Shown: piece by piece, positions 1 to 64,000 of the stretch
Numbering within the stretch: the first letter of the stretch is position 1
Layout of the letters: every line of letters begins with the position of its first letter
Source: Candidatus Helarchaeota archaeon
Lineage (GTDB): Archaea; Asgardarchaeota; Lokiarchaeia; Helarchaeales; RDOG01
DNA: 64,000 bases
Direction: 5' to 3'
Assembly: GCA_019058315.1 (NCBI GenBank)
Contig: JAHPZH010000008.1
Location: forward strand, 1-64,000
The notes under the pieces: generated by a model
What the model was told of the DNA's origin: nothing
The model's input: the letters and a program-made list of their open reading frames with translations, nothing else
Databases searched by the model: none
Position numbers and translations under genes: made by a program

Positions 1-1
1 T

Positions 2-64
2 AAAATAATTTTAATACCTGTAAAAGATATTTCTGAAATTGAATCAAAAAATAAAGGAAAATAA
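2..64 (+). CDS. 3' end of a gene truncated by the window edge (...KIILIPVKDISEIESKNKGK*)
   Basis: Open frame from position 2 to TAA at 62-64; too short to assign. Confidence 0.35.
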   Translation, partial: KIILIPVKDISEIESKNKGK

Positions 65-474
65 AATAGCTAAAACTTTTGTCCTAAAAGCGCGAAATTT
101 TTAAGGAGATCTTTTTGGTTAAATTACTATTTTTAGAGAGATTCTTTACATAAGCAACATTTTAGATTTTTTTGTCGATTTCGCCCTTTTTTATTTTTTA
201 TACTTTTGAAATAAACATCATTGTTTTTATAAGTCATTTTTGTCCTAAATATAAATCTAGAAATACATAAGTTGATTCAGATATTCTAGAATATGTAAAC
301 CGCCAGAAAATCCAAAAAATATATAATAAAGTTAAATGATATATGATTAAATAAAGAATATTCTGTTTGAACTTGAATTTATTCACTATACAAAATTTAT
401 CAATTAAAAAAAAATGTGAAAAAAAGATTATAATAGAATATTTAAAAATTTAAAAAATTATTGGACTGATACAT

Positions 475-1737
475 ATGAATTATCAAGATAAAGAGCTAAT
501 TCGAAATAAAAAAAGGATACATTCGGTTTTTTATGAGGGGAAATTAAATAGATGTCCACTTCATGAAGAAGTTAATACAGTATGCCAAAAAATTGACTTA
601 ATAAAAGAGAAAATTGAGTCCAATAAAATCCATGGTTTTTTTATGTATCAATTCTCAAAGAAATCTAGATGGTTTAAAAGACCAGATAAAAAATATCAAA
701 AAGAAATAAATAAAATTAAAGAATTAATCAATGAAATTAATAAAGATCCGATTGTTAATATAGAATTTTTGCCAAGAACTACTACTTTTGATGTAAAAAC
801 TTGTGAATTTTGTAAAATTATTAGATCATCAGATTTTGGTTTGGCTCTTTTAACTCCATGGAATCCTAATGTTTATTTAGAAATAGGGATGTTTCTTTCA
901 TTAGGAAAAAAAGTAATTTTTTTTAATAATGAGAAGATATCAAAAAAAGCTCCTTTTGATATAACTCCTTATTTTTATTTACCATTTAGTAATTTATTAG
1001 AGTTGGAAACAAATTGGAATCAAAATATACCCCACTTTATTGAGCGATTAAAAAATTTTTATTTAAAACCCACTATTGAAGAACTTATTCTGCTCATTCC
1101 AGATAAAGAAGGATACAAATTAGTTGAAAAACTAGTTCGTGAAATATATAAAAATTTTCTAGATGGTGTACATTGGAAGGTATATTGTAAGTCTAAATTT
1201 TTAATATGTTATTTATTGACAATAGGAAGAGATTTTTCAAAAATGGGAACTGAACCTAATTTAACAACTTTAACTGGAGATTTTTCTGAGATGGAAGTAA
1301 GAAATTTTCTTTTTTCGGATATTATTGATTCTGCTTCAAATTTAGGATTTCCTGAAATTATTCCAAAACTAAAAGAGATCGCGGAACTGATTCGAAAACT
1401 TAATATTAAAGAAATAATTTTTCAGTGGACAGATAATAAAATTATTGACGAAATTTTAAAAGATTATATTGAACAAAATTTTCATCCAAAACAACATGCA
1501 AGATTCAATTTTAAATTTTTAAATCATCATGAAGGATGGATAAAAGAATTTGGATTTGAACAAAAGGAATGGCTTGCTAATCATAATCTCTTGAATAAGG
1601 ATAACGAGGAAAAAGAGGAATATTATCAAAAACTATTAATTGATTGTAGAAATAAAATTACTAATTCAGTTGCAAATGAAATGATGGATTTAGCATTTTA
1701 TTTTTTCGAGAAATTTTTCAAAAAATATTCCTTATAA
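475..1737 (+). CDS. Protein with nucleoside 2-deoxyribosyltransferase-like (NDT/TIR-like Rossmann) domain plus uncharacterised helical C-terminus
   Basis: Motif IIRSSDFGLALLTPWNPNVYLEIGMFLSLGKKVIFF...APFDI matches the 'I..sD..ia.l...npNVy.ElG.a.algk.vi' pattern of NDT-like domains. Confidence 0.65.
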   Translation: MNYQDKELIRNKKRIHSVFYEGKLNRCPLHEEVNTVCQKIDLIKEKIESNKIHGFFMYQFSKKSRWFKRPDKKYQKEINKIKELINEINKDPIVNIEFLPRTTTFDVKTCEFCKIIRSSDFGLALLTPWNPNVYLEIGMFLSLGKKVIFFNNEKISKKAPFDITPYFYLPFSNLLELETNWNQNIPHFIERLKNFYLKPTIEELILLIPDKEGYKLVEKLVREIYKNFLDGVHWKVYCKSKFLICYLLTIGRDFSKMGTEPNLTTLTGDFSEMEVRNFLFSDIIDSASNLGFPEIIPKLKEIAELIRKLNIKEIIFQWTDNKIIDEILKDYIEQNFHPKQHARFNFKFLNHHEGWIKEFGFEQKEWLANHNLLNKDNEEKEEYYQKLLIDCRNKITNSVANEMMDLAFYFFEKFFKKYSL

Positions 1738-1780
1738 TCAACCTTATAATTCTTCTATCTTAGGTTCCAGACTTAAACTA

Positions 1781-1993
1781 ATGAAAAATGTAAAAATAAG
1801 AACAGATGGAATAAATAAATTAGTAGTGTTACATGATGATATCTATATTACTAATGAATTAGGTGTTAAATTGATAGATTGTGTAATTGACGGGCAGAAG
1901 ATTTGCGAAATTTCAAAAAGCTTAGAGATATCTACTAATGACTGTTTAGAATTCATAATAAGGTTCGTGATTTATGGTATATTACAATTATGA
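1781..1993 (+). CDS. Small PqqD/RRE-like winged-helix protein
   Basis: 70 aa; beta-rich N-terminus then NELGVKLIDCVIDGQKICEISKSL...CLEFIIRFVIYGIL, resembling PqqD 'N..G..I..l.dg...i.EI...l.....v.eFl..l...Gll'. Confidence 0.5.
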   Translation: MKNVKIRTDGINKLVVLHDDIYITNELGVKLIDCVIDGQKICEISKSLEISTNDCLEFIIRFVIYGILQL

Positions 1994-4900
1994 TATCGTC
2001 TTATCTTCATTAAAAATTTCCTCATATATTTCAGTTGCCATGTCACACAATTCTTCATCGTTTCTTAATATTTCAAACAATTTTTTAAGTTTTGGATTTT
2101 TAACATCTTTTAATTCGATTAAATTACATACCAAGTAATTTTTTATGGGATAATATCTATCTTTAATAAATTCTGTCAATAACGGATAGACTTTCTCAAA
2201 ATATTTTTTCCCAATTTCTATTAACGCTTCAATAACTGCACCACGAACGTGTGGGTTTTCATCTAATATAACAATTTTCAATAAATTAATCACTTCTTCT
2301 GGAAAAGACTGTCCTAATTTTCCTAATCTATTAGCTGTTATAATTCTCACAAAAGATTCCTTATTATGTAAGAAATCAATAAGTAATGGTTTAACATCGT
2401 TAAAATGCATCTTTCCGATTTCGATAATACTTTCAATAATAGCATTTTGTACTTCCTTCCATTCTATTCCCGTTCTGATACAGTAACTTGTATTTTCAGG
2501 GTCTTCAAATATCTCTTGAAACAAACTTAAAATTTTCTGGGGTTCATATATTGCAAATTCACGGAGAAGATTAATAGTTAATTCATAAGACTCTCTCTTT
2601 TTTATAGCTTTTTTAAAGAATGGAGAAGTCTTATTTATCTGTTTTACACCAGTAACATATAAAATAAATAATATATTTGAAATAATACTTGGAACAACCA
2701 TTGGATCTTCATTTTGCATAATTCGTTCCAAGGTTGGAGAAATAAGTTCGAAATTTTCTTTTCCAATTTTTCCAAATATATAAGAGATAATTTCTCGCGT
2801 TGGAACTTCAACTTCCAAGAATAAATCTTCAAATAGTGGAATTAAGAATACTACATCATCAAAATAATGTTCGAAAATCGCTTCAAAAATTCCCTCCCAG
2901 TATTGTACATGACCATAAATTATTTTTTCTCCCCGCAATTCAAAATAGGGCTTAGTTCTTTTTAAGAAATGTTTTATATTAATTCTTTTTAATTGGCTAT
3001 ATTTTTCAAGTAATTTATTAATAATCCGCAAATAGAAATCTTGAAAATAAGTCAAGGATAAATTTGGAATAAAACAAAGTGTTAAAAGTAAGACCCTTTC
3101 ATTAAAATTGAAATCACAAAACCAATTTTTAACCGTTCTTTTAATATATTTTGCATTTTCAATTGCTTTATGTAAAGTGAGTTTATCTGTTAAAACTTTT
3201 TTCAATTCCTCTTCGACAAATTCTTTATAATTATGTGGAAACCTCAAGTTGTGAATAATATCATTTTTTACTTCATTGGCATAGTTATATTCTTTCTTGT
3301 CAATAGTCTTCTTTTTAAAATAATATTTTAAATGATTTTCTAAAATCTGATATAAATGATTATCTGAATATGATTTTTCTACCTCCAGAACAACACTTAA
3401 ATCATCAATTTTCGATTTTGGATATTCAGCAAATCTTGTCCTTCTTCTCTTAACTGATTCTAATATTTCAACTCTTGTGGTCAGAATGACATAGTTATTA
3501 AAAATGGGATTTGAAATATTTAATATTCTTCTAAATTTATCACCTTTTGAAAGATCAAGAGTAGTACTACCAAAATAATCATCAAAAATTATAATTGCAT
3601 TTCTAAAGGCATTATAGTCTATATTTGAGCTGGGTTTAATAAAAAATAATTGATTTATATTTTTATTTTTTTGTTTTATATCAAATGCAAGATACATTGC
3701 AGTTGCAGTTTTTCCAATATTTGCTGGTCCTGATATAAGTAAAAATCTATTTTTTAATAATTTTTCAATCATACTTTGATAACCTTCAGGCTTGACGTAT
3801 ACATCTTCTACTCTTCTATAATCGATATAATCGGGATGCTTATCATTAAGTTCTAGTGTTTTTAATTGCTCACTCAATTCTATTTTTAATTCTTTCTTTG
3901 CAACCTTTGAATCGGTGAAATCTAAAGTCTTAATTGAATGTAAAAGAAATGCCCCCACCACATCCGCTGCATAAGGTTGCCATTTTTTATCGTGATCAGG
4001 TTTTTTATATGTATCACCAAAATCTGAAATTGCCCTTACTACCAAGATTTCGGGTCTGACTTCCGTAATTCCTCGGAGTATTGGGTATGCTGCGCCTGCG
4101 CTCTCCATCTCAACCCCTGCGATTTTAAGACTCTTCAATTCTTCAGAAAGGTATTTTCTAAGATTTGATTCTGGATCTCCGCTAATCTTTTCACCACTTG
4201 CAATTGAATACGCCCAATGGCATGTTTGAATATTTTTATTTTCTTTAGGTCTAGAAATCGTAATTTCATCAGTCCAATTTGGATTAGTACCCTCAAAATA
4301 TGATCTTAGTCGTTGACGAACCCAGCTACTTGCGGGATAAACTCTAGGTCTATAATCAATATTCCCATTTTGTTCTTTCTGAATTTCATAATAAATTATC
4401 TGGTCTGCAACAATAATATCACCTAATTGAAGGTGAGAGAACCTTTCCTTTAATCCACCAGCAATTCCACATACAATAAAAATTTTTGGTTTAAATTTGT
4501 TTAAAAATTTAGTTGTCAAAGTACTTGCTGAAATATTTCCGTACTCTGGTAGCGAATAAATCGCAATTCTTATTTTTTGCCCATTAAAATTAGTAATTTC
4601 CCCAAAATTTACAATATATTCTCCAAACTGGGCAATTTCTTCAACATTTTCAAGTCTATTAATTATTGGTTTCAATTCTAAAATCATTGGTGTCAATATT
4701 AGGATATCAATACTTTGTTCTTTATCCAAAATCCCTTCATTTTTTTCTATAAAGACTTCATGTATTGCACCTATACCTCTGTTGTAGATTTTTTCATGTT
4801 CTTCACTTAAAGAATTATCCTCGAGTTCTAGTTGATCTAATTTAACAAGTCCCATTAATCCCCCTATTTTAGTGATTCGATTTGATTTTAAATATAAATG

Positions 4901-5548
4901 TTTTAATTCTAAATTTTTACTTAACCCTTGTATTTTTCTAATTTTATTTCCCCTAAAATTTAACACTTTTAATTGTGCCAAATTTTCAATACCTTGTATC
5001 TTAGACAAATGGTTGTTATTAATGTGTAATCTTTCTAACCGTGATAAGTTTTCTAATCCTTCTATTTGCGTTATTTGATTCCAACCTAAGTTTAATTCTT
5101 GTAAATTAGGAAGGTTTCTTAAATTTTCAATTTTTTTAATTTCGTTTTTATAAAGCCATAATATTTCTAATTTAGCTAAATTATCAAATCCCTCTATTAT
5201 ATTTATTTTGTTATTGTTAAGGTCTAAAGTAATTAAATTATTTAGCTTTTCTAGACCCTCTATTTTATTAATGCTATTTCCTCCCATGTATAATTTTTCT
5301 AATCGTGAAAGTTCGTCTAACCCTTCAATTTTTCTAATAGAAGTCATACTTAAATTTAATTCTTTTAATTTTGTAAAAAAACGAATATCTTTTGGAATTC
5401 TTTTTAAAAGAATATAACACAAATTGAGACTGATTACAAAGTTCTTTTTATCAAATGCAAAATTTTCAGACTTTAGATTAAATTTTTTAATTATTTTTTT
5501 TATGTACTTCTTTTCAGGATATTTTTTATAATCTATCACTAATATCAC
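1988..5548 (-). CDS. Multidomain LRR - PNP/MTA-SAH nucleosidase - STAND NTPase (nSTAND3-like) - HEAT repeat protein
   Basis: ~9 SDS22-type LRRs (LxLxxNxIxKIEGL, aa ~60-250); PNP_UDP_1 motifs GIAGG, LGDIIVA, IASGEK, VEMESAG, VRAISD; Walker A GPANIGKT; Walker B IIIFDDYFG; C-terminal HEAT repeats (SFVRIITANRLGKLG, PHVRGAVIEALIEIG). Confidence 0.85.
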   Translation of the reverse strand: MILVIDYKKYPEKKYIKKIIKKFNLKSENFAFDKKNFVISLNLCYILLKRIPKDIRFFTKLKELNLSMTSIRKIEGLDELSRLEKLYMGGNSINKIEGLEKLNNLITLDLNNNKINIIEGFDNLAKLEILWLYKNEIKKIENLRNLPNLQELNLGWNQITQIEGLENLSRLERLHINNNHLSKIQGIENLAQLKVLNFRGNKIRKIQGLSKNLELKHLYLKSNRITKIGGLMGLVKLDQLELEDNSLSEEHEKIYNRGIGAIHEVFIEKNEGILDKEQSIDILILTPMILELKPIINRLENVEEIAQFGEYIVNFGEITNFNGQKIRIAIYSLPEYGNISASTLTTKFLNKFKPKIFIVCGIAGGLKERFSHLQLGDIIVADQIIYYEIQKEQNGNIDYRPRVYPASSWVRQRLRSYFEGTNPNWTDEITISRPKENKNIQTCHWAYSIASGEKISGDPESNLRKYLSEELKSLKIAGVEMESAGAAYPILRGITEVRPEILVVRAISDFGDTYKKPDHDKKWQPYAADVVGAFLLHSIKTLDFTDSKVAKKELKIELSEQLKTLELNDKHPDYIDYRRVEDVYVKPEGYQSMIEKLLKNRFLLISGPANIGKTATAMYLAFDIKQKNKNINQLFFIKPSSNIDYNAFRNAIIIFDDYFGSTTLDLSKGDKFRRILNISNPIFNNYVILTTRVEILESVKRRRTRFAEYPKSKIDDLSVVLEVEKSYSDNHLYQILENHLKYYFKKKTIDKKEYNYANEVKNDIIHNLRFPHNYKEFVEEELKKVLTDKLTLHKAIENAKYIKRTVKNWFCDFNFNERVLLLTLCFIPNLSLTYFQDFYLRIINKLLEKYSQLKRINIKHFLKRTKPYFELRGEKIIYGHVQYWEGIFEAIFEHYFDDVVFLIPLFEDLFLEVEVPTREIISYIFGKIGKENFELISPTLERIMQNEDPMVVPSIISNILFILYVTGVKQINKTSPFFKKAIKKRESYELTINLLREFAIYEPQKILSLFQEIFEDPENTSYCIRTGIEWKEVQNAIIESIIEIGKMHFNDVKPLLIDFLHNKESFVRIITANRLGKLGQSFPEEVINLLKIVILDENPHVRGAVIEALIEIGKKYFEKVYPLLTEFIKDRYYPIKNYLVCNLIELKDVKNPKLKKLFEILRNDEELCDMATEIYEEIFNEDKTIS
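4742..5548 (-). repeat. Copy A of duplicated ~270-codon LRR module (inverted partner at 20733-21539)
   Basis: Gapless protein alignment from MIL..DYKKYPE to RGIGAIHE.FIEK; 40-nt identical stretch 5049-5088 (rc) = 21193-21232. Confidence 0.9.
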
Positions 5549-5647
5549 AAATTTTTAATTTATGGATACAATGTATTCAGATTTTTTTTCCAAATTTTTT
5601 GACAATCCCCAACCTATAAAGAGTGAAAATGTATTTATGAACTTATG

Positions 5648-6724
5648 TTATTTAAATTGTCCAAATAACATAAATTCAATTCTTTCTGTAAGCTCGTGAA
5701 ACCCACAAGCAATAGAAATCCTTAATGCTTCTTCTAGACAATCAAGTGCTCTTTTTAATTCGTTCATTTGCTGAAAAATAAGAGCAAGAATAGTAAGTTC
5801 TTCAACTACATCTTCCATATTTCGTTCCCTGCGATCTTTTTCTAGGATTTTTTCAAAATATTTTAATGATTCTTCGAAATTATCATTAAATAGAGAAACA
5901 AACCCATTCATAAACTTATCAAATTTCCCTTTATTATGTTGATATTCATGATCTTGTGGAATAAACACAAAAATAAGAAGAATTATTATTGTGATGAATA
6001 AAAGACGTAACTTTGCATCAGCTAAGTCTACTATTGTATAAATACTTGAACTCTTAGTTGTCAATTGAAATTCATCATTGTTAATTATTTTAATACAATC
6101 AAGTGAAGGAATATGGTAAATGTCCTCGCTCGTTAAATCATTTAATAGCTTTATAAATTCCCCATTAATATTAAATAGTATTTTCATAGCGTTTTCATAA
6201 TTTAATTCCCCAATTTTATCGACTTCACCATCTGATAATATGATTTTTGCGATTTTTATTAGTACAAAAGCAAATATTTCTTTACAATCAAGGAAAATCT
6301 CGACCTCATCTTTTAATGCCGTTTTACGTTGAACTGTTTTTTGATGGTCATTTATATAATCTACTAACTTATCATATTTTGAAAAAAAGAAGTTTGACTC
6401 TTGTTCTCTAACTTTCATTTGATTTACAAAGGAATCTTCAAAATATTTATTAATTAAATCATAAATTTCTCTCGGTGTCAATTCTCCAAAAATATCAGAA
6501 TCTTCTTCAGAGTCTAACCAATCGATTTTCAATTTTTGAGCTGGTCTCTTATAATAATTAATAAAATCCTTGAGATATTCTCGAAATGGTTCTTTAAATT
6601 TATTATAATCAATATTAACATCATCGAAAGAGTTTTTTTTATTATTTCTCTTCATACAGCATTTTTTATATTTTTTTCCACTACCACATGGACAGGGGTC
6701 ATTTCTTTTTACCATTTTGTTCAA
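5648..6724 (-). CDS. SEC-C zinc-motif protein with C-terminal TPR-like repeats
   Basis: RNDPCPCGSGKKYKKCC SEC-C motif; C-terminal FEESLKYFEKILE / LKRALDCLEEALRIS TPR-like helices. Confidence 0.75.
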   Translation of the reverse strand: MNKMVKRNDPCPCGSGKKYKKCCMKRNNKKNSFDDVNIDYNKFKEPFREYLKDFINYYKRPAQKLKIDWLDSEEDSDIFGELTPREIYDLINKYFEDSFVNQMKVREQESNFFFSKYDKLVDYINDHQKTVQRKTALKDEVEIFLDCKEIFAFVLIKIAKIILSDGEVDKIGELNYENAMKILFNINGEFIKLLNDLTSEDIYHIPSLDCIKIINNDEFQLTTKSSSIYTIVDLADAKLRLLFITIIILLIFVFIPQDHEYQHNKGKFDKFMNGFVSLFNDNFEESLKYFEKILEKDRRERNMEDVVEELTILALIFQQMNELKRALDCLEEALRISIACGFHELTERIEFMLFGQFK

Positions 6725-6738
6725 TCCTTTATTTTTTG

Positions 6739-7617
6739 TTATATCTTATCAATCAATCTTCCACAATATTCACACCTGCAAGGTGGTCTTGTTTCTAGCG
6801 GAGCACCGCATTCGGGGCATTTTACACCAGAAATTATGGTTTCTCTTGGTTGAGAGGGGGTCGTTGAAACTATAGGTGTGCTTTCCTTTTCTACCACACT
6901 TTTCCGCCGAGTTATTATCAAAATTACTGCTATTATAATACCTATTAAGGCAATAATTCCGATTATAACTCCTAATAGAAGGGGAGTCGAATTATTAGTT
7001 CCAATTAGATTGCTTAATAAAATAAGTGTCATCAGATCTGTATATGGATCTGGTAAATCCCCAATAAACCCCACTTTGTAATCCAATGAGAGTATTGGTA
7101 TGCTTATACTTAAAGCATGAATAACCAAATAATATGTATCAACTACCGTTATTTCATAGTTCATCGAACCATAAGATTCGTAAGGACCGCCACCCACATT
7201 ATCACAATATATTTCCACTAAAGGTGTGTATGGTTGAGCTGCTTGAAGCTGTGCATATTGTGCTGAATTAAGAAATTCTATATGTAATAGACCAGTTCCA
7301 GTTACCACATTTTGGCAATAAAACGTTAAATTATCCCCGACTTGAAAATTGGAGACATCATAATCAACTGAAATTGCAGAGGTTAAAGAAGCCCAATAAT
7401 AAGTGGCATTACTAATATTTTCATGAATATAGTCGCCAACATATAATTGTTTAAAAAGAGGGTAATATTTCGCATTTGAGCTAAGTAGATAGTCCGACTT
7501 TTCCGAAATTAGTGTTATAGGATTCATTGAAGACATAATCAAAGGTAGTATTGGTAATATAATTAATAATAGACCAATTAATTTCTTATTTGTACCAATT
7601 TTTGGTATTCGACCCAT
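6739..7617 (-). CDS. Membrane protein: N-terminal signal/TM, extracellular domain, TM, cytoplasmic zinc ribbon
   Basis: Hydrophobic LIGLLLIILPILPLI; TM LLLGVIIGIIALIGIIIAVILII followed by RRK; C-terminal CPECGAPLETRPPCRCEYCG; SD GGAGG upstream. Confidence 0.7.
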   Translation of the reverse strand: MGRIPKIGTNKKLIGLLLIILPILPLIMSSMNPITLISEKSDYLLSSNAKYYPLFKQLYVGDYIHENISNATYYWASLTSAISVDYDVSNFQVGDNLTFYCQNVVTGTGLLHIEFLNSAQYAQLQAAQPYTPLVEIYCDNVGGGPYESYGSMNYEITVVDTYYLVIHALSISIPILSLDYKVGFIGDLPDPYTDLMTLILLSNLIGTNNSTPLLLGVIIGIIALIGIIIAVILIITRRKSVVEKESTPIVSTTPSQPRETIISGVKCPECGAPLETRPPCRCEYCGRLIDKI

Positions 7618-7719
7618 TTTTTTTCCTCCACTTGTATTTATAATTCTTCATATTAATAAAATTTAATAATAATTGAAGTTTTAACAAATTATTTTCTAAT
7701 GTGTTAAATAAAAGTATTC

Positions 7720-8916
7720 TTAAGCATCAGGAAGCCAAAATTCTATACAATAATCTTCTAATAATTGTATTTTCTCTGTTTTTGTCTTTAATTTTTTAAA
7801 TTCACTAACTAAATCAAGACCAGCTCTTTTTCTTTCAAACTCATTCGAGTAAAAAGGGAGTCTATATCTGATACATATATTTTGGCGTCGAATATGTCTT
7901 CCAAACTTTCTTACTTTACGATCATTCCACCCAGTCTTTTTATGTATATAGTAAGAAGTGTCCTTCTGATATTTTCGATGTCCGTCAAATTTATCATATG
8001 TCTGGTCTAATGGTCGATACCGACAATTTGTAATTTGAATTTTCCATTCCCAACACTTTTTTCTTTTTTTTTCCATTTCTTCAAAGGGTATCTCAAAATT
8101 ATATAACATAAATATAGATATTTCTCTTTTTGGAAATTTCGCTTCTAGCAATAAATCGATTTGTTCTTTTATTTCTGGATATTCATCATATCCCCTATCC
8201 CAAGCTATCTTAGGGTATACAAATCCTGCCTTTTTTAATTTTTTAGCAAGATATGGTTTTTTCTGAAGAATTTTTCCATCAAAGCCACATTGTGCCTCAC
8301 ATCTCTTAATCTGTCCATGTGTCTTTAAAAAAATTAGCTCATTTAAAATCCTTGATATATGGGGATTACCCAATAGATTATCATCATAAAACAAAACAGT
8401 ATCCTTAAAAACTTCTCCATCAATAGAAGCCTTACATTTAAACTCCGGTTCAATCTTCCAGGCTCCACAATATGAACATTTTCTGATACAACCTCTACTA
8501 GAATGTAAAATTTGAGTTTTATTTCCATTTCCTAATAATTCATACAATGGAATACATTTTTCAGCCTCTTCATGTCTCCCGACAAATACTTCATCACATT
8601 GAGTATATTCCTTACAATGGTGCGGCATCAAAGTTGCATATATTCCACCAACAATAATTTTTGCATCTGGAAATAATGAACGATAATGACTTACTGCCTC
8701 TTTTACATATTTAGACCAATATGTATATTCTGATGTAACATTGATTTCTTGGGGATTGAACGGAATTTCATTTATATCTAATAGACCTCTTGCTAAATAA
8801 ACTACATGGTTTTGCTTTTCATGATAAGCTCCAAGTTTTAATAATCCAATAGGAATATGTTTATTTCTTTGTTTCCCAGGTCTTGGAAATTTGGGCTCAA
8901 CCAATAAAATATTCAT
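7720..8916 (-). CDS. Cobalamin-binding radical SAM protein, last gene of DISARM-like operon
   Basis: B12-binding N-terminus (ILLVEP...PIGLLKLGAY...IIVGGIYAT); SSRGCIRKCSYC CxxxCxxC motif; FYDDNL; start overlaps drmE-like stop (ATGA 8913-8916). Confidence 0.85.
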   Translation of the reverse strand: MNILLVEPKFPRPGKQRNKHIPIGLLKLGAYHEKQNHVVYLARGLLDINEIPFNPQEINVTSEYTYWSKYVKEAVSHYRSLFPDAKIIVGGIYATLMPHHCKEYTQCDEVFVGRHEEAEKCIPLYELLGNGNKTQILHSSRGCIRKCSYCGAWKIEPEFKCKASIDGEVFKDTVLFYDDNLLGNPHISRILNELIFLKTHGQIKRCEAQCGFDGKILQKKPYLAKKLKKAGFVYPKIAWDRGYDEYPEIKEQIDLLLEAKFPKREISIFMLYNFEIPFEEMEKKRKKCWEWKIQITNCRYRPLDQTYDKFDGHRKYQKDTSYYIHKKTGWNDRKVRKFGRHIRRQNICIRYRLPFYSNEFERKRAGLDLVSEFKKLKTKTEKIQLLEDYCIEFWLPDA

Positions 8917-11519
8917 TTTTTATCTTCCCTTTCATCATTTTCTTTAAAAATTTTTACCTTTTTAATATCTTGTATTATGTAAATACTATTCTCGATTTTT
9001 TTGTATAATTCAAATTCTTCTAGAGATAAATCAGACAACTTGATATTTTTTTCAAGTATTTGATTGACTAATTTGCTCAATTTTTTGCTTATAGCTATAT
9101 GGTATTGCTGGATCTTTTTACCTTCTTCGTGAATAAGTGTAAAATAATTGAGAAGAAAAGGTTCATTCATTATTTGTCCCAGATGGTATAAATCTTTCGG
9201 ATCTCTTGTATAAGTTCTATTACCTTGCACCCAAGATTTAAAAGCATCGTAACTTCTGGGACTTTTTCCTAATTTTTCGAGAAATCTTTTATAAATTTTA
9301 TAAAAATCTTTATATGTAGCAAAATTGTGCTCAAAATATTGGGCTAATTTCCTTGACCAAGTTTCTATTAGTTCATTGTCAATTTCATCTTCAATACCCG
9401 ATATTTCTAAGACCATATCTATAATGGATTTTCGTTCATCTTGATCAATTAAAATGAGAAAATATCCTTCTTCAAACACTCTTGGGAATCCAATGTTAAT
9501 CTTTTCTTCTCCTTTTTCCATATACATATAAGTTTTATCAATATGTAACCTTCGCTTACCTATCTCTCCTGTTTTTTCATTTTTTAAAGTGACAACATAA
9601 TGATCTTTTTCAATAAATTCCCTTTCATATATCTTGTTATCAATTTTTTCTTTTTCTCTACGTAAATGATCTTCTGTTGATTCTTGTTCTTTTAATTCCT
9701 TAAATTTCTCATCTTTTTTTATAAGTTCATTAATAATATTTACAATGGTTAACTGGTCAGCCGATTCAATATTTTCGACCCTGACTTCTTGATTTTGGAT
9801 GCTTATTGCAGGCAATAATGCTTTTCTCCTCTCGAAATCTTCGAAGATAATATCTTTTGGAAGATTTAAATAATTTCTTATTTCTTCTAAATATGAAATA
9901 GTATTCCCTTCATCTTTGATGCTTAATTTTTTCACTAGATTGATTTGATCTTCAATTTGGGATTCATTTTTTCCTTCATAAGCGAAGAATAAAATTTCTT
10001 TCCAAGGTTTGAAAAAAATACTCATATATTTTGGTAGAATTGGTCCCGGAAGAATAAGTATTGACCTTGAAGTAACTTTACTTGAAGTATCCCAAGATGA
10101 TTGTATCTGTCCGAGAGTCTTTACGCATATATTTTCAATTATTTTTTTCAGCTCTACTTCTAAACTTCTTTTTTCTAATTGATTGGCTACGATAATACAA
10201 TCATTATTTTCTATTTTTGATAAAAAATCTAATAAACAATAATTTTTTGATATTCTTGTGTATGAATGGGGTTCCCAAAAGCGTTTGCAATCTTTCAATT
10301 CCACATACATACAATAAAATTCTCGAAGAATTGTGGATAATATTTCTTTAATCTTAGAATCTCCCATAGATTTAACTATGACATGAAAATCTTTCAAGAA
10401 TACATCAATTTCTCTAGTAGTCCATTCGTTTTCAATACAATATCTAGCTTTGAATTTATCAGGATTAATGAAAAGATTGTAGATTTCAAAATATAAAGAT
10501 TTTAGCTTGAAAAATCCATACCTTAAATCTTCAGGGATTAGATTATGATTTAGTTCCGATATTTGATGCATTCCTTCGTTGAAATGATAATCAATATTGC
10601 CTTGGGGAACTGACTTTATAATGTTCATCTGTTTAATTTCGTGATAAAAAATTTCTTTATCTATATTTAAACGAGAAGATAGACCCAAATTCATTTTTAA
10701 AAAGTAGTTAGTTGATTTTCTATTTACATATTCATGACTTTTTAAAAATGAATGGCTATAGTGTAACATCAAAGCATCCAATTCGTTTTTTAAAGGAAGA
10801 ATAAATTCAGAATTAGGGTTAGAAAAATGAAGTATAAATTGAACATCTTTTTCTTCAATAATATTTATCCATTCCAAAAAAACATCCAACTTGGGACTTG
10901 AATATATGAATCGATCTATATTTTCAAAGATGATTACTTTAAAATTAAATTTAGAATTAAAATCCAAAGATTCATCATTAAAAATTAACTTATCAAAGGT
11001 GTATCTGATTCTAGAATTCCGATCTTCTGGAAAAAATAAGACTTTCGGGCGATCAGGGTTTAAATAAATATTTTTTAGATATTTCTCTTTTTTTTCTTGT
11101 AATTCTCTTAAAATTCTGTGGTCTGCTCTTGGAAGATAGAATTTTACTATTATATCATTATCCTTCATATAAGCAACTGGAACTTTATAAAAGATGTAAC
11201 CATTTTCATCAAGCAAATAATAATTTTGATAATGAAGGTCAAATGGGCTTTCATATTTTTCTGATGAAGATTTAGTAAAAACAAATACAGTCTTTCCAGT
11301 CTGTTTTGCAGCCATATAAGAGATTATTGAAATGGGATATAAAATTCCTGAAGGTATTGAAATGATGATGTTTCGTTTTCCAATTATATTGTTTAGAAGA
11401 TTTAGAGTAAATTTAGTGAGTGGACTTAGAGTATCTTTTAGGGAAATTTTCTCAAGATAACTTTCTTTAATTGGATTATAAAAATTAAGTGGAAAAGAAT
11501 CGTACCAACTTTTTAACAT
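8913..11519 (-). CDS. drmE: DrmE-like protein (DISARM class II accessory, degenerate helicase-like fold)
   Basis: 868 aa in operon with drmA/B/C; degenerate RecA-like elements (IIFENIDRF, ILILPGP); C-terminal WSRKL...SYDAFKSWV...RDPKDL region resembles DrmE family; call relies heavily on context. Confidence 0.55.
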   Translation of the reverse strand: MLKSWYDSFPLNFYNPIKESYLEKISLKDTLSPLTKFTLNLLNNIIGKRNIIISIPSGILYPISIISYMAAKQTGKTVFVFTKSSSEKYESPFDLHYQNYYLLDENGYIFYKVPVAYMKDNDIIVKFYLPRADHRILRELQEKKEKYLKNIYLNPDRPKVLFFPEDRNSRIRYTFDKLIFNDESLDFNSKFNFKVIIFENIDRFIYSSPKLDVFLEWINIIEEKDVQFILHFSNPNSEFILPLKNELDALMLHYSHSFLKSHEYVNRKSTNYFLKMNLGLSSRLNIDKEIFYHEIKQMNIIKSVPQGNIDYHFNEGMHQISELNHNLIPEDLRYGFFKLKSLYFEIYNLFINPDKFKARYCIENEWTTREIDVFLKDFHVIVKSMGDSKIKEILSTILREFYCMYVELKDCKRFWEPHSYTRISKNYCLLDFLSKIENNDCIIVANQLEKRSLEVELKKIIENICVKTLGQIQSSWDTSSKVTSRSILILPGPILPKYMSIFFKPWKEILFFAYEGKNESQIEDQINLVKKLSIKDEGNTISYLEEIRNYLNLPKDIIFEDFERRKALLPAISIQNQEVRVENIESADQLTIVNIINELIKKDEKFKELKEQESTEDHLRREKEKIDNKIYEREFIEKDHYVVTLKNEKTGEIGKRRLHIDKTYMYMEKGEEKINIGFPRVFEEGYFLILIDQDERKSIIDMVLEISGIEDEIDNELIETWSRKLAQYFEHNFATYKDFYKIYKRFLEKLGKSPRSYDAFKSWVQGNRTYTRDPKDLYHLGQIMNEPFLLNYFTLIHEEGKKIQQYHIAISKKLSKLVNQILEKNIKLSDLSLEEFELYKKIENSIYIIQDIKKVKIFKENDEREDKK

Positions 11520-12349
11520 AGTGTTATATCCCTCCCCCTCGAAAAAATTGCTTCAAAAATGTCAATTAAGTGTTGAACACCACTTCCACTAATTACTATA
11601 CCAAGTTCAAAATTTTTATTAAAGCTATTTCTCCTTATCTCCCCACTTCCTATATAGGCTTCTATATTATCTGAAATAATAAATTTAGCGTGAATACTAC
11701 TTGTGACTCTCGTATTTTTTATTGAATAATGATAATCTTTTATTATGATTCGACTGAGAACTTTTTCATCCTCTATAGCTTTAAATAATCCTATAATTCT
11801 CTTTCGTTTCTTATTCTGAAATAATTCTCTTGTCAAAATTTTAATATTTACGCCTTGAGTTGCTTTCGAAATTAACTGTTCAGAAAAGACAGCTAATCCA
11901 TTGTATTCTAAAAAAGGTGAACAGATTCTGATAGTTGAATTTGCAGAATCAAACAATCTCTTAATTTCACTCTTTAAAAGACTATAATAAATTTGTTTTT
12001 CTTTAAAATGTTCTTTAAGACCATAAATATCGTAAATGGGAAAAGAAAGGCATAAACATTTAAGGAAAAATGATAATTTTTTTAATACGGGCATTTTAAT
12101 TTGTTCTAGTTGAGGTCGGACTTGTAACTCATTTTTCTTAAAGGGAAGATTTATATTCCGTAATTTTAATACACCTTCTTTTATAAGATACTGTAATGCC
12201 ATCCCCTTTGATTCTTCATTAAATTGGTTTAATTTGGAGTTTTCTAGTATATCTTTAACTTTGATAATTGGTTTATCTTCGAAGAGTAGGAATAAAATTT
12301 TAATAATTTCTTCATATTCCTCCCAAGGAAATATTACCACCCCCAACAT
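11513..12349 (-). CDS. drmC: Phospholipase D-family nuclease (DrmC-like)
   Basis: IRICSPFL; single HKD motif IHAKFIISD followed by AYIGSGE...NFELG; overlaps neighbours. Confidence 0.8.
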   Translation of the reverse strand: MLGVVIFPWEEYEEIIKILFLLFEDKPIIKVKDILENSKLNQFNEESKGMALQYLIKEGVLKLRNINLPFKKNELQVRPQLEQIKMPVLKKLSFFLKCLCLSFPIYDIYGLKEHFKEKQIYYSLLKSEIKRLFDSANSTIRICSPFLEYNGLAVFSEQLISKATQGVNIKILTRELFQNKKRKRIIGLFKAIEDEKVLSRIIIKDYHYSIKNTRVTSSIHAKFIISDNIEAYIGSGEIRRNSFNKNFELGIVISGSGVQHLIDIFEAIFSRGRDITLC

Positions 12350-14250
12350 CTGGATTCAAAGCGATATTTCCCTAGGAATACATCCCTATCAAGAAATTGG
12401 TTAAACATAGTGCAGACAAATTCAGGAAGATAGAGACAGGCAAAACAAGCGCCCTTCTCGTGAATGCAAGTAGGATCGAGAGTACATTCTTGAATATCAA
12501 ACCTGATATCTTGGAACCAATTCCAAATCTCGTTTTCAAATACATATTTAAATCCACCTATGTTAATATTGCTAGTAGAATAAATAAAAAATGCATTTGT
12601 GCTTGGAAATATCATTTCTCCACACGACTGCTCATCCAATCCGGTATAGATAGATGACCTACGTATTAAAATATGCGAAAGTGTGTGTAAAAGGGTCTTT
12701 AAGTGTGAGTATGCTCGTGGATTATTTTCCTTTAAATTTAAAAAAAATTCAAAAAGTCTAGCTTTTGATGATGGAATTACCTCTATCAAGTGGTTTTCTT
12801 TTAGCCATTTACAAATTTTCATTTTATCCAAGATGAATATTATGCCCTCTGTCTGATATGGATACACATACGCTTCAAATTTATCACGATTGTTAAATGC
12901 AGACCAAATTGGTTCGAAATGGGGAGGATTATTGTCTGGCTCGTACCACTTATGAACCCCTTTTATTAAACCATAACATGACAATAAAATATTAATATCG
13001 GATACGTAGATAAGTTGATCAACATAATATTTTTCTTTTATTTCACTTAAATGATCTGATTTTACTGCTCTTTTAATAGGATCCAAAATTTTATCGATAT
13101 AATCTTTATATATTATATTTTGAGAAGATTCTGCATTTAAGCCACCTATTAATGCTGCAAAATCATTGATTTCTCTAATTTGTTCTATTGATCTGTACTT
13201 ATTTTTCAATTCATTAACCACACTTTCAATCCTCGGCATATTCCAACGCTCTCTCCATGACCGTTCTCTTTCTTCATCAGAACTTAATTCGCTAAATTCG
13301 GGCCACTCCGTAAACATTACATTTCTCATTGCTTCATCATTATATCTTTCAATGTATGTATGAAGTTTCTCTAGAGAAATAGATTCATCACTCAATTGTT
13401 CGTGAAATTTCTTTAAAAAAAGACCAAGTAGAATATATTCAAGATCTTCCAAATTGATATTATCCGAATGTGGAATATCAATGGAGCTATCTGTAACTGG
13501 TAAAAATATAGCACCTTCTGTAACAGTAAGGGGGATTGGTTTTTTCTTTTCCGCATTTGAAATTATATTCCCCCAATCAATTTGGTCTTTATGTTCACAC
13601 CAAAACATAAAAATACTGACCCAATTGTTATAATTTTTGCAACCGTTTTTTTGGCATGATACTTCATATGTAGCTAAAGAATCTTTGCTCCCTCTTCTTA
13701 ATTTAACAGGATGATTCTTACAAGACCATTCAAGTTGCCTAATGTTACCGCACGTTTCACAATAATGCATGACACTAATTTGTTCATATTCACCATCACA
13801 ACTTGGGTTTTTACATTTTATGTCGAAATTCTTTAATCTATTCTTAAATTCGGGTCCACCAATTATGTATAAATTTCCGCACTCTTTACATGCAAAGCTT
13901 CTAGGAAAAATCTGAAAGGTTCCTCCATAATCAAGCTCGGATTCACTACCAAATTTTCCATGAGTTAGTTTGAATTTCTTCAATATGAGATCATTTATTC
14001 TTGCATCGGTCAGACCAGGAAGGGTCATTTGATAATCTGCGTGATTAATACGCCGACTGTAATCAGTTTGAATTCGATGAAATAGACGATTTTTAAGCCT
14101 TTCTTCATTATGTATTTTTAAATTTCGGTTATTTTCATCAGGAATTACATAGGTAATTTGAAATGTTAATTTTTTTCGATTAAAGATAAGACCTTTTACT
14201 GCATGGAATATTGCACTACTTCCTGCAAAAGAATTCTCAAAGGGACACAT
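12334..14250 (-). CDS. drmB: DUF1998/MrfA zinc-binding protein (DrmB-like)
   Basis: LLHTLSHILI; C-terminal CTLDPTC...GACFACLYLPEFVCTMFNQFLDR; N-terminal CxxC pairs; likely start ATG 14250 just after drmA stop with AAGGTGA SD. Confidence 0.85.
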   Translation of the reverse strand: MCPFENSFAGSSAIFHAVKGLIFNRKKLTFQITYVIPDENNRNLKIHNEERLKNRLFHRIQTDYSRRINHADYQMTLPGLTDARINDLILKKFKLTHGKFGSESELDYGGTFQIFPRSFACKECGNLYIIGGPEFKNRLKNFDIKCKNPSCDGEYEQISVMHYCETCGNIRQLEWSCKNHPVKLRRGSKDSLATYEVSCQKNGCKNYNNWVSIFMFWCEHKDQIDWGNIISNAEKKKPIPLTVTEGAIFLPVTDSSIDIPHSDNINLEDLEYILLGLFLKKFHEQLSDESISLEKLHTYIERYNDEAMRNVMFTEWPEFSELSSDEERERSWRERWNMPRIESVVNELKNKYRSIEQIREINDFAALIGGLNAESSQNIIYKDYIDKILDPIKRAVKSDHLSEIKEKYYVDQLIYVSDINILLSCYGLIKGVHKWYEPDNNPPHFEPIWSAFNNRDKFEAYVYPYQTEGIIFILDKMKICKWLKENHLIEVIPSSKARLFEFFLNLKENNPRAYSHLKTLLHTLSHILIRRSSIYTGLDEQSCGEMIFPSTNAFFIYSTSNINIGGFKYVFENEIWNWFQDIRFDIQECTLDPTCIHEKGACFACLYLPEFVCTMFNQFLDRDVFLGKYRFESRCWGW

Positions 14251-14251
14251 A

Positions 14252-17200
14252 TCAAGATTCACCTTCTTTAGTGTATTTATTAAAAATATGTTGATAAGCA
14301 CCGCTTAAGGAAAATGAAACCTCAGGTTGTATTCCTCTCATTCCATATTGAGTCTGGAAATAATAATCTTTTTGATTAGCTAATGCATTTGGGAAGAAAT
14401 CAATCACACCTGTGTAATTTGCTAAATAATTCAACCTCCTTTCTACTTCATTAGGAATTTGAGAAAGAATACGTTTCACGCCAATATGGTCTAAATGGGT
14501 ATAATAGGCCTTCTTTATGAATTCAATTAATTTCTCTCTATTTTCATTATTTTCAAAAATTTCATTCACATCCACTGTTCTATAAATGGGTCTTCCCATA
14601 AGATTGCTGAAATAATTTAATATACTCCCGCAAAAAATTGAAGTGAAGGTCTGTTTAAAACCTAGATTAGCCCATCTAGATAACGGAGTTCTTTCTACTT
14701 TATGATCTAACATTTCATGATATAATTCAAAATTCTGGTAATAGCTTAGATCCCGAACTCTATTTGGATAAAACCACATAAAAATGATTCCAACGAATTC
14801 TCTACCAACTCTACTATATGATTGGATGTATTCTGAAGTGTTACGAGTCATTCCTTGAAAAATCATTACATTCCATCGATTAATATCAACGCCATGGGAT
14901 ACCACACTTGTAGCAAAAGTAACATGTATTTTTTTGCCAAATACTGCTTCAATTTCATTAATAGCTTCCTTGATTTCGTCTAGTGAGTTATCTCCAGTTA
15001 ATGGTTTAGATACTATTTGTAATTCTTGAATTTTAGAAGTAACAACAGTATGTAGAAAATAATTCATGCCATGAACATCTGCTTTTTTTGTATGGTAAGT
15101 GAGCAAGCATTGATAATAGGATAACAATTCTAAGAAATCATCAACACTCATGCAATACTTTTTTGCCATCTCTTCTTTATTTTCTGATAAATATTTAAAA
15201 TAATCTGCTATATGGTGCAAAGTATGTAAAGATGCATATTGATTATCGCGCAAGTTAGGTTTCAAACCTAGTATAATACGCTGTGTCTGGATATCATCTT
15301 CAATTTTCTCATATTTAAAGAAAAAATCATGTTCACTGCCTTCCATTGGCGATTTTCCAGGAAATACAAAAACATCTTTCCCGTATAGTTGCTTGATTTG
15401 TTCCTTTACACCAGAGACTGTGGCTGTCAAGCCCAGATACTTGAATTCTTTGTTTGAAAATGAATTTAACATAGTATTTAACAGACTTTCAAAATGGGAA
15501 TCTATAGTGCCAAAACCTTCTCGTAACAAATGCATCTCATCTTGAATCATTAAAGAAGGACCATCACAAGGAGTTTCTTCTTCCATTCCTTGTTTTTTAC
15601 ATGTTTTATATCTTGTTAACTTCACTTCGCAAAAATCCATTAAAGGTACATAACCATGACCATCGGGACATTTGGATATTCGACCTCCAAGCAAGTTTTT
15701 AAACCTTCGGTTTGATGCCACACTTGCAAGTTTATCCACTGTCGAGACAATGAATGAAGGGAGAAATCGATATACTTCTTCGTTTGTATAATATAAATTG
15801 AATTGCTCATGACATTCCTTACATTCATGATATATGCTTTTTAGTTCCTTATTTATTTCTCGTATAACACCCCCCTTACAAAATGGACATTCGTCTAACA
15901 ATATTCCTTTGACTTCTTTTCCCTCTTCATTTAATTTCTTTATCTGTCTTATAGCATCCAGACTAAACCTTGGAAACTCATCTGATACACCAACGAAATA
16001 TCCAAGCGAAAAAGGTTCCCCTCCAATATCATTATTTTTTTTAATCTTCTCCGCCCAAATAATGATTTTGGCTATTCTATGCAATTGTTGAATCGACAAC
16101 ATTCTTAGGGGGAATTTAACAAATCCTGATACACCTCGATGCTTTCCCCTCAACCGATCCAAAAACATTTGAAAAATAGCAATGCCAAAATATGCTTCTG
16201 ATTTACCTCCACCCGTTTTTACGTGTAAGAGTTCAACTCTATGACGGTTTCTATTTGGAATAACAAGATCGGGAATTAGTGAGACAATAAAAATGATTTG
16301 GAATAATCGCCAAGTTTTAAAATTACTAGCATTCATAAATGTTTCTTGCATTAATCTAAATGCTTTCAGAGCCATTTCATTTTGTTTTAAAGTGTCAATA
16401 CCTGTCTGATAACTCGAGAGCACGGTTTCAAATTGCTTAATATTACATGAAAATTCTTCTTCACTATTTCGGGAATCCCCTTTATAAATATCTTGTAGTT
16501 TTTTCATTTCATGTTCTAAAGCTTCAAGTGTGGCAATACAATCTTCTGATTTAAGTTTTTCAAATTCAGCAGTTATCCCATTAAAAGAAGTTCTTGGTGC
16601 AAATTTTAACTGTTTAAATATTGCCCAATGTCTCGTCTGTATTAAACCATTTTTATAATCTGCTTGGCAATTTAGACACCTTAGCATGTTTTGCTGTTTA
16701 TATTTTATATCTTCGTATTCATATTCATATTCAAAAGGAATGATTTGAGTTTCTAACAATTCTATTTTTAAATGACAATTGAATAGAAAAGTTTCGTAAC
16801 TTTGATCCTTCTTAGTAACATTTATCATTCTTATTGTAATAATATCAGAATCTGCTGTAAATCTTTCCCGTTCAAAATGTATTTCTGCCTTCCAAAATAT
16901 TTTTTTTCGAGGTGAGGACTTTATATGTTCCGATAATTTTGCCTCAAAAACGTCCTTTGATTCCATCCAATCTTTTACAAATCCTTTTTTAGAAAATAAA
17001 TTTTCATTTTGATATATATCCTCAATATTATCCGTAAAATCGATTTCTTTATTACCTTCATCCTCTATTAGAAATTCAATTTTTGGAAATTTACAATCGT
17101 AACGTGTCCAAATCTCAGCAAAGCCAGGATCGGATTCCTTTTCCTCTAATTCAGGATTAGTTTTAATAGCATCTAAATAATCCTTCTGTTCGTCAAAATT

Positions 17201-17506
17201 GGGGTATACTCTTAAAAAGACACTACATGAAGGAGTAATCATGATGGAACTTGTTGTACCACTTGGTACTTTAAAATTTATAGAAAAACTATTATGCCTC
17301 ATTGCAGTTCTTGATTGAATTTTTGCTTGACCCGTTGGTTCACCCACCGCGTAATCTTTACTGGAATCAGCAAGTGTTCCTATTATAAAAAATTTAGATG
17401 GTTTAGTTAATAAGCGAAGACGTTTACATGATTGATGTGTCCCATTAAGTTTTTGTAACACATAAGTATAAAAATCCTCAACAAATTGAATTTGGTATTC
17501 ATTCAT
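14252..17506 (-). CDS. drmA: SF2 helicase (DrmA-like)
   Basis: WRLFQ Q-motif, KTGGGKSEAY, FPLRMLSIQQ, STVDKLA, QDEMHLL, TAT, ATSVVSHGVD, YIQSYSRVGR; likely start ATG 17506. Confidence 0.85.
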   Translation of the reverse strand: MNEYQIQFVEDFYTYVLQKLNGTHQSCKRLRLLTKPSKFFIIGTLADSSKDYAVGEPTGQAKIQSRTAMRHNSFSINFKVPSGTTSSIMITPSCSVFLRVYPNFDEQKDYLDAIKTNPELEEKESDPGFAEIWTRYDCKFPKIEFLIEDEGNKEIDFTDNIEDIYQNENLFSKKGFVKDWMESKDVFEAKLSEHIKSSPRKKIFWKAEIHFERERFTADSDIITIRMINVTKKDQSYETFLFNCHLKIELLETQIIPFEYEYEYEDIKYKQQNMLRCLNCQADYKNGLIQTRHWAIFKQLKFAPRTSFNGITAEFEKLKSEDCIATLEALEHEMKKLQDIYKGDSRNSEEEFSCNIKQFETVLSSYQTGIDTLKQNEMALKAFRLMQETFMNASNFKTWRLFQIIFIVSLIPDLVIPNRNRHRVELLHVKTGGGKSEAYFGIAIFQMFLDRLRGKHRGVSGFVKFPLRMLSIQQLHRIAKIIIWAEKIKKNNDIGGEPFSLGYFVGVSDEFPRFSLDAIRQIKKLNEEGKEVKGILLDECPFCKGGVIREINKELKSIYHECKECHEQFNLYYTNEEVYRFLPSFIVSTVDKLASVASNRRFKNLLGGRISKCPDGHGYVPLMDFCEVKLTRYKTCKKQGMEEETPCDGPSLMIQDEMHLLREGFGTIDSHFESLLNTMLNSFSNKEFKYLGLTATVSGVKEQIKQLYGKDVFVFPGKSPMEGSEHDFFFKYEKIEDDIQTQRIILGLKPNLRDNQYASLHTLHHIADYFKYLSENKEEMAKKYCMSVDDFLELLSYYQCLLTYHTKKADVHGMNYFLHTVVTSKIQELQIVSKPLTGDNSLDEIKEAINEIEAVFGKKIHVTFATSVVSHGVDINRWNVMIFQGMTRNTSEYIQSYSRVGREFVGIIFMWFYPNRVRDLSYYQNFELYHEMLDHKVERTPLSRWANLGFKQTFTSIFCGSILNYFSNLMGRPIYRTVDVNEIFENNENREKLIEFIKKAYYTHLDHIGVKRILSQIPNEVERRLNYLANYTGVIDFFPNALANQKDYYFQTQYGMRGIQPEVSFSLSGAYQHIFNKYTKEGES

Positions 17507-17649
17507 TATATTTTCCCCAATTAATAATAACAACTTACAAATTAATATTTCAATAATTTGATATGAATTAATTTAATTCAATATTTACTTTTTAGTTTTT
17601 CTTTTCTTATTTTATTGAAAGAAAATTGAATCTGAATCTAAAATGATGT

Positions 17650-20583
17650 CTAATATAAAATGTTAATTATTTTATTTAAATATGAGATTATTATCCTCCT
17701 CACATTTATTACCGCTTTTCTATCCTTTATTTCATCATGTACTGAACCTACTCTAGAAGCATTAATAAATTCACAGCTGTCTTTAATTATTTTTATGTCT
17801 GCTTGACTGAAACTCTTTTTTATTTTATCTTTTAACTCATCTACAATAGGAGTTGACTTCTTATCTATATTTTTTATAAGATAAACCCATTGACCTAGTG
17901 TGATGGTTTTATTATATTTAAATACTTTTTTAAAATGGGTAGGGAGTGGTTTAAAATATTTTTGCGGTATTAGATTATTGTATTTCTTTAATACCTCATT
18001 TTTAAAATCAATCATTATTTTATCATGGAGTATATTTTCTAAACCCTTTGCATATTGCATTAAAATTGAAGAAAAATCCAGACCTATATTATCTTCCTTT
18101 AAATTTTTCACAAGATGTTCTGCTGTGTATAAAATACTTTTTATTTTATCAGATGTGATAGATTTTACGTTAATTATATCCCTTGCTAATTCTTCATACT
18201 CCAACTTCTTTAATTTTAAAGAATTTTTCTGATCTTCAGGAGCATATTTTATAGCCTTTTTCAAACATTCAATTGCTTTTATAAAGTTTAATTTGTAACT
18301 ATATGATGATCCCATATTTTTTAGAGCATTGACATATTTAGGATTTAAATCTAAAGCTTTTTCATAATATTCAATAGCTTTTTCGTGTAAATTTTGATCT
18401 GCGTAATTTGATCCCAGACTATTTAAAACCATTGCTTTAAAAATATTAGTATTTGCATTTGTTAACGCGATTTCAAAATTTTTTCGCCCCTCCTCAAAGA
18501 AGCCCAAATTCGTTAATTCAATGGAGATATCATTGTAGAAATTTCCTTTTGAATAATATTTAGGAATTATAGAGCTTAATTTGGTTATTATACTATCTAA
18601 AGTTTTTAAATGATTATTTTTTATTAGTTGTCTCAAGAAATCGCGAAGTAGATAATATAAATCTACCTCTCCTTCCATCTTCAATCTAATTGCTATTGCT
18701 ACATCTTTAATCCCTTCATCAATTTTTCCATTAATAATTTTTATAATACCTGGATAAATATAACCGTTAATTTCTTCTTTATTCTCTTTATTTAACAAAT
18801 TAAAATACTTTAAAGCTGAAGGAAAATCTCCTTTAGTAAAATACGTAACTCCTATATTGGTTAAAATCCGAAAATCTTTTTTTATTTGTTGTGCTTTTTT
18901 AAACCATTTAACTGCCTCATCAAATTGAAATGAGTTAAAAAGTTGAGTTCCTTTTACTAAATATCCGTCAAATTCTTTATTATTTTCAAAATCCTTCAAA
19001 AAATCTACATCTAATTTACCATCATCAAGTATAATCGCAGCATTTAATGAATTAAGCCTGTTATTAATATAACCTACTCTCTCACCCAATATATTTTCAT
19101 CATATTCTAACATTCTACTTAAATAAAAATATTCTTTTTCAAAATCTTTAATCCTCCTAAACGACATCGCCAGATTCATCAATATAGCAGCTTGTCCCAT
19201 CTTTGAATATTGATTTATTGAATCTTTTATAAGATTATATAACTTTTTTGCCTTTCTTACATTTCCAAGTTTATAATAAACTTCTGCAATATTTTTTAAA
19301 GTAATTAATATTCGATACCTCTTCAATTCTTTCTTTTCAGGACTATATTTCACATTCCTATAAATACCTCCAAAAGTTTCCACGAGTTTATCAATATTTT
19401 CCGGTTGATCAAGCTCATCTTGCATTAAATCTTCATCCATATTCATCAAAATATTTAAAGATTCGAAATAATTTATTAAGGCGTTTTTATAATCCCCTAA
19501 ATCTCTATGTGCTGTGGCTAAATTGTCATATCCTTGAAACTTATCTAGATCATTTCTACTCTTATCTAAGGAGAATTTTGCAATTTCTTTCGTTTCTTCT
19601 AGAAACCCATTGTTATACAAATAATAGTTTAAATTTTTCAATCCAATGAGTCCTTCTTCCTTACTATAGATACGATTTATAAAATCTTGATTTATAGCAA
19701 ATGGATATAAATCATTAATCATTTTCTCTTTTTGAGCAATACTCTTCTCATTAAACCAAATGGCTGAAGCAATCGATACAATATCATTAAAAAATTTATT
19801 TACGACCGCCATTTTTTCCAAATTAGGTTTTCCATATTCAGCTATGATATCATCAATAATTTCTTTATGAATAAATGAAGACAATTGTTTTGAAGATATA
19901 AATCTACTTAACATATGAGCTGATTGACGATAATTCCTTTGATAAAGTGGTTCAAATTTGATTTTTTTCGTAATATATCGAAAACCCATATATTTCCAAT
20001 GTTCGAGATGAACTGATCCTTTATATGGTGATAATGAGCCAAATAACATATAATCTACATTAATTCCGGTAAGATGATCAATATATAATATTCTTATAGC
20101 TTCAAATTCTAGATCATTTCCCTTTTTTAAAGCCTCTCTCATTTTAAATCTAAGAAAATTAAAAAGGACTTTTTGAATTTCTCTAGATTTAATGAGTCGT
20201 TCTTTATTATTATCATCAACTCTCGTTATGACTGGATGGAATTGGATTTTTTCTATATCTGTCTGATCCTTTGACTTTTCTTCTATTATATTAAAAATAT
20301 CCTCATTCACGTTATCAACATATTCACTTATTACCCTCTTAACATATTTTTTTACTTTTTTTTGTATTGTAGTATCATTCCCAACTTGTTCACACAGATA
20401 CAAGTTAAAACCAGGGTCCATTAACCTTCTTAATAAAAACACGTTATATAATTTTAAATGCATTAACAATTCTGGTTTCTTATCATCAGGTAACTCATCA
20501 AGTTGTTCTAATATCCTTTTATACCGATCAATGGTAAAAATTAACCATAAATTGTATTGAATTAAATCTAATTTTTTTGAAAT
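17650..20583 (-). CDS. TPR-repeat protein with C-terminal HEPN-like (RxxxxH) domain
   Basis: Many TPRs (e.g. LNSLGSNYADQNLHEKAIEYYEKALDLNPKY); C-terminus DFSSILMQYAKGLE...TLGQW...SRVGSVH; frame open upstream to ATT 20583 preceded by GGAGGT. Confidence 0.75.
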   Translation of the reverse strand: MSKKLDLIQYNLWLIFTIDRYKRILEQLDELPDDKKPELLMHLKLYNVFLLRRLMDPGFNLYLCEQVGNDTTIQKKVKKYVKRVISEYVDNVNEDIFNIIEEKSKDQTDIEKIQFHPVITRVDDNNKERLIKSREIQKVLFNFLRFKMREALKKGNDLEFEAIRILYIDHLTGINVDYMLFGSLSPYKGSVHLEHWKYMGFRYITKKIKFEPLYQRNYRQSAHMLSRFISSKQLSSFIHKEIIDDIIAEYGKPNLEKMAVVNKFFNDIVSIASAIWFNEKSIAQKEKMINDLYPFAINQDFINRIYSKEEGLIGLKNLNYYLYNNGFLEETKEIAKFSLDKSRNDLDKFQGYDNLATAHRDLGDYKNALINYFESLNILMNMDEDLMQDELDQPENIDKLVETFGGIYRNVKYSPEKKELKRYRILITLKNIAEVYYKLGNVRKAKKLYNLIKDSINQYSKMGQAAILMNLAMSFRRIKDFEKEYFYLSRMLEYDENILGERVGYINNRLNSLNAAIILDDGKLDVDFLKDFENNKEFDGYLVKGTQLFNSFQFDEAVKWFKKAQQIKKDFRILTNIGVTYFTKGDFPSALKYFNLLNKENKEEINGYIYPGIIKIINGKIDEGIKDVAIAIRLKMEGEVDLYYLLRDFLRQLIKNNHLKTLDSIITKLSSIIPKYYSKGNFYNDISIELTNLGFFEEGRKNFEIALTNANTNIFKAMVLNSLGSNYADQNLHEKAIEYYEKALDLNPKYVNALKNMGSSYSYKLNFIKAIECLKKAIKYAPEDQKNSLKLKKLEYEELARDIINVKSITSDKIKSILYTAEHLVKNLKEDNIGLDFSSILMQYAKGLENILHDKIMIDFKNEVLKKYNNLIPQKYFKPLPTHFKKVFKYNKTITLGQWVYLIKNIDKKSTPIVDELKDKIKKSFSQADIKIIKDSCEFINASRVGSVHDEIKDRKAVINVRRIIISYLNKIINILY

Positions 20584-20732
20584 TTAATGGACCTCCCATT
20601 GAAATTTAATTTATAAAATAAATCATTTTATTTAATTTTAATGATCTTAAGAAGTACCTTTTAATGTTATATATCCATTTTTACTAAATATTTATAATAA
20701 AAATTAGTTTTAATTTTCAAACATACTAATTA

Positions 20733-21539
20733 GTGATTTTATTGAATGATTACAAAAAATATCCCGAAAGGAAATTTATAAATGAATTAATGAAAAAATT
20801 TTCTCTTAGAAATGATAATTTCAGATTTGATAAAAAAAAATACTTAATAAGCCTTAATTTATATAACATACCTTTAAAAAAAATCCCTATAGAAATCGGT
20901 TTTTTTTTAAAATTAAAGGAAATAAATCTAAGTAACACTTCTATTACAAAGATTGAAGGATTAGACAAATTTTCTCAATTAGAAAAATTATATCTCGAAC
21001 AGAATATCATTAACAAAATAGAGGGTTTAGAAAGACTATCCAATCTAACAACATTATATCTCCACTTCAATAAAATTAATAAAATAGAGGGATTGGATAA
21101 TTTAATAAAATTAAAAGTGTTATGGCTCTATAAAAACGAAATTAAACAGATTGAAAATTTAAACAATCTTCCTAATTTACAAGATTTAAACCTAGGTTGG
21201 AATCAAATAACGCAAATAGAAGGATTAGAAAAAATATCGCAATTAGAACGATTGCAACTTAATAATAATGATATTTCTAAGATAGAAGGGCTCGAAAATT
21301 TAACACAATTAAAATTCCTGAACCTTAACAAAAATAGAATTAGAAAGATGGTGGGGTTAAATAAAAATTTAGAATTACAATATTTATATCTCAAAAAAAA
21401 TCGAATAACAAAAATAGAAGGATTAAATAGTCTTTTTAAATTAGATAAAATAGAACTCGATGGTAATTCTTTAAATAAAGAACATAAGGAAATAATTGAC
21501 AGAGGTATAGGGGCAATACACGAAAATTTTATAGAGAAG
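20733..21539 (+). repeat. Copy B of duplicated LRR module
   Basis: See copy A; homology ends sharply after RGIGAIHENFIEK. Confidence 0.9.
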
Positions 21540-22109
21540 ATAATTAACGAAAAACAAGAGAAAAAGGGAATTAATAAACTCAATCTTAAAGATTATGAAG
21601 AAATAATAGTAATAATTTATAGAATTGGATTAGAAATGCAAAGACATCCAAAACAATTTTTTAAATTGAAAGAACCTGAACTTCGTAATGAATTATTAGT
21701 TCACCTCAATATACATTATAAAGGGGCAGCTACAGGTGAAACAATTAATAATAACGGAAAAACAGACATTTTAATTAGGAGAGACAATAAAAATATTTTA
21801 ATTGCAGAATGTAAAATTTGGAGGGATGAAGCATGGTTAATAAAGGGAATAAAACAATTATTAGGGTATCTTACATGGGAAGACATAAATACTGCCATAA
21901 TCCTATTTTGTAAAAATAAAAAATTAACTCCTATTATAAAAAAAGCAAGAGAAATTCTTGAAAATCATACTTGTTATGAAAAAAAATGTGAATTCATAGA
22001 AGATGAATTAAAAAATGAAAAAATAATTTTATATAAATTTCATAATTCTGATGATTTTGATAAAAAATTGAATTTAACATTAATTGTTATCCATATACCC
22101 GATAATTAG
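20733..22109 (+). CDS. LRR protein with C-terminal PD-(D/E)xK restriction-endonuclease-like domain
   Basis: SDS22-type LRRs aa ~60-250; EPELRNELL...GETINNNGKTDILI...IAECKIW...GIKQLLGYLTW nuclease motif. Confidence 0.8.
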   Translation: MILLNDYKKYPERKFINELMKKFSLRNDNFRFDKKKYLISLNLYNIPLKKIPIEIGFFLKLKEINLSNTSITKIEGLDKFSQLEKLYLEQNIINKIEGLERLSNLTTLYLHFNKINKIEGLDNLIKLKVLWLYKNEIKQIENLNNLPNLQDLNLGWNQITQIEGLEKISQLERLQLNNNDISKIEGLENLTQLKFLNLNKNRIRKMVGLNKNLELQYLYLKKNRITKIEGLNSLFKLDKIELDGNSLNKEHKEIIDRGIGAIHENFIEKIINEKQEKKGINKLNLKDYEEIIVIIYRIGLEMQRHPKQFFKLKEPELRNELLVHLNIHYKGAATGETINNNGKTDILIRRDNKNILIAECKIWRDEAWLIKGIKQLLGYLTWEDINTAIILFCKNKKLTPIIKKAREILENHTCYEKKCEFIEDELKNEKIILYKFHNSDDFDKKLNLTLIVIHIPDN

Positions 22110-22323
22110 AAATAAGATATTGATATAATCTTCGTATTTTTTGAATTGATCAAGAAAAATTTATGCATCTAAATATTTACTTATTCTCTCGACAACTTAT
22201 AACAAGGATATTAGGTTGTGAAAAAAAATAAATAAGGAAAAAGTGAAAAATAAAAAAATCTATTAAAAAGGTAAAGGAGAGAATATAAAATTAATGAATT
22301 GATTATCGTGAATTATTTAATTT

Positions 22324-25300
22324 GTGGAGGTCATTATTTCTGATCAAAGGTTAGCCTGGAGTAATATGGATCATTATATTTTACATTTTTCGGATTTGCA
22401 CTTTGGAGAACTGTCCGTTAAAGAGGATGCAATAGTCCCCGAACAATTTCATGATTTTTATAGATCTTTGACTGATAAAATCAATGAAATTATTAAAAAA
22501 CACTCTCCAAGATTAATAATCATATCAGGAGATATTGGTTCAAAGGGAAAAGTAACAAGAGATACTTATTTAATTAAATTCTTCAAATTATTTTCAAATA
22601 AAGGGATCCCCATTCTCTTATGTGTTGGAAATCATGATTTGGATGAAACCGTTAAAGATTTTGTTCGCTATTCAGAATATACTAAATTAATCAATGAAAT
22701 AAACGATTCTATTCTAAACACCAAATTATCTAAAGATTTTAATGAAAATCAAGCTAGTTACATTTTTATTGAAGAAATTAATTCTATATTTTTTTCCATA
22801 AATTCTACAGTGAGTAATAAATATATAGAAATAGGAAAACATAATGTAACAGGAAAACCCATTTATGACTCAAACCTTTCAGATTCAGGACTTTTTTCAA
22901 TAGATCAATTAGTTAATTTTTTAGAAGAAATAAGGGGTGTTTTAAAGGAAAAATTTGATGATGTTGATAAATTTCTCGTCACTCATTATTCTATTGATAA
23001 ATTTAAAAGAAGTAAAGAACATATAAGATATCTCGAAAAACATAATGTAAAGGTAATTTTTTCAGGTCATGAACATAATTACGATTATTTTCCATATAAA
23101 ACTCTTCATAACTTTGTGGCAGGATCAATTTTAGTTAAATATAAACACAGACTTTCTTATGATCTATCAGTTTCAAATCCGCTTCAATTTAATTTATATA
23201 AACTTGATACAAATCAAAAGAATATACAATATTGGGTGATTTCAAAAGATCCGATAGAAGCAGATTGGAAATTAAAAGAACAAGGATCAATAAATTATTC
23301 ACTTCATCCAAAAAAAGAAATTGAGTCATCAGAAGATAACTATGATACTATTATGTCAATAAATGAAAAGAAATCTGAATATTTCCGTATATTAAAGACA
23401 GGTGGAACTAGAAGTGTAATTTATCATATAGATATTGAAGACAAAAAAGTTATCCCAATTAGAGAATTAACTTCTCATGTAGAAGACTTATTATTTAATA
23501 AAAACGAATGGGTGCTTATTTCAGGGGGTTCAGGTTTTTCAAAAACTACTACTGCAAAAATAGTTGCATTTAACCTTAAAACGAATGCTTCCTCTAAGGA
23601 TAAGATTTATATTAGATTCGCAGAAACTTCAACCGAGATACACGAATTCCTAGAATTTATTGAAAAAACAGATGAAAAATGGTTGTTAATTTTAGACGAT
23701 TTGCACCGTAAAGAATTTGGAGAATTAAAAGAAAGATTGAGTTCGATAACGGAATTTATTAATAAAAAATATCAACTCCATATTTTATCTCTATCAAGAG
23801 TTTCTAAAAAAGGATTATTTAAATTATGCGGGAATGATTCTAAGTGTCAGCAAATCATAAATTGTTTTCGAGAAGTTAAATGTGAAGATTTTCAAAATGA
23901 AATAGATAAAACAAAAGAAGAACTTGTAAAAAACTTTCTTAAATCAGAAAAAGAAGTTCCTTTACCTTTAATTAATGATATAAGTTCTAAAATTTTAAGT
24001 AGATTTGGTCAAGATTTTGTTACTATTGCCTTTGCACTTTGGGGAATAGAGCCAAAAATAGAAGATTTTCAAGCAGAACAAATTTTGTTGGGATTAAAAA
24101 AAGTTATTTTACAAGAATTAAATGAGGCTAAAGAAAGAATTTCAAGTTACAATATAACTGAACGCACATTTCTTCGTTGTTATATAGGTGTATGTTACGA
24201 AGCATTATTTGACGAATTAATTACCTTAAATCACTTCGAATTTGCAGAAAATAGTTCAGATCAGAATAAAGATAAACGTAATGACATTTTTATCACATTA
24301 GAAAGCTTAATTGATCAAGGCTTGCTTTATGAAAAAATCATTCCAGTTGAACCAAATTCTAAAACTTTTCACACAGTTTATGGATTAAAACACGCAGAAA
24401 TAGCTGAAATACATTTAAAAGCATTGCAAATAACTGAAGAATTCTTAGATGGATCTTATAAATGGTCTAATCTTTCAACACTTCGCCATTTTGAAGCACA
24501 TATCATAAAAGATTTCGATTTTGATTATTTTTTCAAGAATTTTACAAATTTAATATCTTTGGATCTATCTCATATGCAAATAAAACATTTACCAGAATCG
24601 ATCTCTAATTTAAAATCTCTTACAAAATTAAATTTATCAGATTGTTATTTAGAAAGTCTTCCTAAATCATTAGGTGATCTGCAATCACTCCAGGTTTTAT
24701 CCTTAATTCGAAATTTTTATTTAAATCACCTACCAGAATCCATTTGTAATTTAAAATTACTTAAAATTTTACAATTATCTTTTACTAATATTAGTTGTTT
24801 ACCTAAATTATTTGGTAATTTACAGTCGCTTGAAAAACTATTATTGACCAGATGTCAATTAAAGACTTTACCCAACTCATTTGGTGATTTAAAATCATTA
24901 AAAGATTTGGCTTTAGACAATAATGGATTAGAAACTATACCAAGCTCTTTTGGAAATTTGGATTCGCTCGAATCATTAGATTTAAAGAATAATAATTTGG
25001 AAACTCTTCCCAATTCTTTTGGAACCCTAATTTCTCTCAAATGGTTGAATCTGAGTTTAAATCAATTTAAAAATCTTCCTGAATTTTTTTGTGAGTTAAA
25101 AAAACTTGAAATTTTGTATTTATCTCTCAATACCAAATTAGAGTCTTTACCAAAATCTTTTGGAAAACTGGAAAACCTTCAACAATTATATATAAGCGAA
25201 ATTTATGGATTAAAAAACCTTCCGGACTCCTTTGGTAATTTAAAATCTCTTCAAAGACTTCAAATAATGGATACTTCTTTAGAGCGACTTCCAGAATCTA

Positions 25301-25452
25301 TATGTAACTTGCAATCTCTCAAAAAGATCAATTTAAGTAAGAATAAATCTTTAATCATCTCTAAGACAATTAAAACTTTTTTTGAAAATATTATAAAAAA
25401 TGGTGGAGAAGTCATTTTTCCTGAATCTAGTGAAAATTTTCTTCAGGAATAA
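22324..25452 (+). CDS. Metallophosphoesterase - STAND-like NTPase - LRR protein (NLR-like architecture)
   Basis: Calcineurin-like motifs SDLHFG, SGDI, VGNHD, THY, SGHEH; P-loop GGSGFSKTT and Walker B LLILDDLH; ~12 C-terminal LRRs of LPxS(F/I)xNLxxLxxLxL type; start may be ATG 22366. Confidence 0.85.
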   Translation: MEVIISDQRLAWSNMDHYILHFSDLHFGELSVKEDAIVPEQFHDFYRSLTDKINEIIKKHSPRLIIISGDIGSKGKVTRDTYLIKFFKLFSNKGIPILLCVGNHDLDETVKDFVRYSEYTKLINEINDSILNTKLSKDFNENQASYIFIEEINSIFFSINSTVSNKYIEIGKHNVTGKPIYDSNLSDSGLFSIDQLVNFLEEIRGVLKEKFDDVDKFLVTHYSIDKFKRSKEHIRYLEKHNVKVIFSGHEHNYDYFPYKTLHNFVAGSILVKYKHRLSYDLSVSNPLQFNLYKLDTNQKNIQYWVISKDPIEADWKLKEQGSINYSLHPKKEIESSEDNYDTIMSINEKKSEYFRILKTGGTRSVIYHIDIEDKKVIPIRELTSHVEDLLFNKNEWVLISGGSGFSKTTTAKIVAFNLKTNASSKDKIYIRFAETSTEIHEFLEFIEKTDEKWLLILDDLHRKEFGELKERLSSITEFINKKYQLHILSLSRVSKKGLFKLCGNDSKCQQIINCFREVKCEDFQNEIDKTKEELVKNFLKSEKEVPLPLINDISSKILSRFGQDFVTIAFALWGIEPKIEDFQAEQILLGLKKVILQELNEAKERISSYNITERTFLRCYIGVCYEALFDELITLNHFEFAENSSDQNKDKRNDIFITLESLIDQGLLYEKIIPVEPNSKTFHTVYGLKHAEIAEIHLKALQITEEFLDGSYKWSNLSTLRHFEAHIIKDFDFDYFFKNFTNLISLDLSHMQIKHLPESISNLKSLTKLNLSDCYLESLPKSLGDLQSLQVLSLIRNFYLNHLPESICNLKLLKILQLSFTNISCLPKLFGNLQSLEKLLLTRCQLKTLPNSFGDLKSLKDLALDNNGLETIPSSFGNLDSLESLDLKNNNLETLPNSFGTLISLKWLNLSLNQFKNLPEFFCELKKLEILYLSLNTKLESLPKSFGKLENLQQLYISEIYGLKNLPDSFGNLKSLQRLQIMDTSLERLPESICNLQSLKKINLSKNKSLIISKTIKTFFENIIKNGGEVIFPESSENFLQE

Positions 25453-25531
25453 TTTTTATCATAACTAGAATGTTCTTTATGACTGAAATTTTGCATTTTT
25501 TTTATTTTTTCTTTCGTTCTTATAATGATAA

Positions 25532-26086
25532 TTATATTTTAATATTGGTTTCTTTTTCAAAATATTTCAGTAATTTATAGAATTTTTCCTTGATCTTATT
25601 ATCAATATAAAAATTTTCTACTTCTCTCTCCACACTTTTTTTAATTTCTTTTGTAATTCCCGCCTGTCCTTTAAAGGTAATATATTTTTCAATTAATTGA
25701 TTAAGTTTAAAGATTAAATTATAAAATTCTATAAAATCTAGGACAATTTGTGGAGTTCCTAACTCTGGATTCAAGCCTTTTCCCATTACGAATCGCCAAT
25801 CACCATCCGTAAATTTTTTATTAAAATATTCGACAGAACCTTTTTTCTCTATTAATCCTTTATTGTATTTAAAATCATCAACTAATAGCATCAAGGATCT
25901 TTCCCTTTTTTTCTTTTCTCCAACTTTAATTTTCTTTAAATCCAAAATATGTCTTAGATAAAATGCTATAAAAGGCGTAACAAATGCTAGAATTACTGTC
26001 CAAACTTGAATCCATCCATTTCTATCAGAAATTATATTTGCTTCAATTTGAACCCATAATTGAACTAAAAATTGATCTAAATTCAA
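25532..26086 (-). CDS. Hypothetical protein with one N-proximal TM helix
   Basis: WIQVWTVILAFVTPFIAFYL hydrophobic segment then charged helical region; GGGTG upstream. Confidence 0.55.
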   Translation of the reverse strand: MNLDQFLVQLWVQIEANIISDRNGWIQVWTVILAFVTPFIAFYLRHILDLKKIKVGEKKKRERSLMLLVDDFKYNKGLIEKKGSVEYFNKKFTDGDWRFVMGKGLNPELGTPQIVLDFIEFYNLIFKLNQLIEKYITFKGQAGITKEIKKSVEREVENFYIDNKIKEKFYKLLKYFEKETNIKI

Positions 26087-26418
26087 TTCAAAACACCCTT
26101 TAACTTATTTTGATTCTTTCTAATTTTTTCTCCTTCCAAAAACTCATTCTCCTTTTTCAACCCATTCAAAAAACTGAAATTCATAAGAGGTTAACCCCCT
26201 TTTATCATCATTTTTGGAAGTATAGATTATTTCTTATTATATTTTCTTCGATTTATAATATTTTTTTTCTAGAACCGAAAATTTTACAGTGCTTCTTTTT
26301 TGTTCAATTTTTGATTAAATAAATTTACAAATATTAAAAAAATCTATAGTTATGATTAACAATAATTGAAATTATTATATCCAATTCTTGAATTTTTTGA
26401 CTTCTAATTCTTCAGGAA

Positions 26419-28326
26419 ATGAAGATAAAAATGGTAGAGATAGAAAAATTACAGCTTTTTGATTTAAATTTGAATCAGAGTAAACTAATTAATTTTTTTA
26501 TTAAACACCGTGGTGATGAAAAACTAACTTATGATAGAGTTAAAGAATTATATAAACCAAAAAGGTCTTTCAACCGTGCAGTCTTAAAGATTCTAATGGA
26601 GAAGAACTTAATTTATGTGGTAAAGGAAAAACGCCCCAATACGTATAAATTAAATGAAAATAGATTTAAAGAGATTCTTAAAGAAAAAGAAAATAATTTT
26701 GTTAATACTCAAACAAAATTAAAGAAAATTTTGCAGAGTCTGGAAGAAAATAATAATTTGAAAACAAATAAAGAGTATATTTTGAAAGTTTTAGGGGATA
26801 ATAAACAATTATTAAGACTAAGCAATACCCAATTTAATGTGTTAAAAACACTTATTTCAAAGGCAGACTTTGATGACTTTAAGACCGCATTAAGTCTGAA
26901 ACAAATAGCAGATGAACTTAATAAAAAGGGTAGACTAACTAAATTACGAAATAATATCCTTACATTAGATAGAATGAAGTTTATTCTTAAAGAAAAGAGG
27001 GTCGCCACAAATTACTACCTACCAAATAAATTAGAACAAATAATAAAACATGAGCAAAATTATCAAGCAGCAATTTGGGATGAAAGGCGTAAACAAATGG
27101 AGAAAGTAGTAAATTTCTTTGAAAAGGAGCTAGAAAAACCAGATCGAGAAAAAGGTTTTCAAATAAAATCGAATTTGAATGAAATCAAACAAGAATTACT
27201 CTTCTCATTTCAAAATGCAGAAAAAGAGATTCTTCTAGATCTAAGATGCAACTTTGTAAGGACCGATATTATAAAAGAATTTTTAGAGGACATCTTCAAA
27301 AAATTAATTGAAATTTTAAATCTTAAGGAAAAAATTAAAGTAAAAATGCTTTTAAAAGTTGATGATTGGTTAATTCACAGACTTGATTTTATTTTTCTTC
27401 ATTTGATCCAAAATATTAATCCAATAAAATTTGAATTTAGAGTCCCCCCTGAAAGGTCTTATTCTATATTTAGAATTCTTATAGATGAAAAAGTAATGGA
27501 AATTCCCATCTCTCATGAATTGACACATTTTGAAAAAGGATTAATAATTACTAATAAGGCGAGGGTAAGAAAAGCAAAACTTGAAATTAATCATTTATGG
27601 GAAAACAGCCTTGATATTAGGGATGTAATTTTAGATTATAGAATTGATCAAAAATTAGAAAATGTAATAAAAACATCTGATAAGAAACACCCCCCTATTT
27701 ATAATTTTACAGATAATATCAAAATTACAGGTGTTCGAAAAGTATTAAGAGTCATTTTAAGGTTATTTCAAAATGCGGAAAAGGAAATATTGACAATAAT
27801 AGGACCACTTTATAAAGCGGGTGAGAGTTCCGCATCAATATTAAAAATTATTATGCAAGAAAATTTTTATAGCGAGTTAAATAGCTTACTAGACAAAAAA
27901 TCTAAAGAAGGTCTGAATATTCAGTGGATAAGAAACACAACTGACCCCCATTTGAACTTATACGAAAGCGATGAAAAAAAGAAAGCTTTTATTGACTTGG
28001 TGTTATCGCTCTATCCCCATTTTAAAATGAAACAAATAGATTTAGAGCAATACCAATTTTCTATAATCGATCAAAAAATTTTAGGTATTCTTGAATTTTA
28101 TGGGCAATTTAGACTGGTTTTAAATTTCGATAGTAAAATCAAAGATGATTATTACACTCTTTTTCAAAAAATTTGGTCAGATGCTTACGATATTAGAACC
28201 CAATGGCTCTCCGAAGTTTCGGAACCCCTTAAAGCATACATTCAAAATACTTTTAAGACTATAGAAAATATTGATAATGAATCTATATTTTGGGGAGATA
28301 AAAGAATGTCAAATAAGAGTGGATAA
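26419..28326 (+). CDS. TrmB-like transcriptional regulator with duplicated wHTH and duplicated effector-binding (PLD-like) domains
   Basis: Two wHTH-like units (LNLNQSKLINFFI...LIYVVKEKRPNTY; LSNTQFNVLKTLI...LKQIADEL); repeated FQNAEKEIL and ILIDEK/SIIDQK motifs typical of TrmB C-terminal domains. Confidence 0.6.
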   Translation: MKIKMVEIEKLQLFDLNLNQSKLINFFIKHRGDEKLTYDRVKELYKPKRSFNRAVLKILMEKNLIYVVKEKRPNTYKLNENRFKEILKEKENNFVNTQTKLKKILQSLEENNNLKTNKEYILKVLGDNKQLLRLSNTQFNVLKTLISKADFDDFKTALSLKQIADELNKKGRLTKLRNNILTLDRMKFILKEKRVATNYYLPNKLEQIIKHEQNYQAAIWDERRKQMEKVVNFFEKELEKPDREKGFQIKSNLNEIKQELLFSFQNAEKEILLDLRCNFVRTDIIKEFLEDIFKKLIEILNLKEKIKVKMLLKVDDWLIHRLDFIFLHLIQNINPIKFEFRVPPERSYSIFRILIDEKVMEIPISHELTHFEKGLIITNKARVRKAKLEINHLWENSLDIRDVILDYRIDQKLENVIKTSDKKHPPIYNFTDNIKITGVRKVLRVILRLFQNAEKEILTIIGPLYKAGESSASILKIIMQENFYSELNSLLDKKSKEGLNIQWIRNTTDPHLNLYESDEKKKAFIDLVLSLYPHFKMKQIDLEQYQFSIIDQKILGILEFYGQFRLVLNFDSKIKDDYYTLFQKIWSDAYDIRTQWLSEVSEPLKAYIQNTFKTIENIDNESIFWGDKRMSNKSG

Positions 28327-29058
28327 ATACACTCTTTGTTTTATAACTTGAAATAAATAACTAAAAAACTGTTAAAAATAACAGATAACGGGAAAATATT
28401 GCTTATGGAGTAAATTGTTTCAATTATTTTTCTATTTTCATCTCTAAGTAGATATCTTTCTTTTAAAACTCGAATAGCACTTTCATTAAGTCTTATATTA
28501 TTTGATCCCTTTAACATTTAACTTCAAGAATTTAATTAAATTTTAATCATATAAATTCTATCCTTTTTAAAATATTATTAATTCCCAGAATTTTAATTAT
28601 GGAATTATAAAATACTGTAATTTTTAAATTTAGACTAAAAAGAATTACTACATTAATGGTTATTTAAAAATAATTGTTTTTATAAAAATCAATCAAGCTG
28701 TCAATTAAATTCAAAATTACTATCAACATTTTAGGAACTATGTAATAATAAAACTGATTTTTTGACATAAAAGACTTTAATTTCTAACATTTTTATGCAC
28801 ATTAAGTATTTAAAACGAAAAAAATATTATGGTGTAAAATTTGGAAGTGAATTTTTTTATCATCTTAAGGATGGTAGAAAAGAAATTTTAATTTTTATTA
28901 TGCATTTGTAAACCTGATGAAGAAATTACATATTTCAAAGAAATTTTTATGATAAAAGTTAAAAACTTCCTAAACTCTGGAAATATCTCTTAAATTAATG
29001 AGAAATTATAAATAATAGAGTTAAATAGTCCGTTGTTTATTATTTCAAGAAGAAATAA

Positions 29059-30426
<1,368 letters not shown>

Positions 30427-30450
30427 ACCAATTTTTACTTTTTTTATTCA
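30427..30450 (+). terminator. U-rich archaeal terminator after gdhA
   Basis: TTTTTACTTTTTTTATT directly after the stop codon. Confidence 0.45.
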
Positions 30451-30743
30451 AACTGATATTAAACTTATTAAGAAGAATATCTAATTCATATTTTCAAAAA
30501 ATTTCTTAAATTATGGTTTTTAATTAACAAGTCTCTTATTTTATTCAGGAAAGATTTACAATAATAAACATTCAAATTCTTCTAAATAAATTGACGGTAA
30601 AATTTGTTCATAGAATTGTCTATTTAATAAACACCATCCCTTCTGTTACTTGGCAAAGGATTGCTCTATATGCATTTTTATATCCATTTTTTTAATTATT
30701 TTTTAAAATTAAAATTAATCATCAAATCTTAATAACTATTAAT

Positions 30744-31412
30744 TTGAGTTTGATCTTATTAATAACTTTAAATGAGGTGATAAAATTTTCAAATATACTA
30801 TTTCATGATAAAAATAATGGTCGATTTTATAGAGGAGACTTGAATTGGGATAAAAAGTTTCTGAAAAAAGTAAATAAAGCTGAAATTACTCTAACAAAGG
30901 AAGAATTAACTATCAAACCAAATGATAAAACACTAGATCTAATTGTCATTCCTACTACGCAAATCGAAAATTTCACATTTCATACCCAACCAATGGGATT
31001 TCGCAATCAATATTGTGTTAAACTCAAAGATAATTCAAAAATCTTTATCTTTTATCCAGAAGGTTCAAAGGCAATTTTAGGGCATCATTTAATGAAAGCA
31101 TTTATGGAGAATATTATTATGCCTATGGGAATGAAAAAAGCCAAAGTTTTCATGGAAGGGGTTAAGACAGTTCAAAAAATATCAAACGCCTTATTGTTAA
31201 AGGTTTCTCCTCAAACAAAATTAAATATGTTAAAATGTCCTGGGTGTAAAGCACCACTTGAATATATGCCTCCATGTAAATGTGAACATTGTGGTGTTAT
31301 GATTGAATTAGAGGGTTTTAAAATTTCTGAATTATTTAATTGTCCAGATTGTACAACATTAATACCTTTAGATTCAAAATTCTGCAAAGAATGTGGGAAG
31401 AACTTAAAATAA
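30744..31412 (+). CDS. PH-like domain plus C-terminal zinc ribbons
   Basis: Beta-rich EITLTKEELTI...IVIPTTQIENF PH-like region; CPGC...CEHC and CPDC...CKEC zinc ribbons. Confidence 0.55.
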   Translation: MSLILLITLNEVIKFSNILFHDKNNGRFYRGDLNWDKKFLKKVNKAEITLTKEELTIKPNDKTLDLIVIPTTQIENFTFHTQPMGFRNQYCVKLKDNSKIFIFYPEGSKAILGHHLMKAFMENIIMPMGMKKAKVFMEGVKTVQKISNALLLKVSPQTKLNMLKCPGCKAPLEYMPPCKCEHCGVMIELEGFKISELFNCPDCTTLIPLDSKFCKECGKNLK

Positions 31413-31474
31413 TCGTAAAAAGGAATTAAATATTAAATCCTTACCTTTTTCAATACCAGTTAAAAAAAATTAGA

Positions 31475-32758
31475 TTAAGGGAAAATTCCCCGTAATTCTA
31501 TTGCTTTTGCTAGACGAGAAACTGCAACCATATAAGCCGCAGTCCTCATATTAACCTTTTCTTTTTCCGCTAAATCATAAACTCTATCGAAAGCTATTAG
31601 AAGGATCCTTTTTAATTCACTTCTAACTCGTTCTAAATCCCAAAAGTAATTTTCTAGTCCTTGAACCCATTCGAAATAGCTGACTGTTACACCTCCAGCA
31701 TTTGCAAGTATGTCAGGTATAACATTAATTCCTTTCTTATCTAATATTTTATCTGCTTCGGTAAGTGTGGGACCGTTGGCACCCTCCACAATCATTTTAG
31801 CCTTAATTCCCTTTGCTATCTCCTCAGTTATTTGATTTTCTTTCGCTGCAGGAATTAGTAGATCACACTCCATTTGAAGTAATTCTTTGTTCGTTATTGA
31901 TTTAGTTCCTGGAAAATTTACCACTGAACCAGTTTTTTGTTCGTGTTCTTTTAGTTTGATTGGATCTATGCCATCAGGATTATAAATTCCACCTTTAATA
32001 TCGCTTATTGCAATAATTTTACAATTATGTTCTTCATATAGAAGTATGGCAACAGTAGACCCTACATTTCCAAATCCTTGAACTGCCACTGTACAATTTT
32101 CATCTAATTTAAATCCTTTTTTTTCATGCATTTTTTCAATTACATAGAGCAGACCACGACCTGTGGCTTCTTCACGACCGAGAGAACCTCCGAGCTCTAC
32201 TGGTTTACCTGTTACAACCCCTAGAGTAGTCTCGCCGACATCCATAGAATATGTATCCATAAACCATGCCATTATCTGTTTGTTAGTATTCATATCCGGA
32301 GCAGGTATATCTTTATGTGGTCCTATCATCCGAATAATAGCAGATGTATACCGTCTTGTTAAACGTTCCAATTCTTTTTTCGATAATTTTCTAGGATCAA
32401 CTGTCACCCCCCCTTTTGCACCACCATAAGGCAATCCAACAACAGCAGTTTTTATACTCATCCAAAATGCAAGTGCTTTAACCTCATCTAAATTTACAGT
32501 AGTCGCATAACGAATCCCACCTTTACATGGACCTAAAACATCATTATGCTGTACTCTGTAGCCAGTAAAAACATCGATTTCTCCATCGTCCATAACTACT
32601 GGAAGTGATACAATGTAAATCCTCGCACAGTGGCTTAAGTATTCATAAATCCCTTCTGAGAGCTTTAGTTTATCAGCGGCAATTTTTAATTGCTTCATAG
32701 CATTATCATATGCTGAAATTTCCTTTTTGATAGAATTGTTTTTCATTTTTTCACCCAT
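31475..32758 (-). CDS. Glu/Leu/Phe/Val dehydrogenase (NAD(P)-dependent glutamate dehydrogenase, GudB-type)
   Basis: GPCKGGIRY, GGAKGG, DIPAPD, GREEATGRG, QGFGNVG, EGANGP, LANAGGVTVSYFEW. Confidence 0.92.
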   Translation of the reverse strand: MGEKMKNNSIKKEISAYDNAMKQLKIAADKLKLSEGIYEYLSHCARIYIVSLPVVMDDGEIDVFTGYRVQHNDVLGPCKGGIRYATTVNLDEVKALAFWMSIKTAVVGLPYGGAKGGVTVDPRKLSKKELERLTRRYTSAIIRMIGPHKDIPAPDMNTNKQIMAWFMDTYSMDVGETTLGVVTGKPVELGGSLGREEATGRGLLYVIEKMHEKKGFKLDENCTVAVQGFGNVGSTVAILLYEEHNCKIIAISDIKGGIYNPDGIDPIKLKEHEQKTGSVVNFPGTKSITNKELLQMECDLLIPAAKENQITEEIAKGIKAKMIVEGANGPTLTEADKILDKKGINVIPDILANAGGVTVSYFEWVQGLENYFWDLERVRSELKRILLIAFDRVYDLAEKEKVNMRTAAYMVAVSRLAKAIELRGIFP

Positions 32759-32843
32759 TAGTTTCAGTATTTAAATGCAATAATTACTATCCTATTAAAT
32801 ACAAATTATCATAAAATTATTGGAAGAAATATTGGAGGAAGCA

Positions 32844-33716
32844 ATTATTATTCTTATCAATCAAAACACCAATGTATTAGTACAAGGAATAACTGGAAGA
32901 GAAGGACGTTTTAATACTGAACAAATGATAGATTATGGAACAAAGATACTAGCTGGGGTAACTCCTGGTAAAGGTGGCTCTGAAATATTAGAGATCCCAG
33001 TTTTCAATAAGATTCATGAAGCATTGGAATCCTATCCTCAGATTAATGCGACAATTTTATTCGTTCCTGCTAAATTTTGTAAAGACGCAGCATTGGAAGC
33101 AATAGATGCGAATATACCATTAATTGTAATAATAACGGAAGGACTGCCGTTATTGGATGAGATTAATTTAATCAATATGGCTAAAAAGAATAATTTAACG
33201 GTAATCGGACCTAATACAGCAGGAATAATAAGTCCCAAAGCAAGATGTAAATTAGGAATAATGCCAGTAAAATTCTTCCCGGAGGGGCAAATAGGAATAT
33301 GCTCGAGAAGCGGTACATTAATGTATGAAATTGCTAATAATTTAAAAGATTTTGGAATCTCAACAGCAGTTGGTATAGGAGGAGATCCTGCTATTGGGTC
33401 GAATTTCATTGAGATTTTACAAATGTTTGAAGAAGACTATGAGACTAAAGCAATCGTGTTAATTGGAGAGATTGGAGGAAATATGGAAGAAAAAGCTGCA
33501 GAATTCATTAAAAACCAAGTAAATAAGCCTGTAATTGGATATATTGCAGGGAGGACGATAACAATAAAGGGTAAGAGATTTGGACATGCAGGAGCATTGA
33601 TTTCAGCTGGAGGATATGGGACAGCACAACATAAAATTAGAGAATTAAAATCTGTTGGTGTGAGAATAGCAGAAATTCCGAGTGAAATACCAGAACATAT
33701 TAGAGAATTATTATAG
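32844..33716 (+). CDS. sucD: Succinyl-CoA synthetase alpha subunit
   Basis: VLVQGITG, GVTPGKGG, IGPNT, SRSGTL, GIGGD, IGEIGG, FGHAGA phospho-His; probable ATT start at 32844 (ORF track start 32820). Confidence 0.92.
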   Translation: MIILINQNTNVLVQGITGREGRFNTEQMIDYGTKILAGVTPGKGGSEILEIPVFNKIHEALESYPQINATILFVPAKFCKDAALEAIDANIPLIVIITEGLPLLDEINLINMAKKNNLTVIGPNTAGIISPKARCKLGIMPVKFFPEGQIGICSRSGTLMYEIANNLKDFGISTAVGIGGDPAIGSNFIEILQMFEEDYETKAIVLIGEIGGNMEEKAAEFIKNQVNKPVIGYIAGRTITIKGKRFGHAGALISAGGYGTAQHKIRELKSVGVRIAEIPSEIPEHIRELL

Positions 33717-33725
33717 TGGGTAATA

Positions 33726-34850
33726 ATGGTAAGATTATACGAGTTTGAGTCAAAAAAAATTTTAGCTAATTATGGGATTTTAGTTCCAGAGAATTATTTG
33801 GTTAGTTCCATTGATGAATTAAGAGATAATATTAAAAAAATTGATTTTCCTGTAATGGTAAAGGCACAAGTTCTTATAGGTGGTCGTGGCAAATCGGGTG
33901 GGATCAAAGGGGCAGATACTCCAGAAGAAGCTTTTTCAATTGCTAATGTATTATTCAAAACTAAAATCAAAGATTATGAAGTTAAATCATTACTAATCGA
34001 AAAAAAGATAGATATTCAAGATGAAATCTATATTGGAATAACAGTAGATCGCTTGAATCAGAATTTTGTTTTAATTTTTAGTGCAAGTGGAGGAGTTGAA
34101 ATTGAAGATTTAGCAAAAGCTGATCCTGAAAAGATTATCAAAATTAATTTTAAATCATACGAATTCGACGATATTGATTTAAAAACACATTTAAAAGCAA
34201 TAAATTATTCTCAAGAAATAATTTTCCAAATCAATGAATTAACTCACCAGTTATGGAGAATTATGAATGATTATGATCTAGATTTAATTGAAATAAATCC
34301 TTCTATCCTCTCGAAAGATGGTAAATTATATGCAGCTGATGCTCGTGTTAATGTAGATGATAATTCAATCTTTCGACATGAGGAATTCATTGCTAGAACA
34401 AAAGAAGGATTAACTCAATCAGAAATTCAAGTAAAAGAAAAGGGGATGTCTTATGTTGAATTAGATGGTAATATTGGAATAATTTGCAATGGGGCAGGAT
34501 TGGTAATGGCTACTATAGATACTGTTAGACATTATGGAGGAACTCCAGCAAATTTCCTTGATATTGGTGGCGGTGCAACAAGGGAGAGAATTTTATTTGC
34601 TTTAGAAGTAATTTCATCGAATCCAAGAATTAAAGGAATTTTAGTAAATATTGTAGGTGGAATTACTCGTTGTGATGAAATAGCACTTGGAATTATAGAA
34701 TTTTTAAAAAATAAGAAAGAAATTTCCATGGTAATAAGGTTAGTAGGAACTAAAGAGAAAGAAGGTAAAGAATTATTAGCACAACATGGGATACCAATGT
34801 TAGAAACAATGGAGGAGGCAATAAAAAAAGTACTTGAGCTTGTTTCCTAA
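33726..34850 (+). CDS. sucC: Succinyl-CoA synthetase beta subunit
   Basis: LYEFESK, KAQVLIGGRGKSGGI, EINP, NGAGLVMAT, PANFLDIGGG. Confidence 0.93.
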   Translation: MVRLYEFESKKILANYGILVPENYLVSSIDELRDNIKKIDFPVMVKAQVLIGGRGKSGGIKGADTPEEAFSIANVLFKTKIKDYEVKSLLIEKKIDIQDEIYIGITVDRLNQNFVLIFSASGGVEIEDLAKADPEKIIKINFKSYEFDDIDLKTHLKAINYSQEIIFQINELTHQLWRIMNDYDLDLIEINPSILSKDGKLYAADARVNVDDNSIFRHEEFIARTKEGLTQSEIQVKEKGMSYVELDGNIGIICNGAGLVMATIDTVRHYGGTPANFLDIGGGATRERILFALEVISSNPRIKGILVNIVGGITRCDEIALGIIEFLKNKKEISMVIRLVGTKEKEGKELLAQHGIPMLETMEEAIKKVLELVS

Positions 34851-34880
34851 AAAGGATTGAAATAATAAGGAAAAAAAGTT

Positions 34881-35780
34881 CTATAAATTTTTTAAATAGA
34901 TTTTATGTTTCCCTAATTTTCCACCGAAATTTCCAGCAGATATTTTCATTAATCCAGGCGCATCTTTCACTGCTTCAATAATACGTTTCATGGCTAATTT
35001 TACATGATCCATATCTATGCCGTTAATGACAATTTCAGGAATTGATTTTACCCCTTTTGGAACTTTTGAGTCATCAATTTTTCCTCTGAGAGTTGGACAA
35101 AACCAATGGTTTGTTGTGGGACCTATTTCTGGAAAATTAGTTTCAACTTTGGACCCCGCAGAACATATATCGAATGATGTAATAGCTCCATCTAGTTGTA
35201 ATATAGTGTCTACTGCCTTATCCCCTGCATTTAAAGCACTATCAATACTATCGCAAAAGAACCAAAGATTTCCGCCCATTACACCGTGTTGATATCCAAT
35301 ATTTTCCTCTATTAAAAAATCTTGACCAAACATAATAGGAACAGAGATAAGTTTCTTTCCATATTTTTCAATTATTTCTTCAAAACCATCTCCACAATGC
35401 CCAACATTATTCATCATATTAAAATAATTTTTAGACTCAAGCGAATTGAAAATTGCAGTTGTAGGAACAACCAAAATTCCTTGTCTTGATCTCCTTCCTA
35501 ATTTATCATATAAAGTATCTATGGATTTTTTATTATAACCCGTAGTCCAAAGTTGTACAATAGCTCCTGGTCTCCCATCTGGGGTTTCATTATTCTGTAC
35601 CCACTTTACTAAACCCCCTTCTGCATCACCAAATACAGTTGATGGAAGAGCAGTAAAACTATACACGGCCTTTTTTAATAATTTATCATTTTTAGCTGTA
35701 ACTAATAGTTGACAGACTGTCCCATCAAAGGCTTCTGCATATGTATCTTCAATTTCTATAATTTCAGTTCCCCTTGACAA
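34881..35780 (-). CDS. ftr: Formylmethanofuran--tetrahydromethanopterin N-formyltransferase
   Basis: IEDTYAEAF, ETPDGRPG, GHCGDGFE, SAGSKV, EIVING, ISAGNFGGKLG. Confidence 0.9.
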   Translation of the reverse strand: MSRGTEIIEIEDTYAEAFDGTVCQLLVTAKNDKLLKKAVYSFTALPSTVFGDAEGGLVKWVQNNETPDGRPGAIVQLWTTGYNKKSIDTLYDKLGRRSRQGILVVPTTAIFNSLESKNYFNMMNNVGHCGDGFEEIIEKYGKKLISVPIMFGQDFLIEENIGYQHGVMGGNLWFFCDSIDSALNAGDKAVDTILQLDGAITSFDICSAGSKVETNFPEIGPTTNHWFCPTLRGKIDDSKVPKGVKSIPEIVINGIDMDHVKLAMKRIIEAVKDAPGLMKISAGNFGGKLGKHKIYLKNL

Positions 35781-35789
35781 ATTTTTTAT

Positions 35790-37166
35790 TTATAATTTAT
35801 CAATATATCTTTCGAATTCCCAATCACTAATTTGTGTTCTATAAGCATCCCACTCTGCCCATTTTACGTCTAGAAAATTTTTAAATAACTTTTCACCAAG
35901 AATTTTTTTCATTGTTTGACTGTTTTCCATTTCATGCAAAGCTTCAGCGAGTGATTCGGGTAGGGAAACAATATTCATTTTGGCTCTTTCTTCATAGGAT
36001 AGTTTATATACATTCATGTCAGTAGGCTCAGGAGGATTAATTTTTTCTTGAATACCTAATAAACCAGTTCCCAAAAGAACAGCAAACTGGAGATAGGGGT
36101 TTCCTGCCGGATCTGGACATCTTATTTCCATACGGGCAGCTTTTTTCCTTTTACCAAAATCTGGGACTCGAATTAGGGGTGAACGATTTTTATGCCCCCA
36201 AGCCATGTAAACTGGTGCTTCATAACCTGGTACTAACCTTTTATAAGAATTTGGCCATGATGCTAAAATTGCACTCATTTGACGACCATATTTCAATTGA
36301 CCGCCTATAAAGTAAAATGCAATTTCTGATAAATGTGATTTTTCAGGATCCTCCGAATAAAACGCATTTTGATCATCTAGAGTCCATAAACTCTGATGAA
36401 CGTGCATACCAGAGCCATTTACGCCAAAGAATGGTTTTGGCATAAAAGTAGCAAGATATCCATTTCTAGCTGCTGTTCCTTTTATTATAGATTTCATGGT
36501 TATTGTTCTGTCAGCAGTTGTGACTGCTTCATCATATTTAAAATCAATTTCATTCTGTCCTAATGCAACTTCATGATGTGCAACTTCTACGGTTATGCCA
36601 AATTTTTCTGCAATATCACACATCTCTCTTCTTAAATTCTCCGTAATATCCCCAGGATGTAGATCAAAATACCCCTTCATATCAAGAGGTTGTGGTGTCC
36701 GAAATTCCGTCTCTTCTTCTGTTAAAATAAAAAATTCCAGTTCAGGAGCACATTTATATATATAACCTTCCTCTTTTGCTCTATTTACTGCTTTTTGTAA
36801 GATATATCGCGGATCTGCCTCAAATCTAGAGGACCCGTCATAAATATCGCAGATTAAACGACACGTCGATATTTCTTCTTCTCTCCATGGAATAATTGCA
36901 AAAGTAGTTGGATCGGGAATAGCAATCATATCGGATTCTTCTATACTACCATAACCAGTGATGGATGAGCCATCGAAATATTGTCCATTTTCCATAGTTT
37001 CCTCTATATTTTTAGTGGAAACTGAAAAACTTTTAATAATTCCATTAATATCGATAAATTGCAGCCTTACAAATTTTATATTCTTTGTTCTTATGGTCTT
37101 TATTACCTGTTCTACATATTCTGGTCTTTTCTTGTCTTTTAGATCAATCATAAAATTCACTTCCAT
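35790..37166 (-). CDS. glnA: Glutamine synthetase type I
   Basis: FDGSSI, HHEVALGQNEI, ATFMPKP, NGSGMHVHQSL, NSYKRLVPGYEAP, EIRCPDP. Confidence 0.95.
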   Translation of the reverse strand: MEVNFMIDLKDKKRPEYVEQVIKTIRTKNIKFVRLQFIDINGIIKSFSVSTKNIEETMENGQYFDGSSITGYGSIEESDMIAIPDPTTFAIIPWREEEISTCRLICDIYDGSSRFEADPRYILQKAVNRAKEEGYIYKCAPELEFFILTEEETEFRTPQPLDMKGYFDLHPGDITENLRREMCDIAEKFGITVEVAHHEVALGQNEIDFKYDEAVTTADRTITMKSIIKGTAARNGYLATFMPKPFFGVNGSGMHVHQSLWTLDDQNAFYSEDPEKSHLSEIAFYFIGGQLKYGRQMSAILASWPNSYKRLVPGYEAPVYMAWGHKNRSPLIRVPDFGKRKKAARMEIRCPDPAGNPYLQFAVLLGTGLLGIQEKINPPEPTDMNVYKLSYEERAKMNIVSLPESLAEALHEMENSQTMKKILGEKLFKNFLDVKWAEWDAYRTQISDWEFERYIDKL

Positions 37167-37377
37167 AACTTAATTATTAATAATATCTTTTGATTGCAAT
37201 TCTTTTTAATTAATAAAAATAGTGTTTTAATTATTACATTTTATTCTTTAATTATTGATTCTAATATTATGAGGGATTTAAATTAAATGTCTGTTAAAAA
37301 GAAGAGCATAACGAAAAAAAGGGAAGAAGCTAGAGGAAAAAGGAAATCTAAATGAAAGAAACTGGTAAAGATAATCT

Positions 37378-38628
37378 ATGAAAGGAATTTATAAGAGCTA
37401 TCGGAAATATAAAAATGTAATTGATAAAAAACTCTTTCTACCAAAATTTCTATGGAATTGGTTAGACTCTAAAATTAATTCATTTATTCCAAAAGCTTAC
37501 CCATTTCGTGAAGTAGTATTATATTTTTTAAAATATATTAGTGGAACACCAGAGATTTATCCTTATATGCCCTCAAATTCATCGGGATATTTATATGATG
37601 GACATATTCACTCGACTGGCTCAGATGGGAGAAACACAATCGAGGAAATAGTAAAATATATATCAAAGGTTAAATACAAGGGCAGATGGCTTTTAGATGG
37701 GATTTCTCTTTCAGATCATAGCCTGGATCCAAAACATGAGATAGTTAAAACTTTCAAAGGATATGGAAATGAAAAAATTATAAGAGATAGTTATAAATTT
37801 GCAGAAATTATAAAAGAATATAAAAAAATGGGAAAATTACCGGAACATTTTATGACTTTTAACGGTTCAGGGGAATTTAATACTGGTCATTTTGAAGATG
37901 AAGATAGTTGGCATCGTGAAATATTAGTATATGGGGTTCCAGAAAATTTTGTTGAAAAATTGGGAGGATGTGCAGATAAAATTGCCTTTATGCAACCTGT
38001 GGAATTTATTGAAAAAGTTCATGAAGAAAATGGGATAGCAATTTTAGCTCACCCCTTCGCACCGCCTGGAATCCATGATAATTTAGAGGCATGGAAAAAG
38101 GCAGATGGAATTGAGTCAATTAATGCAGTATCTGGAATGCCTTGTGATGCTATGGTAGCGGAAAATCTCTATAGATTGTTGAAACGTGAAACTAAATACC
38201 CAAAAGTCTTAAAAGATGGCTCTAAAATAATAAAAAACTTACTACTTATAATAGGTTACATTAATTGGATTAGTGAACGCCTTGCAAAAAAGTGGAATGT
38301 TCCTGTTGTTGGAAATTCTGATGGACATGATGTAGCACTTATGGGGTGTGGCGTTACTCGAGTTAAAGAACCGCTAGAATCTCTGGAGGATTTCAGAAAT
38401 GCACTTAAAGAAAGAAAAACAGAGGCTATCTTTAATACACGTTGGCACTTTGGCAGAGATAGAGAAGAGGCAATTGAAGCAATGATGTTGGATGTTCAAC
38501 TGACTCTAGAAAAATGGGGACCAAATGTAATTTATAAGCCAAAAATGAATGTATTAGTTAGATTATTAAGTAGATTTCTCTCATTTGCTGTCAATATTCA
38601 TAATATAAATGCTAAAAAATTTAGATAA
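37378..38628 (+). CDS. PHP-domain phosphoesterase
   Basis: DGHIHSTGSDG, LSDH, ILAHPF, GNSDGH motifs. Confidence 0.8.
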   Translation: MKGIYKSYRKYKNVIDKKLFLPKFLWNWLDSKINSFIPKAYPFREVVLYFLKYISGTPEIYPYMPSNSSGYLYDGHIHSTGSDGRNTIEEIVKYISKVKYKGRWLLDGISLSDHSLDPKHEIVKTFKGYGNEKIIRDSYKFAEIIKEYKKMGKLPEHFMTFNGSGEFNTGHFEDEDSWHREILVYGVPENFVEKLGGCADKIAFMQPVEFIEKVHEENGIAILAHPFAPPGIHDNLEAWKKADGIESINAVSGMPCDAMVAENLYRLLKRETKYPKVLKDGSKIIKNLLLIIGYINWISERLAKKWNVPVVGNSDGHDVALMGCGVTRVKEPLESLEDFRNALKERKTEAIFNTRWHFGRDREEAIEAMMLDVQLTLEKWGPNVIYKPKMNVLVRLLSRFLSFAVNIHNINAKKFR

Positions 38629-38636
38629 TAAAAAAT

Positions 38637-39575
38637 TTATCCATGAAAATAAACTGACCCTAACTTATCTTGAGTACAGGATAAACATTTTTCTAAACCT
38701 GGTACTCCCATAGCATCAGCACGACACTGCTTACATACTCTAAATTGAGGCAAGTATTTGAGAGAGATACTTCTTGCTTTGTTTAATTGTTCAGCTGTGG
38801 GTTTGGGCATATATTTAAAAAGATATATGGGTATTAGTGGAATAATATTATGTATTACAGCCCCTCGCTTTGCTGCCTCTAGAGAAATTTTCTCTATTTC
38901 ATCAGAATTAATTTCTGGGATTAAAACGGTGTTAATCTTAACTAACATACCCGCAGCACTCGCTTTTTCAACCCCTTCCATTTGCTTTTCTAATAATAAT
39001 TTTGCACCATCTGTTCCTGTAAGTGTTTTATTTTTATAAATAACAAAGGCATAAATTTTACTTGCTACTTCAGGATCCACAGCATTAATAGTTACTGTTA
39101 CTGTTGAAACTCCCACTTTTTTTAATTCATCAACTTTTTCTGCTAGGAGTAATCCATTACTTGCAACACATTTAATTAAATGAGGAAATTCTTCATGAAC
39201 TAATCTAAAAGTTTCAAATGTATTTGGATTTGCTAGTGGCTCTCCCGGTCCCGCAATTCCAACCACCTTAATTTGAGGCATTTTTTTCAAAGCTGTTCTT
39301 AGAACCTCAAGAGATTCTATGGGTTTTAAAACACTTGCCGAAACTCCAGGTCTATTTTCGCTTTTATTGATATCCCTTTTACAATAGTTGCATTGTATAT
39401 TACACACAGGAGCTACGGGAAGATGAATTCTTCCTGTTTTAAAGTGTGCTCTCTCACTGTAACATGGATGAATTGATCTACTAATTAAATCTTCAATATA
39501 TTTACGATTAACTCCGTCAACCCTCGAAACATTTTTTAATCTGGAAATAATTTCCTCATTTGTTAATTCCGCTAT
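38637..39575 (-). CDS. nifB: NifB-like radical SAM protein (stand-alone, no NifX domain)
   Basis: Extending the frame upstream gives HPCYSERAHFKTGRIHLPVAPVCNIQCNYC; ENRPG, IAGPGEPL, TVTINAVD, C-terminal CKQCRADA; probable ATA start at 39575. Confidence 0.85.
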   Translation of the reverse strand: MAELTNEEIISRLKNVSRVDGVNRKYIEDLISRSIHPCYSERAHFKTGRIHLPVAPVCNIQCNYCKRDINKSENRPGVSASVLKPIESLEVLRTALKKMPQIKVVGIAGPGEPLANPNTFETFRLVHEEFPHLIKCVASNGLLLAEKVDELKKVGVSTVTVTINAVDPEVASKIYAFVIYKNKTLTGTDGAKLLLEKQMEGVEKASAAGMLVKINTVLIPEINSDEIEKISLEAAKRGAVIHNIIPLIPIYLFKYMPKPTAEQLNKARSISLKYLPQFRVCKQCRADAMGVPGLEKCLSCTQDKLGSVYFHG

Positions 39576-39667
39576 TTATATCACTTCTTAAAAAATTTGT
39601 TTGTTCCAATTAAAAAAGAAAAAATCATTTTTTTAACATTTCGACAACTATAATATTTATTACTTAG

Positions 39668-39943
39668 GTGAAGATTACGAATTTATCGAAAAAAATTAAA
39701 TATATTCGAGATACACTATTGGAAATTATTTCTCGACTTAATTTAGCATTTAATAAAAAGGCAAATTTTAAAAATTTAGCTACTGTACTTCATGAAAATA
39801 ATCTTATAAATGAAAACTATTACCAGAAAATCGTAACTCTCGATTCAATTAATGAAAAGGATTTAGGAAGTTTGGAATCATTAAAAATTGAATTAAATGA
39901 TATTCAATTATATTTAGAAATGCGGTTTTACCATTATATATAA
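39668..39943 (+). CDS. Hypothetical small helical protein
   Basis: 91-aa ORF; weak resemblance to HEPN/DUF86 helices but no RxxxxH. Confidence 0.45.
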   Translation: MKITNLSKKIKYIRDTLLEIISRLNLAFNKKANFKNLATVLHENNLINENYYQKIVTLDSINEKDLGSLESLKIELNDIQLYLEMRFYHYI

Positions 39944-40045
39944 TTTTTTTAGTTTTCTCATAAAATGTGAACAATATTTTTTCCGAGCTTTTTTTCGAAA
40001 AATTCGTAAATTTTTTATATGATCACTTATTGAAATAATATAGAA

Positions 40046-40064
40046 TAGTCACAATTTGTGACTA
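40046..40064. promoter_or_regulatory. Perfect 9-1-9 palindrome, putative repressor operator of hsp20
   Basis: TAGTCACAA-T-TTGTGACTA, ~25 nt downstream of TATA-like TTTTTATAT (~40012-40020) and 40 nt upstream of the hsp20 ATG. Confidence 0.6.
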
Positions 40065-40103
40065 ATGAGAATTGATTAAAAATTTATTTTGAGGTGATTT
40101 TTA

Positions 40104-40568
40104 ATGGCTGAATCAAAAGATAAATTGGCTAAAAGATCAGGTAGGTATTTTGGAATTTTAAGACCTTTTCGTAGCTTTTTCGATGATATTTTCACGGATG
40201 ATTTTTTCTTAACACCTTTTGAGATGGAATTTCCCGAATTCAGATTTCCGTTAATGGACCTCAAGGAAGAAGAAAATCATTATATTTTAGAAACGGAAAT
40301 TCCAGGTCTTAGTAAGGATGAAATCAGTATTGAAGTGAAAAATAATAAATATGTTGAAATTAAAGGTGAAAAAATAGAACACGAAGTAGAGGAAGAAGAA
40401 GGAGAATATATTCATAAAGAACGAAGTAAAACCTCATTTTATCGTAGTTTATATTTGCCTTCAGAGATTGACAGTGAAAAAGTCGAAGCTATGTCAGAAA
40501 ATGGAGTATTAAAAATAACCTTTCCTAAAAAAGAAACAGAACCACCGAAAAAAATAGAAGTTAAATAA
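40104..40568 (+). CDS. Hsp20/alpha-crystallin small heat shock protein
   Basis: PLMDLKEEENHYILETEIPGLSKDEI, FYRSLYLP, ENGVLKITFPK; SD GAGGTGA. Confidence 0.93.
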   Translation: MAESKDKLAKRSGRYFGILRPFRSFFDDIFTDDFFLTPFEMEFPEFRFPLMDLKEEENHYILETEIPGLSKDEISIEVKNNKYVEIKGEKIEHEVEEEEGEYIHKERSKTSFYRSLYLPSEIDSEKVEAMSENGVLKITFPKKETEPPKKIEVK

Positions 40569-40610
40569 TTTTACTATTATTTTTTCTATTTTTAATTTAT
40601 TTTTTTTTGA
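40569..40610 (+). terminator. U-rich terminator region after hsp20
   Basis: Multiple T-runs immediately after the stop codon. Confidence 0.4.
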
Positions 40611-40727
40611 TTATCAAATAATTCAAATATTTTTTTTAATTTATGCTGGAAAAAAAAACTGTACTAAAATTAAGAGGAAAAATAAAAAAAGGGGAAGAAA
40701 ACTGGTATATAGATTTTATTAAGACGT

Positions 40728-41966
40728 TTAAATCTTTTTCATGTATATCTTTTCAATAATTCCAATTATTTTTTTCAGTCCTTCTTTTAGATCTTCGTCT
40801 GGTAACGCCAAACTAATTCTAATACATTCTTTCGTATGATTCCATGGTTTTTTTAGTCCTAAGAAGAAGAATGATCCAGGTACAATGAACACTTTTTGTT
40901 TCTTTAACATTTCATATAATTGTAGATCACTTATTGGTAAGTTTTCGAACCATAACCACATAAAGAAGGTTCCTTTTCCCACATGAATATTAACTGGTAT
41001 GTCTGAATTCAGATTTTCTAGAATAATCTTTTCCGCAATTTCTCGTTTTCTTCTATATAATGGATTTACAATTTTTTCACATATATCCATTAATTTGCCA
41101 GATCTTAAACCATGCAGTGCTAATCCCTGACCCAAACGACTCGAATGTAGACATATATTTGATTGAATATTTTCAAGCTTACTAATTAGATCTGAGTTAC
41201 CCACAATCACTCCAATTCTAGATCCTGGGAGACCGGCTTTAGAGAATGAGAAAATATTTAAAATATTATCTCTAAAAATTGGTTTTGCTTTATGGAATTG
41301 TAAATTAGGAATTGGAGCAAGATATGCGCCATCCATAGTTACTATTGCCTCTTTTTCTGTTGCGATTCTTATAATATCTTTAACTTCGTTCTCAGATAAA
41401 ATGTTTCCAGTAGGATTATTTGGGCGTGATAATAAAATCATTCCTATATTTTCATCTATTAAATTCTTTATTTCTGGATTTAGACTATATTGAAATTTGT
41501 TTTCTTTAAGATATGTAATTTTAGGCTTCAGACCAATTATTGTATTAGGTTTAATAGGCAGTTTTTGATAACCAGTATATTCTGGCAATATTGGGCATAA
41601 GATCTTTTTAAATTCTCCGTGGGATTGTCCAGAAAAAGCATTTACCGCATAAAAATATGCAATTTGAGAGCCTGGAGTTACCAGAATGTTTGATTCATCA
41701 ATGTTCCACCCATAATATTTATTACAATACTGTGCAAATGTTTCCAAAAAAGGTTCATACCCAGGTGTTGAACCATATCTGCAAATTAATTCTCCAAATT
41801 CATCAGTCTTCATCATATCATTGCAATATTCCTTCCAAAGTTCATTCATTTCTTTTATTATAAGTGGATTGCCAGCAGCTAACAAATAGATTTTAGATTC
41901 ACTTGATTGTTTTATAGACTGCTTAATATCGGACATTATAGTCCGTACACCAGATTTGGCATTCAT
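40728..41966 (-). CDS. avtA: Valine--pyruvate transaminase-like class I/II aminotransferase
   Basis: SGVRTIMSDI, AGNP, PGSQIAYFY, SRPNNPTGN, DGAY, SFSKAGLPGSRIG, FFMWLWF; true start probably ~41987-41993. Confidence 0.8.
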   Translation of the reverse strand: MNAKSGVRTIMSDIKQSIKQSSESKIYLLAAGNPLIIKEMNELWKEYCNDMMKTDEFGELICRYGSTPGYEPFLETFAQYCNKYYGWNIDESNILVTPGSQIAYFYAVNAFSGQSHGEFKKILCPILPEYTGYQKLPIKPNTIIGLKPKITYLKENKFQYSLNPEIKNLIDENIGMILLSRPNNPTGNILSENEVKDIIRIATEKEAIVTMDGAYLAPIPNLQFHKAKPIFRDNILNIFSFSKAGLPGSRIGVIVGNSDLISKLENIQSNICLHSSRLGQGLALHGLRSGKLMDICEKIVNPLYRRKREIAEKIILENLNSDIPVNIHVGKGTFFMWLWFENLPISDLQLYEMLKKQKVFIVPGSFFFLGLKKPWNHTKECIRISLALPDEDLKEGLKKIIGIIEKIYMKKI

Positions 41967-42282
41967 CCAATTTAAAAAGTCGGAAATTAACGATTATAGA
42001 CACCTCCAAAGTTTTTAAAATATATATAGCCAAAAAAAATCGTTAAAAATAGATTGGTTTGTAATGGAAAAATTTTATTTGGCATATGGTGTGATGATGG
42101 CTTTTCTAATGTTCGGGATAACAAAAGACCACCCCATTTTTCACACCATTAGATTAAATTTATCCATTAGTATAAAGGAATCCCTAGGCTTAAATAAAAA
42201 GGTTTTGATTTTATGTATTAGAGGTTTATAATTTTTCAATTTTTATAAATTATTAATAACTAAAAACTGGAGTCATATTAAT

Positions 42283-43125
42283 TTGAAGTTTCCATGGGCA
42301 AAATCATCATTTGAAGAATCGGATTGTGTAATTATAGGAGTACCTGACGAAAGTGGAAGCCGTGCTTCAAGAGTGGGAGCACAATTGGGGCCATATTTTA
42401 TAAGAAAAGTTTCTAGTAGCCGTGATGTTTATGGACCCACTCGAATTGCACAATCTCTATCTGGAGAAATCAAAACTAAAATCCATGATTTAGGAGATGT
42501 AAAAAAAGAAGATGTAGAAAAGACTATTAGATATATTGTTGAGAATAATAAAGTTCCTGTTACCTTAGGTGGCGATCATTCAATCACCACTGAAGTATTA
42601 AAAGGATTTCCAACTGATAGGGAGATTAGCTTAATTTATATGGATGCTCATCCAGATATTATTTCGTCAGAAAGACATTATTTTGGTAGCGTAATTTTTG
42701 ACGTTTCCCAATTTAATAATATTAACATAACTGCGAGTGTAGAAGTCGGAATACGTGATCCAGAGGTAGAAGAAATTATAAATATTCGAAAATTAGGACT
42801 TAAAACTTTCACTACTTATGAAATTTACGATATTGGTATGAAAAATGTATTAAAAGAAATAGAAAAAATTGCCACAAAAAATATTTACTTATCGATTGAC
42901 ATGGATGTTTTAGATCCAGCTTTCGCTCCAGGAGTTGGTAGCCCGTCCCCCGGTGGTATTTCTGCTGTCAGATTAATGTATTTAGTTAAGAATATCGCAT
43001 CATGGGGGCGTCTTGTTGGAATAGATATCATGGAAACTAATCCAAAATATGATATACAAGATATGACCAGTCATTTAGCAGCGAATATATTAATAGAAAT
43101 TCTAGCTGCATTGAAAATTAGATAG
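42283..43125 (+). CDS. speB: Agmatinase/ureohydrolase (arginase family)
   Basis: GGDHSIT, DAHPD, SIDMDVLDPAFAPGV, ETNP. Confidence 0.8.
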   Translation: MKFPWAKSSFEESDCVIIGVPDESGSRASRVGAQLGPYFIRKVSSSRDVYGPTRIAQSLSGEIKTKIHDLGDVKKEDVEKTIRYIVENNKVPVTLGGDHSITTEVLKGFPTDREISLIYMDAHPDIISSERHYFGSVIFDVSQFNNINITASVEVGIRDPEVEEIINIRKLGLKTFTTYEIYDIGMKNVLKEIEKIATKNIYLSIDMDVLDPAFAPGVGSPSPGGISAVRLMYLVKNIASWGRLVGIDIMETNPKYDIQDMTSHLAANILIEILAALKIR

Positions 43126-43174
43126 AATATAATTTATATTTTTGAATTATCTTAATTTTTTTTAGGGTATTAAT

Positions 43175-43729
43175 TTGAAAGAAAGTGAGCATGACTTTTC
43201 TTCAACTTTAGGAGTTACTTTAATCTTTTTGACTGCATTTCCAGCATTTTATTTGATATTATTAATATTATCAGGTTTTCTAAATGTTGATGTCGGTGGA
43301 TCTTTCGGAGGAATCGACTTTTTCTCAATGGGTTCTATAATTATTTCAGTTATTTCTTTGTGCTTTTGTGTCACATCTTCATTATTGTATTTTACTGGAA
43401 TTTTAAGTAGTAAAAATGTTTTAATTAAAATTGGGTTTGGGTTAGGGATACCATATTGTGCTTTAAGTATTATAGGGGGATTTTTTATTTTTATTGTTTT
43501 TAAAAAGACAAATGATTTAATTTGGTACTATATATTCTTAAATATACTAGATACTATCGGAGGAACAGGTCCCCATTTCCCATATGTTAGAATTCCTGAA
43601 CTCAGCGACTTTTTACAGATTTTTTATATTTTAAATGTAGTAATAGCAGTTATTTACCTTATTTTGAGTTCAATTATTCTTTATTCAAAGTTAAAGATTC
43701 CTTACTACAAGAACTTCAAGGAATATTAA
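43175..43729 (+). CDS. Hypothetical membrane protein (~4 TM)
   Basis: Multiple hydrophobic segments. Confidence 0.6.
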   Translation: MKESEHDFSSTLGVTLIFLTAFPAFYLILLILSGFLNVDVGGSFGGIDFFSMGSIIISVISLCFCVTSSLLYFTGILSSKNVLIKIGFGLGIPYCALSIIGGFFIFIVFKKTNDLIWYYIFLNILDTIGGTGPHFPYVRIPELSDFLQIFYILNVVIAVIYLILSSIILYSKLKIPYYKNFKEY

Positions 43730-43736
43730 TAAAAAA

Positions 43737-45575
43737 TCAAATTTTTAATTCCCTAATCACAAACTCCAACTTTAATTCTTTTAATTTTTCTTTTGTAGGT
43801 TTTCCATTTGCATCCCAACCCCTAAGTTCATAATATTTATCAAGAAGTTCATTATAATCTTTCATTTTCAAGGTCTGTCCTTTAGTAGGCCCTTTATCCA
43901 TGGGATTGGTCCATCTTTTTGGCGGTAGATCCCAACTACGATCGAATCCAGGAACTTCTCGAAACCAAAAACAGCGGGTTAAATTCCACACTTTTTCAGA
44001 TTTTTTTAATAATTCTGTTGTTGTTGTTTCAATTCCTGTAATTGCAGTATAAAATTTCGCGTAATAATCATAATCTAGTTGTGTCTCAACCCACGGAAAT
44101 CTACACACCCCTAATTGATCTAATAAAGGGCGTTTATGTTGCAGATCGATAACAAGTTCAGGTTTTCCATCTAATTTTTCACGACCCATCCGAACATCGT
44201 CCATAACAGCCCAAGATCGGTTATGATGAGCTCCAATATCAGCAGTCATAAATGATAGTGCCATAGCGGGAGCCATCCTTGAATCATAAGCCGAAGTTTC
44301 ATTATTTTTAACTTGAATAGCGAAATCTATTGAATTTTTATCCCACCTTTTTGCTAGAAATACCGTACCTTCAGCTAATAACTCCCCAATACCATTTTTA
44401 TTGGCAATTTTCTTAATTAAATCAAATACTAATTCAGCATCTCCAAATTTGAATTCTATTCCATTTGTATCCTTTGAGGTTATTATACCTCTTTGATAGC
44501 ACTCTATTGTAAAGGCTATAGTAGACCCTGTTGAAATTGTATCTAAACCTAAATTATTACATAGATAATTAGCATATTGTAAATCTTGAACATCATTAAG
44601 TTCTAAATTTGACCCTATCATTCCAGTTGTTTCATATTCTGTAAAATGGGTTTGGATTCCTCCATATTTTTTAAGTTCTACAATCATCCAACACCCAATT
44701 GGGCAGCCCCAGCATGTTTTATCTTTCACCATAGTTTCTCTTCTTTGGGTTTGTCCACTAATTTTTTCCCAATCATCATAGCTCCCATATTGAAAATTTT
44801 TATTTGGTAGTATAGCAAAATTGTGACACCAATCTACTACGTTGGTTGTGCCCCATTTATGGAAAGCTTCGAAAAATCCATGTGAACGAATCTGTTTTAT
44901 AGCTTCTTTATTTAATGATTTCAAAGTTTCAGGATCAGTCACTTCAGGGCGTTTTGAACCTTTTGCTATGATTGCTTTAATTTTTTTATTCCCCATAATT
45001 GTACCAACGCCCTCTCTTCCTGCATTTCTTCCCTCAGCGTGAGTTATACAAGCATATTTTACCCCATTTTCAGCAGCAGGGCCAATAGAAGAAACTTGAT
45101 GAGTTTCAGAATATTTTTCTTTTAAAATTTTTTCAGTCTCAACTGTTCCTTTGCCCCACAGATTTGAAGCATCCTCAATGCTGATTCCATCATCATTTAC
45201 TAAAATATAAACAGGTCTGTTTGCTTGATTATTGAAAATCAACGCATCATATCCAGCAAATTTCAACTGTGGAGCGAAAAAACCTCCCATCATAGAATCA
45301 GCATATCCTCCAGTATGGGGTGATTTAGTTCCGAAAATTGTCCTATTTGCTGCTGGAAGAGTATGTCCTGTTAAAATACCAGTAGCAACAATAAAAATGT
45401 TATTCGGGTTTAAGGGATCTGTTTCAGCTTTCAACTCATCCCAAAGTATTTTTGCAATAAAACCTCTTCCACCTAAATATTCCTTTGCAAATTCATCATT
45501 CAAAGGTTTTTCCGTGATTTTTTCTCGCTTTAAATCTATATAAGCGATTTTTCCAGCATAACCCTTAATGGGCAA
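43737..45575 (-). CDS. aor: Aldehyde:ferredoxin oxidoreductase (W/Mo-pterin)
   Basis: YLGGRG, KSPHTG, SIGPAAEN, GREGVG, CWGCPIGC, EYET, GLDTIS, YYELRGWD. Confidence 0.92.
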   Translation of the reverse strand: MPIKGYAGKIAYIDLKREKITEKPLNDEFAKEYLGGRGFIAKILWDELKAETDPLNPNNIFIVATGILTGHTLPAANRTIFGTKSPHTGGYADSMMGGFFAPQLKFAGYDALIFNNQANRPVYILVNDDGISIEDASNLWGKGTVETEKILKEKYSETHQVSSIGPAAENGVKYACITHAEGRNAGREGVGTIMGNKKIKAIIAKGSKRPEVTDPETLKSLNKEAIKQIRSHGFFEAFHKWGTTNVVDWCHNFAILPNKNFQYGSYDDWEKISGQTQRRETMVKDKTCWGCPIGCWMIVELKKYGGIQTHFTEYETTGMIGSNLELNDVQDLQYANYLCNNLGLDTISTGSTIAFTIECYQRGIITSKDTNGIEFKFGDAELVFDLIKKIANKNGIGELLAEGTVFLAKRWDKNSIDFAIQVKNNETSAYDSRMAPAMALSFMTADIGAHHNRSWAVMDDVRMGREKLDGKPELVIDLQHKRPLLDQLGVCRFPWVETQLDYDYYAKFYTAITGIETTTTELLKKSEKVWNLTRCFWFREVPGFDRSWDLPPKRWTNPMDKGPTKGQTLKMKDYNELLDKYYELRGWDANGKPTKEKLKELKLEFVIRELKI

Positions 45576-45605
45576 AATTAATCCTCCTCTTCATTCAAAA
45601 TAAAT

Positions 45606-46919
45606 TTAACAAGATTCTTTCAATACTTCATCCAAAATGTTTAATCCTTCTGTAGCTAATTCTTCATCAATATTTAGTGGAGGCATAATTCTAATAACCG
45701 AAACTCCAGCAGGCAGTAAAATTAATCCTTTTTTAAGTGCTGCACTCATGATTTTTTTGGGAAGTTCAAGATCTGGAGTTTTTAATTTTTTATCCTTTAC
45801 AAATTCAATACCCATCATAAGTCCTTTACCACGGACTTGTCCTATAGGCTCATAATCATTCTCAAATTCTTTAAGACGTTTCATAAAAAATTTACCCATC
45901 TTTGCGGAATTTTCAACCAATTTTTCTTCTTGCAAAATTTTAATGGTCTCAAATGCAGCAGCGCAGGCTAATGGATTACCTCCAAAGGTATTTGAATGCA
46001 TTCCTGATTCGTCAAAATTGTATTTACTATTAAATATTGTAGCTCCTATCGGAACTCCTGATCCTAACGATTTAGCAATGGTAATTATATCAGGTACAAC
46101 ATTCCAATGCTCAATAGCGAACATTTTACCAGTTCGTCCAAGACCAGCTTGAACTTCATCCATCACTAATGGAACTTGGTGTTCATCACAAATCTTCCTA
46201 ATATTTTCATGGAATCCTTCTGGAGGAACAACCATTCCACCTTCCCCCTGAATTGGCTCGGTGATAATTGCGGCGACTTTATCAGGAGGAAGAAAAGTCC
46301 TAAATATTACATCCTCAATATAATCTGCACAATAAAAACCACATTCACTTGGGCTTTCAAATTTACAGTGATAACAATTTCCATAAGGGACATGAGTGAC
46401 ATTTGACAGTAATGGTAGAAATTCCCGTCTATGTATGGGTTTACTAGCTGTTAATGCTAGGGAGCCCATCGTTCTTCCATGGAAAGCCCCAATAAATGCA
46501 ATAACATGTAAACAATTTCTTTGGGCTCTTGCTAGCTTTAAGGCAGCTTCTACTGATTCTGTTCCACTATTTGAAAAAAATACTTTTTTATCAAAAGTCC
46601 CAGGACTTATCTCACATAAGATTTTTGCTAACTTAACTTGAGTTTCGTTGTAAAAATCTTGGGGTGCAAAATGGATTAACTTATCCAACTGCTTTTTAAT
46701 TGCAGCCTTTAATCGAGGATGTTGATAACCAATATTAGCAACAGAAATCCCCGATGTAAAATCCAAATATTCATTTCCATCAATATCAATAAGTATACAT
46801 TTTTTACCAATTTCAGCTACAATTGGTGAAACTTTAGTTGAGTTACATAAATATTTTTGATCCATTTCAATTATTTTTTTAGATTTTGGACCAGGAGGAG
46901 GTATTTTAATCAATGGCAT
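45606..46919 (-). CDS. Class III PLP aminotransferase (4-aminobutyrate/putrescine/acetylornithine type)
   Basis: NSGTESVEAALK, FHGRT, EPIQGEGG, DEVQAGLGRTG, AKSLGSG, TFGGNP. Confidence 0.9.
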   Translation of the reverse strand: MPLIKIPPPGPKSKKIIEMDQKYLCNSTKVSPIVAEIGKKCILIDIDGNEYLDFTSGISVANIGYQHPRLKAAIKKQLDKLIHFAPQDFYNETQVKLAKILCEISPGTFDKKVFFSNSGTESVEAALKLARAQRNCLHVIAFIGAFHGRTMGSLALTASKPIHRREFLPLLSNVTHVPYGNCYHCKFESPSECGFYCADYIEDVIFRTFLPPDKVAAIITEPIQGEGGMVVPPEGFHENIRKICDEHQVPLVMDEVQAGLGRTGKMFAIEHWNVVPDIITIAKSLGSGVPIGATIFNSKYNFDESGMHSNTFGGNPLACAAAFETIKILQEEKLVENSAKMGKFFMKRLKEFENDYEPIGQVRGKGLMMGIEFVKDKKLKTPDLELPKKIMSAALKKGLILLPAGVSVIRIMPPLNIDEELATEGLNILDEVLKESC

Positions 46920-47109
46920 AGTTTACCCTCGAAGTGATCTAAATTACATTGAATAAAGAATATATAAAAAATTAGAGAAAAAAAAAAGAATTTAAATGAT
47001 TTTAAGCTTAGCTAGAGATAAGGCTTACTTACAAACGGATTAAGGACTACTCGAGTTAGATAAAAGGAAGAAATATAAAGTTTGCCGAATTAAAATTAGA
47101 AAGTTCTAT

Positions 47110-47307
47110 TTATCCGCCAGCAATCTTAGGCAAGATAATGACTTTTTCGCCTTCATTTATAATATGATTTAAACCAACTGTTTTACCATCAATCAGTACT
47201 GCAAAGTAACTTGATTCTAAATTTAATTCAGTTAAAAGATCACTAACAGCTGTTCTTTTTTCTAAAATTAATTCTGTCATAGTGGATTTTGTGGACATAA
47301 TATACAC
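47110..47307 (-). CDS. MoaD/ThiS-family ubiquitin-like sulfur carrier
   Basis: 65 aa beta-grasp pattern ending ILPKIAGG. Confidence 0.8.
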   Translation of the reverse strand: MYIMSTKSTMTELILEKRTAVSDLLTELNLESSYFAVLIDGKTVGLNHIINEGEKVIILPKIAGG

Positions 47308-47404
47308 CTTAAAAGAAAAAGAGTAATCTAAAAATATAAATGTTATTATTTTATAAGTAGAGCTTTATTTATAGAATAGAATAATAGTAAAGTTAGGATT
47401 ATCT

Positions 47405-48718
47405 ATGTTTGCAGATAATGAAGCAATTATAAACAGAATTTCACAATGTTTTAAAACTGGAAATGTCACAGGATTCATCGAATTATTTAATTCGATTTCC
47501 AAACAAGAATTAAGTCTTGATTTCCAAAAAATTATAAATTTGAAAGAAAAACTTGGAGGATTATTAGTTGTTGCATTACAAAGCTCAATCCAAACTTCCG
47601 ATTTTTCTTCATTCTTTAAAATATTAAGTATAATAAATAAATATCAGCTTGCAAAACAAGATAAAACTAAAGAAGAAATTTCAAATATCGATACTTCAAT
47701 CGCCTCTGATTCGTTTCTAGAAAATCTACATAATTTATTTGGAACTTTTACCAGTGATTTTATCAGTTTCATTAAAAACGATTTACCAATATTTAATATG
47801 AGATTCCTCATGGGTTTTACACCAGAATTCCTTCTAGAAATAAGTCAAAAAGATAGAATTGCCGAAATTAAATCTTATGTAGAAAATAATTTTTATTTAT
47901 ATGGATTTAGGGTTAGAAAAGTTGGGAATTTCGATAGTTATCTGAAAAATTATTATAATAATAGAAAACCATACAAAGAAAGTGGCTATTATTCCTTGAG
48001 AATTAAAGGGGGAGCTTCTCTTATTTCATCTCGTTTTTTCTTTGAATTTTATGATTCTATCCGAGAAACTCACTTAATAAGAGAGGATGTGTTTAATAGC
48101 ATAATTGAGCAATATCAGAATGAGGAAAGTGTTTTCGGATATCCCTGTGTTTCAATGGTAGTTTCTGGGGGTATTGGACCGCAAGGGAAAGGTTTTGCTT
48201 ATCTAACTCCACACAGTGAGGTCATTGAAGTATGTTCAGATGCTCGACAAAATAAAGCATATATAATTGAGTTCAAGAAATTCCTTAAATCAAGATTTTT
48301 ATCCGAATTAGAAAAAAAATTACAAACTAGAGGTATAGATATAGGTTTAATAGAAGAAATTATCGATTTTCTTAATTCTCTTATCAAAGTAGAATTTGTT
48401 AGTTCTTTGCAAATAAATCTGGTTTGGGATAAAATTGAAGCATATTTGGAAGAAAAGTTAGAAAAGGCAGACATATCAGAAGAATTTATTGTTTTTTTGG
48501 AAAAATCTATATATAATATATTGGTACCAGTTAAAATAGAAGATCAATTTAAAACCAGAATGGATCTAATTAAGGACAACAAACTTTCTGCCTCAGATAT
48601 TTCAAAGCTTGTATCTCTTGGTAGTATATCACATTTCGATATCTTATGTCAACGGCGCTTTTTCTTAAATTTATTGGATAACATGATGGTAATTTATCTG
48701 CGGGAAGGAAAACTATAA
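47405..48718 (+). CDS. Hypothetical protein
   Basis: 437-aa ORF with conserved-looking core SGGIGPQGKGFAYLTPHSEVIEVCSD; no family recognised. Confidence 0.7.
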   Translation: MFADNEAIINRISQCFKTGNVTGFIELFNSISKQELSLDFQKIINLKEKLGGLLVVALQSSIQTSDFSSFFKILSIINKYQLAKQDKTKEEISNIDTSIASDSFLENLHNLFGTFTSDFISFIKNDLPIFNMRFLMGFTPEFLLEISQKDRIAEIKSYVENNFYLYGFRVRKVGNFDSYLKNYYNNRKPYKESGYYSLRIKGGASLISSRFFFEFYDSIRETHLIREDVFNSIIEQYQNEESVFGYPCVSMVVSGGIGPQGKGFAYLTPHSEVIEVCSDARQNKAYIIEFKKFLKSRFLSELEKKLQTRGIDIGLIEEIIDFLNSLIKVEFVSSLQINLVWDKIEAYLEEKLEKADISEEFIVFLEKSIYNILVPVKIEDQFKTRMDLIKDNKLSASDISKLVSLGSISHFDILCQRRFFLNLLDNMMVIYLREGKL

Positions 48719-48816
48719 TCTGAATTTTTAATCTCTTTTTATATTAAAAGAAAATTATAAAAATTCATTAAATTCTATTTTTAATTAAAATGTTTAATAA
48801 GGGAGTTTAGATAACT

Positions 48817-49257
48817 TTGAAAATTATTAGTAAAGATTTCCAGCATGGAGGAATGATTCCATCGAAATTTACATGTGATGGTGTTGATGTATCTCCGCAA
48901 TTAGAATGGTCTGAAGTACCTGATGGTGTCCAAAGTTTCGCTTTAACTTGTATAGACCCCGATGCCCCTGTAGGAGGAATAGGTTGGGTTCATTGGATAG
49001 TTATAAATATATCTAAGGATGTTCTAGAAATTCCACAGGACGGACCAGTACCAGGTGAGGAAATTAGAAATGATTTTGGAAAAAAACCTTATGGTGGTCC
49101 ATGTCCTCCAGGAGGAACGCACAGATATTATTTTAAATTATATGCACTTTCAAAAGAGAAACTTGAAGGAGTGAAAAGGAGTAATTTTTTAAAAATAATC
49201 CAAGAAGCTACTATTAAATCGTGCGAAATAATGGGAAAATATTCTCGAAAACGATAA
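48817..49257 (+). CDS. YbhB/YbcL family PEBP (Raf kinase inhibitor-like) protein
   Basis: CDGVDVSPQLEW, DPDAP, WVHW, YGGPCPPGGTHRYYF. Confidence 0.92.
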   Translation: MKIISKDFQHGGMIPSKFTCDGVDVSPQLEWSEVPDGVQSFALTCIDPDAPVGGIGWVHWIVINISKDVLEIPQDGPVPGEEIRNDFGKKPYGGPCPPGGTHRYYFKLYALSKEKLEGVKRSNFLKIIQEATIKSCEIMGKYSRKR

Positions 49258-49328
49258 TTCATATTTTTTTTTATTATTACCATATAAATTTTTAGAATAC
49301 TCTCCATTAATACTGAACAGATAATAAA

Positions 49329-49652
49329 ATGTCAAATAAAAACCCAATAGGAACAAAAAAACTTGCGGAAATTGTATCAAACTATGAAAATTTAATCCTT
49401 TCAGATAATAATATCTTATTTCTTCAATTTATAAGCGCTAAATTGGATATGAATCAATTAAATGGTCTTCAGGATTGGCTCTTTGAGAAACTCACAAAGC
49501 AGGTAAAACCAAAATATAAGGAAGAATTTAATATTGATCTTGAATGTTCGAGATTTCCTACTCATTTTGAAATTAGAAACCTTGAAAAGTTACCTGAGGA
49601 AAAAGTTTCAAAAATTTTTAAGATGTTTGAGTGGGTATTAAATAAATTTTAA
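49329..49652 (+). CDS. Hypothetical protein
   Basis: 107-aa ORF, ATG start. Confidence 0.55.
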   Translation: MSNKNPIGTKKLAEIVSNYENLILSDNNILFLQFISAKLDMNQLNGLQDWLFEKLTKQVKPKYKEEFNIDLECSRFPTHFEIRNLEKLPEEKVSKIFKMFEWVLNKF

Positions 49653-49664
49653 ATCAACAAAAAA

Positions 49665-49889
49665 TTATCCCGATTTCATCATCCAACTTTTTTTGCTAGT
49701 TCGTTCAACTAACCCTTTTTCTTCGAGTCTGATTAATACTTGGACGACTTGGTTTTGATTTAGAACTTGACTTTTATGTGCAATAAATTTTGGTCTACGG
49801 GCTTCTCTTTTTATTATTTCTAGGACTAATTGTTCTTCTAAGTCCAATTTACCACTTTTAGTCTTTTTTATCTTTGTCTTTTTACTCAA
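49665..49889 (-). CDS. Small basic winged-helix protein
   Basis: VLEIIKRE...PKFIA...QVVQVLIRLEEKGLVER wHTH pattern; GGAG upstream. Confidence 0.6.
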   Translation of the reverse strand: MSKKTKIKKTKSGKLDLEEQLVLEIIKREARRPKFIAHKSQVLNQNQVVQVLIRLEEKGLVERTSKKSWMMKSG

Positions 49890-50061
49890 TTTAAAAGCGT
49901 TCTCCTTTGAATAGATTTTACTATTTTAAAAATTTGTTATTAATTTAAAAATTCTTTCTTTTTTTACATATTTTTATTTCATAGAAAAATATAATTATTT
50001 AAAAAAGTTAAAACAATATATATCAATTAGACATTTATCTTTTTACTTAAGTGAAGATAAA

Positions 50062-50199
50062 ATGGAATTATATAAAAAATGCATAATTATTTTTATGGGT
50101 AATGCATTATTCTCGTTGTTTTTAGCAATTATATTCTTTATATTTTTTGCTAATGACCCACTTTTTCAATTTCAAGAAGCTTTGGCTGATTTAGGTTAA
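50062..50199 (+). CDS. Small single-TM protein not in ORF track (MELYKKCIIIFMGNALFSLFLAIIFFIFFANDPLFQFQEALADLG)
   Basis: 45-codon ATG..TAA frame with one long hydrophobic segment, in an otherwise empty intergenic region. Confidence 0.5.
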   Translation: MELYKKCIIIFMGNALFSLFLAIIFFIFFANDPLFQFQEALADLG

Positions 50200-50244
50200 A
50201 ATAAAATAATCTAGGAGAAAAGTATATTTTTAGAATTGAATAAT

Positions 50245-51948
50245 CTATTTTTGCTCTGTAATCATTTTACGCACTATAGCAACTATAATAAGACAAAATA
50301 CCGATACTGATATGTAAAATATCATCATTACGAGCAATTTATCGACTTCTCCACCAGATGCAATGCCATAAATAAAAAAGCTTGTGAAAAATACAGGTAA
50401 CCCCATTGCATACCAATAATAAGGTTCATTATATTTCTCTTTAGGAATCCTCTCAGCTTTATATGCATGAATTTCTGTTGCTGCAATTTCTTCTAGCATT
50501 CTCCCCTTGCCTTCTGGAGCTAGTAGATAAGTTGTAAATAAAATAGTGGCCACTGCCAGTCCCATGAGCCTAAACATGAATTGATAAGAGAGTCCCAAGC
50601 CCCCTAATTTTTCGGCTCCATACATCATTAGAAAAGGGGCTAAAATCGTTCCTCCTCTAGAAATTGCACCAATCCAACCCATAGCCGTGCTTCTAACATG
50701 AGTAGGGAACATCTCTAAGGGAATAAGAGTAGATGCAGTAGCCCATATCGGTGCACAAAATCCTGACAACATTGTGCCCAAAACAGAAATAGTCATAAGA
50801 AGAGGAATTGGTATATCCCCAGGTACAAATAAGGCGGGCCATGCCATAAATGCACCAGCCCAAATTGTGATATTTCCGAAACGATGAATACAAGTCACCC
50901 TACCCCAACGATCTATTAAAGGACCTGCCAGATAGTATCCCAGTCCTGCAGATATCATAAGTGGCAATGATACAAATCCAACTAAAGTTGATCCCATGTT
51001 TTGTTCTTTAGCAAAATAAAGTGCGAAAAAGGTTACTTGAGCAGACGTGATTAGCGTTCCCAAAAATCCCAATATGCAACCCAAAGTCATTGGACGAATA
51101 TATTTTCGTTTTAAGGGAACTGTCCATCCAGTCTTTGGCTTTAAACCTTTTTTTAATCGCCACTTTTCATATCTTTTCATAGAATTAAATAATTTAGTCT
51201 CTTTTAAAAAGAAAAATAATGGAATAATGAAAAAATAACCTAAACTTGTTAAGAAAAATAAACTCTGCCATGTGGATAGTTTCATTCCGAAAATTGATAA
51301 TTCAACTCCAATAGCTTGAATTATTCCACACGCAAACCCACCAACCGCATTTGTTGCAAGTACAGCTCCTACCAATCTCCCTCTTAATTGATTTGGAGCC
51401 TCTTCAGCCATTATAATAAGAACTATATCAGCAGAGAGAAAATAATTTGCACAAATTCGGATGATAAGAAAATAAATTAAACCTGGAGACCCACGGGGAG
51501 AAAATGCGGTTAAGACTGAAAATGTGATAAATGCAATTGCAGTTAGGAGTGTTAATGGACGTCTTCCATACTTATCAACAAAATATTTAAACGAAACCGC
51601 TGCAACTACTCCAACACCTGCAATACTAAGCACAATTCCCATGGTTACGGGACTACCTGTAAGCCCAAAATAAGTAAATAAGTCTGGATTAAAAAATTGC
51701 TCCAGACTCAATTCGAATCCACCCCCAAATCCGCCCATCGCTAAAGTAATTGCTAAAGTAGACCAACCATCGAAGAACGTGACAATTCCAGCGAAAAAAA
51801 GGACAAACCATAGATATTTATTCATTTTAGTAGGAAGTGAAGTTTCCTCTCTTCTTTTTTCACGAATTCTTCGGCGTTCTTCTTTAGATAATTTTTTGGA
51901 AGTCTCAGGATTATTAATTTTTTCTGTTTCTTTAGGTTCTGTTGACAA
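50245..51948 (-). CDS. MFS transporter
   Basis: VDKYGRR and IDRWGR motif A, EEAPNQLRG, EMFPTHVRSTAMG, APEGKGR. Confidence 0.9.
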   Translation of the reverse strand: MSTEPKETEKINNPETSKKLSKEERRRIREKRREETSLPTKMNKYLWFVLFFAGIVTFFDGWSTLAITLAMGGFGGGFELSLEQFFNPDLFTYFGLTGSPVTMGIVLSIAGVGVVAAVSFKYFVDKYGRRPLTLLTAIAFITFSVLTAFSPRGSPGLIYFLIIRICANYFLSADIVLIIMAEEAPNQLRGRLVGAVLATNAVGGFACGIIQAIGVELSIFGMKLSTWQSLFFLTSLGYFFIIPLFFFLKETKLFNSMKRYEKWRLKKGLKPKTGWTVPLKRKYIRPMTLGCILGFLGTLITSAQVTFFALYFAKEQNMGSTLVGFVSLPLMISAGLGYYLAGPLIDRWGRVTCIHRFGNITIWAGAFMAWPALFVPGDIPIPLLMTISVLGTMLSGFCAPIWATASTLIPLEMFPTHVRSTAMGWIGAISRGGTILAPFLMMYGAEKLGGLGLSYQFMFRLMGLAVATILFTTYLLAPEGKGRMLEEIAATEIHAYKAERIPKEKYNEPYYWYAMGLPVFFTSFFIYGIASGGEVDKLLVMMIFYISVSVFCLIIVAIVRKMITEQK

Positions 51949-51970
51949 ATTTATCTCCCTTTAAAGAAAT

Positions 51971-51990
51971 TGTAATAATAATGTATTACA
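51971..51990. promoter_or_regulatory. Inverted repeat TGTAATA-N6-TATTACA upstream of MFS gene
   Basis: 7-bp arms 23-42 nt upstream of the MFS start, in a divergent intergenic region. Confidence 0.35.
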
Positions 51991-52060
51991 TTTATTTATT
52001 TTTTTTACTTTTTGGTGTGCGTTAGTATTTCTTATATTCTAAAAAAAAATTAGAACTCTA

Positions 52061-52774
52061 ATGAATGCAAAATTACTTTTAAAAACCCTAGAACTATCAT
52101 CACCTCATTCAGAAATAAAATCTGAAAGCATATTGCAAAATAGAAAAGTACCTATTAATAAGATATTAACTTTTTTGGGAAAACAAGGGTATATTACAGA
52201 AGATAATAAAAGGAAAAGAACTATTTCTAATTTTAGAATAAATTTAGCAATATTCGGAATAGTAAATTTAAACATACAGCCATCGCAAGTTATAAACTAT
52301 CTTAAATGGCAAGAATTTGAAGAATTTTGCCTTTATGTTCTGGAACAGCATGATTTTAGTTGTATTAAAAACTTTAGGTTTAAAAGAAAGAAAAAAAGGT
52401 TTGAAATAGATATTGTGGGTATTCATCAACCTTATATATTATGTATCGATGCAAAACTATGGCGCATTCGTTCCGGAAAGTCTACCGCTTTGAAAAAAGC
52501 AGTAGAAAGGCAAATAATTAGGACTCAAGCTTTATCAGATGTTATTTCTCGATATTTTGATAAATTACCTATTTCAAATTGGAATAATGCTATTTTTATT
52601 CCAATTTTAACAACTTCGATGAACGAGGGTATAAAAGCTCATAAAAAAGTTCCCATCATTCCATTCTATCAACTTAATAATTTTATTGCTGATTTCAATG
52701 AAATTACTGATGATTTACCCCAATTTAAAGTTAAAGTTCCAAAATGTGGAGTTCAAACTAAACTTATATTTTAA
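52061..52774 (+). CDS. Mrr/NERD-like PD-(D/E)xK endonuclease-fold protein
   Basis: WQEFEEFC...FEIDIVG...ILCIDAKLW. Confidence 0.75.
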   Translation: MNAKLLLKTLELSSPHSEIKSESILQNRKVPINKILTFLGKQGYITEDNKRKRTISNFRINLAIFGIVNLNIQPSQVINYLKWQEFEEFCLYVLEQHDFSCIKNFRFKRKKKRFEIDIVGIHQPYILCIDAKLWRIRSGKSTALKKAVERQIIRTQALSDVISRYFDKLPISNWNNAIFIPILTTSMNEGIKAHKKVPIIPFYQLNNFIADFNEITDDLPQFKVKVPKCGVQTKLIF

Positions 52775-52894
52775 AAATTACTTTCATTTGCCCCAATTAA
52801 TAATTTTATATGAAGACTTTTTTTGTATTATTTAGCGACCTTTGTCGTAATATGAAAGTTTAATTACAATCAAAGTTATCTTTATTATAGTTAT

Positions 52895-53638
52895 GTGAAA
52901 CTCTTTCAAAGAGGTTTATTGGTGCCGAATAACAAATATGATATAATTATCTGTGACCAATGTGGACGTCAATCCGAGCCCGATATGCGGTTTTGTACTT
53001 ATTGTGGTGCTGCTCTTACTAAAAATCCTATAGATTTCTCTTCAACTTCCTCCTCAACTTCCACAAACACAGAATCTGAAGCAGGTAGTTTATTATTTCA
53101 AAGACTTCAATCTAAAACTAATCAAAAGCAAAAACAACCAAACAGATTGAAACCAATATCTAAAAGTCCTAAAACAGTATCATCCACAGCCAAAATGAAG
53201 AGAGTAGCTAGACCAAAACCTAAAAAACCTGCCATAAGAACCGTTACAGTTATCGATTCAAAATTAAAATTAAAACTTTTAGAGCAGCTTAAAGACCTAA
53301 ATAAATTGGATCGAACTTTAGAGGCATCAGCAATTATACGATATAGAGACCATAATGTTTTAGCTGCTGCCACTTCTACTCGAACTAGTGAAAATCTTAT
53401 GGTGACAATAGCAAGTACTATTTTTGACATTTGTTCAGATTCAATTAAAGCCTTAGGGGGAGGAAAAATTCGTATTCTAAACATTACCGCGGAACAGATT
53501 ACATTATTGCTTTCTCCTATTGATTCAGATACAGTTCTTATCGTAGTAACTAATCCTAAATCAAATGTGGGCTTAATTTCAATGTATATGGAAATTACTT
53601 GCGAAAGAGTTAGGGGATTATTACAAATACCAGCTTAA
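52895..53638 (+). CDS. Zinc ribbon + low-complexity linker + Roadblock/LC7 domain protein
   Basis: CDQC...CTYC; S/T- and K/P-rich linker; C-terminal LEASAIIR...MVTIASTIFDICSDSIKALGGG...SNVGLI Roadblock pattern. Confidence 0.8.
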   Translation: MKLFQRGLLVPNNKYDIIICDQCGRQSEPDMRFCTYCGAALTKNPIDFSSTSSSTSTNTESEAGSLLFQRLQSKTNQKQKQPNRLKPISKSPKTVSSTAKMKRVARPKPKKPAIRTVTVIDSKLKLKLLEQLKDLNKLDRTLEASAIIRYRDHNVLAAATSTRTSENLMVTIASTIFDICSDSIKALGGGKIRILNITAEQITLLLSPIDSDTVLIVVTNPKSNVGLISMYMEITCERVRGLLQIPA

Positions 53639-53824
53639 GAAAATAAATTTTAGTTTTTTATCCCTATTTTTTTACTTCATTAACTCTATTCACTTAATCT
53701 AATTATTACAAATTTTTTAATACCATCCTTATGACATTTATTTATTTTGATTTAATTTCATCATAGAACTTTTATTAAAAATTAAAAATATTCAAATGAA
53801 CCTTCCAAAAAATAACTTAGTGAT

Positions 53825-54952
53825 GTGGAGATTATGGATTTTATTCCAGTCAATAAGCCTATGTTAGGTAAAGAAGAAACAACTGAAATTTCGAAAATAA
53901 TTCAATCTGGAGCTCTTACTCATAAAGAGGGAAAGGGCAAATACGTTTTAAAATTTGAAGAATCCTTCTCTAAATTTATTGGAACAAAACATGCTATTGC
54001 AGTAAATAATGGAACAGCTGCTTTACATAGTGCTTTGTTGGCTTTAGACCTAAAACCAAATGATGAAATAATAGTACCTACTTTTACATTTGTCGCAACA
54101 GCGGAGGTTGTACTCCACGTTGGATGTAAGGTTGTATTTACGGATATAAATCCAAGGACTTTTAATATTGATCTTTCAAATATTCAAAAAAAAGTAACTG
54201 AACGCACGAAAGCAATAATTACAGTTCATTTATATGGTCATCCTGTAGATTTAAATCCTATTTTGGAATTTGCTAAGGATAAAGAAATATTTGTTATAGA
54301 AGATGTGGCTCAAGCACATGGTGCAAAATATTATGATAAGATGGCAGGAAGTTTGGGGGATTTTGGCTGTTTCAGCTTTTATCCAAGTAAAAATATGACA
54401 ACTGGAGAGGGGGGAATGATAACGACAAATAATTCTGAACTTGCAGAGAAATTACGGATGATTAGAAATCACGGAGAATCCGAAGAATATAAGACAATCA
54501 TGTTAGGTCATAATTTTAGAATGCCAGAATTATCAGCGGCAATAGGAGATATTCAGTTAAAAAAACTTAAAGATTTTTTAAATAAGAGAACAAATAATGC
54601 AAAAATTCTAAATAATGCTTTGCAAAATGTCGAATCAATCAATATCCCAATAGTTGAGAAATGGGCTACTCATGCTTGGTATTTATATACCACTAATTTA
54701 AAAGATCCTAACAAAAGAAATGATCTAATTACTAAATTAAGAGAAGAAAATATAGGGACAGGAGTTTATTATTCAACTCCTTTACATTTAATGCCTTTAT
54801 TTCAAAAATTGTATGGTTTTAAAGGAGGAGAATTTTTAAACTCTGAGAAAGCCTCAAAATCTGTATTAAGCCTCCCAGTCTATCCGGGAATTAATAAAGA
54901 GGAAATGCAGTTTATAGCAAATAAAACCCGTGAAATTTGCTTATCACTATAA
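53825..54952 (+). CDS. DegT/DnrJ/EryC1/StrS aminotransferase
   Basis: NNGTAALH, TFVAT, VHLYG, EDVAQAHGA, FSFYPSKNMTTGEGG, GHNFRM. Confidence 0.93.
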   Translation: MEIMDFIPVNKPMLGKEETTEISKIIQSGALTHKEGKGKYVLKFEESFSKFIGTKHAIAVNNGTAALHSALLALDLKPNDEIIVPTFTFVATAEVVLHVGCKVVFTDINPRTFNIDLSNIQKKVTERTKAIITVHLYGHPVDLNPILEFAKDKEIFVIEDVAQAHGAKYYDKMAGSLGDFGCFSFYPSKNMTTGEGGMITTNNSELAEKLRMIRNHGESEEYKTIMLGHNFRMPELSAAIGDIQLKKLKDFLNKRTNNAKILNNALQNVESINIPIVEKWATHAWYLYTTNLKDPNKRNDLITKLREENIGTGVYYSTPLHLMPLFQKLYGFKGGEFLNSEKASKSVLSLPVYPGINKEEMQFIANKTREICLSL

Positions 54953-54976
54953 GTCTATTAAGATTTTAGAAGAAAC

Positions 54977-55783
54977 GTGGTTCCTTTGCATTCAAAATGG
55001 AAAATGATTATTTTCTGTACTTTTTATAATCTACTCTTTGAATTTTCAATGAGGGGGATTACTGGTTTTATAGAGCGATTTTTAGCTTTTTGGCTCTTTT
55101 GGGTTTATTTTGCATTTTTCAATATGGTTATTCATATTGCTATAATAAGTTATGGTTCTGAACGAGCAGTTTTAGCATCAACCGCAACATTCGGAATAAT
55201 TCCAGCTACTTTTATTACGGGAGTTATTTTTATTAACCCTGATTTCACAGGTTTAAATACAATAATATTAATTATCGATTTGTTCGTCTGGTGGGGCATC
55301 CTACAAACTTGGTTTCCCTTATTTATGTGTGGTAAATTATTTGGAGAAAAAATTCTGGATGGTAAATTAAATAAGATTGGGTGGATTTTATGTTTGATTT
55401 ATATTGCTGGTTTTACATTAATTGCTTTTACAGGAGCAACGAAAGGAGCCTTTCATGGTTATATTATATCTATAATAATTTTTTCATTAATATTTATATG
55501 GACCTTTATTGAAATCCGAAAGGCTGAACAAGTAGGAAAAAAAGAATTAATTGATGATGAAAAAGATCTTTTTGATTCAAAACTTTTGGAATTTGGTTTT
55601 TATGCCACTGTTATAATATCTTTATTTTCCGGTCTTATCTTGCCTTTATTTGATAGACCGATAGGAGATCCTCAAATTTATCCTAAATCTCTTTGGTTAA
55701 TGAGTATTTGGTCCATTATTTTAATGATAATTACATTATTTTATAAATTAAAAGAAAAAAAACCCTTTCCTCTGCCACATTAA
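54977..55783 (+). CDS. Hypothetical polytopic membrane protein
   Basis: ~8 hydrophobic segments. Confidence 0.65.
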   Translation: MVPLHSKWKMIIFCTFYNLLFEFSMRGITGFIERFLAFWLFWVYFAFFNMVIHIAIISYGSERAVLASTATFGIIPATFITGVIFINPDFTGLNTIILIIDLFVWWGILQTWFPLFMCGKLFGEKILDGKLNKIGWILCLIYIAGFTLIAFTGATKGAFHGYIISIIIFSLIFIWTFIEIRKAEQVGKKELIDDEKDLFDSKLLEFGFYATVIISLFSGLILPLFDRPIGDPQIYPKSLWLMSIWSIILMIITLFYKLKEKKPFPLPH

Positions 55784-56194
55784 TCATAAAACTCTTTTTA
55801 AAGTGTCAATCAATCTCGGTACTGTTTTATAATTTTCAAGTTCCTTTGGATATATCCATTTACATGTTTTATGTTCCCAATCTATTTTAATCTCGTCAGT
55901 TGACACATCCCAGAGAAATGGATGAACGTTCCACAATATTTTTTTGTCATTATCAATAATTTCTAATGGCGTTCCTTCTTTTACCAGTTTAATATCTTTA
56001 TCTTCTAATCCTGTTTCCTCGAAAATCTCTATTTTTGCTCTCATCTTTGGGTTGGCATCATATTTCTCAATATATCCACTAATTCCTGCCCATTTTCCTT
56101 GATATGTTCCAACCTTACTACTACGCTTAAGAATTAATATTTTATCTTTATGGCGAAGGAAATTTGTTACCACTTTTCTAGATTCTAAAGACAT
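55784..56194 (-). CDS. NUDIX hydrolase
   Basis: ILILKRS...WAGISGYIE...AKIEIFEETGL Nudix box; IDWEH. Confidence 0.88.
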   Translation of the reverse strand: MSLESRKVVTNFLRHKDKILILKRSSKVGTYQGKWAGISGYIEKYDANPKMRAKIEIFEETGLEDKDIKLVKEGTPLEIIDNDKKILWNVHPFLWDVSTDEIKIDWEHKTCKWIYPKELENYKTVPRLIDTLKRVL

Positions 56195-56497
56195 TTTTAA
56201 TTACTTTTTCAATTCTTATTGTTTTATTTGGTAATATTCCTCATAAATAAGTTATTTTTCGAGCTTATCAATAATTAAAAATATAAATAACCACTTAAAT
56301 ACCTCATTTTAACAGAAATAATATTCTTAAGAAGTATTATAAGTAGTATTAAATTAAAATTTTTTCAAAGGATACATATTTCTACTGAAATCTTCTATAA
56401 GAGAGAAGAAAAATATATTTAATATAAAATTTTTATTTATAAATTTATTAATTTATTACAGATAATATAAATTATTTTTAATTAGTGAGAAATTATA

Positions 56498-57628
56498 ATG
56501 TCTTTGAGGAGAGAAGATTCATTATATTTTAGAATTTGGATTAAGAACCAAATAAGATATTTAACTAAAGACTCGGAGTTTAATTCAAATTTTTGCATTG
56601 AAGCACCTGCTTTAATGGATGAAAATAAAGATCTAATTATTTATATATTAGAAAAAATCATTAAAACAAAAAAAGAAAATGAAAATACACTAATTTCTCC
56701 TTTCATAATCGATCCAGTAATTCCAAGAATTTATAATTCTTCTACAGAATCATCAAGAGCAATAAGAATATTATATAATAAATTTAAAATTGATGAACTT
56801 AAAAAGCAAATTGAAAATAGAAAATTTTCAAAAACACTAATTGAAGAATTTACAACTAAAGTTATAAATTTCCAAAATTTAAAAAGGAAAAATCCAAATT
56901 TAATGGATGTTGTATTCGATCTTGAGGAATTTAATCCTCCTCAATTAACTCCAAAATTTTATATTCCGCCTTATTTTAGCTTTAGAGAAACACAAAATGG
57001 AGATTTAAATCTAGCTTATGATTATAATAAGTATTCCTTAGAGTTTGCAAAAAAAATAAAACCAAAATCCAAACATTATATAGTCCTTTGTTCAACATTG
57101 AGGATTTTAGAAAGACACATTGATGATTTTATTGGTGATTTTAAAACAGCAGATGGTTTCATAATATGGGTTGAAAATTTTAACGGGGAAGATTCTAACA
57201 ATAAAATTAAAAATATGCAAAAAAAAGAATTTGAAACTGAATTATCTAAACATAAAAATGTAATTTCTGCTTATGGATCTTCATTTGATTTTTCAAATCA
57301 TAATTTATCAGGAATAATTTTAAAAACTAATTCTATGCCTGTAGGTTATTCTAGATCTGGTAGACCATATAAAACTGGGGCACCAAAAGATTGTTATTTA
57401 GAGAAAAAACAAATAATGGGGACTTTCAATGATTTTAAAAGTTCTTTCATGTATCGTAATTGTAATTGTAATACTTGTAATAAAAAATTTACTTATATTA
57501 GAAGTCAATATCCCAATAAATCTAATAGATTCCATAAACAAATATTTTTAAGTGAATTTAAGAATAGTGAACAATTAAAAATTCAACATTTTCGAGATAC
57601 TAAAACAAAAGAATATTTGGAATTATAA
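56498..57628 (+). CDS. Hypothetical protein, possible TGT-like TIM barrel with CxCxxC...H zinc site
   Basis: FIIDP, FYIPPYF, ADGFIIWV, CNCNTC followed by downstream His (QHF). Confidence 0.45.
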   Translation: MSLRREDSLYFRIWIKNQIRYLTKDSEFNSNFCIEAPALMDENKDLIIYILEKIIKTKKENENTLISPFIIDPVIPRIYNSSTESSRAIRILYNKFKIDELKKQIENRKFSKTLIEEFTTKVINFQNLKRKNPNLMDVVFDLEEFNPPQLTPKFYIPPYFSFRETQNGDLNLAYDYNKYSLEFAKKIKPKSKHYIVLCSTLRILERHIDDFIGDFKTADGFIIWVENFNGEDSNNKIKNMQKKEFETELSKHKNVISAYGSSFDFSNHNLSGIILKTNSMPVGYSRSGRPYKTGAPKDCYLEKKQIMGTFNDFKSSFMYRNCNCNTCNKKFTYIRSQYPNKSNRFHKQIFLSEFKNSEQLKIQHFRDTKTKEYLEL

Positions 57629-57672
57629 TTTTGAAAATTTTGTAACTAATAAAAAAATATTAAGGGAAAAAA

Positions 57673-58410
57673 ATGATACAAATAAAAAACGAGTTATTCA
57701 CAACTTTACTTTATTTGAATCAAGAATTAGAAGGGAGTAGGTACTTAGAAACCCGATTAAGAATGCAAAAATTAACATTTTTAGCACAAAATTTCTTACA
57801 AAAACTACCTCAAAATATAAGATTTGAATATTATGCGGATAAATTTGGTCCTTATTCAAGAGAACTTAGAGCAAATATAGAATTAGAAGAACAAAGTGGG
57901 ATCATTGAAACACTTGAAATTACTACAAAAAAAAAGGGGGGAGAAATTGAAGAAGAACAAGAAACTACTTCATATATTGACAGATATGATTATAGATTAT
58001 CTGATTTTGGAATAAAAATAATGAAGGATAGGTTTAAGAATTATTTTATAGAAAATAAGTATATTTTTTATGGTTTAAGGAATCTTTCATTATTAAGAAC
58101 AAAGATTTTAATTGGAATTGTCTATTTTTTATTTCCAGATATGGCAATAAAGTCTAAAATTAAACCTATTATAAAAAAAATACCTGAAAATGAAATCAAA
58201 ATGGGAATAAAAGTCTTCTTTAGAACCCTACCTCAAGAATTAATATTTAAAATCTATGACTTAAATAATAACTTTTCTTTATATTTTCCAGATATTGAAA
58301 AAGATTTATCATTTAAAATTCGTGAAATAGAAAAAGAAAAGGAAATTAAAATTATAAGAAAAGTTATTTCAAAAAATTTCGATCTATTAAGAATATTAGA
58401 ACACTATTAA
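57673..58410 (+). CDS. Panacea/SocA/YwgA-like wHTH antitoxin-domain protein
   Basis: RLRMQKLTFLAQ...FEYYADKFGPYSREL...YDYRLSDFG motif. Confidence 0.7.
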   Translation: MIQIKNELFTTLLYLNQELEGSRYLETRLRMQKLTFLAQNFLQKLPQNIRFEYYADKFGPYSRELRANIELEEQSGIIETLEITTKKKGGEIEEEQETTSYIDRYDYRLSDFGIKIMKDRFKNYFIENKYIFYGLRNLSLLRTKILIGIVYFLFPDMAIKSKIKPIIKKIPENEIKMGIKVFFRTLPQELIFKIYDLNNNFSLYFPDIEKDLSFKIREIEKEKEIKIIRKVISKNFDLLRILEHY

Positions 58411-58423
58411 ACTAATTTTTTAT

Positions 58424-58900
58424 GTGATCATACTTTTGAACCTAAATATCTATAAATTACCAAATATGTTAAGAATTTTAAATGAATTGGTTGATAAATT
58501 CCCGGAAGGTGATGTAAAACAGAATAAAAATAATGAATTTGTAATAAATTGTTTAAAATCCATAAAAGATTTACTTGATATGAAAATAACTTATTTTAAA
58601 CCATCTGTTATTGATTTCTTTGCTTATCTTATTTTTACTTTAATCATTAAGGATTGTTTAGTAGATGGAAATAAAAGATTCTTTACAATTTTCATTACAG
58701 AGTTTATTGAATTGAATTCTAGATTACTCTTAAAGCAATTTTGGACTGAATTAACTGCTGAAAAACAAAAGGATTTAATAATAGATTTATTTTCAGGTAT
58801 TGAAAAAGAAATTAAGAATGAGGAAAATGATATCAGTGATATCAAGATTATTGATGAAATTATAAAACCATGGGTTATAAAATTATTAGTTTTTAAATAA
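58424..58900 (+). CDS. Fic/Doc-like protein with degenerate motif
   Basis: DCLVDGNKR aligns with the Fic/Doc HPFxDGNKR motif with His replaced by Asp; preceded by AYLIFTLI helix, followed by FIELN. Confidence 0.65.
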   Translation: MIILLNLNIYKLPNMLRILNELVDKFPEGDVKQNKNNEFVINCLKSIKDLLDMKITYFKPSVIDFFAYLIFTLIIKDCLVDGNKRFFTIFITEFIELNSRLLLKQFWTELTAEKQKDLIIDLFSGIEKEIKNEENDISDIKIIDEIIKPWVIKLLVFK

Positions 58901-58905
58901 ATTCA

Positions 58906-60381
58906 TTATATTCTTTTTTTTAATTGCTGTAATCTTTTTTCAACAATTTTATTCAAAATTCTAGGATCTGCCGTATGATTAGAGATTTCCATGACTTGTC
59001 CCACTAAAAATTTCACTGATTTTGGATGTTTTAGAGCGTCTTGAACAGCTTTGGGATGTTCTTGAAATATTTTTTCTACCAATTTCTCAATTTTCTTAGG
59101 ATCACTGATTCTATAAAGATTTTCTTCCTCAATTATTATTGCAGGGGGTTTTTCTGTCTTGATCATTTTTTCTAAGACATATTTGGCTGTTTTATTATGT
59201 ATAGTCCCCTCGTCAATTAAATTTAATAGTTTAATTAAATCATCTGATGTGATTTTAATTTCAGATATATCAAGATTTAGCTCATTTAACCTTCTCAATA
59301 GAGAATTTATTACCCAATCACTTACTTTTTTAAAATTCGAATATGATTTACAACATTCTTCATAAAAATCAGCTAATTTCTTACTACTCACTATTACTTC
59401 TGCGTTATAAGCCGGAAGTTCATACTCCTTTATCAATCTTATTTTTCTCTCATCAGGTAATTCTGGTAGATTTGATTTAATTTGGTCAATAAATTCTTGA
59501 GTAATATTTATTGGAGCAAGATCAGGTTCAGGAAAATAACGATAATCATGTTCTTCTTCTTTGGTCCTTAAAGAAATTGTCATTTTCCTTTTTTCATCCC
59601 AATGTCTTGTTTCTTGTGGTATTTCATGTTGAAATTTAATCGATTGTTCTTGTCTCCAAATTTCGTGGCTAAGTGCACGTTCCACATCTTTGAAACTTGA
59701 AATATTTTTTACTTCTACCCTATTCCCACCCATTAATGAAATGTTAGCATCGCATCTGATTGCCCCTTCTATACTACAATCTACTCCTAGATGTTCCATA
59801 ATCGATCTTAATTTTTGTAAAAAAGTTCTAGCTTCTCTTGGTGAGCTTAAAACAGGCTCCGTTACTACTTCTAATAGACAAATTCCTGCACGATTATAAT
59901 CCACTAAAGTATATGCAGCAGTGTCAATAGTTCCAGGATAAGTTAATCTACCAGGATCTTCCTCTATTTGCATTCTTGTAATGGTGATTTCCTTTTTATG
60001 AGTTTTCTTTTTATTTTTAACTTCTATAACAATTTCTCCTCCAGAAGAAATCGGAATTCCACCAGCTTTATCATATTGGGATATTTGAAAATTCTTTGGC
60101 ATATCGGGATAATAATAATTTTTGCGATAAAATAAAGTATGATGTGAAATTTTAGCGTTTAAAGCTAGACCAGTCATAATTGCATATTCTACTGCTTTTT
60201 TATTAAGTGATGGAAGTGATCCTGGTAAACCAAGGCAAACAGGACACATCAAACTATTTGGTGGTTTTCCCCTATAATCCGAACTACAACCGCAAAATAA
60301 TTTTGTTTTCAGATTAGTTAATTGAATGTGAACTTCTAATCCTATCATTACACCTAATTTTTCTAGCTCTTTTTTACTCAT
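58906..60381 (-). CDS. gatB: Asp/Glu-tRNA amidotransferase subunit B
   Basis: IGLEVH, TKLFC, CPVCLGLPG, RKNYYYPD, DYNRAG, RCDANIS, YRYFPEPDL; likely start ATG 60381. Confidence 0.95.
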   Translation of the reverse strand: MSKKELEKLGVMIGLEVHIQLTNLKTKLFCGCSSDYRGKPPNSLMCPVCLGLPGSLPSLNKKAVEYAIMTGLALNAKISHHTLFYRKNYYYPDMPKNFQISQYDKAGGIPISSGGEIVIEVKNKKKTHKKEITITRMQIEEDPGRLTYPGTIDTAAYTLVDYNRAGICLLEVVTEPVLSSPREARTFLQKLRSIMEHLGVDCSIEGAIRCDANISLMGGNRVEVKNISSFKDVERALSHEIWRQEQSIKFQHEIPQETRHWDEKRKMTISLRTKEEEHDYRYFPEPDLAPINITQEFIDQIKSNLPELPDERKIRLIKEYELPAYNAEVIVSSKKLADFYEECCKSYSNFKKVSDWVINSLLRRLNELNLDISEIKITSDDLIKLLNLIDEGTIHNKTAKYVLEKMIKTEKPPAIIIEEENLYRISDPKKIEKLVEKIFQEHPKAVQDALKHPKSVKFLVGQVMEISNHTADPRILNKIVEKRLQQLKKRI

Positions 60382-60394
60382 TGATACATTACCT

Positions 60395-61864
60395 CTATAA
60401 ATTGGGTTTTCTTTTATGAAATTCTGTATTTTGTTCAAATGTATAGGCAACTTTTAAAATAATTGGTTCAGCAAAGAAATTCCCTACAATTTGTAAACCT
60501 ATGGGTAATGAATCCTTTTTTGTAAATCCACATGGTATAGATATCGCAGGAACACCCGCAATATTTATAGGAACCGTGCAAATATCTGCTAAATACATAG
60601 ACAATGGATCTCTTATTTTTTCTCCTATTTTAAATGCAGGGAAAGGCATAGTTGGAGTTAATAAAACATCAAATTTTTTAAAAATCTCTTCAAAATCTCT
60701 TTTTATTAACGTTCGTACTTTTAACGCTTTTAAATAATAAGCATCGTAATAACCGGAGGAAAGAGCATAGGTTCCTAAAATGATTCTACGTCTTACCTCA
60801 GCTCCAAAACCAATTCTTCTATTTTCTGCATAGACCTTATTCCATTCATTAAAATCTTCATTTACCCTAAATCCATATCGCATTCCATCAAAACGAGCTA
60901 AATTTGAACTCGCTTCGGACATTGCAATAATATAATAGCAAGGTAATGCATAATTAATGTGAGGTAATGAAACTTCCTCGTAAGAGGCACCAAGCCCCTC
61001 TAATTTAGATATAGCATCCCACACCGCCTTTTTAACGTCTTCATTAATCCCTTCTCCTAGAAATTCTTTTGGTACTGCAATTTTGAGTTTGTTAACATCA
61101 TTTATTATAGAATCTAAATAATTTACTTTTGGACGATTTATAGTTGTATTATCATAAGGATCGTATCCAACCAAGTAATTTAATAATAATGCACAATCTT
61201 TTACATCCTTGGTAATAGGACCTATTTGTTCTAAACTACAAGCATAACTCACTAAACCATATCTTGAAATCATTCCATAAGTAGTCTTTATACCAACTGT
61301 ACTAGTAAAGCTTGCTGGGCATCTTATAGAACCTCCAGTATCACTTCCAAGAGCTAATATTGTTTCATTTGCCGCAACAGCCGAACCCGAACCTCCTGAA
61401 GAACCACCTGGAACTCGATTTATATCCCATGGGTTATAAGTTGGACCATAATAGCAACTTTCAGTTGAGCTGCCCATTGCAAATTCATCCATTCTAGTCT
61501 TACCTATGATGATTGAATCGGCTTGTTTTAGGCGAGCTACTACTGTTGCATCGTATACTGATATATAACTTTCTAAAATATGTGAGCCACAAGAAGTTTG
61601 TGTATTCAATACATTCATATTATCTTTTATCGCAATTGGTATGCCTGCTAAACCCCCAAATTTCTTTTTATTTTTAATCTTTTTATCAATCTCTTTCGCA
61701 GATGCTAAAGCTTCTTTTTTATGCAAAGAAGAATATCCATGGATTTTGTCTTCAACAGCCTCTATCCTTTGAAATATAGATTGGACTAATTCCGCAACTG
61801 AAATTTCTCCATTTTTGATCATATCTTGTAACTCATGAGCTGTTAGTTCATATAGATGTGTCAC
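60395..61864 (-). CDS. gatA: Asp/Glu-tRNA amidotransferase subunit A
   Basis: IAIKDN, MDEFAMGSS, PGGSSGGS, GSDTGGSIR, EASSNLARFDG, EVRRRIILGT. Confidence 0.96.
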   Translation of the reverse strand: MTHLYELTAHELQDMIKNGEISVAELVQSIFQRIEAVEDKIHGYSSLHKKEALASAKEIDKKIKNKKKFGGLAGIPIAIKDNMNVLNTQTSCGSHILESYISVYDATVVARLKQADSIIIGKTRMDEFAMGSSTESCYYGPTYNPWDINRVPGGSSGGSGSAVAANETILALGSDTGGSIRCPASFTSTVGIKTTYGMISRYGLVSYACSLEQIGPITKDVKDCALLLNYLVGYDPYDNTTINRPKVNYLDSIINDVNKLKIAVPKEFLGEGINEDVKKAVWDAISKLEGLGASYEEVSLPHINYALPCYYIIAMSEASSNLARFDGMRYGFRVNEDFNEWNKVYAENRRIGFGAEVRRRIILGTYALSSGYYDAYYLKALKVRTLIKRDFEEIFKKFDVLLTPTMPFPAFKIGEKIRDPLSMYLADICTVPINIAGVPAISIPCGFTKKDSLPIGLQIVGNFFAEPIILKVAYTFEQNTEFHKRKPNL

Positions 61865-62160
61865 TCTTTTACCTCCGTCATCCTAGGCGCTTTTATGAAA
61901 TCTTTTTCTTTCTTGGGTATGTTTTTAAAAATTTTCTCTTTTGTTAAAGAAGGTTTTACCTCATCGTCACGAAAAACATTGGAAATGTTTAAAACATGAA
62001 ATGTGGGATTAACGTCGTCTGTTTCTATCTCATCTAATTGTTTAAAAAAAGATAAAATATCATTAAATTGTTTAGTGAAAAGTTCTTTTTCATCTTCACT
62101 AAGTTTAATCCTACAAAGTTCTGCTATATGTTCTACTTCTTTTTTTGAAATTATTTTCAT
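61861..62160 (-). CDS. gatC: Asp/Glu-tRNA amidotransferase subunit C
   Basis: EVEHIAELCRI, FRDD, FIKAPR; overlaps gatA start; likely start ATG 62160. Confidence 0.92.
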   Translation of the reverse strand: MKIISKKEVEHIAELCRIKLSEDEKELFTKQFNDILSFFKQLDEIETDDVNPTFHVLNISNVFRDDEVKPSLTKEKIFKNIPKKEKDFIKAPRMTEVKE

Positions 62161-62265
62161 ATTAAGATCAATTTTTGTGATATATTTTTGAATACTTAAA
62201 TAAACAAACACATTATCTATTTATATCTAAATTGAATGAAAATCAAAATTTAAATTGTTAATAAG

Positions 62266-63171
62266 GTGATTTTTTTGTCTGATGAGATCTCTGAAGATGA
62301 TATGATTATTGAAGAAGATATGGAAGAAGAAGATGAAGATGAAGTATTTGAGGAAATTGTAGTAAATTTTTGGCGGACTGGATTTCACGATGCATCTTTT
62401 GGTATTAGACAATTAGATCAGTATCGTGCTCGAAGTAGACAGTGGAGTGCTGGAATGCAAGTAAGGGGAGATGTCACATTTAAAGAAAAAAAGGACAAAA
62501 AATATATTATAGGATTCAATGAAGAAGCTTGGGAAGAAGATGAGGACGGGAGATTAGCTAAAAAACATGGAAAGTTCGCAGATTTGAATAGCAGAGTTAT
62601 AATAAAACTATTCTCAGAACTTAAAGATAATAGAGGAGGAAATTGGGCTGGTTCTCTAGAATTATCAATCTTAGAATCTTTAGTTCTGACGATTGGAGAA
62701 AGAGTTGGGCCATTACCTGTATTTTATTTAATATTACCTAGATATCCTTACATAATTCGTTTAATTAGATCCCACACAAGAATGGGTCAGAGATACTGTT
62801 TCGCGCTCATAGATCATAAAGAGAAAGATCCGGTAAGAATTTTTGAAATTGAAAAGAAAATGGTTGCATTAGGCTTGGATTTCAGAGTTGAAGATTCTTT
62901 TACGGAAAAAGAGGTAGCTAAAGTTGACGGTAAACTTCTAGATATCGGTGGAAAATGGGTTATTCATATTAAAGATAAGGCTTTAAAAAACAATAGGATA
63001 TTTCGTCAGGTTGTAATTTTATTTGCATGTTTATGTAAATTTATAGAGGATGTAAATGAAAATATCAAAAATTTACACGAACAAGTGGTAAAAAAGAAAT
63101 ATAAATTTAGTCCTGACTATCATGAGAGAACTATGTTCTTAAATCCCCGTGTAGCAAGACGTAAAGCCTAA
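62266..63171 (+). CDS. Protein with acidic N-terminus and LURP-one/scramblase/tubby C-like beta-barrel
   Basis: FEIEKKMVALGLDFRVED...EVAKVDGKLLDIGGKWVIHI followed by hydrophobic helix VVILFACL, the LURP/scramblase pattern. Confidence 0.55.
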   Translation: MIFLSDEISEDDMIIEEDMEEEDEDEVFEEIVVNFWRTGFHDASFGIRQLDQYRARSRQWSAGMQVRGDVTFKEKKDKKYIIGFNEEAWEEDEDGRLAKKHGKFADLNSRVIIKLFSELKDNRGGNWAGSLELSILESLVLTIGERVGPLPVFYLILPRYPYIIRLIRSHTRMGQRYCFALIDHKEKDPVRIFEIEKKMVALGLDFRVEDSFTEKEVAKVDGKLLDIGGKWVIHIKDKALKNNRIFRQVVILFACLCKFIEDVNENIKNLHEQVVKKKYKFSPDYHERTMFLNPRVARRKA

Positions 63172-63340
63172 ATATTCTAAATATAATTCGACCTCAAATA
63201 TCTTTTTTTACTTATTTTCTAATTTTTGTTATTTTAATTAAGTTTGGTTACAATCTAAAAAATAATATAATAAAATTGTAGAAGTAGTAATAGAAAATCT
63301 TCATATTATCATTTGTTAGTTATTAAATGGAGTAAGGTAG

Positions 63341-64000
63341 ATGATTCACAACATAGCAATTATGAAAAAAATTACGGGTGGTTTCCTCTTCTATAAGGAT
63401 TATTGGAATCTTTATAAGGATTATACAAGTATTTTGAAGATTTTTACTGCTTATATTCCTTTTATTATGCGAAATGAAGAGGAAACAATAAAGATATTAA
63501 AACAAGGGGAAGAATTCGAATTTCATTTCGGAAATTATCAGTTAGTAGTAGTAGTATTTGGAGTTGATAGAGGAACTGATAAAGAAATGATTCGTGACTT
63601 TATGGAACGCATATCAAATAATATTAACATAATTTATGATTCCGAAGAAGCACTGATGAGTAAGGATCTCCCTCCAGGTATGGATCAATTTTCAAAAGAA
63701 ATTGAGCTTATGGTTCGTGCCTCACCTAATTATGAAGAGTTATATAAACTGGATAAGACAGTAGAACAAAGAATAAATATTACTCCTGCAAGCGAAGAGT
63801 TGAACCGACGTAATACTATGTTTGCTGAGCAGGGGTTTCAGTTAAAGAATGAATTTTTTTGTGAATTCACAGCAGATGATGACAAGATGCCTGTGGTTAC
63901 AAGGCCAAAATTTTATATGACCTCAAAAGCTGAATATAATCCTGATACTAGTAAAATTGAAGCAAAATCATATGAAATTAACGTAGATTTCCTTGAATAT
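63341..64000 (+). CDS. Partial gene (runs off window) with N-terminal longin-like domain
   Basis: MIHNIAIMKKITGGFLFYKDYW...EFHFGNYQLVVVVFGVDRGTDKEMIRDFMERISNNINIIY...QFSKEIELMV; beta-beta-alpha-beta3-alpha2 longin pattern; GGAG upstream; not in ORF track. Confidence 0.65.
   Translation, partial: MIHNIAIMKKITGGFLFYKDYWNLYKDYTSILKIFTAYIPFIMRNEEETIKILKQGEEFEFHFGNYQLVVVVFGVDRGTDKEMIRDFMERISNNINIIYDSEEALMSKDLPPGMDQFSKEIELMVRASPNYEELYKLDKTVEQRINITPASEELNRRNTMFAEQGFQLKNEFFCEFTADDDKMPVVTRPKFYMTSKAEYNPDTSKIEAKSYEINVDFLEY

Follow-up and report, generated by a model that had tools for sequence, protein, structure and literature searches.

Immune proteins of the STAND/NLR type are thought to keep to a fixed plan in which effector, switch and sensor follow one another. 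Avs (AVAST) proteins that carry a PNP effector at their N-terminus have been described (Rousset et al. 2023, bioRxiv 10.1101/2023.01.24.525353), and the catalytic Asp of the PNP domain has been shown to be essential in Cap17 (D472A) of CBASS and in DtcC (D353A) of Detocs (bioRxiv 10.1101/2023.01.24.525353). The NTPase of Avs5 (SIR2-nSTAND3-TPR/Sel1/PPR; 9jap, 9nc9) is of the nSTAND3 family (bioRxiv 10.1101/2025.07.08.663546). PNP domains also precede a STAND NTPase in fungal and bacterial PNP_UDP-NLRs (PNP-NACHT/NB-ARC-WD40/ANK/TPR; P0082, P0097, P0131), while SDS22-like LRRs stand N-terminal of a nucleotide switch in the ROCO proteins (LRR-Roc-COR; P0004) of Asgard archaea and bacteria.

The protein described here (P0001), from an Asgard (Promethearchaeota) archaeon, shares with PNP-Avs proteins the effector-STAND-repeat order and a Cap17 immune-type PNP domain N-terminal of the NTPase, but adds a ~270-aa LRR cassette before the effector, has an archaeal host and carries a presumed HEAT sensor. 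With Avs/AVAST-like proteins in general it has in common a central STAND P-loop NTPase with intact Walker A and B motifs and a C-terminal repeat domain, whereas its effector is not at the extreme N-terminus, being preceded by the 269-aa cassette; PADLOC matched it to none of the Avs1-5 models and only to the PN effector, PDC-M60C and, weakly, mad8. Avs5 and P0001 have NTPases of one Pfam family, but in P0001 a PNP effector takes the place of SIR2, the presumed sensor is HEAT rather than TPR-like, and the LRR is extra. Cap17 and DtcC likewise have a PNP domain with the conserved catalytic Asp, although they are activated by a SAVED cyclic-nucleotide sensor or a phospho-receiver, whereas P0001 would be activated by its STAND module. 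The PNP_UDP-NLRs differ from P0001 in their NTPase clade, their repeats and the lack of an N-terminal LRR, and eukaryote-type NLRs differ in that the NTPase of P0001 is nSTAND3 (with no NACHT or NB-ARC match in Pfam), its LRR is N-terminal and its C-terminal repeats are HEAT. ROCO proteins have the same type of LRR, but P0001 has no Roc, Ras or COR match in Pfam and an enzyme domain is intercalated between its LRR and its switch.

Architecture of the locus

The window analysed is a 64,000-nt stretch of DNA (positions 1 to 64,000 of contig JAHPZH010000008.1), in which the following features were delimited:

1988..5548, minus strand: whole gene of P0001, with a GTG start at 5548
4742..5548, minus strand: LRR cassette, aa 1-269 (Pfam, repeat register, paralogue alignment, and gapless 68% identity to aa 1-269 of the neighbour)
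4727..4741, minus strand: fusion junction, a 4-residue linker (NEGI) followed by the TTG codon L274
3926..4717, minus strand: PNP_UDP_1 nucleosidase domain, aa ~278-541 (Pfam, PADLOC, AF2 model, Foldseek)
3800..3925, minus strand: helical linker between PNP domain and NTPase, aa 542-583 (structure models)
3326..3799, minus strand: nSTAND3 P-loop NTPase, aa 584-741 (Pfam and alignment of relatives)
2864..3325, minus strand: helical and winged-helix part of the STAND module, aa 742-895 (alignment and model)
1991..2863, minus strand: C-terminal HEAT-like alpha-solenoid of ~9 helical hairpins, aa ~896-1186 (Pfam HEAT_2, alphaRep, model, PP2A-A)
20733..21539, plus strand: sister LRR cassette, aa 1-269 of a 458-aa PDC-S54 fusion protein

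The gene is one uninterrupted ORF of 1186 codons plus stop; the database copy of the protein (P0002) starts 3 codons downstream of the GTG. Its modules run from an SDS22-type LRR through the PNP_UDP_1 nucleosidase and the nSTAND3 NTPase, with its helical and winged-helix parts, to the HEAT solenoid, and all catalytic and switch motifs are intact. The four-module protein proposed in the initial annotation, including its extra N-terminal LRR block, is thus confirmed by the single frame and by Pfam matches to LRR_4 (3.8e-30) and LRR_8 (1.3e-19; aa ~41-250), PNP_UDP_1 (5.4e-14; aa 282-509), nSTAND3 (1.5e-22; aa 584-741) and HEAT_2 (1.5e-8; aa 1084-1131). Structures were modelled domain by domain, and a full-length multi-domain alignment that misplaced the PNP rows was left aside.

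No other protein with this module order was found, a feature search in Atlas with aa 1-560 gave no usable match, and the architecture is a singleton known from one genome and one assembly. No orthologue occurred in 40 relatives or in 400 Asgard genomes, which is what would be expected of an accessory defence gene.

The PNP domain

The domain had been annotated as a complete PNP_UDP_1 domain, and its AF2 model (pLDDT 91) agrees, with MTA/SAH nucleosidases (MTAN; 3bl6/1nc1) as the best Foldseek matches (probability 1.0, TM 0.84). Its key residues are E291, GIAGG at 361-365, E482 (in VEME) and D509 (in VRAISD); across 56 immune-type PNP domains E482 and D509 are invariant and E291 nearly so. VEME and ISD line up with the corresponding motifs in MTANs of solved structure, and from the known MTAN numbering we take E291, E482 and D509 to be the counterparts of Glu12, Glu174 and Asp197. 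Matched by motif rather than by alignment to Cap17 or DtcC numbering, D509 is the probable equivalent of Cap17 D472 and DtcC D353. VRAISDF recurs unchanged in a receiver-PNP protein.

PADLOC assigned the domain to the "Effector PN-superfamily" (6e-26; aa 269-519), and it scored 89 bits with the PADLOC CBASS PN-effector profile versus 51 bits with the NCBIfam MTAN profile (cut-off 169). It is 30-32% identical to SAVED-fused and receiver-domain-fused PNP domains, and its relatives include fusions to NB-ARC-TPR, NACHT and STAND-HEAT. Its sequence therefore places it nearer the immune-effector PNPs than the housekeeping ones, and it is probably an immune ATP-nucleosidase of the MTAN-like Cap17/DtcC kind, with ATP as a putative substrate by extrapolation from those two enzymes. 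Such effectors are rare in Asgard archaea, occurring in 4 of the 400 genomes searched, this one included. Among further PNP proteins of Asgard archaea, G169 (in which an unknown part accompanies the PNP domain) and G124 (WD40-Roc-PNP) are no relatives of the P0001 architecture.

The STAND-HEAT core

The Walker B motif, described beforehand as nSTAND3-like with DDYFG, reads IIIFDDYFG (aa 652-660, with D656 and D657) and is accompanied by a Walker A motif, GPANIGKT (aa 607-614, with K613), and a further key residue, R692. The winged-helix region (aa 742-895) contains a conserved LRFPHNY motif and a nearly invariant His880; across 31 relatives G612, K613, D656, D657, R692 and H880 all occupy invariant or nearly invariant columns. 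The C-terminal HEAT repeats, likewise called beforehand, are borne out by the HEAT_2 match, by matches of the solenoid to alphaRep and PP2A-A, and by a STAND-HEAT model (pLDDT 87.7) that matches EfAvs5, the AVAST5 filament, Avs3/4, SAMD9 and NLRP2.

The region spanning NTPase and HEAT repeats falls within a populous family with varying N-terminal effectors. Its closest relatives (P0044-P0054; one from a Promethearchaeota MAG) are 31-38% identical from NTPase to HEAT and have an equal module order after the effector, but carry another effector of 140-260 aa (DUF4062/NIR, HD-CE or Cap4 nuclease) and never a PNP domain or LRR. A family of ~905-958-aa PNP-STAND-HEAT proteins was rejected as a source of orthologues, as hhalign with the nSTAND3-HEAT profile matched the HEAT stretch only (probability 56%); by this comparison its members are analogues with different STAND modules. 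The immune-type PNP match and the nSTAND3-HEAT relatives with other effectors support the earlier proposal of an immune-type PNP-STAND-HEAT core, which in sequence is an ordinary Avs/NLR-like design; the novelty of P0001 is the N-terminal LRR.

The LRR cassette and its copies

In the cassette, a ~35-aa N-terminal cap or leader is followed by about ten SDS22-type repeats of 22 residues each (aa 36-255) and by a C-terminal cap whose last residues are FIEK. A sister copy, with 68% protein identity over a gapless alignment of aa 1-269 and fused to a PDC-S54 restriction-endonuclease-like domain, is encoded by a gene at a distance of 15 kb. There the cassette takes the place of the N-domain native to PDC-S54 proteins, which have 400-444 aa and no LRR in the 8 other Asgard genomes examined for them. 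A distant copy (41% identical) precedes a Ymh domain, a HEPN domain (PMC3710099), on another contig of the same genome. The closest relative of the P0001 cassette is thus an effector fusion, the LRR-nuclease, rather than an LRR-only protein, and by these comparisons the cassette is a discrete, mobile "leader + SDS22-type LRR" module placed before toxin-like domains (PNP, PDC-S54 nuclease, Ymh HEPN RNase).

The initial annotation offered two readings, a dual-sensor receptor or a PNP-STAND-HEAT core that had recently captured the LRR as a second sensor or inhibitor, and placed the join near 4740. The core and the addition stand: homology to the neighbour stops at aa 269, exactly at nt 4742, and a search for homologues without the N-terminal LRR found a collinear PNP-nSTAND3 protein in Promethearchaeota isolate 33X4 that opens directly at the PNP domain. 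No LRR was present in nSTAND3-HEAT or PNP relatives among the best 150 of 1.84 billion cluster representatives. The PNP domains of P0001 and the 33X4 protein are not sisters in the PNP tree, so the latter is an analogue of the ancestral state and not the ancestor. Its Met1 lies 7 codons before the conserved ID-hLIhT motif that opens the PNP domain (aa 280-286 in P0001) and L274 lies 6 codons before it; this TTG codon may be a relic of the original start codon. The recency does not hold, being contradicted by the 68% protein identity, dS of ~0.76 and dN/dS of 0.24 between the copies.

Two central repeats are almost identical between both copies, and concave-face positions are modestly more divergent (58% versus 72% identity). 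Since that excess is only modest and comparison of the two copies gave no sign of positive selection on the concave face (dN/dS = 0.11, with dS saturated), a fast-evolving sensor surface is not demonstrated by this comparison.

Proposed mechanism

We favour the reading, at a probability of roughly 0.6, that P0001 is a single-chain Avs/NLR-like antiviral sensor with a PNP effector and a mobile N-terminal LRR cassette as a second control. Within a defence island, the gene neighbours a DISARM-like operon (DrmA/B/C/E), a Metallophos-STAND-LRR (phosphoesterase) gene and a gene for a TPR protein, and this context of DISARM and STAND genes supports a putative antiviral protection triggered by a viral protein. 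Such a protein would be recognised by the C-terminal HEAT solenoid, the presumed sensor; recognition would free the nSTAND3 NTPase for NTP binding and oligomerisation, as in Avs5-type filaments; and oligomerisation would gather the N-proximal PNP domains, which could then cleave the N-glycosidic bond of ATP/dATP and so halt cell growth and virus replication.

As the sole non-catalytic domain of the nuclease and HEPN proteins, the cassette should be their regulator or sensor. In P0001 it would most likely give the PNP effector a second layer of control, serving as an input or as a lock. Complex prediction of the cassette with the PNP domain in trans scored 0.02, below the mark of 0.32, a value that counts neither for nor against binding, and a search among shorter proteins found no two-domain LRR-PNP protein.

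Alternative explanations

The LRR-effector proteins could instead be trans partners of STAND sensors, with the cassette as a docking or adaptor part and P0001 as a natural fusion of both units, a Rosetta stone for an Asgard class of cassette-marked effectors (nuclease, HEPN RNase, nitrilase-like, PNP) working with STAND NTPases. We consider both this fusion and the wider class unlikely. Clear STAND genes number only about four in this genome (phmmer among the four NTPases gave self-matches only). The LRR-nuclease gene precedes the Metallophos-STAND-LRR gene in the same direction, with 215 nt between them, and the LRR-Ymh gene lies 289 nt upstream of a gene for a 1471-aa NACHT-like STAND protein. 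The full-length orthologue of that STAND protein in another family (G040; 31% identity) again has at its flank a gene of the same direction, which encodes an LRR and a weak CN_hydrolase match. However, these are three pairs, and both gene classes reside in defence islands, so that adjacency may reflect co-residence. The genome's own LRR-CN_hydrolase gene adjoins no P-loop ORF, none of the five other nSTAND3 relatives with checked flanks has an LRR gene nearby, and the PNP domain of P0001 already occupies the ordinary Avs effector position, where no adaptor is needed.

A further possibility, which we regard as rather improbable, is that viruses target host LRR proteins and that the cassette is an integrated decoy that would mimic these proteins and activate the STAND module upon viral modification or binding, comparable to the integrated domains of plant NLRs. 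The same LRR type is indeed expanded in this genome (44 proteins, mostly LRR-only), and the purifying selection on the cassette, with its near-identical central repeats, would suit a mimic with a conserved surface. The fusion of the cassette to nuclease and HEPN domains without STAND nevertheless better fits a sensor or regulator, and its closest relative is the effector fusion described above.

It is very doubtful that P0001 has no immune role and instead links an NTPase switch to nucleoside salvage, as a regulator in signalling or metabolism. Most members of PNP_UDP_1 have housekeeping roles, and LRR/Roc signalling proteins are abundant in Asgard genomes, but the PNP domain scores far higher with the immune effector profile than with that of MTAN, two other genes of the genome supply housekeeping PNP_UDP_1 proteins, and the genome's own housekeeping PNP roots far from the P0001 domain in the PNP tree. 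The gene is moreover absent from relatives and located in a defence island, and NADase and nuclease effectors are found in its STAND relatives.

We give least credence to an assembly chimera of an LRR gene and a PNP-STAND-HEAT gene: although the architecture is a singleton, 44 paralogous LRR genes could mislead an assembler and the exact 67-nt junction was absent from metagenome_contigs and genome_contigs (scans that may leave out the window's own genome), the join lies in unique sequence just past the C-terminal cap and not within the repeated part, which argues against repeat-mediated misassembly, the frame stays open over 1186 codons at ~27% GC, where chance stop codons are frequent, the nearest paralogue has only about 76-80% DNA identity, and the 209-kb contig, from a 12-contig assembly, contains no Ns.

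Implications

P0001 departs from the effector-switch-sensor plan by a second repeat module placed before the effector, and the occurrence of one cassette on three toxin domains within a single Asgard genome shows how this module was acquired. The cassette's displacement of the native regulatory domain of PDC-S54, a known defence candidate, provides a natural example of sensor or regulator swapping. The range of immune ATP-nucleosidase effectors also appears to extend to Asgard archaea. If the adjacency of LRR-effector and STAND genes is functional, it would bear on the origin of LRR-STAND cooperation in the lineage closest to eukaryotes; and if P0001 is a fusion of partners that otherwise act in trans, the LRR-STAND partnership would have arisen separately from that of eukaryotic NLRs and would have its LRR on the side of the effector.

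Gene and module order of P0001

P0001, the 1186-residue protein studied here, is encoded in a single reading frame of 1186 codons on the minus strand (window 1988-5548), and as the local DNA is only ~27% G+C, a frame of this length is not a product of chance. Profile matches to the whole protein, together with one from PADLOC, fall in the following order:

Residues ~41-250: LRR_4/LRR_8 (E 4e-30)
Residues 269-519: CBASS-type 'Effector PN-superfamily' (PADLOC, E 6e-26)
Residues 282-509: PNP_UDP_1 (E 5e-14)
Residues 584-741: nSTAND3 (E 1.5e-22)
Residues 1084-1131: HEAT_2 (E 1.5e-8)

The four-module architecture proposed in the initial annotation is thus borne out within one ORF. Walker A (GPANIGKT) is at 607-614, and Walker B (IIIFDDYFG), which holds the DDYFG that the annotation had named, is at 652-660. 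P0001 is a real gene; its product is a STAND protein of Avs/NLR-like design that pairs an immune-type PNP effector with a presumed HEAT sensor and carries an N-terminal LRR cassette.

Genomic setting

The host assembly (5.79 Mb in 12 contigs, ~30% GC) contains an archaeal SSU rRNA (815 bits), and relatives from its class carry the label Promethearchaeota, which is the Asgard phylum. Within the assembly, the P0001 gene is the last of a minus-strand run that includes a DISARM-like block, past which lie a TPR protein, an LRR-nuclease and a Metallophos-STAND-LRR protein. Genes around P0001 include:

5648-6724, minus strand: SEC-C/TPR protein of 358 residues, its SEC-C zinc motif at the N-terminus and its TPRs at the C-terminus
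7720-17533, minus strand: DISARM-like block of DrmA (2e-112), DrmB, DrmC/PLD and a DrmE C-domain
20733-22109, plus strand: LRR-nuclease of 458 residues, a sister cassette joined to PDC-S54 (PADLOC, 2e-56)
22324-25452, plus strand: Metallophos-STAND-LRR protein of 1042 residues, its C-terminal LRR of a type unlike that of the cassette

The SEC-C/TPR gene lies 99 nt upstream of the P0001 gene; the two share a strand, and co-transcription is possible. In the DISARM-like block, Pfam detected no methyltransferase, and the gene that comes after the block matches a B12-binding domain weakly. Given the DISARM-like and STAND content, and as the first housekeeping genes appear only beyond ~29 kb, the region is a defence island. 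Searches of 40 close relatives and of 400 genomes from this phylum turned up no P0001 orthologue, as expected if P0001 is taken to be an accessory defence gene.

A re-used LRR cassette

Between P0001 and the neighbouring LRR-nuclease, residues 1-269 form a gapless alignment at 68% identity, with homology running from a common GTG start to an abrupt end after FIEK. This cassette opens with a cap/leader, continues with about ten 22-residue SDS22-type repeats and closes with a C-terminal cap. Between the two copies dS is ~0.76 and dN/dS 0.24, with 58% identity at concave-face positions, 72% over the remainder and two central repeats that are nearly identical. The copies are old and under purifying selection, with modest surface divergence, and the earlier suggestion that the LRR was captured recently is therefore not supported.

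The C-terminal domain of the LRR-nuclease looks restriction-endonuclease-like. Its PDC-S54 homologues in the eight other Asgard genomes checked are 400-444 residues long and carry a non-LRR N-terminal domain of ~230 residues, so in the host genome the cassette has displaced the native N-domain of the protein. The host encodes 44 ORFs with the same SDS22-type LRR, most of them LRR-only, and its LRR fusions include LRR-Ymh (Ymh being a HEPN RNase family; PMC3710099), LRR-ankyrin, LRR with a weak CN_hydrolase match, and a helicase/Cas1-like/LRR protein. The cassette is a modular unit set directly ahead of toxin-like domains, and the role it must play in proteins of two domains is that of regulator or sensor.

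Many of the 44 ORFs share a conserved N-terminal leader of ~35 residues. The LRR-only proteins are 250-560 residues long, and several lie in tandem clusters (C3:1351691-1354310 and C5:405694-408379 of the host assembly among them). The helicase fusion (L018; G000:C1:395417-399736, minus strand) is a 1438-residue ORF in which a DEAD/ResIII helicase and a weak Cas1-like region (E 3e-5) are combined with an SDS22-type LRR at the C-terminus. Outside the host genome, an ENA metagenome protein (P0196, 511 residues) joins the same type of LRR (46% identity) to TIR_2/DUF1863 and so adds a further LRR-effector protein of two domains.

LRR-effector genes also occur beside STAND genes, which is suggestive, and only suggestive, of a functional partnership between the two. 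Such a partnership is kept as a less likely rival reading, the most novel of those considered. The LRR-nuclease gene lies 215 nt upstream of the Metallophos-STAND-LRR gene, the LRR-Ymh gene lies 289 nt upstream of a gene for a 1471-residue NACHT-like STAND, and in another Asgard genome (G040) the gene adjoining the orthologue of this STAND encodes an LRR with a weak CN_hydrolase match. However, the host's own LRR-CN_hydrolase gene has no adjoining P-loop ORF, and none of the five other nSTAND3 relatives whose flanks were checked has an LRR gene nearby.

The LRR-Ymh and 1471-residue STAND genes belong to a second defence island (L031; G000:C1:1967-17936), together with an Eco57I-like R-M enzyme, two TIR proteins and a 1254-residue ORF without annotation. 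The G040 orthologue (L053:3027-9811, on G040:C54), from a different Asgard family, is full-length at 31% identity, and the co-directional gene downstream encodes a 690-residue protein whose CN_hydrolase match scores 23.8 bits. At another host locus (L032; G000:C5:868289-877934), a 1010-residue protein, in which an LRR block lies between unannotated flanks, is encoded 3.8 kb upstream of the host's only other clear nSTAND3 protein (926 residues, nSTAND3-TPR).

The PNP effector

An AlphaFold2 model of the PNP domain, built from 56 relatives, reached a pLDDT of 91, and its top PDB matches were MTA/SAH nucleosidases (probability 1.0, TM up to 0.84). Among 56 aligned immune-type PNP domains, neither E482 (VEME) nor D509 (VRAISD) varies and E291 is almost invariant, and the VEME and ISD motifs of P0001 line up with the same motifs in solved MTANs. 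From known MTAN numbering, we take E482, D509 and E291 to be the counterparts of Glu174, Asp197 and Glu12. The initial annotation's complete PNP domain thus stands, with its putative catalytic residues conserved and its model MTAN-like.

The domain's score is 89 bits for the PADLOC PN-effector model but only 51 bits for the NCBIfam MTAN equivalog, which has a cut-off of 169. It shares 30-32% identity with SAVED-fused and receiver-fused PNP domains (Cap17-like and DtcC-like architectures), and its relatives have NB-ARC-TPR, NACHT or STAND-HEAT as fusion partners. Together with the two further, separate PNP_UDP_1 genes of the host, which are housekeeping, these results place the domain among immune effectors and not among housekeeping enzymes. 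Substitution of the aspartate equivalent to D509 abolished activity in Cap17 (D472A) and DtcC (D353A) (bioRxiv 10.1101/2023.01.24.525353). From sequence and model, we conclude that the P0001 PNP is a predicted catalytically competent immune-type nucleosidase; by extrapolation from analogous systems, its substrate may be ATP/dATP.

In a quick tree, the P0001 PNP clusters with stand-alone PNP proteins of ~335 residues (SH-aLRT 98). The nearest of these (~337 residues) sit inside a conserved operon encoding proteins of 260 residues, PNP, ~270 residues and ~600 residues (L027:4025-8501; L029:4231-8726). Their operon partners at these two loci have no Pfam match, and the four genes may together make up a so far undescribed system in which PNP is the effector. 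Elsewhere in Asgard archaea, a 1214-residue protein (L026:3721-7365, minus strand; G124:C89) runs from WD40 at the N-terminus through a Roc/Ras GTPase to an immune-type PNP at the C-terminus, placing a nucleosidase effector on a ROCO-like switch.

The STAND-HEAT core

An exhaustive HMMER search with residues 262-1186 against 1.84 billion cluster representatives returned 4768 matches, with the full query covered by P0001 alone. The top matches (31-38% identity), one of them from a Promethearchaeota MAG, are nSTAND3-HEAT proteins of 640-1020 residues whose N-terminal 140-260 residues are DUF4062 (recently renamed NIR, an NADase), HD-CE, Cap4 nuclease or unknown. Across 31 relatives, the conserved columns include the P-loop, DD-F-G, R692, LRFPHNY and His880 of the winged-helix region. 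The STAND-HEAT model (pLDDT 87.7) resembles SAMD9, PP2A-A HEAT repeats, EfAvs5, the AVAST5 filament, Avs3/4 and NLRP2; the NTPase of Avs5 is itself an nSTAND3 (bioRxiv 10.1101/2025.07.08.663546). The core of P0001 thus belongs, as an ordinary member, to a STAND family in which effectors are swapped, and PNP occupies its effector slot.

The fusion point

None of the 150 best representatives combined PNP with a P0001-type STAND, and none carried an LRR. A PNP-STAND-HEAT family of ~905-958 residues differs from P0001 in its STAND, and profile comparison aligned a HEAT stretch only. The search for homologues without the N-terminal LRR, proposed in the initial annotation, yielded one, in a single genome of 400 Asgard genomes: a PNP-nSTAND3 protein of Promethearchaeota isolate 33X4, collinear with P0001 residues 279-738 (25% identity, E 2e-28), with the PNP at its very start, no LRR and non-coding DNA upstream. 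Because its PNP is not sister to that of P0001 in the quick tree, the two fusions may have arisen independently. In P0001, the cassette is followed by a four-residue linker (NEGI) and then L274, a TTG codon six codons ahead of the conserved PNP opening ID-hLIhT; Met1 of the 33X4 homologue lies seven codons ahead of this motif. It is possible, judging from these sequences, that L274 is a relic of the original PNP start.

The junction was not found in any independent assembly, and P0001 could in principle be an assembly chimera. This is very improbable, however, as the join falls in unique sequence past the cassette's own cap and outside the repeats, the reading frame is kept throughout despite AT-rich DNA, and the 209 kb contig contains zero Ns. 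As a genuine fusion, P0001 has a core that adds a new member to known kinds; what is new in design is the placement of an LRR ahead of the effector and the modular re-use of the cassette.

Follow-up and report, generated by a model that had tools for sequence, protein, structure and literature searches.

A radical SAM enzyme in the methyltransferase slot of a divergent DISARM-like operon is a candidate DNA self-marking module common to several restriction-type cassettes

What takes the place of the methyltransferase in a DISARM-like operon that ends in a radical SAM gene? The operon lies in the 64,000 nucleotides of Candidatus Helarchaeota DNA analysed here (C9:1-64000, the window), and an initial annotation had read it as a DISARM class II-like operon in which a B12-dependent radical SAM enzyme occupies the methyltransferase slot.

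In the ORF listing of the window, five co-directional ORFs on the minus strand span positions 17506 to 7720, in the order drmA-drmB-drmC-drmE-like-rSAM. The first, drmA, encodes the SF2 helicase of DISARM and runs from an ATG at 17506 to 14252, with a longer frame from a TTG at 17533. It is followed by drmB (14250..12334), for a DUF1998-type DrmA partner with a Cys-rich C-terminus, drmC (12349..11513), for a PLD-family (HKD) nuclease, the drmE-like gene (11519..8913), for a protein of 868 aa, and the terminal gene of the operon, for a radical SAM enzyme of 398 aa (P0001, 8916..7720; here rSAM). These same-strand genes had been described as abutting or overlapping, and the letters agree at all four junctions: a single base separates the TGA stop of drmA from the ATG of drmB (a 1-nt gap), drmB and drmC overlap by 16 nt, drmC and drmE-like by 7 nt, and drmE-like and rSAM meet in an ATGA overlap. 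Neither the upstream TPR gene (17650-20469) nor any of the downstream genes (6739-7617, 5648-6724 and 1988-5548) recurs in related DISARM-type loci, and we do not count them as operon members. A sequencing-run search returned no RNA sequencing run with the stretch, which occurs only in a sediment metagenome, the probable source. The taxa to which the nearest homologues belong point to an Asgard host.

DrmA matches the PADLOC DrmA model at 2e-112 and NCBIfam DISARM_DrmAS at 1.6e-90 (304 bits, below the equivalog cut-off of 950), and its sole match among PDB sequences is DrmA of the DrmAB structure 7s9v (4.7e-46; PMC9142583). DrmB matches PADLOC DrmB (1.6e-26) and NCBIfam DrmB_fam (2.5e-17), and the profile of its clade has DrmB of the same structure as its sole PDB match (7s9v_B, 7.3e-16); Pfam DUF1998 itself has no match in the window's DrmB protein. 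DrmC matches Pfam PLDc_2 (1.1e-13) and PADLOC DrmC (1.7e-19), and its HxKxxxxD motif is intact, as HAKFIISD. The DrmE-like protein passes the Pfam DrmE_C cut-off (9.6e-12, 45.4 bits against 27), has orthologues in the same slot of related loci and is homologous to the 1060-aa product of gene 4 in a second form of the operon (hhalign 99.5%, E 9.8e-23). The DrmA, DrmB, DrmC and DrmE_C features expected of class II DISARM-like genes are thus all found, as the initial annotation had it; PADLOC itself recognises DrmA, DrmB and DrmC among the five proteins, but none of its DrmE models matches the DrmE-like protein, and rSAM is likewise unmatched. Judged from these sequence matches, DrmA/DrmB, the PLD nuclease DrmC and the DrmE-like protein make up the restriction-type part of the operon, which as a whole is predicted to be a methylase-less DISARM-like anti-virus system.

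Class 2 DISARM is arranged as DrmE-DrmA-DrmB-DrmC-DrmMII (Ofir et al. 2018, as summarised in PMC11529989). The window resembles it in having DrmA, DrmB, DrmC and a DrmE_C-bearing protein in one tight operon within a defence island, but the order is A-B-C-E-rSAM instead of E-A-B-C-MII, and the fifth gene encodes a radical SAM enzyme where class 2 has DrmMII, with no C5 or N6 methylase. Since DrmA, DrmB and DrmC all score below their NCBIfam equivalog cut-offs, we assign the operon to a divergent DISARM branch, which occurs mainly in archaea and anaerobic bacteria.

Could a methyltransferase be supplied from outside the operon? The Pfam methylase models PF00145, PF01555, PF02384 and PF02086 have no match in the window, in line with the earlier statement that its 64 kb hold no recognisable DNA methyltransferase; the nearest match lies at C9:101161, and no cognate DrmMI or DrmMII was found in the operon. 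Many methylases are encoded elsewhere in the genome. Its single C5 methylase (C10:6218-7183) sits on a different contig in housekeeping surroundings, among genes for an LVIVD-repeat protein, a PEMT-like protein, LAGLIDADG proteins and TtuA, and nothing in this neighbourhood supports a link to the operon as a trans-acting DrmMII. A drmMII elsewhere in the genome or in orthologous loci had been named as an observation that would speak against the reading; the orthologous loci contain none. The sole methylase-bearing relative, L159, carries a D12 (Dam-type) N6-adenine methylase 40 nt past DrmE, in place of rSAM. As this methylase directly follows DrmE, the slots of rSAM and methylase are equivalent.

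How regularly does rSAM accompany operons of this kind? A set of DrmB-anchored metagenome loci, collected without regard to rSAM, was dereplicated at 80% and restricted to loci that leave space to look for the gene. In this set rSAM is present in 15 of 16 DrmC-bearing operons, the sixteenth being L159, and nearly always directly after DrmE or the DrmE-like gene. Approached from rSAM itself, 19 of 77 rSAM-anchored genome loci hold a DISARM-type cassette, and the closest relatives of the window's rSAM and of its DrmB show the same arrangement. The predicted recurrent linkage of rSAM to drmABC is therefore borne out. Of 60 relatives, four have a clear homologue (E of 1e-60 or lower), the patchiness typical of accessory genes in islands. 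In six dereplicated DrmA-DrmB-DrmE loci there is no rSAM or methylase close by; this DISARM branch may function without a linked mark.

Seven further dereplicated DrmB-anchored operons have rSAM and lack DrmC, a pattern that would also fit an effector or co-effector that uses radical chemistry to damage or alter invading DNA, or that provides the killing activity where DrmC is missing. The basic C-terminus of rSAM and its constant co-transcription with helicase or ATPase motors are in keeping with such a role. Yet rSAM is retained in those 15 operons that have an intact PLD nuclease, a methylase stands in its place in L159, a homologue is fused to a Dam-type methylase, which is a modification enzyme, and solo viral copies lie beside terminase and orphan methylases. 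We hold an effector role to be improbable and favour DNA self-marking.

What kind of enzyme is rSAM? Its own Pfam matches are sub-threshold (B12-binding 4e-5, 23.8 bits against a cut-off of 32.1; Radical_SAM E 0.089), and Pfam B12-binding is precomputed on most of its homologues, which number more than 1189. The CxxxCxxC motif (C143-x3-C147-x2-C150) is invariant in 54 sequences. The family also has an invariant GG with T61-S62 about 29 residues earlier, reminiscent of the SxL...GG element in the B12-binding signature. The AlphaFold model (pLDDT 95.5) matches B12-domain radical SAM enzymes, the nearest folds being AprD4 (Z 24.4), MgmA (Z 23.2), RimO/MiaB (Z 19.8) and TsrM (Z 19.1), and residues 1-119 align at Z 10-12 with corrinoid-binding domains, and also with TsrM, MgmA, OxsB, CysS and TokK. 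The C-terminal 118 residues have a median net charge of +12 (family pI about 9.2), and the C-terminal region contains conserved Cys and His residues (C288, C298, H325 and C348); no DNA-binding or target-recognition domain is recognisable in rSAM. PADLOC gives no match of any kind, NCBIfam only weak partial matches, and a search of PDB sequences with the family profile nothing below E 0.03. The family, unnamed and highly conserved, combines a cobalamin-binding-type Rossmann domain, a [4Fe-4S]/SAM barrel and a basic C-terminal region, and is of class-B architecture.

This two-domain architecture is common to the class B radical SAM methylases TsrM (6wte), MgmA (9ccb), CysS (9n1b) and TokK (7kdx) and to OxsB (5ul2), at Z 15-23, but identity to class B enzymes is 10-16% and the window's rSAM, at about 400 aa, is shorter. 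The substrates of the known class B members are small molecules or peptides and not DNA. AprD4 (6fd2), the closest fold, has a Rossmann domain like that of rSAM but makes no use of cobalamin, and is a dehydratase with a small-molecule substrate; the fold thus fixes neither the substrate class of rSAM nor methyl transfer, and the B12 dependence named in the initial annotation is at most putative. Might rSAM, in the manner of viperin, make an antiviral nucleotide, as the initial annotation had suggested in the alternative, or another small molecule? Prokaryotic viperins are radical SAM enzymes of defence islands, and the substrate of AprD4 would suit such an activity. Viperin itself (5vsl), however, aligns only over residues 131-348, the core barrel, at Z 11.0 against 19-24 for the B12-domain enzymes and MiaB/RimO, and a viperin identity is rejected on this ground and for want of any match in PADLOC, a library that covers known defence proteins. 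Moreover, an enzyme that makes chain terminators needs no helicase/nuclease cassette, whereas rSAM adjoins a recognisable restriction-type cassette at 63 of 77 genome loci. Viral copies beside orphan methylases do not fit it either, nor does the DNA methylase fusion. We consider this alternative highly improbable.

The 63 cassettes also show that rSAM is not confined to DISARM: 26 are of Pbe type, 19 of DISARM type, six GHKL, four HerA, three SNF2, three DndB-HEPN and two ParB. Homologues about 50% identical to rSAM end PbeA/C/D, SNF2, GHKL, HerA and DndB-HEPN cassettes as well. Partner types are interleaved on the rSAM tree, with sister pairs that include Pbe/SNF2 (97), Pbe/DISARM (99) and SNF2/GHKL (99), which indicates that rSAM is independent of any single partner protein. 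It is a promiscuous module common to at least five further cassette types. The initial proposal of a DISARM variant with rSAM in the methylase slot is supported, with the restriction that rSAM is no DISARM-specific gene.

Pbe (PbeABCD), also known as the CxC-type ABC ATPase-DndE system (PMC6459918) and re-annotated in PMC10853773, is the commonest partner of the rSAM family, with rSAM following the DndE-like gene; the window has the DISARM-type module instead. In published Pbe loci this slot is held by dndCDEA phosphorothioation genes or cytosine methylases, with no word of a radical SAM partner in either paper (PMC6459918; PMC10853773). Our search of a literature collection found no published description of the rSAM family.

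The exchange of partners bears on a further reading, in which the target of rSAM is RNA, such as tRNA, or one of the cassette proteins, or in which rSAM acts as a regulatory Fe-S/SAM sensor, and is only indirectly linked to restriction. The nearest folds include MiaB and RimO, methylthiotransferases of tRNA and ribosomal protein, and the protein methylase MgmA. Against this, the partners swap between unrelated families while rSAM stays about 50% identical, which argues against a specific protein substrate. A methylthiotransferase identity is rejected because it requires three conserved N-terminal Cys for an auxiliary cluster, and C107 alone is conserved in the N-terminal domain of rSAM. Every recurrent neighbour is also DNA-directed, and among them are DNA binders associated with DNA modification (DndB/DpdB-like, DndE-like and ParB_N). 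An RNA, protein or sensory role seems to us distinctly improbable, and DNA remains the favoured target of rSAM.

Does rSAM replace a methylase, or does it work with one? P0301 (724 aa) joins rSAM (50% identity across 96% of the query) and a D12 Dam-type DNA methylase domain in one protein; this fusion is the last gene of a Pbe-type cassette, and two assemblies show its frame uninterrupted. A D12 gene lies directly upstream of rSAM in L050, and D12 or N6_N4 genes adjoin it in L012, L076, L059 and L078. Given the fusion and adjacent methylases such as those of L050, L012 and L076, rSAM could act with a methylase and not instead of one: a conventional DNA methylase in trans might act before or alongside rSAM, which could elaborate a methylated base or borrow the methylase's targeting, and the operon would then still be methylase-dependent. 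The many methylases outside the window could provide such a partner, and CysS and TokK, class B enzymes related to rSAM in structure, extend existing methyl groups. However, only 13 of 78 rSAM genome loci have a recognisable methylase no more than five genes away and 65 have none, as judged with a sequence panel that is narrower than full Pfam and may let divergent methylases escape, and nearly all DISARM-type loci likewise have none. Most of the adjacent methylases pair with a restriction enzyme of their own (DpnII, MutH/Sau3AI-like or NucS-like), and most viral rSAM copies are not beside a D12 methylase. Dependence on a methylase partner is, in our view, unlikely, and replacement of the methylase by rSAM is preferred.

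Viruses carry rSAM by itself. On eleven IMG/VR contigs it occurs with neither a nuclease nor a helicase partner, next to a large terminase (L100), C5 DNA methylases (L102-L108) or only a DndE-like gene (L099). Phage orphan DNA methyltransferases and hypermodification enzymes share the setting of terminase and C5 methylase, which is usual for anti-restriction modification genes; rSAM differs from them in enzyme class, and its DNA-modifying role is one that we infer. GenBank phages gave two distant matches only, one of them in Marinitoga camini virus 1, where rSAM faces a HerA/NurA-like pair and is therefore not an orphan copy. A plasmid collection contained no homologue.

The same slot in many unrelated cassettes, the solo occurrence in viruses and the methylase fusion together suggest that rSAM probably writes a new kind of DNA "self" mark. 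We lean, with somewhat more confidence than doubt, toward rSAM as an exchangeable module that marks self DNA in place of DrmMII. Such an enzyme would use radical chemistry to mark host DNA covalently, in the simplest case by C-methylating a base, and the mark would exempt self DNA from DrmABCE, the role of DrmMII in class 2 DISARM. It would be autonomous, the same family serving the PbeA/C/D, SNF2, GHKL, HerA and DndB-HEPN restriction-type cassettes, and viruses would carry it solo like orphan methylases, presumably pre-marking their own DNA. More tentatively, we propose that the family may be a widespread, unrecognised class of DNA-modifying enzymes among anaerobic archaea, bacteria and the viruses of both, and that a carbon-centred radical mark (for instance a C-methylated purine or pyrimidine carbon, or an extended N- or C-methyl group) may be the self label of at least six restriction-type systems, DISARM included.

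To our knowledge, no described restriction-modification-like system uses a self label made by radical chemistry. If self-marking holds, such a label could serve DISARM and five or more other restriction-type modules, and would account for the way in which DISARM, Pbe and SNF2 cassettes that lack a methylase escape autoimmunity. The mark would be a new DNA modification, possibly missed by standard methylome calling, and DNA a new polymer substrate for radical SAM enzymology. A carbon-centred mark would take restriction-modification logic beyond SAM-dependent SN2 methylation, phosphorothioation and 7-deazaguanine. The role of rSAM is open to direct testing, as cultured or completely sequenced carriers exist: Methanococcoides sp. 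FTZ1 (L062), which has the DISARM form, Methanobrevibacter curvatus DSM 11111 (L060), Methanobrevibacter filiformis DSM 11501 (L051) and Koleobacter methoxysyntrophicus (P0048).

The five genes at 17506..7720 on the minus strand constitute a real operon and a new variant of DISARM, arranged as drmA-drmB-drmC-drmE-like-rSAM, in which the last gene encodes a radical SAM protein (P0001, 7720..8916). The ORF listing gives five co-directional ORFs within 17533-7720, and reading the junctions confirms the tight packing described in the initial annotation: 1 base separates the drmA stop from the ATG of drmB, followed by overlaps of 16 nt, 7 nt and ATGA. A 143-nt AT-rich spacer lies 5' of drmA (from the ATG at 17506), a T-rich tract is present in the ~100 nt 3' of the rSAM gene, and the block has no base composition distinct from its surroundings in the window. 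As the assignment to DISARM had implied, PADLOC recognizes DrmA (2e-112; NCBIfam DISARM_DrmAS 1.6e-90), DrmB (1.6e-26) and DrmC. DrmA of 7s9v is the sole solved structure matched by the gene 1 sequence (4.7e-46), the profile of the gene 2 clade matches only DrmB 7s9v_B, the DrmC-type PLD nuclease encoded by gene 3 has an intact HxKxxxxD motif, and Pfam DrmE_C is found on gene 4 above the gathering score. DrmA, DrmB and DrmC score below the NCBIfam equivalog cut-offs, and the operon therefore represents a divergent DISARM branch.

The recurrent link between rSAM and drmABC expected from the initial reading is seen from both directions. From the rSAM side, we fetched 79 genome loci, called and clustered their ORFs and annotated the cluster representatives. 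DrmA/B(/C) adjoin the rSAM in 19 of the 77 genome loci with a full-length rSAM, mostly in the order DrmA-DrmB-DrmC-X-rSAM, where X is the DrmE-like protein or a homologous 1060-aa protein (profile-profile comparison 99.5%, E 9.8e-23, 741 columns). The closest rSAM relative (69% identity) follows a DrmE_C gene, and the closest DrmB relative belongs to the same five-gene operon. The latter locus (L205:1-6256) also has a pair of DUF499 and DUF1156 genes just upstream on the same strand, of which DUF1156 is a putative methylase. The window lacks this pair.

From the DISARM side, in a survey not chosen by rSAM, the DrmB clade was aligned and 80 metagenome loci were fetched. Loci were retained if the fourth gene was complete and the sequence ran on for 1.2 kb or more past it, and redundancy was removed at 80% DrmB identity. 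The rSAM is present in 15 of 16 operons with DrmC and in seven, against six without it, where DrmC is absent (Fisher's exact test, p = 0.026, a purely descriptive value given the relatedness of the loci). Among the clade's DrmC-bearing operons, L159 alone lacks the rSAM; it carries a D12 N6-adenine methylase 40 nt after DrmE (L159:4207-5037, plus strand). The fifth gene has been exchanged naturally here, and in this relative the proposed equivalence of the rSAM position with a methyltransferase slot holds directly. Together with the 15 rSAM operons, it means that every one of these operons with the PLD nuclease has a gene of modification type at, or adjoining, the position that follows DrmE; beside this pattern, it seems unlikely that the rSAM is an effector. 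In loci lacking both rSAM and DrmC, the next genes are housekeeping or other defence genes, not methylases. One sub-branch (L131, L132, L135, L136, L138, L139, L142, L162) consists of DrmA-DrmB-DrmE alone; DrmC, the rSAM and any adjacent methylase are missing. In another sub-form (L158, L165, L169, L174, L175, L179, L187), the rSAM is shorter (360 aa) and precedes a gene for a 480-aa DndB-like protein (Pfam DndB 4.9e-15, e.g. L175:11156-12604), resulting in a six-gene operon.

Could a conventional methylase be involved? A search for PF00145, PF01555, PF02384 and PF02086 gave no match in the whole 64-kb window, in agreement with the reported absence of DNA methyltransferases. The host genome encodes many methylases outside the window, and its one C5 methylase is on another contig among unrelated genes; we consider joint action of the rSAM with a methylase encoded in trans rather unlikely.

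P0001 (398 aa) contains the motif C143-x3-C147-x2-C150, and all its Pfam matches are sub-threshold; PADLOC-DB v2 has no model for the family. The family is large and tight, with more than 1189 homologues, most ~50% identical, and only 68 representatives below 1e-30 in a 50%-clustered library. Hosts include Lokiarchaeota, Thor-, Odin- and Heimdallarchaeota, methanogens, ANME, Thermoplasmatota, Bathyarchaeia, Chloroflexota, Bacillota, Nitrospirota and others. Invariance extends from the three cluster cysteines to C107, C288, C298 and C348 in the core family. In the wider alignment, C288, C298, H325 and C348 are kept in 61-72% of sequences, consistent with co-conservation, and may form a second metal site. 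The C-terminal 118 residues have a median net charge of +12 across the family. When the AlphaFold model of P0001 (pLDDT 95.5) is compared with solved structures, ranked by Z, AprD4 is nearest (Z 24.4, rmsd 2.8 Å, 331 residues aligned), followed by MgmA (23.2), RimO/MiaB (19.8), TsrM (19.1), OxsB (16.3), CysS (15.1) and TokK (15.0). Because of these nearest structures, the predicted architecture is that of a B12-domain radical SAM enzyme. AprD4, however, has the B12-type domain yet does not use cobalamin, so the domain in P0001 does not settle cobalamin use. Viperin matches over the core barrel only (Z 11.0), and production of an antiviral small molecule by the rSAM appears highly improbable.

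The rSAM is not DISARM-specific. Its commonest partner in genome loci is PbeA-PbeC-PbeD/DndE (26 loci; PADLOC PbeA 8e-220, PbeC 3e-94), and it also accompanies GHKL ATPase pairs (six loci), HerA-containing trios (four), a ParB-like/small protein/SNF2/ParB-like cassette (three), a DndB/DpdB-HEPN fusion (three) and ParB_N proteins (two). In a maximum-likelihood tree of 120 rSAMs, P0001 belongs to a DISARM-E clade with eight sequences (96% SH-aLRT). Partner types are interleaved on the tree, and several well-supported sisters come from cassettes of different type. The rSAM has thus moved repeatedly between restriction-type modules with ~50% identity retained, which argues against a partner protein as substrate and for a common one; RNA or protein modification, or sensing, is an improbable role. 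On a Thorarchaeota contig (L031:10001-12500), two tandem rSAM copies (396 and 459 aa) beside a HerA-type trio fall in separate parts of the tree.

Viral copies and a fusion point to DNA modification. On eleven IMG/VR viral contigs the rSAM has no helicase, nuclease or ATPase partner, and is carried in the same manner as viral orphan methylases. The large terminase gene comes immediately after it on L100, C5 DNA methylases are encoded one to a few genes away on L102-L108, and on L099 it merely follows a DndE-like gene. When longer forms were sought, a single natural fusion emerged, P0301 (724 aa; L206:9001-11175 and L207:2899-5073), in which a full rSAM (50% identity, cluster motif kept) precedes a D12 Dam-type methylase domain (PF02086). 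It is the final gene of a Pbe-type cassette, with the reading frame intact in two assemblies that possibly derive from the same sample.

Comparative genomics supports the initial reading, and we lean towards an rSAM that marks DNA. The enzyme would modify DNA through radical methylation, possibly cobalamin-mediated, and the mark would spare self DNA from DrmABCE. Papers on PbeABCD, its re-annotation and DISARM, including DISARM in Asgard archaea, make no mention of a radical SAM partner. As a lead, the operon is of high value and can be tested directly: self-marking of DNA may here take a new form.

Several neighbouring genes merit mention. Just upstream of the Pbe-type cassette in L206/L207 is another Pbe-like set, which includes a PF27807 Dnd-associated protein. 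In viral contigs L101-L104 and L106, another radical SAM protein of 283 aa, unrelated to the rSAM (e.g. L101:5560-6411; Pfam Radical_SAM 2.5e-12, PHROG 'DNA repair photolyase' 1e-5), is encoded directly after it, in most cases with a C5 methylase a few genes upstream. In the window, all on the minus strand, a 939-aa TPR protein gene directly upstream of drmA (17650-20469; PADLOC 'TPR' model PDLC02907, 1.7e-54) is not conserved beside DISARM-type loci elsewhere, and therefore is probably a separate defence gene. Genes for a SEC-C-motif and TPR protein (5648-6724) and a membrane protein of 292 aa whose C-terminus has a CxxC...CxxC ribbon (6739-7617), neither found again in related loci, lie between the operon and a STAND gene (1988-5548). 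The latter, ~2 kb downstream of the operon, encodes a 1186-aa STAND-type immune sensor with LRRs, a PNP_UDP_1 nucleosidase-type domain, an nSTAND3 NTPase and HEAT repeats, which matches the PADLOC 'PN-superfamily' effector (6e-26).
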